The notes below the pieces were generated by a model. The model was not told the DNA's origin and ran no database searches. It was given only the letters and a program-made list of their open reading frames with translations. Positions 1 to 44,971 of a stretch of DNA of 44,971 nt are shown here, in pieces. The position numbers and the translations under genes are program-made. The DNA is taken from positions 1-44,971 of the forward strand of contig NIVC01004461.1 in assembly GCA_002269645.1 (NCBI GenBank). Reading direction: 5' to 3'. This DNA is from Macrostomum lignano. Its lineage: Eukaryota. Position 1 is the first letter of the stretch; every line of letters starts with the position of its first letter.

Positions 1-206
1 TGCGAATTAAACAAAGTGCAGAAGTACGAACTAAATGAACAGACATCATCGTAAGATAGTACCTGTGAGTTTTATGCAAGTAATAATTGCAGTAGCTTAT
101 AAATGCTTTCTCAACAGCGTCACTGAATAGCTCGTAAGTGTCGAACTGCGTGATTTTTGCTTGGTAGGTGGAAGAAAGAGCTACAGTGAGTTCGAATCTT
201 ACATAC

Positions 207-280
207 CCAGGTAGCCAGGGGCCGCGTCATTGACCCTCACTGACAATGCCCCTGTTTCGAAGTGGAGCCCTCCCGTTTTG
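207..280 (-). CDS. PKD1-like exon 17 (tentative)
   Basis: KTGGLHFETGALSVRVNDAAPGYLG; G|GTATGT donor; accag acceptor is the only phase-2 option without a stop. Confidence 0.5.
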
Positions 281-3200
281 CTGGTCTTAGTCTTAACAAG
301 AAAAGGCTACAACTCGCAAAAAAGCTGTAGTTCCAGAGCTGACTCACGTTCCCAAATTGACCGGCGAGAAGAAACAGGTCCATCTATCGGCCTCGTAGAC
401 GGATTCCGGCACGGAGCTGTCTTCTCCGCTAGTCCTAGCGCAGCCGGTGCTGTTGCAGACGCACTTGGTCAGGAGCCAGGCTCCGGTGACGTCAGTGCTT
501 GTGGCGCTGGCGCCAAGTTTTGAGCAGGGCCCGCTGCCGTCTGTGCCGCTGCAGTTGCACGACTCAACCTGATAGTCTGTCGCCACGGTGGTCGGCGCCG
601 CAGATTTGGCTGCTGTTGCCGCATCGGGGCCGGAGCCGTCCAGGCTGCCAACAGTGTACTCGGTGGCGGCCTGTCGGGCTGTCGACCTCGAGCAGGTGCG
701 CGTCTCCAGGAGCGGCAGCTGGCAGAAGTGATCGTAATTTTGCTCAGTAGGAGCTTTGCCAGCTGAGATGAACACCAAGTATTCGATCATCTCGTCGTTG
801 GCTGGGCCGTTGGTGGTGGTCGATTCAAGTGTCGTAGCGGCCTCAGTTGTCGTCTCGGTTCTGAACGTGGTGCTCTCGTTCATTGAGTTGTCGTTTTCCG
901 ACTGGATCGGTTCCGCTGTGTAATGCTTCACCTGAGCGAACAGACCGTCGAACTGTTTGACGCTCACCTTGGTGATGAGCATGCGCTCGGACTTTGGCCG
1001 CGTGGCGTTCACCTCCGGCTTAATGGCGGCCACGGCGTCCGGGTGGTTGCTGACCCAAACCTCCACTAGAGAGTCGTCGTTCAGATCTTTGACGGGGAAC
1101 TGGTACTGCCGGTCGTTGTAGATGCCGACGCTTAACACTGGCGAGCTCATCCGGCTGCCGTTGCCGGCCATCGTGAAGATGTTCGCCCCGTTCTCGATCA
1201 CCTGCGGCAGTTTGTGTGGGAAATGTATTAGAGAACGGTTGTTATCTTGTATGAAGACAATTTTAACCTCGTAATAATAATTTAATAACTGATTACACCT
1301 GCCCTAATGGCCAGATGTGCAACCGACAGCTCAGCCGCAGCTATTGCACGGCACATCTGAAGGCTGCGTACGGCTGTTCAGTCCAAGGACTGGGGGGGTC
1401 GCCACACACCCTCAATTACCCCAGCTGATGCTGGCACTTATTTTACAGCTGGGTGAACTGAGGCAATGCAGAGTTAAGTGTCTTGCTCAAGGACACAAAT
1501 TGTTCCGAGTGGGTCGAGAATCGAACTCCCGACCCTCAAGTCGTGAGTCCGATGCCTTTACCACTAGGCTACAACTCCTCGTGTGATGATGAGTTTAACC
1601 TTCACGATGAGTGCAGCTCTGTATAAAACTCTGTATAGGTAAACAATGTAAGTTCGTGAATAACAAAAATGTGAGTCTCTCAACACAGACAGACTCCATA
1701 CTCACCTGAGCAACAACTGCTTGCGACGGTTTTAACTCATTCGGATCGTATTGACTGGGCTCCACAAATATGCTGCCGTTGGCTGACTGACCGGTGCCGA
1801 TGGAGCAACCCGAATCCTTGCCAGAGCCCTTGCCGAACTTCTCTGCGGATTCGGATTGCTAGTGTTTAACTTTACTGTCATCACTAAGATAAGTAGAATT
1901 TTGGAGACAGGTACATGGAAAAATGTCTAGTTGCACTTACTGCCCTCAATGCTATTAGTAGACTGCTTCTCCACATTCATTTTGATATTCCCCAGATCAA
2001 TTGTAGTTGGCGTCTCGCCCGCCACCTGCTTGTTGCCCAGCGCCAGGCCAGTTGTGCGAAAGTTTTCTAACGCGCGCAGCGACACGTCCGACCGTCTAAG
2101 CCGCTCCTCGCTTGACAGCGTCGACGTGTCAACACCGCCGCCGCCGCCGCCGCTGTTGCTGTCGCTATTGTTTGACATCGTAGACTGCTGACTACGCACA
2201 ATTTCGTCGAGCATGTTCAACGATGACGCCAGGACCAGAGAGCTGGTTTCCTTGATCTGGTCGTAAGTGACGTCCTCCGAGCTTGACAGATCGACCAGCC
2301 GTTTGGAGATAAGATCGCCGGCCGCAACGGTGTTCTCCTTGCTGCTTTCGCTGATCTCGTTCGGCACGGAGTTGGCGCCCTTCAGCATTTCCCCGGACAG
2401 CTGCAGCGTCTGTAGCTGTTCAGTCTCCGAAGCGTTCGGATTAAAAGATTCGATGGCGTTTCTGGCGGCATCCACAACCAAGGCCTTGGCCTGGCAGGGC
2501 GTGCGATGACCGAAAGCTTGAGTTTTAGTATCGCTTTATTGCAGCTACCATGCCACTGCCTGCTCAGACATGCCGCTATAGTGCTAATTCACCTACTGTA
2601 CTCACCGCACTCCACTCCACTGCACCCACTGCACCATACTGACTTGGGCTGGACTCGACAACCAGCCGCGAAGTCCCAGCCCGCAGATCGTAATCGTCAT
2701 CCTTAAGTTGCTAATTTAATAAATTCACCCTTGAGTAAATACCTTTACATGTACGGTTATCAAAAACAGCTATTTCCCCAAACGACATCCGACTTCACCA
2801 ATTCCAAAATTTCATAACTACCAAACTTCAGAGAAGCTAGCAAACCCAACGGTACAGCTCTAAAGCCCATGCTCACCGCAGATCTCTCCTTCCTTCTCTT
2901 TTCCGCAGCCACTGGATCTGTGTCGTTGGCTGCACCGCTCGCATCCTTGGAGACCTGGTTGATGGCGGACAGGAGAGGCAGGGCTATCTGGGCCATGCTA
3001 ACAACGCTGCCACTCTTCCCGGCGCCAATAATGTCGGTGAAGAACGGACTATTGGACTGGAACTCCTCGGATTTCATAGCCCTGGGAGTCACCCGAACCC
3101 GGGTCTGCGCATGGAAGGCCTCGCTGTAGGCGCCGTCAAACACTGACACGCAGATGGTCAGAGTGTAGTTGTTGGCCTCCTGACCGGCCGGCAGCTTAGC

Positions 3201-6200
3201 TTCAACCTCGCATGTGGGAGAGTCTGCGGCGCAACATTCGGGCGGGGATTGCAGGGTTGTTTGTTTGAGAACGAAAAAGAGGGAACGAAAGACAGATTAA
3301 TACGAGCCTATTTAGGCGATGCAGTAGGGGCTTTTCCTGGCTAAATGAAATGAAATAAATGGACTTCCAGCAAGAGGAGAGCTGATTGTAGTATCCCTGC
3401 TGAGGTTGGCTCTGACCGGCTGAGGGAAATAGCGGACCAGGAAGGACTGTGGCTTCGGCAGGCACCACCAGGTCCCTGGAAATATTTTCGCTGCGATAAA
3501 ACAGAGCCTGCGCACACAAACTTCAAGAACATGGGCTATCTTTTTGCTGCGCACCTTCTCAAACAAGAATCAAGTCGCCAGCCCATCGAGACATTCGACG
3601 ATTCTGCCAGAAGGTCGGATTTTTCCTAAAAGCGCCAGTGTATTCAGTACACCCCCTGTGCTCCAATCAGCACTGCGCCTCAATGCAGCCTTGCAAGCCT
3701 CCGAATTTTACCAGCACGTCGATCACACGTGTCTGCATCAGCTCTGACTTCGTTGGTCTCTGGCATTCACCCAGACAGAGCTTCTGGACCTTCAGCAGGT
3801 GGCACCAGGTGACTATGGACACCCAGTTGCAAATTTCTCCACTTTCGCTGATCAAGCCCCGACAGTGGGCAAGCCTCAACTGCCGGAAGCCCTCAGCTGG
3901 TCTCTCAAACATTCCGGCATCACCCCGACGTCAACGGATGAACACCAGGCGACTACGAACTTCACCGATCAGCAACAAGGGCAACAAAAAGTTAGCCCGT
4001 GTTCTTGAATTTCGTGTGCGTGCGTTGCTCTGTTTTGGAACAGCAAAAAATCGTAAGATGGGTTCCCCCTGGTAGTTCGACGGGCGGAAAAAATGGCTTG
4101 GTAGACCCACTGTTAATCCTGCTTATTTAGGAGCCAGTGCGTATTATCTTATTAATGTGAAATGTGAACCAGCTTTGAACGAGTGATCCGATTATCATGT
4201 ACCATTCTAATCTCCAAGTGGAATGATAAATTAGTACAGGTATAGCGACGTGGTTAAGATATACATGTAGAGACACTAAATTGTTATTGTGGCTGGGGGT
4301 GCTTAATATTGTATTTGGGGGGTGCTTGCTTTTGAGGGGGAGGGGGTACTTGCTATTTGGGAGAGGGGGGTACTGGCTACATGTATCTACATGTATGGGA
4401 TTCTTTCTATCCAGGGATGCTTGCTATTTAGGGATGCTTGCTATCTGGATAGATGCTTGCTATCTGCAGGATGCTTGCTTTACTCGAATAAGGTGATTTA
4501 TAAAACTGAAGAAGGAACTGGTTCTTAAGAAAATGTGCTTCTTTAGTTGTTTTCCCTGAATAATTTTTGCTCCTTGCTTATTGCGCGCCCGAAAGGGGGC
4601 ACTAGATTGCTAGTAGAGACACTAAAAGAGGTCACTCACTGAGGATCAGCGGATAGCAGTCGGCACGCTTGGTTGGTGTCTGTTCGAAACTGTAGCCGAC
4701 AGTGTAGATCATGTGCTCACCCTCGGTCGTTGAGGGCGGATAGCTGCAGGTAAAGAAGAATTTCGTCTTCATCGACTCGCCATTAGCCGGGTAGATGCTT
4801 GTGGAAATTTTGCTGGCGTTGGGGCCCTGGTTGACAGAGATGTACAAGAATTTGAATCCGTAGTTAGTGGAGTCGGAGCCGCGCCAAGCGCGCAGGCGGA
4901 TGATGTAGTAGCCGTCACCCTCCGGGAAGAAGTTCGGCGGATCGATGGACAGGCCAGAGGAGGTTCGGCCTGGCGGAGTGGAAGACGGTTAGTGCTAAAA
5001 CTTCAGATTAGTTAGTTCTGCTTATGCTCATTTGTCGTTAGCAAAGACAGCGTACAAATAACCAGGACTGTTTTATTTTGAAACGACGCATTGCTCGTGA
5101 ATCACTCGAGACGATAGAGACTAACAAATCGTTCTTTTCCTTTACGATCGGCGACAAGCGGAGAACAGACGACTCCAGTTGGCAAGCCGCTTCATTAGGC
5201 GCCAAGTCGCACTACTATTACGCTACTCGCGCTGTGCCATGGGGCGCGGGGCGTCGTCGCGCTTTGATTTGCTCTCCTCGCTAACCAAAAAGACGGTCTC
5301 TTGATGCGGAGTCTCAATCTGTTGCCAATTACGCGAGTGCGCTGCTCTGTGTTCATTCTTTCGGTTGCCTAGGGGTTCGGAAAGTCCGCGTGTCCTGACG
5401 CCGACACAGCTAGACTAGAGGGATACACGCCAGCCTATGCATCTGTAGTGAGCCGCCAGTTTGGTGTTAGGCGTCGCACTATTGTCAGCAGTTTCCTTCG
5501 CCCTTGCCCTCGCCCTGGGTTGCTGTCTGCCGCTGGGCAGCCTCCCTCACCTTTTTCTGCCTGTTCTCTGTCGCCCCCCCCCTGTCACGCTGGTGTCCTG
5601 TTTCCCTTCTCGAAGTCCTAAAGTCACTTGCTGGTCCGTGTTTACTGAGGAATCACGTGCCCCAGGGCCCTTTCCCTAATCTATTCATTGTTTCTAAATA
5701 CTAAAAATTGTTTCTAAAAATCAATCTTCTAATCAATCTGTCTTTGTTTCTAAAAATAGACACTGATTCACACGGCCCTGTGCACTTTGCCCGGGGACCC
5801 CTGCCTTCTCTCTGGCGGGAAGTGACGTCAGTTCTAAAAATAGAAAAAGTCACTATAGTAGGCTTTTCAGATTACCGATTCCAGAACCAGAATCGGTTCG
5901 AAGCTTTTCATATTGTCTGTTCCGTTTTCAGAATCGGTTCCAGAACTGTGATCCGATTCTGGAATTCGTTTCGAGAAATTTTCTCGATCCGTAGTCATGT
6001 TTGCACTTTAACAGTAAAATATAGGCCGGCCAAATTTAAATCGTCATTTTTTATAATTGATATATTAGTACTCTGTTTTTTGTCATATCCAAGACGAAGC
6101 AAAGTCAAGGAAAGACAATTAAATTATAAAGACTGACAAAGATAAAATGGGTTCGAAGCTTTTCATTTTCCTGCCGATTCTGGTTCTGGAACCAATCTTC

Positions 6201-9200
6201 GTGAAAAGCCTATAGGTCTCGCGCACAAAGGTGCACTGGGGATTCAAAGGCTATAAATACGGACCCTCTTAACCCTTGGTTCAGTCAAGGAGTGTTTCCC
6301 AAGTTTAGTTCTTAGGTTCTTAGTTTCTCAGTTCTTAGGTTCTTAGTTTCCGAAGTTTTCTGACAGTTCTATTGTCCAATCAACTCTCCCTTTATTGGCC
6401 TGACTAAACTTAGACGCCCAAGCCCAAAGGAGGCTAACACGGCCTTCCCAACCACCCACTGAGCGCGGCGGGATCTGCTGACCAGACGCCTTGTTCGTTA
6501 ATCTTCAAATCTGCACGCTGTGCTGAGTTCGTTGACTTGTTTATTTCGTTCCGACGGGAAGCTCACCTCACCGAAGGCCGAGACCTGAAGGAACTGGAGG
6601 CAGCACTACCTACGCTACTTAGAGCTACAAGAAGACTTCCAAGAAGAGACTCGAGACTTCAGGCAGAACTTAAGTGCCTGCTAATCGGGAAGTAAAGCTC
6701 TGTACTTCACTGGTAGAGCAGTGGGATTTCAAGACCTTACCAGGCCACCTCGAGACAACCATCTGTACTTCACTGGTGGCAGCGGTGGGATTTCAAAGAC
6801 CTACCAGGCCACCCCAAGCGAGAACCCTCAGTACAGCACATCCTGACGTCTCGCCTCGCTGAAGGAAGACAGGTGCTGAAAGACTGTGTGGGTGCGTCCT
6901 GATGCCCCAGACTTCGGGAAGTGTCAGCACAGCAAATTTATAATTCATTCAAAAAAAAACAAAAATAATGAAGATAGAACAGTAAGAAACACAACAGAGA
7001 AACAGTTTTTAGTTGACGAAGATTTTTACGAAACCGTCAGATAGAAGATTCAAGGATTAGCTTACCTCGTACTAATCTTTGAGGATAGTAACTCTAGGTG
7101 CGTAAAAGTACTTAAAGTACATCTAAGATATAAGTTCTTGCAACAAAGGTATACAGTAAGTTACCTGTGCTGGCATACTCCACTCCATCTGCAAAAAATC
7201 AAGTAGAGTAGAGTATTTTGTCATTTCAATAGCAGCTCATCATATAGAGAATAAATATGACAAAATTCCTTCCGACCTTTCTGGGTCCAATATTTGTTAT
7301 CAAGTTCCATCTGGTTGAAGCCGTCGTCTAGCGCTGTGGAGCTCAAATCGCTCGGGCAGACCTTCAGCGAGCTGTTAAGCGGAGTGCACTGCCAGAAGAA
7401 TCCGTAATCGATGCCGGCCACGTAGTTCTCAATACGCATTTGAAACTTGGTGACCACCTTCGGGTTCACGCTGATCGACTTGTAGCCGCAGGCGTTGCCG
7501 TTCAACTTTTTATGAGGTATCTTCCGCCTGAAGCAGTTGCTTACGCACCTGCGGGACAGAGGGTGGTGGTCATAGCTAAGGAGCTGTCACAACCCAGTAG
7601 CTATTATTAAACATAAATCCATGATTGTTAGCTCACACTCCGCTGACAATGGGTGGCTCGCCTCTGGTGATTTTCAGCGTAGCCGAGACCGGCTCCGGGA
7701 GCAGGTCATCGCACGTATCCTTGATCACCAACGTGAAGTGAATCGCGTCACCCTCGAAGCTGAACTTGGTGTCCACATACACAATGCCGTTGTGCATGTA
7801 GTATAGAAAATTGTACTTTCCAATCGCTGCCTGATCCTTCCAGCCTGGGATCCTGTCGTACACGCCTTTCACTACTTCGTTTGGATAGCTGGAGGTGGTG
7901 ACGTTCACTTTCATCCAGTCCTCCAAGCCCATAGGCTTCAGGTAATGCCAGGTGACCAGCGCCTGCGAAATGAAGCAAGTGCTCTCGTGAACGTACCCGC
8001 CATCGATTTTGAGCTTCTTGCAGGCAAGTGTCTGCTCGCTGGCATTGTAGGCGTAATTAGGGCCGAACTTCATCGGCTCGCAGTCGTGCCGGCAGTACGT
8101 AGCCACAGACCAGCAGGGCAACTCGCCGTCCGCGTCGAACTTGTTCGGATTAACGCTGCACGAAGCGTCGAAGCTCAGCAGGGAGCCGTAGGGAGCCTGC
8201 GCAGGGTCCTCTAAGTCATTCCAGGTGATGTTATCCTTGCTGTACTTGAACTGGAGGCAGGGCTCCACAGGGGCTTTGTACACATAGAAAGTGACGCACT
8301 CGGTCGCATTGATAGTTGGCTCGTCGTTCATTGTGAGCTGCGCGCAGACCCGGTAGGCTTTGGAAAAGCGCAGAGAGAAGGCCGGCAAGGTGAGCAGGCG
8401 GAGGTGAATGTTCGTTGGCCCGAACCAGTCACCTTCCAGCAGGTTTTGCAGGTTCTCGCTTGACCGGTGCTTTGTGTAGAACGCCTGAAGCTGAGCTGTA
8501 AGCGCGAGTGCAGGGAAGCGGTTGCATTGAAATATGCATGAACATCTACTGTAACCCTAGAGTTCCGCTGTAACCAAAATTACCTACGGTAATATTGTGA
8601 GAAAGTAAAGAATGATAGAAGCAGTTTAGCCTATCACACAGTAACAATATATCATTTATTTATTGCACAAGAAGAATGGTTGGGATTGCAATCATCTTAA
8701 CTTCAGCCCCCGACCCTCCAACCACTATGTGCATGTGGCACCAAAAATCTCTATTGCTTGAGTCGCCAACCTCAAGGACTTAATAGGTTCCATCACAAAA
8801 GCTTTGAAACTGGCAACATTCATTCATTTCTACTGCTATGCCCTCCAACCATAAAATCAAGGGCTCCAATGGTCTCTTAAGCCTTTTAAGTCTCAGCTAT
8901 GGAGTGGCCAATATTACTAAATATGGAAACTACGAGTAGATATGGGAAATATGTGTTCCCACAGCGGTAGCATAAAAACCTCTGTGAAATTTCCCGTAGC
9001 CGTCAAAGATGCTTGAAAAGGAAGAAAGAAAGCATGCCAGACAAGAAAAGCGCTGGCTATAAAGACAACCTTGTGTGCTTCTTAGTGAAGCGATACTTCG
9101 AGACTCACTCATTTTGGATACTTTAAAATCAATATCAATGTTCGAGATCAAGCTTTTACTGACCGCCATAGTCCGTCCAGAGTCCAGAGCCATTGTTAAA

Positions 9201-12200
9201 CTCCTCGACTGTCCACTTAACGTGCGTACTGATATTATAGCAAGATATTTTCATGTCGCCACCGATTTCAACCACCTGGTTGCGTTTATAACGCGTTTTG
9301 GTAAACCTCGCAGCCAAGTTGGGCACCGGGATTGAGCAGAAGCCCTTGGAAACGGTCATAGTCCAGGAGTAGTCGAGGCTGGAAAAACTGTTGGCTGCGT
9401 GCAGAGTCACAGTTTCGGCACCGTAGTTTTCAAAGTTTTTGAAGAAGGTGGTCCTGCTAAAGGCTGAACCCGTCAGGGACTCCTGGTAGCCATTGAGGTA
9501 GTAGTCAGTGAGCTCGGTGTCCCAATAGCACTGCGACTTCCTCGACGAGAAGTAGGGATCGGAGTTGCAGAAGGCCTCGAAACCGAACATATGCTTGCTG
9601 CCGTTGTTGACTACGCGGGTGCCGAAGTTGCTAAAGTCGATGATGAAGCAGGTGTTAGTTGGGAACGCAGCGAAGTCCATGGTGACCTCGTAGGGATAGT
9701 CCATCGGCATGGCCACTTTGGCGCCAATAGTAACATCGATGACGCTTCGTTTTAGCTCAATGTTGTACGAGTCTGCCTGCCAAACAAGCGGGTTGGTCAC
9801 GTTCACCCGAACGGTGAAGAGCAGAGGCTTGTCGAACTTGTGCTCGATCCAGTTCACCGTAGTTACAGCCGTATGACCGTCACCGAAGTCCCAGTTATAA
9901 TACAGCGGAGACAGATGACCGAATTGCGTTATAGCAAAAAACTTGAGCGGGTGCTCAATCGGATAAGCGTACGTGCGACTCATATCATGCACCGGAGTGT
10001 TGCCAGTGTACATCCCCGGGTACAGAGTGATATTGCGATTCAGGTTGACGATCTGCGAGTAGATCCGTTGCGACCAGGTGAGAGTCTGCGAGCCGGCTTT
10101 GTTGTACAGGCGCACGGTGGCCGTGAAGTTGCCCGGGTGTCGGTACTGCTGTGTTGGCGCGAACTGGCAGTGTACAAAGCCAGGCCCGAACTGCCCGGTG
10201 CAAGCGTCGTTGTTGGCGGTGTTGGAGGTGTCGCAGCTGACTAGGGCAATGCCGGTCGCTGCGCTGCTGCCGTCGCCGAGGTCGATGTCATAGAAGACCG
10301 AATAGAGTGGCTCCAAGGCGTTGATGGTGGAGTTGCGGCACAGCTGAAGCCGGGTGTCTGTCATGTTCTCCGGTCGACGAAGCAGCTTGATGAAGGAGGC
10401 GAGCAGCTCGAAACCAGCTGGCACGAACATGACTTCAACTACGGTGCGGTCGAGCTGCGCCGTTACGCTAGTGGTGACGCGGTTGACGATGGTGCAGGAG
10501 GCGGAGTAGTTGCCGATACCGGCGAAGGTGTGCGTGAACGTGGTGGTGTGGTTGTTGTCGTTGACTGTCACCGTCTGGCTGTTGCCGTCGCCGAAATTGA
10601 TGGTGACAGTGTAGTCGGAGCCCCAGACGAGGTTCAAAGTGTAGGTCACAACCTGGCCAGGCCGCACTACATAGGCTGAAGCTGTCAGCACGGGGCCCAT
10701 GATGGCCTCCTGGACCACCAGGCTGGTGTTGCTCACCTGTCGGCTGACCTGGTTGAACATTTCAATTTTTCTAATGTAGACACCTCGTGAGTAGTTGCGC
10801 TTGTACTCAACGACGCGACGCGAAGCGCTCCAATCGACTAGGACAAAGACTGGGTCGCCGCCGTCGGCCGGGTCAATGATGGCGCTCACATTGGTTGGCA
10901 CGTCTGAGTTGCTGGCGTTCCACGTGAAGTAGATCGTGGACAGAGCGGGGCTGGTCGGCGTGGTCGCCAATAGCAAGTCAGGAACAATGAATGTCGTATC
11001 GTTCAACAACGGGTGCTGAATGATCACCGTGTGCTGCAGGTGGATTTTGAAAGCAAAACTAAAAGATTACTTTCAATATAAGCTGCTAAAGACTGAGAAA
11101 GTGCAATTACAATGTTGGTTATTGGCATATGAAACTTACGCAGACAAAGAAGCTAGACACGTGGTTGACGGTGGTCAGACAGACGTTGTAAAATCCGTCG
11201 CTGGCAAAGCTGTAGCCGCTATTAGCCAGCATGGAGGAGTTGAAATCCGCCAGTGAAGCATTCACTGACCAGCTGTACACGGGCTTGCTGCCGCTGTGGC
11301 TGCCAATCTGGTATGGGACCTTCGTGTGGCTCGTATCTGGAAATTGTGAATGAATTTTGTTTAGATGCAGTTAATTAAGATCTGCTCCCACAATTGTATG
11401 TTTCACAAGCTGATCGCATGTTTCAGACACTAGTAACTTGTTGACCTTTAAAACTCAGCTTAAACTCACAGTAAAGCGGAGCCGCAAAGGTGACATTAAT
11501 CAGCGGGATTTGCACGATCAATGGCAGCTTAGACACTGCGGTTTGACCGTCAACCCCGGACACAATTGAAGCGGTGATATTGAACGGATATTCGTCGTTG
11601 CAGTAGTTGGTTGTCCAGTTGCAGCCCACGTTGGCGAAGCGATGGTTGCCCAGCACCGACAGTTGCCGATTGCCGAAGAACTGCACCGCCTTCACGCTGC
11701 GTCGGGCACCGGAGTTGAGAGTCGCCAGAGTGACTCTGCGAACAGTCGCGCCATCCAGGGTGAAGTCGGCGAAGCTGGTATTCCAGGACAGCAGGTGCTC
11801 CGTTTCGTTTAAGTTCACCTCGGTTAGAGTGCTATTTTCACATGCCACAGCACCGTTGGGGTCATAAAGTGCAAGAAGATCGCCCGGAATCAGGCTAAGT
11901 CCGCCGCCCGGCAGGTAAACAGTCTGGAAGTAATGAGAAGCAGACGGGCTAGTCAGGTTGGCAGCGACGCTCTGGTGGACGTAGTAGCCATCGGCGAATA
12001 GAGACGAATCCTGGGCACTCCCGGATCGGCAGATTCGACGGTTGGTCGACCAGGCGGAGCCGGAGCCGCAGGCAACGGACCGAGCGCCTGGCAGGGCCGA
12101 GCAGTTGTTGGTGCAGGCGTTGGCGCGGTTGCAATAAACGGAGCCACTGCTGCAGACTGGGCGCAGAGCCTGCATTAACAGATAAGGATGGGTTAGGATT

Positions 12201-15200
12201 GGTGAAAGCTGCATAACAGTAATCGCGGAACACGAAGCTTCGGTTAGTGGGAGGAGCAAGTGTGCTTGTGTGAGTGATGGGTGTGCTTGTGTGAGTGATG
12301 GGTGTGCTTGTGTGAGTGATGGGTGTGCTTGTGTGAGTTATGGGTGTTTTGTGTGAGAGATGGGTGTGTTTGTGTGAGTTATGGGTGTTTTGTGAATGAT
12401 TGATGTGCTTGTGTGAATGGATAGTGTGCTTGTGTGAGTGATGGGTGTGCTTGTGTGAGAGATGGGTGTGCTTGTGTGAGAGATGGGTGTGCTTGTGTGA
12501 GTGATGGGTGTGCTTGTGTGAGAGATGGGTGTGCTTGTGTGAGTGATGGGTGTGCTTGTGTGAGAGATGGGTGTGCTTGTGTCTTGTGTCTGTGTCCGTT
12601 CCATGTGCCATGGTTTTCGGTGTCCGTTCTTTATACCGTGGGATTAAAATTATTTGCGCTCAGTTTTGACGTTATATCCCCTACTCCGTGCACTTTTTTG
12701 ACCGGAAAACATCTCTTGAATAAGGAATTGAAAAGACGCACCAGAACGGCGATAGTGGCCGGTTGGGCGACAGGCCTGACCAGCGGTACGACGGTCGTGA
12801 TGGTTATGTTGGAGTCAATCCGGAAGCTGGAAAAGACGGTCACTGAGTGCTCCGGGTCCGTCCATATAGCGTCATTCGATTCGTTAAAGGCCACGCTCCG
12901 GCGATATGTCACCGGGAATGTGTCTGCGACAGGGAAGGCGGGTTATCGCCTATTATATGCAAACCCTAACCTATACATGCGCTCACCACCGTCTACCCTA
13001 CTCACCACCGTCTACCCTACTCGCCACCATCTACCCTACTCACCATCATCTACCCTACTCACCATCATCTATCCTACTCACCATCATCTACCCTACTCAC
13101 CTTTATCTACCCTACTCACCACCATCTACCCTACTCACCATCATCTACCCTACTCACCATCATCTCCCCTACTCACCATCATCTACCCTACTCGCCACCA
13201 TCAACCTTACTCGCCATCATCAACCCTACTCACCATCATCTACCCTACTCACCATCATCTCCCCTACTCACCATCATCTACCCTACTCGCCACCATCAAC
13301 CTTACTTGCCATCATCTACCCTACTCACCATCATCTACCCTACGCACTATCATCTACCCTACTCACTATCATCTACCCTACTCACCATCATCTACCCTAC
13401 TCACCATCATCTACCCTACTCACCATCATCTACCCTACTCACTATCATCTACCCTACTCACCATCATCTACCCTACTCACCATCATCTACCCTACTCACC
13501 ATCATCTACCCTACTCACCATCATCTACCCTACTCACCATCATCTACCCTACTCACCATCATCTACCCTACTCACCATCATCTACCCTACTCACCATCAT
13601 CTACCCTACTCACTATCATCTACCCTACTCACCATCATCTACCCTACTCACCATCATCTACCCTACTCACCATCATCTACCCTACTCACTATCATCTACC
13701 CTACTCACCATCATCTACCCTACTCACCATCATCTACCCTACTCACCATCATCTACCCTACTCACTATCATCTACCCTACTCACCATCATCTACCCTACT
13801 CACCATCATCTACCCTACTCACTATCATCTACCCTACTCACCATCATCTACCCTACTCACCATCATCTACCCTACTCACCATCATCTACCCTACTCACCA
13901 TCATCTACCCTACTCAGCATCATCTACCCTACTCACCATTATCTCCCTACTCACCATCATCTACCCTACTCACTATCATCTACCCTACTCACCATCATCT
14001 ACCCTACTCACCATCATCTACCCTACTCACCATCATCTACCCTACTCACTATCATCTACCCTACTCACCATCATCTACCCTACTCACCATCATCTACCCT
14101 ACTCACCATCATCTACCCTACTCACCATCATCTACCCTACTCACCATCATCTACCCTACTCACCATCATCTACCCTACTCACCATCATCTACCCTACTCA
14201 CCATCATCTACCCTACTCACCATCATCTACCCTACTCACCATCATCTACCCTACTCACCATCATCTACCCTACTCACCATCATCTACCCTACTCACCATC
14301 ATCTACCCTACTCACCATCATCTACCCTACTCACTATCATCTACCCTACTCACCATCATCTACCCTACTCACCATCATCTACCCTACTCACCATCATCTA
14401 CCCTACTCACTATCATCTACCCTACTCACCATCATCTACCCTACTCACCATCATCTACCCTACTCACCATCATCTACCCTACTCACTATCATCTACCCTA
14501 CTCACCATCATCTACCCTACTCACCATCATCTACCCTACTCACTATCATCTACCCTACTCACCATCATCTACCCTACTCACCATCATCTACCCTACTCAC
14601 CATCATCTACCCTACTCACTATCATCTACCCTACTCACCATCATCTACCCTACTCACCATTATCTCCCCTACTCACCATCATCTACCCTACTCGCCATCA
14701 TCTACCCTACTCACCATCATCTACCCTACTCACATTCTCGGCCCCTCCCCACCTCTGCAGTGTACCCTCGGCAGTCAATCCTACCTGGCAGATTAGAAAA
14801 CTGCTTAGCCGTGCCGTCACCGAAGTTAAAAATGGTGGACAAGTTGGAGCCGAGGCTGATCCTGACGGTAGCTCGGAACTCCTCCATCACAGGATAATAT
14901 CCTGGCGTATTGTTGGCAAAGTCCAGCTCCAGTGACAGCTGGGCGCTGATGGGATAGTACACCTTGTAGGATTTGGTCTTGTGCTCCTCGGCCTCCGGCG
15001 TGGTAAACTTAACGTAAACTAGGCCGCGTCGGTCTGCAATACGAGCCACGATTTTCTAATGCTGAACCCGCACTTTTTACTATGAGTAGACTGTTGTGCG
15101 AATAAATTCTAAAGTTTTTTCAGTCTACGAGCTACGGCCTTAAAACTCGTATTTTATTTGCTCTATTCGGAAAAAAATCTATTCCAAGCGGACTCACTGG

Positions 15201-17294
15201 AGAAGGTCGGGCGCACAGGGATCTCGGTGGAGTCAGTCAGCTGGTTGGAGATCGGCACCGTGAAGTGCTGGCTGATGCTGGCTTGCTCATCCACATCAAC
15301 AGCTCTGATGGTGACGGGGAACCTGGCGGAGGCGCTGACGTCAGCCTTGGGCAACTCGGCGAATATTGTTGTCGGCGTGCGGAGCTGAGCTGCAAATTTG
15401 AGGCGGTGGTGAATTGAGCAGTGCAAAGGCCTTTGATTTCATCATGACTCACGAGTAGTTCTCAGGGTAAAGCATAGCTACCGTAGGGACTTCAGTTTTG
15501 TGACATCCGGGTTACCCTGTTCAAGGATTAACATCCTACATCCGTTGGGGGTTGTAGCCTAGTTGATTGAGCGTCGGACTCACGACTGAAAGGTCGGGGT
15601 TCGATTCCCGATCCCACTCGGAACAATTTGTGTCCTTGAGCAACACACTTAACTCTGCATTGCTTCAGTTCACCCAGCTGGGGTAATTGAGGCTGTGTGG
15701 GGCGACCCCCAGTCCTTGGACTGAACAGCCGTACGCAGCCTTCAGATGCGCCGCGCAATAGCTGCGGCTGAGCTGTCGGTAGCGCATCCGGCCACTAGGG
15801 CAGGTGTAATCAATTATTTATTTATTATTATTTTTATTACATCCGGGTTACCCTGTTCAAGGATAAGCATCGTATCTCCATGTAGTTTGTGCATCACCTT
15901 GTAATCTTAAATTTAGTTTGAGAAGACTAAAGTTCTTTTGTTCAAGAGTTTGAACTCGGGTTCGAGTTTGCTCAATCTATCAATGACTATCAAAATCTCG
16001 ATTCGCAATTCAACACAGGCAACTCGTCTTACTCGAGGACGCTAGTAGAGTGGCATTGAAGATGGGGTTCTGCACCAGCGCCTGATAGACAGTCTGCTCA
16101 GTTATGAAGCATGAATCATTGGACGCCGGGCACATGCTGTCGTAGGGGTTGCCGCAGTTGACAGAGCTCTCCAGACTAGTGTAGTTCTCGTTGCCGCAGA
16201 AACAGGCCGTGTGGCTGTAAGCCGCGTACCTGGTTGGGGATGGGAGTTTAATTGATTGGGACGAATTGTTTTAGTGTTGAATTGCAGGATTGCAGGATAT
16301 TAATAATCGTGAACCGATTTTGGCTGCAATAATATTTTGTGTCTCAGCTTATTATTACGAAATCTCACTCTCTGAAATTCAGCTTTTTGAAGCAAAAATT
16401 TAGCAAAGTACAGTGGGAGATTGGGGAGAAATTAGATTTGCGGCGAAATTTCGATTTTCACCTAAATTTTCGACCGATTTTGTCTATGGTTAAAACGCTA
16501 AACGCACAAAATATTGCGACATCTATGAATTCAAGTCCACCCTGTCAACAGCTATCTTTATTGAATCATCCGCAAACTGAGCTGCTTACGCGATAGTATC
16601 CTCCTGTGTAGCGCAATGCAGCAGACATGACTCCAAAGTGATTGGAATGTCGGAGAAGCTGGCGCCCTGCAAGCCGGGATTGCGCCTGTAGGAGCGCTGA
16701 AAAGTGTCGTTTAGAGCCACGACCTGGCAGCCGTAGTTGGCAGCTGCGACTGAAAATTGGGTAGAAAATTCCATAAATGTAGCAGAAGACAGACTAGAAT
16801 TCCGCCATTGACTAATGCAGCTGTACTGACCTTAAACTGACTAGAATTCCGCCATAGACTAATGCAGCTGTACTGACCTTAAACTGACTAGAATTCCGCC
16901 ATAGACTAATGTAGCTGTACTGACCTTAAACTGACTAGAATTCCGCCATTGACTAATGTAGCTGTACTGACCTTAAACTGACTAGAACCGCCATAGACTA
17001 ATGTAGCTGTACTGACCTTAAACTGACTAGAATTCCGCCATAGACTAATGTAGCTGTACTGACCTTAAACTGACTAGAACCGCCATAGACTAATGTAGCT
17101 GTACTGACCTTAAACTGACTAGAACCGCCATAGACTAATGTAGCTGTACATTAGTACATTACTAATGTAGCTACAAGATTTACAACAACAGTGACAAAAA
17201 AATGCTTTTTACCTGCGGTAGCCGTCGTTGCCAGGCTAAGCAGAACCGCGGTGACCAAGGCGGCAACAGCGAAAGCATTGCGCAGCTTTGCCAT
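207..17294 (-). CDS. Polycystin-1-like (PKD1-like) receptor, 17 exons, 3'-partial (GPS/TM part lies beyond the left edge)
   Basis: Phase-consistent GT-AG exon chain: 17213-17294, 16590-16749, 16033-16229, 15198-15389, 14785-15033, 12742-12923, 11470-12169, 11140-11336, 9164-11033, 7637-8495, 7277-7548, 4640-4969, 2877-3223, 1941-2490, 1706-1842, 348-1201, 207-280 (7252 nt). Signal peptide MAKLRNAFAVAALVTAVLLSLATTATA; WSC-like TLESCLLHC..YAAYSHTACFCGN; PKD motifs (WDFGDG, INFGDG, FNFGDG); REJ motifs (FDASCSVNPN, CVSNC, LPAGQEANNYTLTICVSVFD); GAIN-like SSPVLSVGIY..VKDL..VEVWV. Confidence 0.9.
348..1201 (-). CDS. PKD1-like exon 16 (GAIN-B-like with T/S- and Cys-rich insertions)
   Basis: ORF 344-1201; SSPVLSVGIY..VKDL; YLVFISAGKAPTEQNYD; GTGAGT donor. 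Confidence 0.85.
1270..1593 (-). mobile_element. tRNA-derived SINE with CORE-like central domain, copy 1
   Basis: Minus strand: A box TAGCCTAGTGG, B box GTTCGATTC, CORE-like TGTGTCCTTGAGCAAGACACTTAACTCTGCATTGCCTCAGTTCACCCAGCTGTAAAAT, AT-rich tail. Flanked by tttaacct at 1262-1269 and 1594-1601. Second copy at 15529-15838. Confidence 0.85.
1706..1842 (-). CDS. PKD1-like exon 15
   Basis: KKFGKGSGKDSGCSIG..AVVAQ; GTGAGT donor; ccgcag acceptor chosen by phase. Confidence 0.65.
1941..2490 (-). CDS. PKD1-like exon 14 (helical GAIN-A-like region)
   Basis: Extends ORF 1927-2481; GTAAGT donor. Confidence 0.85.
2877..3223 (-). CDS. PKD1-like exon 13 (end of REJ)
   Basis: LPAGQEANNYTLTICVSVFDG; GTGAGC donor. 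Confidence 0.85.
3470..4075. mobile_element. Putative non-autonomous DNA transposon remnant
   Basis: Imperfect ~50-bp inverted repeats at 3498-3546 and 3985-4036, with weaker similarity extending outward. No TSD identified. Confidence 0.45.
4281..4613 (+). mobile_element. 333-bp insertion between 13-bp direct repeats, with a Helitron-like 3' end
   Basis: tagagacactaaa at 4268-4280 and 4614-4626; internal GATGCTTGCTAT repeats; imperfect GC hairpin at 4583-4602 followed by CTAG|T. Confidence 0.4.
4640..4969 (-). CDS. PKD1-like exon 12 (REJ)
   Basis: RTSSGLSIDPPNFFPEGDGYYIIRLRAW..VNQGP..IYPANGESMKTKFFFTC; GTGAGT donor. Confidence 0.85.
5283..5392 (+). ncRNA. Spliced-leader (SL) RNA-like sequence (variant gene, pseudogene or SL-derived element)
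   Basis: 5285-5328 matches the Macrostomum SL exon as recalled from the literature (CCGTAAAGACGGTCTCTTACTGCGAAGACTCAATTTATTGCATG, not re-verified) at 33/44 ungapped. Sm-site-like ATTCTTTCGG at 5355-5364 and short hairpin CGGA-AAG-TCCG at 5378-5388. The terminal ATG|GT is absent. Confidence 0.55.
5444..6931 (+). mobile_element. Unclassified interspersed element, possibly a solo LTR
   Basis: Starts TGTAGTG, ends ..CAGCACA, has TATAAATA near 6253, internal duplicated ~50-bp motif (6700-6812), no ORF. TSD not confirmed (gcatc vs gcaaa). Confidence 0.3.
5859..6212. mobile_element. MITE nested in the LTR-like element
   Basis: TIRs taggcttttca / tgaaaagccta with flanking tag duplication; internal inverted ttccagaaccagaatcgg / ccgattctggttctggaa. 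Confidence 0.65.
7277..7548 (-). CDS. PKD1-like exon 11 (REJ)
   Basis: CVSNCFRRK..SVNPKVVTKF..YGFFWQC; the donor G|GTCGGA is weak and was chosen by phase. Confidence 0.75.
7637..8495 (-). CDS. PKD1-like exon 10 (REJ)
   Basis: Extends ORF 7633-8388; LLSFDASCSVNPN; ttacag acceptor, GTGAGC donor. Confidence 0.85.
9164..11033 (-). CDS. PKD1-like exon 9 (PKD repeats, start of REJ)
   Basis: ORF 9156-11027 (623 aa) with several (W/N)DFGDG PKD motifs; ctgcag acceptor, G|GTCAGT donor. Confidence 0.9.
11140..11336 (-). CDS. PKD1-like exon 8 (PKD-like)
   Basis: YTSHTKVPYQIGSHSGSKPVYSWSVN..SDGFYNVCLTTVNHVSSFFVC; GTAAGT donor. Not in the ORF track. Confidence 0.8.
11470..12169 (-). CDS. PKD1-like exon 7 (Cys cluster and PGDL-containing region)
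   Basis: CSSGSVYCNRANACTNNC..; GLSLIPGDLLALYD; GTGAGT donor. Confidence 0.85.
12260..12585. repeat. 21-bp minisatellite (GTGTGCTTGTGTGAGTGATGG) in PKD1-like intron 6
   Basis: About 15 direct tandem copies. Confidence 0.95.
12742..12923 (-). CDS. PKD1-like exon 6
   Basis: Within ORF 12631-12912; gtcgcag acceptor, CTG|GTGCGT donor gives the phase 0 needed by exon 7. Confidence 0.7.
12975..14735. repeat. 19-bp minisatellite (CTACCCTACTCACCATCAT) in PKD1-like intron 5
   Basis: About 90 tandem copies; explains three overlapping repetitive ORFs. Confidence 0.97.
14785..15033 (-). CDS. PKD1-like exon 5 (PKD domain)
   Basis: ISLGSNLSTIFNFGDG; ttgcag acceptor, CAG|GTAGGA donor. Confidence 0.8.
15198..15389 (-). 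CDS. PKD1-like exon 4
   Basis: Within ORF 15163-15426; tttgcag acceptor, GTGAGT donor; 192 nt keeps phase 1. Confidence 0.75.
15529..15838 (+). mobile_element. tRNA-derived SINE with CORE-like central domain, copy 2
   Basis: A/B boxes, CORE-like block and (TAT/TATT)n tail; exact 26-bp flanking duplication acatccgggttaccctgttcaaggat at 15503-15528 and 15839-15864. Confidence 0.9.
16033..16229 (-). CDS. PKD1-like exon 3 (WSC domain, second half)
   Basis: YAAYSHTACFCGNENYTSLESSVNCGNPYDSMCPASNDSC; GTAAG donor. Confidence 0.8.
16590..16749 (-). CDS. PKD1-like exon 2 (WSC domain, first half)
   Basis: ttttcag acceptor, ..ITLESCLLHCATQEDTIA, GTAAGC donor; phase 1 in, phase 2 out. Confidence 0.8.
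16792..17148. repeat. 47-bp minisatellite in PKD1-like intron 1
   Basis: gactagaattccgccatagactaatgtagctgtactgaccttaaact, about 7.5 copies. Confidence 0.93.
17213..17294 (-). CDS. PKD1-like exon 1 (start codon, signal peptide)
   Basis: ATG at 17294, hydrophobic signal peptide, donor CAG|GTAAAA. Confidence 0.8.
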
Positions 17295-18322
17295 CGCAAA
17301 AATAGCTAAAAGAAAACGGACTATGCAAACTTTTTTCAGACTTTCTTTTCTACAAATCTTGATTGAAAATGTCTCAACAAGATAATCGTTGTGAGAGTTG
17401 GCCAGTCTAGAAACCGGACTTAGCCGCGGAGCGCTGGCTGGGGGAGCGGATGACGTCCCGGTTTTTAATCAAGTACCCAGCCGGGCCGCCCGCATCAAAA
17501 TCCAACCCCGCTTCCGGGTTTGCTTGTTGCCGTCGTTTCCATAGTAACATATCCTGCCTAAACTGCATTGGCTTCCAGATATTTCCCGACACGATCGGCC
17601 CCCATCCCCAATCTCCCCATTCTGGGGGGGGGAGGTAGCGGCTGTGCAGGCGCCAGTCTCATCCTCCCATATCTCAGCATCTTCTCTAGCTCCGCTGCCA
17701 ACCCCTCCCAGCCAGCAACAATTGATAAAACTATCAAAATTAACCCCCCCATACACACACTCAATCCCCAGCTGACCATTAGTCTTTATTTATCGATTCC
17801 GAGAGAGACAGAGGGGACCAAATGAATGATGGGGAGGCGGACATTGAAGTGGACAGGGAAAGAAATAATGAGGAGTGTCAGCTTTGGCGAGGAAGTTTTT
17901 TGTCCATCCCTACCATTGTATGCAGGCCACCGGCAGGTTGCGCCACACTGCAGCATCGCAGCCGCCGACCCACCGTGCCTCATCCCCACATAAGGCGAGG
18001 CCCCCCTTGCCTCAAGTCTCTCAGCACTGTCAGTTATTTCAATTCATTTTTCTATCCATCTCTCTCTGTGCCCATTGCCCACAGTTGTGCCAGTCGCCAT
18101 GCGCACGGGACAACAAGAAGGATAAACTTTTAGTGACTCCGCCGAGGGGGCGGGAGGCATAATGAGACCCCCCAGCAGCTGCTGCTGAATGCTCTACTGG
18201 GATGGCGGGGTGCGGGGGGACTCAAAGCCATGAGTTTCCGCAGCAGCAGCTGCTTTTGCGGACCAGATAACTAATTGCGATATATTGGGCATTGCAAGCA
18301 GCACTTCATTGAGTAGTGCAGA

Positions 18323-18617
18323 CTTATACTCAGCAACATTGAAAAGTCGCCACCCTTTGCCCCAGTGAGCAGAGTCTTTCGACCAGTGTCTATCACCTGG
18401 CCAACCATTTTGATATTTAAAAATGCTTCAAAAACAATGAAAACCGAGCGGAAGCTTCAATCCATCAAATCTTCGCCATCCGCTCCTCCCGATCCCTCCT
18501 CACCCAGCTCAACTCTGCGTCACGTGGCGCAAGTTGCGTCACTCAAAAGTCAATACTGAGCTGGAATTTACTGCGCAGTCTCAAGGGGGGCGACTTTTTA
18601 ATGTTGTTGAGTATAAG
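18323..18617. mobile_element. MITE-like element with ~36-bp TIRs
   Basis: cttatactcagcaacattgaaaagtcgcc vs the reverse complement of ggcgactttttaatgttgttgagtataag (27/29 identical). Confidence 0.7.
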
Positions 18618-18666
18618 CCCTTTATTTTGGTTGGAAGGGCTGCGATCCTAAGCTGCCAATATTTGG

Positions 18667-19197
18667 CCTCTTGGTGGCCGCCCCTGTCGCTTAGTGGCCG
18701 CATCTGTCTCTTAGTGGCCGCATCTGTCTCTTGGTGGCCGCATCTGTCTCTTGGTGGCTGCCCCTGTCTCTTGGTGGCTGCCCCTGTCTCTTGGTGGCCG
18801 CATCTGTCTCTTGGTGGCTGCCCCTGTCTCTTGGTGGCTGCCCCTGTCTCTTGGTGGCCGCCCCTGTCTCTTGGTGGCCGCCCCTGTCTCTTGGTGGCCG
18901 CCCCTGTCTCTTAGTGGCCGCCCCTGTCTCTTGGTGGCCGCCCCTGTCTCTTGGTGGCCGCCCCTGTCTCTTGGTGGCTGCCCCTGTCTCTTGGTGGCTG
19001 CCCCAGTCTCTTGATGGCTGCCCCTGTCTCTTGGTGGCCGCATCTGTCTCTTGGTGGCCGCCCCTGTCTCTTGGTGGCTGCCCCTGTCTCTTGGTGGCTG
19101 CCCCTGTCTCTTGGTGGCTGCCCCTGTCTCTTGGTGGCCGCCCCTGTCTCTTGGTGGGCATACTCTGTCTCTTGGTGGGCATACTCTGTCTTGGTGG
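18667..19197. repeat. 20-bp GC-rich minisatellite (CTTGGTGGCCGCCCCTGTCT)
   Basis: About 26 tandem copies. Confidence 0.95.
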
Positions 19198-19530
19198 CAC
19201 GCAAGGACTACTCAAGTAACATATAGGACGCAACACTCGAAATCTATGGTAAATGTTTTGAAGGCAACTTTTCGCCGAAAAATACACTACAGAGATAGGA
19301 GGTTTTAATTTTTTCAGCACAAAAATTCTCCTATCAAAAGCAATTGTTATTGCTTTTGATAGGAGGCAGATCCAGTGTTCATCTTTTGATATGTTGTGCC
19401 TTTCTTTATTGCTCTATCGATATTCATAAAGCTTTTCGTTCAGAAATAGTTTTAAAGGCAGGTTAAACCGGAAAAATACACTGCGGAGATAGAAAATTTC
19501 ACAATTTTCAGCACCAAAACAGTGATTGGG

Positions 19531-19759
19531 TCTCTTAACAGTGTCAGAGAAAGTTCTAATTACAATATTTTGTGCCTCACATGCTGCTCTCACGACGCAT
19601 TAGTCGATTTTTCATGTTAAATTGGTCTGTCACTTGAAAAAACGTTTAAAATAATAACAAGAGCAATTTAAAATGAAAAATCGACTAATGCGTCGTAAGA
19701 GCAGCATGTGAGGCACAAAATATTGTAATTAGAACTTTCTCCGACACTGTTAGAAGAGA
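19531..19759. repeat. Long inverted repeat (~85-bp arms, ~57-bp spacer)
   Basis: Arms 19531-19615 and 19673-19759 are reverse complements with few mismatches. Confidence 0.9.
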
Positions 19760-22146
19760 ATATCAGATAATTAAGAATGTCAAAGAATTGAGAATGTCAG
19801 AGAATTGAGAATGTTAGAGAATTGAGAATGTCAGAGAATTGAGAATGTCAGAGAATCAAGAATGTCAGAGAATTGAGAACGTCAGAGAATTGAGAACGTC
19901 AGAGAATTGAGAATATCAGATAATTGAGAATATCAGATAATTGAGAATATCAGATAATTGAGAATGTCAGAGAATTGAGAATGTCAGAGAATTGAGAACG
20001 TCAGAGAATTGAGAATATCAGATAATTGAGAATATCAGATAATTGAGAATGTCAGAGAATTGAGAATGTCAGAGAATTGAGAATGTCAGAGAATTGAGAA
20101 CGTCAGAGAATTGAGAATATCAGATAATTGAGAATGTCAGAGAATTGAGAATGTCAGAGAATTGAGAACGTCAGAGAATTGAGAATGTCAGAGAATTGAG
20201 AACGTCAGAGAATTGAGAACGTCAGAGAATTGAGAATATCAGAGAATTGAGAATGTCAGAGAATTGAGAACGTCAGAGAATTGAGAATATCAGATAATTG
20301 AGAATGTCAGAGAATTGAGAATATCAGATAATCGAGAATGTCAGAGAATTGAGAACGTCAGAGAATTGAGAACGTCAGAGAATTGAGAATATCAGATAAT
20401 TGAGAATGTCAGAGAATTGAGAATATCAGATAATCGAGAATGTCAGAGAATTGAGACTGTCAAAGAATTGAGAATGTCAGAGAATTGAGAACGTCAGAGA
20501 ATTGAGAATGTCAGAGAATTGAGACTGTCAGAGAATTGAGAACTTCAGAGAATTGAGACTGTCAGAGAATTGAGAATATCAGATAATCGAGAATGTCAGA
20601 GAATTGAGACTGTCAAAGAATTGAGAATGTCAGAGAATTGAGAATGTCAGAGAATTGAGAACGTCAGAGAATTGAGAATGTCAGAGAATTGAGACTGTCA
20701 GAGAATTGAGAACTTCAGAGAATTGAGACTGTCAGAGAATTGAGAATATCAGATAATCGAGAATGTCAGAGAATTGAGACTGTCAAAGAATTGAGAATGT
20801 CAGAGAATTGAGAATGTCGGAGAATTGAGAATGTCAGAGAATTGAGAATGTCAGAGAATTGAGAATGTCGGAGAATTGAGAATGTCAGAGAATTGAGAAT
20901 GTCAGAGAATTGAGAACTTCAGAGAATTGAGACTGTCAGAGAATTGAGAATATCAGATAATCGAGAATGTCAGAGAATTGAGAATGTCGGAGAATTGAGA
21001 ATGTCAAAGAACTGAGAATGTCAGAGAATTGAGAACGTCAGAGAATTGAGAATGTCAGAGAATTGAGCATGTCGGAGAATTGAGAATGTCAAAGAACTGA
21101 GACTGTCAAAGAATTGAGAATGTCAAAGAACTGAGAATGTCAGAGAATTGAGAACGTCAGAGAATTGAGAATGTCAGAGAATTGAGCATGTCGGAGAATT
21201 GAGAATGTCAGAGAATTGAGCATGTCGGAGAATTGAGAACGTCAGAGAATTGAGAATATCAGATAATTGAGAATGTCAGAGAATTGAGAATATCAGATAA
21301 TCGAGAATGTCAGAGAATTGAGAACGTCAGAGAATTGAGAACGTCAGAGAATTGAGAACGTCAGAGAGTTGAGAATGTCGGAGAATTGAGAACGTCAGAG
21401 AATTGAGAATGTCAGAGAATTGAGACTGTCAAATAATTGAGAATGTCAAAGAACTGAGAATGTCAGAGAATTGAGAACGTCAGAGAATTGAGAACGTTTT
21501 GAGAATTGAGAATGTCAGAGAATTGAGAACGTCAGAGAATTGAGAACGTTTTGAGAATTGAGAATGTCAGAGAATTGAGCATGTCGGAGAATTGAGAATG
21601 TCAGAGAATTGAGCATGTCGGAGAATTGAGAATGTCAAAGAACTGAGACTGTCAGAGAATTGAGAATGTCAAAGAACTGAGAATGTCAGAGAATTGAGAA
21701 CGTCAGAGAATTGAGAATGTCAGAGAATTGAGCATGTCGGAGAATTGAGAACGTCAGAGAATTGAGAATGTCGGAGAATTGAGACTGTCAGAGAATTGAG
21801 AATGTCAGAGAATTGAGAACGTCAGAGAATTGAGAATGTCAGAGAATTGAGCATGTCGGAGAATTGAGAATGTCAGAGAATTGAGAATGTCGGAGAATTG
21901 AGAATGTCGGAGAATTGAGAACGTCAGAGAGTTGAGAATGTCGGAGAATTGAGAACGTCAGAGAATTGAGAATGTCAGAGAATTGAGACTGTCAAATAAT
22001 TGAGAATGTCAAAGAACTGAGAATGTCAGAGAATTGAGAACGTCAGAGAATTGAGAACGTTTTGAGAATTGAGAATGTCAGAGAATTGAGAACGTCAGAG
22101 AATTGAGAACGTTTTGAGAATTGAGAATGTCAGAGAATTTAGAATC
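19757..22146. repeat. 17-bp satellite (GAGAATTGAGAATGTCA), large array S1
   Basis: About 140 monomers with recurring variant blocks. Confidence 0.97.
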
Positions 22147-22850
22147 TCCGTAAAATTCAAGGCTTCTGGAAGAATTAAAAGCATTGAGCCGTCAGATACA
22201 AAACTGACTTCACAGACTACCTGTTTAGCTTAACGCATAAGCGCTGAATGCATCTATGAAAATTCTAATGTATTTTCTATTTGTTTACTAGTAGTAGCAG
22301 TGGGTATAGTCAAACCAATTTTCATATAGGGCTAAACAGGAAATCCGATGAACAGACAGATATTACGGTGTCGCTAAAACTAGAAGCACAAAATAAGCCT
22401 AAAGTTTCTTTAACGCCTACTAAAAGTAGTAGTAGGCTAGCATAAAGAAGTGTCATCATAATACATTAGATTAATTTTTCTAGCAATAACGCACAAAACA
22501 GAACACACAAAGCTGGGTGAAAATCAATTATTGATAAAATCCAAACTACTCGTACATACAGGCATGTCTTGCATAGGCAATATGGGTGCTTAGTTAGCAT
22601 ACAGTTTCATCAATCAACATTATACTAAACACAATAGGATAGCGGGAAATGATCCACCCGCATAGCAACCGGGTGCTGACTATGGATACAGCAATGTCGA
22701 AACAGATTTTGTCTTTACCGAGACCGAGACAAAGGAACACAGGTCCCAAGAATAACTAAAATCCAAGGTGAACTGCCGCAATTTATAGGCTTTAAGATGA
22801 ATTCTCATGAAAATATATAGGAAGTCTAAATATATAGGAAGTCTATAAAC

Positions 22851-23320
22851 ACTGGTTTCTAAGCCGTATCCAAGGTAAAACTACCGGTTGTTAAGCCGTA
22901 TCCAAAGTAAACTACCGGTTTCTAAGCCGTATCCAAAGTAAACTACCGGTTTCTAAGCCGTATCCAAGGTAAACTACCGGTTGCTAAGCCGTATCTAAGG
23001 TAAATAATCAGTTGCTATGATGGATCCAAGGTGAACTACCGGTTGCTAAGCCGTATCCAAGGTGAACTACCAGTTGCTAAGCCGTATCCAAGGTAAACAA
23101 CCGGTTGCTAAGCCGTATCCAAGGTAAACTACCGGTTGCTAAGCCGTATCCAAGGTAAACTACCGGTGGCTAAGCCGTATTTAAGGCAAAAAATTGGTTG
23201 CTATGATGGATCTGAACTACCGGTTGCTAAGCCGTATCCAAGGTAAACAACCGGTTGTTAAGCCGTATCAAAGGTAAACTACCGGTTGCCAAGCCGTATC
23301 CAAGGTAAACAACCGGTTGT
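22851..23320. repeat. 31-bp minisatellite (AAGCCGTATCCAAGGTAAACTACCGGTTGCT), copy A
   Basis: Also at 25758-26227, 28369-28838 and 31363-31770 (the last is two monomers shorter). Confidence 0.93.
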
Positions 23321-23410
23321 TATGCTATCAAAATAAGTATTAGTTTTGAATAACCGGTATTCAATGTAAACAAGGGTTGCTATGATTGGTGCATACAGTT
23401 AGACTTGCGG

Positions 23411-23695
23411 TTAAAATGGCGAATCGACGTGAATGCCCAAACCAACGCCCGGAGCGAGTTTGTCACCAGCGCAGGCGGCCTGCGGCACTGTGTAATTCAG
23501 CTCGAATCGGGCCAGGCCGCCAACAGCCAAGAGGATGCCGATGCCGTACGATAGACGAACTTCGTCGCGCGGGAACCGCGGCAATCGCCAGTCGCCAACG
23601 GGGGCGCCGCCAGCGTTGGACACGAGGCAGCCGGCGTTAGCGAAAGCGTGCAGACGGAATAAGTCGAAAAAATTGCCACGCCTAGTGACCAGCGG
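23411..23695 (-). pseudogene. SAMM50: Duplicated 3' fragment of SAMM50 exon 4, copy A
   Basis: Identical to 31861-32145 except one synonymous change; homology breaks at CCAGCGG. Confidence 0.9.
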
Positions 23696-24094
23696 TGACA
23701 AGCAGTGACAAATGATTAATCGCTCGATTCGCTGTCGAGGCCCAAATTTCGCAAGGCTGCTTGTCGTCGCTGTCTGACCGCTTGCATTGTAAGATTTGGT
23801 AAGCCGGGATAGTGAGCTAAGGAGGCACGAGTAAAAATTCTTTCAGTTAACTCTTCATGCCTGAATTTTCTCTCTTGCCTTTTTCTAGCTTGGCCATAGA
23901 CTATTCTCCAGTCAAAGATGTCACTTCTCCTGTTGAGGAAGTGTTTTCTTGCCTGTGCATAATAAAGAAACTGTTTTGGAATTCAAAGTGTACAGCGCAG
24001 TCTATAACATGCATTACTTGCCATCTGGTAAGACAGAGAAGTGGGGAAGAAATTCTGTCGTAGACAAGTGGTTAATAGCGTATTGGTGAAATTA

Positions 24095-25053
24095 AAATGT
24101 CAGAGAATTGAATGTCAGTGAATTTAGAATGTCAGGGAATTGAGAATGTCGGAGAATCAAAAATGTCAGAGACTTGAATGTCAGAGAATCTAAAATGTCA
24201 TAAAATTGAATGTCAGAGAATTGAGAATGTCATAGAATTGAATGTCAGAGACTTGAGAATGTCAGAGAATTGAGAATGACAGAGAATTAATGTTAGAGAA
24301 TTGGGTGTCAGAGAATTGATGTCAGAGACTTGAGTTGAGAATGTCAGAGAATTGAGAATGTCAGAGAATTGAGAATGTCAGAGAATTGATGTCAGAGACT
24401 TGAGTTGAGAATGTCAGTGAATTTAGAATGTCAGGGAATTGAGAATGTCGGAGAATCAAAAATGTCAGAGACTTGAATGTCAGAGAATCTAAAATGTCAT
24501 AAAATTGAATGTCAGAGAATTGAGAATGTCATAGAATTGAATGTCAGAGAATTAATGTCAGAGAATTGAGAATGTCAGAGAATTGATGTCAGAGACTTGA
24601 GTTGAGAATGTCAGAGAATTGAGAATGTCAGAGAATTGAGAATGTCAGAGAATTGATGTCAGAGACTTGAGAATGTCAGAGAATTGAGAATGTCAGAGAA
24701 TTGATGTCAGAGAATTGGGTGTCAGAGAATTTATGTCAGAGACTTAAGTTGAGAATGTCAGAGAATTGAGAATGTCAGAGAATTGAGAATGTCAGAGAAT
24801 TGAGAATGTCAGAGAATTGATGTCAGAGACTTGAGAATGTCAGAGAATTGATGTCAGAGACTTGAGAATGTCAGAGAATTGAGAATGTCAGAGAATTGAT
24901 GTCAGAGAATTGGGTGTCAGAGAATTTATGTCAGAGACTTAAGTTGAGAATGTCAGAGAATTGAGAATGTCAGAGAATTGAGAATGTCAGAGAATTGAGA
25001 ATGTCAGAGAATTGATGTCAGAGACTTGAGAATGTCAGAGAATTGAGAATGTC
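24095..25053. repeat. 17-bp satellite variant array S2
   Basis: Mixed 14-17-bp monomers; sister arrays at 27002-27664 and 29613-30658. Confidence 0.93.
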
Positions 25054-26317
25054 TCCGTAAAATTTAAGGTTTCTAGAAGAATTAAAAGCATTGAGACGTC
25101 TGATACAAAACTGACTTCACAGACTACCTGTTTAGCTTAACGCATAAGCGCTGAATGCATCTATGAAAATTCTAATGTATTTTCTATTTGTTTACTAGTA
25201 GTAGCAGTGGGTATAGTCAAACCAATTTTCATATAGGGCTAAACAGGAAATCCGATGAACAGACAGATATTACGGTGTCGCTAAAACTAGAAGCACAAAA
25301 TAAGCCTAAAATTTCTTTAACGCCTACTAAAAGTAGTAGTAGGCTAGCACAAAGAAGTGTCATCATAATACATTAGATTAATTTTTCTAGCAATAACGCA
25401 CAAAACAGAACACACAAAGCTGGGTGAAAATCAATTATTGATAAAATCCAAACTACTCGTACATACAGGCATGTCTTGCATAGGCAATATGGGTGCTTAG
25501 TTAGCATACAGTTTCATCAATCAACATTATACTAAACACAATAGGATAGCGGGAAATGATCCACCCGCATAGCAACCGGGTGCTGACTATGGATACAGCA
25601 ATGTCGAAACAGATTTTGTCTTTACCGAGACCGAGACAAAGGAACACAGGTCCCTAGAATAACTAAAATCCAAGGTGAACTGCCGCAATTTATAGGCTTT
25701 AAGATGAATTCTCATGAAAATATATAGGAAGTCTAAATATATAGGAAGTCTATAAACACTGGTTTCTAAGCCGTATCCAAGGTAAAACTACCGGTTGTTA
25801 AGCCGTATCCAAAGTAAACTACCGGTTTCTAAGCCGTATCCAAAGTAAACTACCGGTTTCTAAGCCGTATCCAAGGTAAACTACCGGTTGCTAAGCCGTA
25901 TCTAAGGTAAATAATCAGTTGCTATGATGGATCCAAGGTGAACTACCGGTTGCTAAGCCGTATCCAAGGTGAACTACCAGTTGCTAAGCCGTATCCAAGG
26001 TAAACAACCGGTTGCTAAGCCGTATCCAAGGTAAACTACCGGTTGCTAAGCCGTATCCAAGGTAAACTACCGGTGGCTAAGCCGTATTTAAGGCAAAAAA
26101 TTGGTTGCTATGATGGATCTGAACTACCGGTTGCTAAGCCGTATCCAAGGTAAACAACCGGTTGTTAAGCCGTATCAAAGGTAAACTACCGGTTGCCAAG
26201 CCGTATCCAAGGTAAACAACCGGTTGTTATGCTATCAAAATAAGTATTAGTTTTGAATAACCGGTATTCAATGTAAACAAGGGTTGCTATGATTGGTGCA
26301 TACAGTTAGACTTGCGG

Positions 26318-26602
26318 TTAAAATGGCGAATCGACGTGAATGCCCAAACCAACGCCCGGAGCGAGTTTGTCACCAGCGCAGGCGGCCTGCGGCACTGTGT
26401 AATTCAGCTCGAATCGGGCCAGGCCGCCAACAGCCAAGAGGATGCCGATGCCGTACGATAGACGAACTTCGTCGCGCGGGAACCGCGGCAATCGCCAGTC
26501 GCCAACGGGGGCGCCGCCAGCGTTGGACACGAGGCAGCCGGCGTTAGCGAAAGCGTGCAGACGGAATAAGTCGAAAAAATTGCCACGCCTAGTGACCAGC
26601 GG
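26318..26602 (-). pseudogene. SAMM50: Duplicated 3' fragment of SAMM50 exon 4, copy B
   Basis: Same sequence and breakpoint as copy A. Confidence 0.9.
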
Positions 26603-28928
26603 TGACAAGCAGTGACAAATGATTAATCGCTCGATTCGCTGTCGAGGCCCAAATTTCGCAAGGCTGCTTGTCGTCGCTGTCTGACCGCTTGCATTGTAAG
26701 ATTTGGTAAGCCGGGATAGTGAGCTAAGGAGGCACGAGTAAAAATTCTTTCAGTTAACTCTTCATGCCTGAATTTTCTCTCTTGCCTTTTTCTAGCTTGG
26801 CCATAGACTATTCTCCAGTCAAAGATGTCACTTCTCCTGTTGAGGAAGTGTTTTCTTGCCTGTGCATAATAAAGAAACTGTTTTGGAATTCAAAGTGTAC
26901 AGCGCAGTCTATAACATGCATTACTTGCCATCTGGTAAGACAGAGAAGTGGGGAAGAAATTCTGTCGTAGACAAGTGGTTAATAGCGTATTGGTGAAATT
27001 AAAATGTCAGAGAATTGAATGTCAGTGAATTTAGAATGTCAGGGAATTGAGAATGTCGGAGAATCAAAAATGTCAGAGACTTGAATGTCAGAGAATCTAA
27101 AATGTCATAAAATTGAATGTCAGAGAATTGAGAATGTCATAGAATTGAATGTCAGAGAATTAATGTCAGAGAATTGAGAATGTCAGAGAATTGATGTCAG
27201 AGACTTGAGTTGAGAATGTCAGAGAATTGAGAATGTCAGAGAATTGAGAATGTCAGAGAATTGATGTCAGAGACTTGAGAATGTCAGAGAATTGAGAATG
27301 TCAGAGAATTGATGTCAGAGAATTGGGTGTCAGAGAATTTATGTCAGAGACTTAAGTTGAGAATGTCAGAGAATTGAGAATGTCAGAGAATTGAGAATGT
27401 CAGAGAATTGAGAATGTCAGAGAATTGAGAATGTCAGAGAATTGAGAATGTCAGAGAATTGATGTCAGAGACTTGAGAATGTCAGAGAATTGAGAATGTC
27501 AGAGAATTGATGTCAGAGAATTGGGTGTCAGAGAATTTATGTCAGAGACTTAAGTTGAGAATGTCAGAGAATTGAGAATGTCAGAGAATTGAGAATGTCA
27601 GAGAATTGAGAATGTCAGAGAATTGATGTCAGAGACTTGAGAATGTCAGAGAATTGAGAATGTCTCCGTAAAATTTAAGGTTTCTAGAAGAATTAAAAGC
27701 ATTGAGACGTCTGATACAAAACTGACTTCACAGACTACCTGTTTAGCTTAACGCATAAGCGCTGAACGCATCTATGAAAATTCTAATGTATTTTCTATTT
27801 GTTTACTAGTAGTAGCAGTGGGTATAGTCAAACTAATTTTCATATAGGGCTAAACAGGAAATCCGATGAACAGACAGATATTACGGTGTCGCTAAAACTA
27901 GAAGCACAAAATAAGCCTAAAATTTCTTTAACGCCTACTAAAAGTAGTAGTAGGCTAGCACAAAGAAGTGTCATCATAATACATTAGATTAATTTTTCTA
28001 GCAATAACGCACAAAACAGAACACACAAAGCTGGGTGAAAATCAATTATTGATAAAATCCAAACTACTCGTACATACAGGCATGTCTTGCATAGGCAATA
28101 TGGGTGCTTAGTTAGCATACAGTTTCATCAATCAACATTATACTAAACACAATAGGATAGCGGGAAATGATCCACCCGCATAGCAACCGGGTGCTGACTA
28201 TGGATACAGCAATGTCGAAACAGATTTTGTCTTTACCGAGACCGAGACAAAGGAACATAGGTCCCAAGAATAACTAAAATCCAATGTGAACTGCCGCAAT
28301 TTATAGGCTTTAAGATGAATTCTCATGAAAATATATAGGAAGTCTAAATATATAGGAAGTCTATAAACACTGGTTTCTAAGCCGTATCCAAGGTAAAACT
28401 ACCGGTTGTTAAGCCGTATCCAAAGTAAACTACCGGTTTCTAAGCCGTATCCAAAGTAAACTACCGGTTTCTAAGCCGTATCCAAGGTAAACTACCGGTT
28501 GCTAAGCCGTATCTAAGGTAAATAATCAGTTGCTATGATGGATCCAAGGTGAACTACCGGTTGCTAAGCCGTATCCAAGGTGAACTACCAGTTGCTAAGC
28601 CGTATCCAAGGTAAACAACCGGTTGCTAAGCCGTATCCAAGGTAAACTACCGGTTGCTAAGCCGTATCCAAGGTAAACTACCGGTGGCTAAGCCGTATTT
28701 AAGGCAAAAAATTGGTTGCTATGATGGATCTGAACTACCGGTTGCTAAGCCGTATCCAAGGTAAACAACCGGTTGTTAAGCCGTATCAAAGGTAAACTAC
28801 CGGTTGCCAAGCCGTATCCAAGGTAAACAACCGGTTGTTATGCTATCAAAATAAGTATTAGTTTTGAATAACCGGTATTCAATGTAAACAAGGGTTGCTA
28901 TGATTGGTGCATACAGTTAGACTTGCGG

Positions 28929-29213
28929 TTAAAATGGCGAATCGACGTGAATGCCCAAACCAACGCCCGGAGCGAGTTTGTCACCAGCGCAGGCGGCCTG
29001 CGGCACTGTGTAATTCAGCTCGAATCGGGCCAGGCCGCCAACAGCCAAGAGGATGCCGATGCCGTACGATAGACGAACTTCGTCGCGCGGGAACCGCGGC
29101 AATCGCCAGTCGCCAACGGGGGCGCCGCCAGCGTTGGACACGAGGCAGCCGGCGTTAGCGAAAGCGTGCAGACGGAATAAGTCGAAAAAATTGCCACGCC
29201 TAGTGACCAGCGG
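28929..29213 (-). pseudogene. SAMM50: Duplicated 3' fragment of SAMM50 exon 4, copy C
   Basis: Same sequence and breakpoint as copy A. Confidence 0.9.
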
Positions 29214-31860
29214 TGACAAGCAGTGACAAATGATTAATCGCTCGATTCGCTGTCGAGGCCCAAATTTCGCAAGGCTGCTTGTCGTCGCTGTCTGACCGCT
29301 TGCATTGTAAGATTTGGTAAGCCGGGATAGTGAGCTAAGGAGGCACGAGTAAAAATTCTTTCAGTTAACTCTTCATGCCTGAATTTTCTCTCTTGCCTTT
29401 TTCTAGCTTGGCCATAGACTATTCTCCAGTCAAAGATGTCACTTCTCCTGTTGAGGAAGTGTTTTCTTGCCTGTGCATAATAAAGAAACTGTTTTGGAAT
29501 TCAAAGTGTACAGCGCAGTCTATAACATGCATTACTTGCCATCTGGTAAGACAGAGAAGTGGGGAAGAAATTCTGTCGTAGACAAGTGGTTAATAGCGTA
29601 TTGGTGAAATTAAAATGTCAGAGAATTGAATGTCAGTGAATTTAGAATGTCAGGGAATTGAGAATGTCGGAGAATCAAAAATGTCAGAGACTTGAATGTC
29701 AGAGAATCTAAAATGTCATAAAATTGAATGTCAGAGAATTGAGAATGTCATAGAATTGAATGTCAGAGACTTGAGAATGTCAGAGAATTGAATGTCAGAG
29801 AATTAATGTTAGAGAATTGAGAATGTCAGAGAATTGATGTCAGAGACTTGAGTTGAGAATGTCAGAGAATTGAGAATGTCAGAGAATTGAGAATGTCAGA
29901 GAATTGATGTCAGAGACTTGAGAATGTCAGAGAATTGAGAATGTCAGAGAATTGATGTCAGAGAATTGGGTGTCAGAGAATTTATGTCAGAGACTTAAGT
30001 TGAGAATGTCAGAGAATTGAGAATGTCAGAGAATTGAGAATGTCAGAGAATTGAGAATGTCAGAGAATTGATGTCAGAGACTTGAGAATGTCAGAGAATT
30101 GAGAATGTCAGAGAATTGATGTCAGAGACTTGAGTTGAGAATGTCAGAGAATTGAGAATGTCAGAGAATTGAGAATGTCAGAGAATTGATGTCAGAGACT
30201 TGAGTTGAGAATGTCAGTGAATTTAGAATGTCAGGGAATTGAGAATGTCGGAGAATCAAAAATGTCAGAGACTTGAATGTCAGAGAATCTAAAATGTCAT
30301 AAAATTGAATGTCAGAGAATTGAGAATGTCATAGAATTGAATGTCAGAGAATTAATGTCAGAGAATTGAGAATGTCAGAGAATTGATGTCAGAGACTTGA
30401 GTTGAGAATGTCAGAGAATTGAGAATGTCAGAGAATTGAGAATGTCAGAGAATTGATGTCAGAGACTTGAGAATGTCAGAGAATTGAGAATGTCAGAGAA
30501 TTGATGTCAGAGAATTGGGTGTCAGAGAATTTATGTCAGAGACTTAAGTTGAGAATGTCAGAGAATTGAGAATGTCAGAGAATTGAGAATGTCAGAGAAT
30601 TGAGAATGTCAGAGAATTGATGTCAGAGACTTGAGAATGTCAGAGAATTGAGAATGTCTCCGTAAAATTTAAGGTTTCTAGAAGAATTAAAAGCATTGAG
30701 ACGTCTGATACAAAACTGACTTCACAGACTACCTGTTTAGCTTAACGCATAAGCGCTGAACGCATCTATGAAAATTCTAATGTATTTTCTATTTGTTTAC
30801 TAGTAGTAGCAGTGGGTATAGTCAAACTAATTTTCATATAGGGCTAAACAGGAAATCCGATGAACAGACAGATATTACGGTGTCGCTAAAACTAGAAGCA
30901 CAAAATAAGCCTAAAATTTCTTTAACGCCTACTAAAAGTAGTAGTAGGCTAGCACAAAGAAGTGTCATCATAATACATTAGATTAATTTTTCTAGCAATA
31001 ACGCACAAAACAGAACACACAAAGCTGGGTGAAAATCAATTATTGATAAAATCCAAACTACTCGTACATACAGGCATGTCTTGCATAGGCAATATGGGTG
31101 CTTAGTTAGCATACAGTTTCATCAATCAACATTATACTAAACACAATAGGATAGCGGGAAATGATCCACCCGCATAGCAACCGGGTGCTGACTATGGATA
31201 CAGCAATGTCGAAACAGATTTTGTCTTTACCGAGACCGAGACAAAGGAACACAGGTCCCAAGAATAACTAAAATCCAAGGTGAACTGCCGCAATTTATAG
31301 GCTTTAAGATGAATTCTCATGAAAATATATAGGAAGTCTAAATATATAGGAAGTCTATAAACACTGGTTTCTAAGCCGTATCCAAGGTAAAACTACCGGT
31401 TGTTAAGCCGTATCCAAAGTAAACTACCGGTTTCTAAGCCGTATCCAAAGTAAACTACCGGTTTCTAAGCCGTATCCAAAGTAAACTACCGGTTGCTAAG
31501 CCGTATCTAAGGTAAATAATCGGTTGCTATGATGGATCCAAGGTGAACTACCGGTTGCTAAGCCGTATCCAAGGTAAACTACCGGTTGCTAAGCCGTATC
31601 CAAGGTAAAAAACCGGTGGCTAAGCCGTATTTAAGGCAAAAAATTGGTTGCTATGATGGATCTGAACTACCGGTTGCTAAGCCGTATCCAAGGTAAACAA
31701 CCGGTTGTTAAGCCGTATCAAAGGTAAACTACCGGTTGCCAAGCCGTATCCAAGGTAAACAACCGGTTGTTATGCTATCAAAATAAGTATTAGTTTTGAA
31801 TAACCGGTATTCAATGTAAACAAGGGTTGCTATGATTGGTGCATACAGTTAGACTTGCGG

Positions 31861-34800
31861 TTAAAATGGCGAATCGACGTGAATGCCCAAACCAACGCCC
31901 GGAGCGAGTTTGTCACCGGCGCAGGCGGCCTGCGGCACTGTGTAATTCAGCTCGAATCGGGCCAGGCCGCCAACAGCCAAGAGGATGCCGATGCCGTACG
32001 ATAGACGAACTTCGTCGCGCGGGAACCGCGGCAATCGCCAGTCGCCAACGGGGGCGCCGCCAGCGTTGGACACGAGGCAGCCGGCGTTAGCGAAAGCGTG
32101 CAGACGGAATAAGTCGAAAAAATTGCCACGCCTAGTGACCAGCGGCAGCGGGCAGTACAGGTGCGCGCCAGCCGTGAAGAACGACTCGCCACCAAGGTAG
32201 CAACGGCTGGGCACTTCTGGTGCTGCTTGCTGCTGCTGCTCTTCTCTGCAAATCGAGTGCGATAGCCAAACCAAAATCAAATCAAATCAAAGCATATAAC
32301 ACCCTAATTCAAACACCGGAAGTCAGGGATAGCCAAATCAAAAACACCCTAATTCAAACACCGGAAGTCAGGGATAGCCAAATCAAAAACACCCTAATTC
32401 AAACACCGGAAGTCAGGGATAGCCAAATCAAAAACACCCTAATTCAAACACCGGAAGTCAGGGATAGCCAAATCAAAAACACCCTAATTCAAACACCGGA
32501 AGTCAGGGATAGCCAAATCAAAAACACCCTAATTCAAACACCGGAATTCAGGGATAGCCAAATCAAAAACACCCTAATTCAAACACCGGAAGTTGGGGAT
32601 AGCCAAATCAAAAACACCCTAATTCAAACACCGGAAGTTAGGGATAGCCAAATCAAAGACATCCTTATTCAAACACCGGAAGTTAGGGATAGCCAAATCA
32701 AAGACATCCTTATTCAAACACCGAAGTCAGTGATAGCCAAAACAAAAACATACCGGAAGTTGGGAATAGCCAAATCAAAAACACCCTAATCCAAACACCG
32801 GAAGTTGGAGATAGCCAAATCAAAAACACCCTAATCCAAACACCGGAAGTCAGGGATAGCCAAATAAAAAACACCCTAATTCAAACACCGGAAGTCAGGG
32901 ATAGCCAAATCAAAAACACCCTAATCCAAACACCGGAAGTCAGGGATAGCCAAATCAAAAACACCCTAATTCAAACACCGGAAGTCAGGGATAGCCAAAT
33001 AAAAAACACCCTAATTCAAACCCCGGAAGTCAGGGATAGCCAAATCAAAAACACCCTAATTCAAACACCGGAAGTCAGGGATAGCCAAATCAAAAACACC
33101 CTAATTCAAACACCGGAAGTCAGGGATAGCCAAATCAAAAACACCCTAATTCAAACACCGGAAGTCAGGGATAGCCAAATCAAAAACAATACTGGAACAG
33201 TGCTGGCACGAATAGCCAGGTATAGAAGTATAGAAAAAGCGTAGCACGTACCCAGCGGATAGGGCGGCCCTGGGAACGCTGGGCCCGACGCAGTTAATGT
33301 CGAAGCCTCGCAGTCCGCTAGACAATCCGCCGATGGTGAACCGGTCAGCCAGCGGAATGCCTCCGCCATTCATCGGCACGGCGTGTCCGCAGGCCGCCGT
33401 CAAGTGAATTGACGCCGCCGGGAACAGCGGCGCCAAAGGCAGACTGCGCGACAATTTGGCGCCAAGTCGAAGGTGACGAACGTCGCCGCCAAAGCCGGCA
33501 AGCTCACTGGTGAGCCGCATCAAGCCGCCGCTCATTGGCACCGTGGCGCTGTCGCGACTGTCGGCTTCGAGCACGTGTTTGAGGCCGCACTTGATGGAGT
33601 GGCCGCACAGCTCGCGTACAGCCAGCGGCGCCCGGCCGTCCTGGGAGGCCAACAGCTGGCGCCAACTCAGCTCGGCGCGCAGCAGCTGCTCGGTTGGGCC
33701 GAGCGGTAAAGAGAAACTGGCGAAGCAGCTGGAGTGGCTCTCCTGCAGTCGGTTCAAGCAATTTGATGTTCTCCTAATATCATCTCTAGGCAAGTCTACA
33801 CCGGAACATTGATACTTATAAAGCCTCGGTTTCTAGCGGCTTGGGCAACAAAACCAAGGCAAAATTGTCGATTAATCACAGTATCCACAACGTAGCAACG
33901 GCTTAGCAACCACCAAAGCTAAAACATAGCAATGGCTTAGCAACCACCAAAGCTACAACATAGCAACGGCTTAGCAACCACCAAAGCTAAAACATAGCAA
34001 CGGCTTAGCAACCACCAAAGCTAAAACATAGCAACGGCTTAGCAACCACCAAAGCTACAACATAGCAACGGCTTAGCAACCACCAAGCTACAACATAGCA
34101 ACGGCTTAGCAACCACCAAAGCTACAACATAGCAACGGCTTAGCAACCACCAAAGCTACAACATAGCAACGGCTTAGCAACCACCAAGCTACAACATAGC
34201 AACAGCTTAGCAACACCAAAGCTACAACATAGCAACAGCTTAGCAACACCAAAGCTACAACATAGCAACAGCTTAGCAACACCAAAGCTACAACATAGCA
34301 ACGGCTTAGCAACCACCAAAGCTACAACATAGCAACAGCTTAGCAACCACCAAAGCTACAACATAGCAACAGCTTAGCAACCAGCAAAGCTACAACATAG
34401 CAACAGCATGGCAACGATATAGCAACCATTAAGGCAACAGCATACAGCGACTATATTACAGCACATAGTCTATAATACAATTCGCTAATTTTGCTATGAC
34501 CAAACAGCTCACCTTGACAGCGGCCCAATTAAAATCAACGCAGCTATTAACCAGTCCGGCGCTAGCCTTAGCAAACGGATACATGGCCAGCGGCGCGGCC
34601 AAAGTTAAAAAATGCGATTTGCTGTCTCTTGTACCAATTTGATAATCGAATATCAACCGTTCGGCGTTGCCAGTCAAATTGCGCAGATTGCCATTGAGCA
34701 CTAGGGACACGGTGCCGTCCATACCTGCCATGGTTCGTACGCCGTATTGCATCTGTTTGCACTCTTGCACTTCGAATACAACTTCATAGGCGGCATTGGC

Positions 34801-35858
34801 TAAGCCGGCTCGTTCGGCTACGGGAGACTTTGCCGTATCTATGGTAACGTCGACGCGAGTGAACACGCCAAGGGCTTGTAGGCGACGCTTAGCGGCTTGG
34901 ATCTCCAGCACTAGCTGGCCCCAGGTGGCCACCCGATCTGATAGGAGACGGCGCACCTGGGGACAATTAAGCAATGGGCTATTATTAGAGTCCGTGGGAT
35001 TATGTCAGGACTTGAGGACTTTTTCAGTGGGAGGGCCAAAGATTAGCAGTGATTCTCAATCAGAGGGATTATGATTAACAGGGCGATTTTCAATCAGAGG
35101 GATTAAGATTAAGTAGGCGATTCTCAATCAGAGGGATTATGATTAACAGGGCGATTCTCAATCAGAGGGACTAAGATTAACAGGGCGATTCTCAATCAGA
35201 GGGATTAAGATTAACAGGGCAATTCTCAATCAGAGGGATTAAGATTAACAGGGCGATTCTCATCAGAGGGATTAAGATTAACAGGGCGATTTTCATCAGA
35301 GGGATTAAGATTAACAGGGCGATTCTCAATCAGAGGGATTAAGATTAACAGGGCGATTCTCAATCAGAGGGATTAAGATTAACAGGGCGATTCTCATCAG
35401 AGGGATTAAGATTAACAGGGCGATTTTCATCAGAGGGATTAAGATTAACAGGGTGATTCTCAATCAAAGGGATTATGATTAAGAAGGCGATCCTTAATGA
35501 GAGGGATTAAGATTAAGTGGGCGATTCTCAATCAAATGGATTGTGATTAAGAAGGCGATCCTTAATAAGAGGAATTAAGATTAAGTGGGCGATTCTCAAT
35601 CAAAGGGATTGTGATTAAGAAGGCGATCCTTAATAAGAGGGATTAAATAAGCTCTAAAAGAAACCCATGGCCTCAAGTAACCTGCGAGTGGACGAGCTGA
35701 TCGCGGGTTCGACGCAGGCCCTTGACGTGCACGCGCTCAACAAAAGCGTGCATCTCTGGGTCAGGATTTAGCTTGGCTGTTGGCATGTTGTTATTGGATT
35801 TGAACTGCTCCTCAACACGCTTGTGTATTGCTTTCTGACGCGACCACATGCATAGCAT
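31861..35858 (-). CDS. SAMM50: Sorting and assembly machinery component 50 (Sam50, Omp85 family), 4 exons, about 498 aa
   Basis: Exons 35682-35858, 34513-34956, 33252-33742, 31861-32245, phase-consistent. POTRA (VERVHVKGLRRTRD..LQALGVFTRVDVTID..VVFEVQE), DRFTIGG..LRGF motif, YLGGE..GAHLY, RLSYGIG..LARFELNY. The start ATG (35858 vs 35849) is uncertain. Confidence 0.93.
32299..33187. repeat. 45-bp minisatellite in SAMM50 intron 3
   Basis: atagccaaatcaaaaacaccctaattcaaacaccggaagtcaggg, about 20 copies. Confidence 0.95.
33893..34412. repeat. 34-bp minisatellite in SAMM50 intron 2
   Basis: acaacatagcaacggcttagcaaccaccaaagct, about 15 copies. Confidence 0.95.
35051..35648. repeat. 34-bp minisatellite in SAMM50 intron 1
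   Basis: gattctcaatcagagggattaagattaacagggc, about 17 copies. Confidence 0.95.
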
Positions 35859-37408
35859 TCAAAACAGGTTGGCAATGCTAAATAAACTTGTTAGGCTTTG
35901 GCCATACAGTAATTTCAGAATCATTGTGTCCTTTTTAAATTTAGTTAAATAGATGTTCAAATTAAATAAATCTATCTAAACCAATTTTGGATCTTATTGG
36001 CCACATAGCCTGGGTTTTAGACTATTAAAATTATTTTTTAAGATAAGAACTGATTACTATTATGAATACAATGCATCTTCCTAGTTAAATTTAAAGCATA
36101 GTTAATAAGCATTAAATAAAGATTTAGTATATTTGGATGGATTTTCCTGTATACTAAAAATGGTTTTACTATAGGCCTACTAATATAGTTTACAAATTCT
36201 ATGCTACTGTGTAGGCCTACTAATATAGTACAAATTCTATACTACTACCTATGGAGCGATTTTATATCATGACATATCAACTTTGGTATCTTAAATTTTG
36301 TATGTAAGTTTTAAAAAATGATAAAATCAAAATTACATTAAGCCAGGGTTCAAGTCTAAGCTTTTAGCTTAGGGCCTAGTCATATATACTAGAATAACTA
36401 GATGGCAATCTAGTTATTCTAGTATTTGTAGGCTAAATATAGTTATTAATAAGGCCTAACTATTTAACCATAGCCATAAAATCGATCAGTAAAGACTTTA
36501 TGCAACTTATAGATATAGTACTTAATTAGATTGAGGCATTTAGACTTAATAAGACAGTTAAATACTCTTGCCATTTATCCAAAGTTGTGTTAATTTTTGT
36601 TCTAGCCTAGGGTTTCTTTCATTGATAAATTGCATTTTTTGTAAAAAAAAGTAAGTTGTATAGCCAATATAAATCAAAGAGGTTGAACATATATGCAGTT
36701 AAACTTAGGCCTAACTAAAAAAATTGATAGGCCTAAATTGGCCTATACTTGCTTAAATAAATATGATTCTAGACCTTAAATAATTACCAAAACTTCCTAT
36801 GCCTTAGTTTTACTTTAGGACTATCATATGATATCTTATACTATGCTAATATTAATGTTTGGGAATTTGGTAAAGGTCCTATCCTATGACTTGCCAATAT
36901 GTATGCAAAAAGCAAATTTGAAGTTTTTTGCAAAAAATACAATAATATTTAATTGATAGGCTTGATAGTTTAAATCACTTATATAAAATAATATATATAT
37001 AAAACAAATATAAATTAAAAAGAAAAAATAACTTTGCAATTCCAATGGACATCTAGGAAGCTTTTGGCTATCCTATAGTTTTGTACATTAAATTATTTTT
37101 ATTGAAAATAATAAGTTTTAACTTTTAAATAACTTTAAGTAAATGACAATAAATAATAAGGGGTAACATGGAATCAACTATCTAGTTTTGTTAGTCTATA
37201 ATAGATAATAATGTGACATCCAGTAGATAATAAAATAGGCAACGTTCACCTTCCCACTGTATCTTTGGACTGCCCTGCAGCTAAAAGACACCTAGTAGAG
37301 GAAGTTCTCAAAGGTCTTGTTTTGGGAAAGGGCACCGCCATAGGTATTTTTATAAGTGACTTAAATAGTCAATTTGAAAATAAATTTATCCATTAGACAT
37401 CTCTTAGA

Positions 37409-37892
37409 TATACCCTATAGTCAGGAAAGTGGCCTTTGCCATGGAAAATTCTGGCGCATACAAGAGGTCCTTGGCGCACTTGGCGCACAATCATGGTGCA
37501 CACTGAGGTCCCTGGTGCATGCGGCACACAATCATGGCGCACACTGAGGTCCCTAGCGCATGCGGCGCATAATTGCAGTGCATAAAGTCTCTGACATATG
37601 CAATGCTAGGCCTATGCACAACTTTGGTGCATAAGGAATCAGAATAGAATCTTTATTAGCATAAAACTGGTATGAATGAATTCTAAGAATTTTGTAAATT
37701 TGTCATAAAATACATAATCTATATAAAATACATAAATTATGTTAATTTATATAAATTACATAAAATAAGGGCACAGACATGGCACATAGACGGCGCACAA
37801 ATGGCGCATAGATGGTGCATAGACAGCACATAGATGGTCCCAAAAAATTTATTCTGGCGCACACTGTGCCACCTTCCTAACTATGGGATATA
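37409..37892. mobile_element. MITE-like element, 25-bp TIRs, probable TA target
   Basis: tataccctatagtcaggaaagtggc / gccaccttcctaactatgggatata (21/25); internal GGCGCA motifs. Confidence 0.7.
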
Positions 37893-40758
37893 CCATGTAT
37901 CTAGCAAAATTTGGCCTTCATGTGAGCCCATGTGCCCTGCCCTTGATGGTGATAGTATGGACAAATGGGTCCACTAGGTTCACAAAGTTCAGTTGATGAT
38001 TGACAATGGCATGATTATAATAAATGCATTTAATAAACAAAAGTAGACACTTGATAATATGTTATATTTGTTCTCTATTTTCTATGCTGTCACTTACTAA
38101 GCTTAAAGCCACTTAAAAGTTATTATTTTCAGCAAAAATAAATTAGCTAACATGTGAAACTACAGGATAGGCCTGCCTTAGGCATAGGCCTAGGCCTAGC
38201 TAACAAGCCAAGCCTATGACATTCACTAACATAACTATCAAGCCAGGGCACATGCTTTTGTTTTTGTATTTTAAAAATTAAACAAAATGATAAGTTCTTG
38301 CATGAAAATCATTATAAAATTTATTTTCTATTTCTTAGCAAACTTTTTGTAGGCTGTTAGTGTTAGTTTCATAAATAAACTTAACTCTTTTGGGCAAAAT
38401 GATCCTGGTGCTTATTTGTTAATAGGTAAAATGCATTAAAACACTGAAAATTGAAGCTAGGACCTATGCCCTGGACCTGCAAGAAAATTTATTAACTTTT
38501 TATTAATTGGCCAAATTCCAAAACCAAAAGTAATGAAAATGTTATAAGATCTATCAAAAGTATTTGAAACTATTTCTAGGAAATTTGGGCTACTGTAGCA
38601 CTGTGATTTTAAAAAATTAAAGCTACCTAGTCCCTATTAGTTTTAAGTGATTAGCAAGATCTAAAGAGGCTAAGGCTAAGGGACCTAATGAATGAGCCTA
38701 ATTGGTTTAACTTGCCCTAGCTCCGTCGATCGAACGAACACGATACGCTTAGATTATAAAAATTTATAAAAAACGCGTTTTCACTTTTTTAGTGCTTAAA
38801 CAAATTAATTAGCTGGTGTTTGGAGGGTTAAAAATGTTAGTCGAAACCGAAGTTAAATTCAGCCTTTCCATCCATTTTTTGTTTTGCATAGCAAATAATT
38901 TTTATGTAGAAGTAGAATGGAATCGTAGTAGTCTACTATAAGTAGAGAGAGTATCAATCAATCGTAGTTCCGCGAATGAAAAATACATTTTTACAATATG
39001 TGATGTGTTCGAGTTTGGCTCGTCTGTAGAGAAATACGAAAATACACTAGAATCTGCCGACGAGCTCCAGAAAGGGCATGTTTGCAGTCAATCGAGAGTT
39101 GCCTGTCTCGGGCCTAGTGCATGATGACACCCTAAACCGCACCGACGGCACCGGCTTCACAGCCATCTGGAGGCTGTCTGACGCCTCAGGGATGCGGCGT
39201 TACCTGCATGACAGCCGAAGGGTACCTATGGAGCGATACCGGCCCTTTTATCGCTCAGGCAGTAAAAACGCTGAGCACTTTATCTGCCCCTGCCCGCGGA
39301 TTTCAACAGTGCCAGCTAGGCTCAACTCACCTCAAGCCAAACCCGGTGCTCTCCGACACTGCAGTTGCAGGCACGGTATTATTCAATTGTACACTATAGG
39401 AACTGCATGATGAAAGCAATTGAATAATACCGTTCCCCGCGCGAGTTGCGTAACTTGCAGTTGCGATCGGAGAGAACTGGTTCACTAGATCACTGAATGA
39501 ATTCCAGACAATGCGCCAACAGTCAAAAGTTCCACCCACCAAGCAAAGATATTTTTATTCATATTTTACCGTGCATTTTAAATGAGAAGTTTCTCTCTAA
39601 CTATGCGTGATTTGTACAGGTGGATTTGTACTATAGTCTATAGATTGGACTTCATATGTTACATGTACCACGTCGTTTGTAATAGATCTAGTACTGCATA
39701 CGGAATGGAAAAAACGAACAATCAAACTCTATCTGGGAACCAACCAAAGACATGTAACTCGTACATGTACATGAGATGCAAAATTTGCAATGCAAACAGA
39801 CTTTCATTGCCTGGAGAAAATTTTCCCGACTACATGTGTATTCCTGCTTGTACATGTAACACAAGTTCGTACAAAGTTTGTTCATGAGGACAGAGAACCT
39901 GAGTTTGGCAGCTTTAACCCAACTCTATAGCTAGAACTCTTCCTCTGCACCAATCTTAAAAACCTTGTGACGCAAATTGCATCATGCGCCAACAGTTGAG
40001 ACGAGAACCGCGGGGGGGGGGGGTGAATTGCGTCACTTGGAGCTGAGATCTGAGAAAGCTTCGTTGACCTACTGGTTTCGAGATGGAATCTTGATTCTCG
40101 TTGCTGTGTGCATGTACATACAACTCAAATAGTCAATAATTTGATTCTGCCTTGATAAAAATTATCTCAAAAATAAAAATGATCGAACGCAATATCTCGT
40201 ATCTTTGTGGTCGTAATTAAGTTAATTAACTTTATCATGCTTTCATTGTATGACCTAAAAGACAAACTTTTATATAATTAACCTGCACAGATCTATTTGA
40301 TAGTTAATTATCAATCCCAATCAACTCCAGCTGGGGTTGTTAGGGCATTTAGTTTGCGACAATTATCATCATGAAGTAAACTCTCACTCAAATGTGCAGT
40401 GTAAGATTATTATTCTACTTTGCACTTCTCACACAGCGGCTTAGCAGCATTCTGATTCTGATTGGCCCTGCTCTTGGCCTGGTGGATTATATAACAAATA
40501 TCGATTATTTCACGGGCCCCACCAGCCCCCCTCTCTAGTTGTACAGGGGAAATGAAATGTACATGCGATTTAAGGCTGGAGCCGGCTTGCGTCAAAATAT
40601 ACTGCTGGCTTGAGCCAAGGTGCGAATATTGGTGGCGACGGGGTGGGTGCGGGGAGCCCCCTAATGTTTATCGGTGGGCTTTAAAGGAAGCCGCCGCGCC
40701 CTCCCGCTGGGTTTGTGTGGAGGAGTCTCGCAGTCAGCTTTTCACTTGTGCGGCTTCA

Positions 40759-40766
40759 TATAAATA
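40759..40766 (+). promoter_or_regulatory. Possible TATA box of the CPEB gene
   Basis: TATAAATA in a CpG-rich stretch ~140 bp upstream of the putative first ATG; position only. Confidence 0.25.
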
Positions 40767-40899
40767 TCGATCAAACGCGCCGGCTGGAAAGGGTGGCTGT
40801 AATTATACCGATTTTTACTCGGCTTTAAAAGGGACTCCCCCAAACTAGGAAGCCATTTGAGATAAAAAACTGTCTGCGCAGCGCCTCCTTTGCCAGCAT

Positions 40900-41120
40900 A
40901 TGGATCAACATGTAAGCATTAATTTCCTGTTGTTAGTGCTATATCGCTAAAACAATCTGGCAAAACGCGCAGAATAGCAATTTTTTCAACACTCTTGTTG
41001 CGTCTCTGTTTGTTGCAGAAAGGAAAAGACAACAGCGGACTGAACAGCCTCATTCACTCCATGATTCTGGATCACACGCTTGGCGACTCCACTGCCGACT
41101 CTGGACGCTAAAGTTTGAGA
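40900..41120 (+). CDS. CPEB1: Putative upstream CPEB exons (40900-40911 MDQH; 41019-41120) or a spliced uORF
   Basis: GTAAGC donor at 40912, ttgttgcag acceptor at 41018, GTACGT donor at 41121, acceptor at 41362. KGKDNSGLNSLIHSMILDHTLGDSTADSG reads as coding but needs +1 nt to join the main exon. Confidence 0.45.
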
Positions 41121-41370
41121 GTACGTGCACACTTTGCTTGCTTTAGTCTGCGCCTTTTCTTGTCTCGCATTTATTGAATCTGCACCGTGACGAAACTTTG
41201 AAAAAGCCCCCCCCCCCGAGTCCCCGACTTAAATAGGCTCAAACAGTTGAAGAAACATCTGTCCAAATTTTAGGCTAAAGCGGCAACAGAATTCCTTTCC
41301 CGCTCGTCATCTGATTTCTCAATGCTGAAAACCAGTCTCCCACCCACCCCGGATTTGCGCAGGCTCCGAC

Positions 41371-43824
41371 ATGAATAACAACAGCATCTGGTCCATGCAC
41401 CACGACCACTACGCCAGTCCCAATCCGCTGCAGTCTCTGTTCGGCATCCAGAGCCTGGGCACGGGTCTCACCCCAACTCCAACCAATGAGAACATGAATC
41501 TGGCGGCAGCCAACTCTCCCTCTGTGTCGTCCGCTATGCAGACGCCCAAGACCAATCTAGAGGCGGCTGGCTTTCGCGCGATTCGCAGCTCCCAGCACAG
41601 CGGCCGTAAGAGCGGCAATACGTCTATGGGCTCCGAGCCAATGGACTCCAGCGGCATTTCCAGCGGCACGGACTTATCCGACTCGATTTTCGGCGGCGAA
41701 GGCGGACAGCAGCAGCAGCAGCAGAAAACCGCGGCGAGCCAAGCCGAGAGTGCGCAGCATCAGCAACAGCAAGCGCACCAGTCGCCTCACCAGCAGCAGC
41801 AACAGCAGTCCAACAATCGCCAGTTCAACCACCAGCAGCAGCAGCAGCACCAAGCCAGCAGCCTGACCGAGGCTCAGAAGGCACAAATGCAGAGCCAGGC
41901 GGCACTCGCCCAGCTGCTGAGCAACCCAGCTGTAAGCGTCGCCTATGGCCAACAGCAGCAGCCGCCTCTGGTGCCACCGGGAGCTGCCGCGGCCACCGGC
42001 TTCAACCAGGACCTCATCAGGGCCTACTGGCTAGAAGAGATGAGACGCCAGCAGCAGGAGACTCAACTGCAGCTCTACAGCGCGGAGCTTCTGAAGCTGT
42101 TCAATACCGGAAGCCAGTATCCGTACCAATGGCCGGGCAATAATCCAGCTGCAGCTGCCGCTGCCGCCGCCGCTGCCGCATCGGTTATTGGCAGCAGCGC
42201 CCAGCTGCCCGGTGCTCCAGGAGCTGGCGGACCGCCATCCGCTGCCGCCGCCGCTGCTGCGGCCGCAGCAAACCAGTCGCTCCGTGCGGTCACCTCATCG
42301 GAGCAGCAGATGGAAGGCGCCGCCGGGTCCTCGCTGGCCCTGGCAGCTGCAGCGGCTGCTTCCGGAGCCCGCGGCGGTGGAGCCGGCCAGCCGAACTACC
42401 ACGAGGAAGTGTCCTCCATGGCGGCGCTCTACCGAAACTTGATGACAAACAGCGACGACGAGATTGAGAAGGCGGCCAGCTTCTACCGGAACTCGGCCTC
42501 GACGAGCGACGCGCACCACCACTGGTCTGGCAAGCTGCCCGTTCGCGTCTACAAAAATGCCATCTTCTCGCGCAAAGTCTTTCTCGGCGGTGTGCCCTGG
42601 GACGTCAGCGACCTCGACCTGCAGCAGGCTTTCCTGCGCTTCGGCACTCTGCAGGTGCTCTGGCCGGCTCGCGAGGCCTCGAACGTGCAGATTCGCTCGT
42701 CACCGAGAGGCTACTGCTATCTGATCTTCGACCAAGAGCTCTCCGTGCGCAACCTGCTCAAGCAATGCACCCGCGACGCCACTAACATCGCGAGTACTAT
42801 TTCAAGATCAGCAGCAGCAAGATGAAGGCCAAGGAGGTGCAGGTGATCCCTGGTGCATCAACGATTCTCAGTTCACCAAGCAGGGCTCGCACAGGCTGGA
42901 CGCCAAGCGCACAGTGTTCATCGGCGCTCTGCACGGCATGATCACCGCCGAGGCGCTCGCCACCATCATGAACGACCTGTTCGGCAACGTGGCCTTCGCC
43001 GCCCTGGACACTGACAAGTACAAGTACCCATTGGCTCCGGCCGGGTGGCCTTCACCAGCCAGCGCTCCTACATGAAAGCTGTGCAAGCCAACTTTGTCGA
43101 GGTGCGCACGGCTAAGTTCACCAAGACGGTAAGCTCTGGAGAGTTCATTCTGTTTACTTGCCGGTTTACAGGTAGATAGATTAGCCAACTTTTAGTTCAG
43201 TTAGCAAGTTAAACTCGCAGAGGCCCTCTTACGACGGTCTCTTTCACACCAAACGTTTGTCCCCGCGCCCCACCGTAAAGTTTGATAATGCCTAAAGCGG
43301 CCCATTCAGTTAGTATTGTAATTTGTTTTTTTTGATGGTCATATAACACTATACAGCAGGTTTTAGGTTGCTCAAAACACGACGACTCAATTGGAACCAA
43401 ATGTACAAGGAAAGCAAAGTACAGAAACTTTATATATTTAGCTTGTTTCTGTTTTCTTCATCTGATATTTATCAACAGATTCTTGAAGCCGCCCGAAATC
43501 TACGTATTACGAGAGGTTTAAAAATTTAACAAAAAACTTGTTTTACTCTACTTACAGCAGTAGTCTGACACGCTTGCAATCGTTACATTTATTTGCTTCT
43601 AATTAAAAACTTCATCCCAGATTCAAATCGACCCGTACCTGGAGGACAGCATGTGCAACCACTGCTTCGTGTCGCCCGGCATCTACTTCTGCCGCGCTTT
43701 CGAGTGCTTTCGTTACTTCTGCCCGAGCTGCTGGAACCTGTGGCACGGCAACGGCTCCGACCAGGTGTACTCGCACAAGCCGCTGCGCCGCACCTTCAAG
43801 ACCAACCTGCCCGACAAGAAGTGA
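41371..43824 (+). CDS. CPEB1: Cytoplasmic polyadenylation element-binding protein, CPEB1/orb subfamily (frameshifted in this sequence)
   Basis: Exons (41363)41371-43128 and 43621-43824. RRM1 [16 protein letters not shown]2 [25 protein letters not shown] finger [35 protein letters not shown]. The GGVPWD and GALHG motifs mark CPEB1 rather than CPEB2-4. Three -1 deletions (~42790, 42848-42850, 43027-43029). Confidence 0.92.
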
Positions 43825-43994
43825 GCAATGGGAACAAGACAGTTTTTGTGCATCGCAAGTGCAATTTGCATATTTTTCACCGGACTAGCGCCGCTTTTGA
43901 ATTAGAGGACCGGCGTTGTTTCTAAAGCTTTGTTTGTTCTTTGTTCTCTTAGCTTACCGTACGGATCTTTTGTTTAGATTTTGTTCATTCGACA

Positions 43995-44038
43995 TTTTTA
44001 TCAAAAAAATGAAAAAAATTCTATTAAAAACGAATAAA
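43995..44038 (+). promoter_or_regulatory. CPE (TTTTTAT) plus polyadenylation hexamers in the CPEB 3' UTR
   Basis: TTTTTAT 43995-44001, ATTAAA 44023-44028, AATAAA 44033-44038. Confidence 0.5.
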
Positions 44039-44971
44039 AAATATTGTTTTTAGTTTTTCCCTTGGTGTTAGTGCTTCCACAGCAATCCCGCTCCCCAGTG
44101 CCACGCCAATAGCCGTTACTCAATGCTCCCTGCCCTTCGCTGCCTCGGCAATATTATTCGGCACTTTCTCACCGAAACTTCAGTTTAAGATTTTTTGCGC
44201 TGCGAAAGATCTGCTTGCCTTTTGCAAAACGCTTTTTCATATCATAGTTCCGAAGTTGGTTCGAGACTGCCAGAAACTGCCAGCTTGGATCGATTGAAAT
44301 TTATAGACTAACAAAAAGCTTGCAAAAGCACGCAAATTCTTTTGCCAGCTTTTAAAAATGAAAACTTTTCAAATTGGCGCTTTTTTGTTTAAATAGCCTC
44401 TTGTGGCGAAATTTCCATTTTTTACGGTATGCAGTGAACTTCGTCAACTTGTTTTACTTTATAACAAATTCGAAATATTTTGCTCAGAAATCTAATGCTT
44501 TCGCTTCCGTTTAGAAACTTTTTATTGATTCAAATTGCAAAACTTTGCTCATCGGGTCAGAAATTTTTATTATAGTAAAAATATGGTGGCATAATTCAGA
44601 TTTCGCCCTCTATCTTGCCTACCATTGCACGCCCTTGTTTGACTCGTTTTCTAAATAACTATTTTAATATTTTACTAGATTTTAATAACGCTCCGTGGTA
44701 CATCGATGCAATCTGTGGGAAAGCTCCGGTTCATTCTAAATTGTTTGAAGTTTACTCTTTTGTTTTCAGAAATAAGAACCGTCAAACTTTTTATGCCATA
44801 TCTAAATTGGAAGAGGCTTTGGTGTTCCTTATTTTTTAGTACATTTTATTGACATGCAAATGGAGCAAGCGCCATCGATAGTGTAACACGCGCAGCCAAT
44901 CGAGAACGGCGATGAAATGACTGCCAATCAAATAGCTTTTGTAAAGGGAAAGAATCTTATGCCGGCCAATC

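What the first reader, a model, noticed from the sequence alone, without database searches (positions are those of the whole stretch)
5283..5392. Spliced-leader-RNA-like ~110-nt sequence lacking the AUG|GU donor, antisense in a PKD1-like intron
5285-5328 (CCAAAAAGACGGTCTCTTGATGCGGAGTCTCAATCTGTTGCCAA) matches the Macrostomum SL exon, as I recall it, at 33/44 without gaps, including a 14-nt exact run. It starts AACC like flatworm SL RNAs. An Sm-site-like ATTCTTTCGG and a small 3' hairpin follow, giving about the length of a flatworm SL RNA, and a CpG-rich ~200-bp promoter-like stretch precedes it. However, the flatworm-typical terminal AUG and the GU donor are replaced and the first stem (ACCGT/ACGGT) is broken. 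It could be an SL-derived, donor-less Sm RNA analogous in concept to nematode SmY RNAs, a second SL class, an SL-headed mobile element or a decayed SL gene. The first three would be notable.
Basis: partly seen in the sequence, partly recalled or inferred. Interest (0 to 1): 0.75.

Follow-up and report, generated by a model that had tools for sequence, protein, structure and literature searches.

The report
Decayed spliced-leader relic in an intron
A 45-base stretch in a Macrostomum lignano intron is a real but decayed copy of only the spliced-leader mini-exon, most likely the head of an old reverse-transcribed copy of a trans-spliced RNA, so it is an ordinary genomic fossil and not a new small RNA gene.

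Summary
Window 5284-5328 (+) matches the published Macrostomum spliced leader (SL) at 33/45 ungapped (33/44 against the M. lignano 44-mer), including the 14-nt exact run. The next best site in the window scores 25 and shuffles reach at most 27. The window is M. lignano.

The reading as a ~110-nt SL-RNA-like gene does not hold. I recovered two genuine Macrostomum SL RNA genes from public contigs. Their leaders are identical, their 3' halves are 83% identical, and they fold into three stem-loops (z = -3.0). The window element resembles them only in the leader. Its supposed 3' half aligns at shuffle level (48%). It lacks the GU donor, the AUG, a published Sm motif and a stable fold (z = +0.77). 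A covariance model built from the genuine genes gives 14.8 bits, deletes stem-loop II, the Sm site and stem-loop III, and breaks 8 pairs of stem I.

Similarity starts at the SL cap site and ends at the splice donor. The A-richest tract of the whole window lies 1.67 kb downstream on the same strand. The best reading is a decayed retrocopy of a trans-spliced RNA, inserted antisense in an intron of a PKD-domain gene. Such leader-only loci are already reported in parasitic flatworms. Genome-wide copy number and expression could not be tested.

The parts
5284..5328 (+). Relic of the spliced-leader mini-exon. It matches 33/45 and carries 12 substitutions (7 transitions, 5 transversions). The terminal ATG is now CAA and no GT donor follows.
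   Evidence: published SL; genuine genes
5329..5392 (+). It is unrelated to genuine SL RNA 3' halves, and I read it as the start of the retrocopy body.
   Evidence: Local alignment scores 10 against a shuffle mean of 12.6. Global identity is 48% and 46%, equal to shuffles. The covariance model deletes 46 positions here. No Sm motif is present.
5393..6950 (+). Inferred body of the retrocopy. It is non-coding or fully decayed and CT-rich in 5450-5680. An internal direct repeat lies at 6699-6768 / 6762-6834.
   Evidence: No Pfam hit in three frames. No frame is depleted of stop codons. No copy elsewhere in the window or in L004. The extent is an inference from the A-rich tract.
5859..6212 (.). 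MITE-like element bounded by 38-nt inverted repeats (85% identity), probably a later insertion into the body.
   Evidence: sequence
6951..7005 (+). A-rich tract (37/55 A) that contains the only A-run of 9 or more in the window. Read as a decayed poly(A) tail.
   Evidence: It is the A-richest 55-nt stretch of the 45 kb, and no stretch is as T-rich.
5100..5283 (.). Upstream flank, mildly CpG-rich. It has no similarity to the upstream regions of genuine SL RNA genes and is not shown to belong to the element.
4632..4975 (-). Downstream exon of the host gene (PKD-domain protein). The intron that holds the relic begins just to its right.
   Evidence: PKD domains

Best explanation
The element is a leader-only fossil. 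An RNA that had received the 45-nt spliced leader by trans-splicing was reverse-transcribed and inserted, antisense, into an intron of a PKD-domain gene of Macrostomum lignano. The RNA may have been an mRNA, a non-coding transcript or a retroelement transcript. The copy runs from the leader's first bases (5284) to an A-rich tail (6951-7005). It later took up a MITE-like insertion and has since decayed by about 27% in the leader. It has no splice donor, no Sm site and no SL RNA fold, so it cannot act as an SL RNA and is most likely inert.

Shown: real homology to the leader; homology confined to the leader; absence of every other SL RNA feature; the A-rich tract downstream.

Inferred: the RNA-mediated origin, the extent of the copy, and its lack of function.
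For: The leader matches 33/45, well above chance.

Two genuine Macrostomum SL RNA genes were recovered, L002:615-722 and L003:1589-1694. Their leaders are 100% identical and their 3' halves 83% identical, while their flanks are unrelated (48-56%). A DNA-level copy or pseudogene of the gene should therefore still show the 3' half at roughly the leader's 73% identity. The window instead shows 48% and 46%, the same as shuffles.

Similarity begins within one base of the SL RNA 5' end and ends within three bases of the donor. That is exactly the part carried by trans-spliced RNAs.

The covariance model from the genuine genes aligns only the leader half: 14.8 bits, rough E of 0.05, 46 positions deleted, and 8 non-canonical pairs in stem I.

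The fold z-score is +0.77, against -3.03 for a genuine gene.

The only A-run of 9 or more, and the A-richest 55-nt tract (67% A) of the 45 kb on either strand, lies 1.67 kb downstream on the same strand. Its roughly 33% non-A content is in line with the 27% decay of the leader.

The mismatches are scattered as random decay predicts (probability of a run of 14 or more = 0.064).

Antisense orientation in an intron is the usual bias for retro-insertions (established knowledge).

Leader-only loci attributed to trans-spliced retroelement transcripts have been reported in parasitic flatworms, at 597 loci (PMC12582326). SL relics mark retrogenes in dinoflagellates (PMC6050394).
Against: No target-site duplication was found. 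No parent gene, reading frame, reverse transcriptase or other Pfam domain was found in the body.

The last three leader bases (ATG) are all changed, which is somewhat unlikely under uniform 27% decay (about 2%). That may mean the homology ends 3 nt before the donor.

The poly(A) argument is post hoc.

The genuine genes used for comparison come from other Macrostomum species, not M. lignano itself.

Copy number and expression could not be examined.
Confidence: 0.6

Rival explanations
1. It is a decayed SL RNA gene copy (a DNA-level duplicate or pseudogene) whose intron-like half was lost by deletion or rearrangement at or near the donor.
For: SL RNA pseudogenes with a lost AUG or donor are reported in flatworms (PMC12582326). 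The leader is complete from its first bases. The upstream 200 nt are mildly CpG-rich.
Against: Under neutral decay the 3' half should be about as similar as the leader (73%). It is at shuffle level. No copy of the genuine 3' half occurs anywhere in the window (best 29/57 ungapped; covariance-model scan). A deletion would have to start exactly at the donor. The downstream A-rich tract would be coincidence.
Confidence: 0.17
2. It is a functional SL-derived small RNA: a donor-less Sm-class RNA (SmY-like in concept) or a second SL class with a non-canonical donor such as GA|GTGCGC at 5338.
For: The leader is retained at 73% with a 14-nt perfect run. A U-rich ATTCTTTCGG and a 4-bp hairpin follow. 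The upstream region is CpG-rich.
Against: No Sm motif by the published definitions. The fold is no better than shuffles (z = +0.77). Stem I is broken. There is no similarity to genuine 3' halves or promoters. It is a single copy in 45 kb plus 10 kb of extra M. lignano DNA. The leader is 100% conserved across M. lignano, M. cliftonense, M. hystrix and three environmental contigs, so 27% divergence looks unconstrained. M. lignano transcriptomes show a single SL (PMC8629364). The variant leader is absent from the metagenome, GTDB and IMG/VR scans, although those have low power.
Confidence: 0.05
3. The functional strand is the minus strand. The intron of the PKD-domain pre-mRNA carries an anti-SL sequence about 300 nt upstream of its 3' splice site. 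It pairs with SL RNA and could attract or block trans-splicing at the next exon.
For: The predicted duplex between the genuine leader and the intronic antisense is -49.1 kcal/mol, against -15.8 ± 3.2 for shuffles. It lies close to the acceptor.
Against: The duplex follows automatically from the sequence similarity. In SL RNA those bases are already paired in stem I. There is no precedent that I know of, and no conservation or expression data.
Confidence: 0.03
4. It is a chance resemblance.
For: None beyond the short length.
Against: It matches 33/45, against a maximum of 27 in 50 shuffles and 25 elsewhere in the window. The local alignment scores 44, against a shuffle mean of 11 and a maximum of 25.
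Confidence: 0.01

Closest known systems
Leader-only SL loci linked to retroelements in parasitic flatworms (Mol Biol Evol 2025, PMC12582326)
   Same: The only SL RNA feature present is the leader sequence. There is no donor, no Sm motif and no SL RNA fold. The authors read these loci as integrated copies of transcripts that had been trans-spliced.
   Different: Those 597 loci lay in recognisable LTR or LINE repeats and often held partial leaders. Here the leader is full-length, the cargo shows no reverse transcriptase or other domain, and the host is a free-living macrostomid.
SL-relic-tagged retrogenes of dinoflagellates (PMC6050394, PMC5585692, PMC12014239)
   Same: A DNA-encoded remnant of the spliced leader sits at the 5' end of a retroposed copy and marks its RNA-mediated origin.
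   Different: Dinoflagellate retrogenes are usually coding, are often re-expressed and carry stacked relics. Here a single relic heads a non-coding, decayed body inside an intron.
Genuine Macrostomum SL RNA gene (109 bp, PMC8629364; L002:615-722 and L003:1589-1694 recovered here)
   Same: The 45-nt leader is homologous (73%).
   Different: The window element has none of the features of the genuine gene: AUG, a GUAAG donor paired into stem I, stem-loop II, AUUUUUAG, stem-loop III, or a fold at z = -3.
Flatworm SL RNA pseudogenes with a lost AUG or donor (PMC12582326)
   Same: An SL-related locus lacking the AUG and the donor.
   Different: Those loci keep the rest of the SL RNA (the intron-like half). 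This one does not.
Nematode SmY RNAs
   Different: SmY RNAs have an Sm site between two conserved stem-loops and occur as multi-copy conserved genes. Neither an Sm site nor such a structure is found here.

Membership tests
Flatworm (Macrostomum) SL RNA gene | Leader exon homologous to the species' spliced leader | tested here: met
   33/45 ungapped, far above shuffles. But it is 27% diverged, whereas the leader is identical in all Macrostomum sources seen.
Flatworm (Macrostomum) SL RNA gene | Terminal AUG and canonical GU(AAG) donor directly after the leader | tested here: not met
   The window reads TTGC-CAA-TTACG where genuine genes read TTGC-ATG-GTAAG.
Flatworm (Macrostomum) SL RNA gene | Stem-loop I pairing the leader with the donor region | tested here: not met
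   8 non-canonical pairs in the covariance-model alignment.
Flatworm (Macrostomum) SL RNA gene | Intron-like half with an Sm-type motif flanked by two hairpins | tested here: not met
   46 model positions deleted. Identity to genuine 3' halves equals shuffles. No UVUUUGG or RAU(3-6)GR.
Flatworm (Macrostomum) SL RNA gene | Fold more stable than composition predicts | tested here: not met
   z = +0.77, with 151 of 200 shuffles folding as well. The genuine gene gives z = -3.03, 0 of 200.
Flatworm (Macrostomum) SL RNA gene | Expressed TMG-capped small RNA that donates its leader to mRNAs | not testable with these tools
   No read data are available. The literature reports a single SL in M. lignano.
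SL-tagged retrocopy (leader-only relic) | SL similarity confined to the mini-exon, bounded by the cap site and the splice junction | tested here: met
   Similarity starts at base 2 of the 45-mer and ends at base 42. Both flanks are at chance level.
SL-tagged retrocopy (leader-only relic) | Poly(A) tract at the 3' end, on the same strand | tested here: met
   6951-7005 is 37/55 A, the A-richest tract and the only A-run of 9 or more in 45 kb. The link to the leader is an inference.
SL-tagged retrocopy (leader-only relic) | Target-site duplication flanking the insert | tested here: inconclusive
   None of 9 nt or more. Flank alignment is at shuffle level. At about 27% decay a short duplication may be unrecognisable.
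SL-tagged retrocopy (leader-only relic) | Identifiable intron-less parent transcript or retroelement body | tested here: inconclusive
   No Pfam domain and no stop-codon depletion. The M. lignano transcriptome and repeat libraries are not searchable here.
SmY-like Sm-class small RNA | Sm site between two conserved stem-loops, in multi-copy conserved genes | tested here: not met
   No Sm motif, no stable fold, and one copy in the DNA available. Genome-wide copy number was not testable.

The most novel reading that the evidence does not exclude
The locus is not inert. One possibility is that a promoter in the CpG-rich stretch 5100-5283 drives a donor-less, SL-headed RNA that competes for SL-binding factors. 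The other is that the antisense copy in the PKD-domain pre-mRNA intron pairs with SL RNA (predicted -49 kcal/mol) and modulates trans-splicing at the acceptor 300 nt downstream. Neither is excluded, because expression, copy number and cross-species conservation could not be examined.
Probability: 0.06. Interest if true: 0.6.

Novelty: new member of a known kind. Interest (0 to 1): 0.15.

Why it matters
It matters little in itself. It is one more fossil showing that trans-spliced RNAs are occasionally reverse-transcribed into flatworm genomes. Such relics can serve as date-stamped markers of retroposition in Macrostomum, as they already do in dinoflagellates.

It also has a practical use. SL-seeded searches for SL RNA genes should require the donor, the Sm region and the fold. 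The first published M. lignano 'SL RNA' was itself a mis-assigned SL-carrying locus (PMC8629364).

A by-product is two genuine Macrostomum-type SL RNA genes recovered from environmental contigs, one of them next to a U1 snRNA gene in a contig binned as a bacterial MAG.

Tried and rejected
- **Rfam.** Gathering and permissive thresholds gave no hit in the window. This is uninformative, because genuine Macrostomum SL RNA genes also hit nothing in Rfam.
- **Orthologous or homeologous introns through proteins.** The 251-aa and 623-aa PKD-gene exons have no Macrostomum relatives in the protein collection.
- **Reaching the site through the CPEB gene.** The CPEB gene identified the species and gave a 99.4% identical scaffold copy (L004). 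That locus lies 26 kb from the site and near the scaffold end.
- **Collection scans with a degenerate leader pattern.** Only canonical leaders were found (L001 a trans-spliced CNBP-like mRNA; L002 and L003 genuine genes). The variant was never found.
- **Second copies.** No second copy of the leader or of 5000-5800 in the window or in L004.
- **Target-site duplications.** None found.
- **Coding remnants in the body.** None found.
- **Selection on the leader.** The mismatch pattern is compatible with random scatter (P = 0.064).
- **Promoter comparison.** Upstream regions of the two genuine genes are themselves unrelated (48%). The lack of upstream similarity in the window therefore carries no weight.
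- **Not used.** The single representative-library protein search, because no frame of the body shows any coding signal.

Full report
**1. What is in the sequence**

Window 5284-5328 (+) reads ACCAAAAAGACGGTCTCTTGATGCGGAGTCTCAATCTGTTGCCAA.

The published leaders are these:
- M. lignano, 35 nt: CGGTCTCTTACTGCGAAGACTCAATTTATTGCATG (PMC8629364).
- M. lignano, 44 nt: CCGTAAAGACGGTCTCTTACTGCGAAGACTCAATTTATTGCATG (PMC5173321).
- M. cliftonense, 45 nt, and M. hystrix, 43 nt, with the same sequence (PMC10468722, supplementary Table S3).

The ungapped match is 33/45 (33/44 against the 44-mer), with the exact run AAAGACGGTCTCTT. The next best site on either strand of the window scores 25/45, and 50 shuffles of the window reach at most 27. 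A local alignment scores 44, against a shuffle mean of 11 and a maximum of 25. The homology is therefore real.

The 12 differences are 7 transitions and 5 transversions. They are scattered roughly as random decay predicts: the probability of a run of 14 or more, given 33/45 matches, is 0.064.

**2. Organism and setting**

The CPEB-like reading frame at 41371-42822 is 100% identical to BOX15_Mlig007523g6 of Macrostomum lignano. Scaffold NIVC01000087.1 of assembly GCA_002269645.1 is 99.4% identical to window 32288-43287. The window is therefore M. lignano, probably a duplicated or homeologous copy, or another assembly.

The element lies between minus-strand coding exons at about 4632-4975 and at 7166 or higher. 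Those exons belong to a gene whose 623-aa exon carries PKD domains (E = 3.5e-16). So the element sits antisense in an apparent intron, about 300 nt from the acceptor. 'PKD1-like' itself was not verified beyond the PKD domains.

**3. Genuine SL RNA genes for comparison**

I scanned the collections with a leader pattern that left the window's variant positions free. It returned three contigs:
- L001, a trans-spliced mRNA: the leader followed by a CNBP-like zinc-knuckle coding sequence.
- L002, holding a genuine SL RNA gene at 615-722.
- L003, holding a genuine SL RNA gene at 1589-1694.

The L003 gene lies 300 nt downstream of a U1 snRNA gene that scores 151.7 bits.

The two genuine genes have identical leaders followed by ATG|GTAAGACACCG. 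They then have a 6-7 bp hairpin (GATCCA....TGGATC), the motif AUUUUUAG, and a 5-bp hairpin (AGCCC......GGGCU). This matches the published description of the 109-bp M. lignano gene: a GTAAG donor, three hairpins and an Sm-like motif.

Between the two genes, the leader is 100% identical and the 3' half 83% identical. The 100 nt upstream (48%) and downstream (56%) are unrelated. The L002 gene folds with z = -3.03, and none of 200 shuffles folds as well. In that fold the donor GUAAGA pairs with the leader's CUCUUAC.

**4. The window element is not an SL RNA gene**

- Beyond the leader there is no similarity. The 82 nt after it score 10 in local alignment against a shuffle mean of 12.6. The 300 nt upstream and 440 nt downstream also score at shuffle level.
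- Global identity of 5329-5391 to the genuine 3' halves is 48% and 46%, the same as shuffled sequence.
- The genuine 3' half occurs nowhere else in the window. The best ungapped match is 29/57.
- A covariance model built from the two genuine genes, run without filters over the whole window, gives the element 14.8 bits (rough E of 0.05). It aligns only the leader half, deletes 46 model positions (stem-loop II, Sm motif, stem-loop III) and marks 8 non-canonical pairs in stem I.
- The stretch 5283-5400 folds no better than shuffles: z = +0.77, with 151 of 200 shuffles at least as stable.
- ATTCTTTCGG fits neither the flatworm UVUUUGG motif (PMC12582326) nor RAU(3-6)GR. No instance of either lies in 5284-5450.
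- Rfam gives nothing. It also fails to detect the genuine genes, so that result carries no weight.

**5. What it most likely is**

The similarity begins within one base of the SL RNA 5' end and stops within three bases of the donor. The only abundant RNAs that carry exactly this piece without the intron-like half are trans-spliced transcripts such as L001.

A neutral DNA copy of the gene that kept 73% identity in the leader should keep a comparable level in the 3' half, because that half is conserved between species. It does not.

On the same strand, 1.67 kb downstream, lies the only A-run of 9 or more in the whole 45 kb (there are no T-runs of 9 or more). It sits inside the A-richest 55-nt tract of the window (37/55 A, 6951-7005). 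Only one other region reaches 35 A's, and none reaches 35 T's. The chance that this tract falls within 2 kb downstream on the correct strand is roughly 2-4%. That figure is a post hoc estimate. Its roughly 33% non-A content matches the 27% decay of the leader.

I therefore read 5284-7005 as an old retrocopy of a trans-spliced RNA. A MITE-like element with 38-nt inverted repeats (5859-5896 / 6174-6212) inserted into it later.

The body shows no Pfam domain, no frame depleted of stop codons and no second copy in the window or in L004. No target-site duplication was found. These absences are the weak points. They are expected for an insert this decayed, but they leave the cargo unidentified.

**6. 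Comparison with what is known**

Calvelo and colleagues discarded 597 candidate SL RNA loci in parasitic flatworms because their only SL RNA feature was a partial leader sequence. Those loci were mostly in LTR and LINE elements. The authors proposed that they arose by integration of retrotransposon transcripts that had received the SL by trans-splicing (PMC12582326).

In dinoflagellates, DNA-encoded SL relics are the standard marker of retrogenes (PMC6050394, PMC5585692, PMC12014239).

The present locus is a further member of this kind, in a free-living macrostomid and with unidentified, non-coding cargo. It fails every defining test of an SL RNA gene except leader homology, and every testable feature of an SmY-like Sm RNA.

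**7. Rivals**

| Reading | Confidence | Main point |
|---|---|---|
| Retrocopy of a trans-spliced RNA | 0.60 | Best fit to the boundaries of the homology and to the downstream A-rich tract |
| SL gene pseudogene with its 3' half deleted exactly at the donor | about 0.17 | Possible, but needs that coincidence and leaves the A-tract unexplained |
| Functional SL-derived small RNA or second SL | about 0.05 | Has nothing in its favour beyond the leader match |
| Anti-SL role for the minus-strand intron (duplex -49.1 kcal/mol) | about 0.03 | Pure inference from the sequence similarity |
| Chance | about 0.01 | Excluded |

**8. Limits**

- The genuine genes used as yardsticks are from unidentified Macrostomum-type species, not M. 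lignano.
- No genome-wide copy count, no orthologous intron and no expression data could be obtained. The protein collection has no relatives of the flanking exons, and the available DNA collections do not hold flatworm genomes.

**9. Verdict**

The interpretation as a ~110-nt SL-RNA-like gene is not supported. The locus is most likely an ordinary, decayed, SL-tagged retrocopy and is of low interest.

Noticed in passing
L003:1121-1694 (JAGQZA010000190.1): A contig binned as a Flavobacteriaceae MAG carries a eukaryotic U1 snRNA gene (151.7 bits) and, 300 nt downstream, a genuine Macrostomum-type SL RNA gene. This shows flatworm contamination of a bacterial MAG, and it shows U1 and SL RNA genes linked.
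   Followed up: partly
L002:601-614: A partial copy of the SL 5' end (GCCGTAAA) lies directly upstream of the genuine SL RNA gene (ttcGCCGTAAActctttGCCGTAAAGACGG). Its meaning is unknown.
   Followed up: no
window 5859-6212: A MITE-like element with 38-nt terminal inverted repeats (85% identity) lies in the same intron.
   Followed up: partly
window 12260-14733: Two satellite arrays: a 21-nt unit x16 and a 19-nt unit x92 (95% matches). GC skew is extreme (-0.97), and the arrays give long spurious reading frames.
   Followed up: no
window 19756-31800: A 17-nt satellite (x140) is followed by a higher-order tandem repeat of about 2.9 kb built from 17-nt and 31-nt arrays, with about four units.
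   Followed up: no
window 32298-35646: 45-nt (x20) and 34-nt (x16, x18) minisatellites lie within the range of the SAM50/Omp85-like gene on the minus strand. Their copy numbers differ between the window and scaffold NIVC01000087.1.
   Followed up: no
window 32288-43287 vs L004: The window is 99.4% identical, not 100%, to NIVC01000087.1 over 11 kb. It is probably a duplicated or homeologous copy, or a different assembly of M. lignano.
   Followed up: partly
window 344-12259 (minus strand): The large PKD-domain gene has no counterpart in the protein collection for its 251-aa and 623-aa exons. It therefore appears not to be annotated in the deposited M. lignano proteome.
   Followed up: partly
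window 6699-6834: A tandem direct repeat of about 70 nt (84% identity) lies inside the putative retrocopy body.
   Followed up: no
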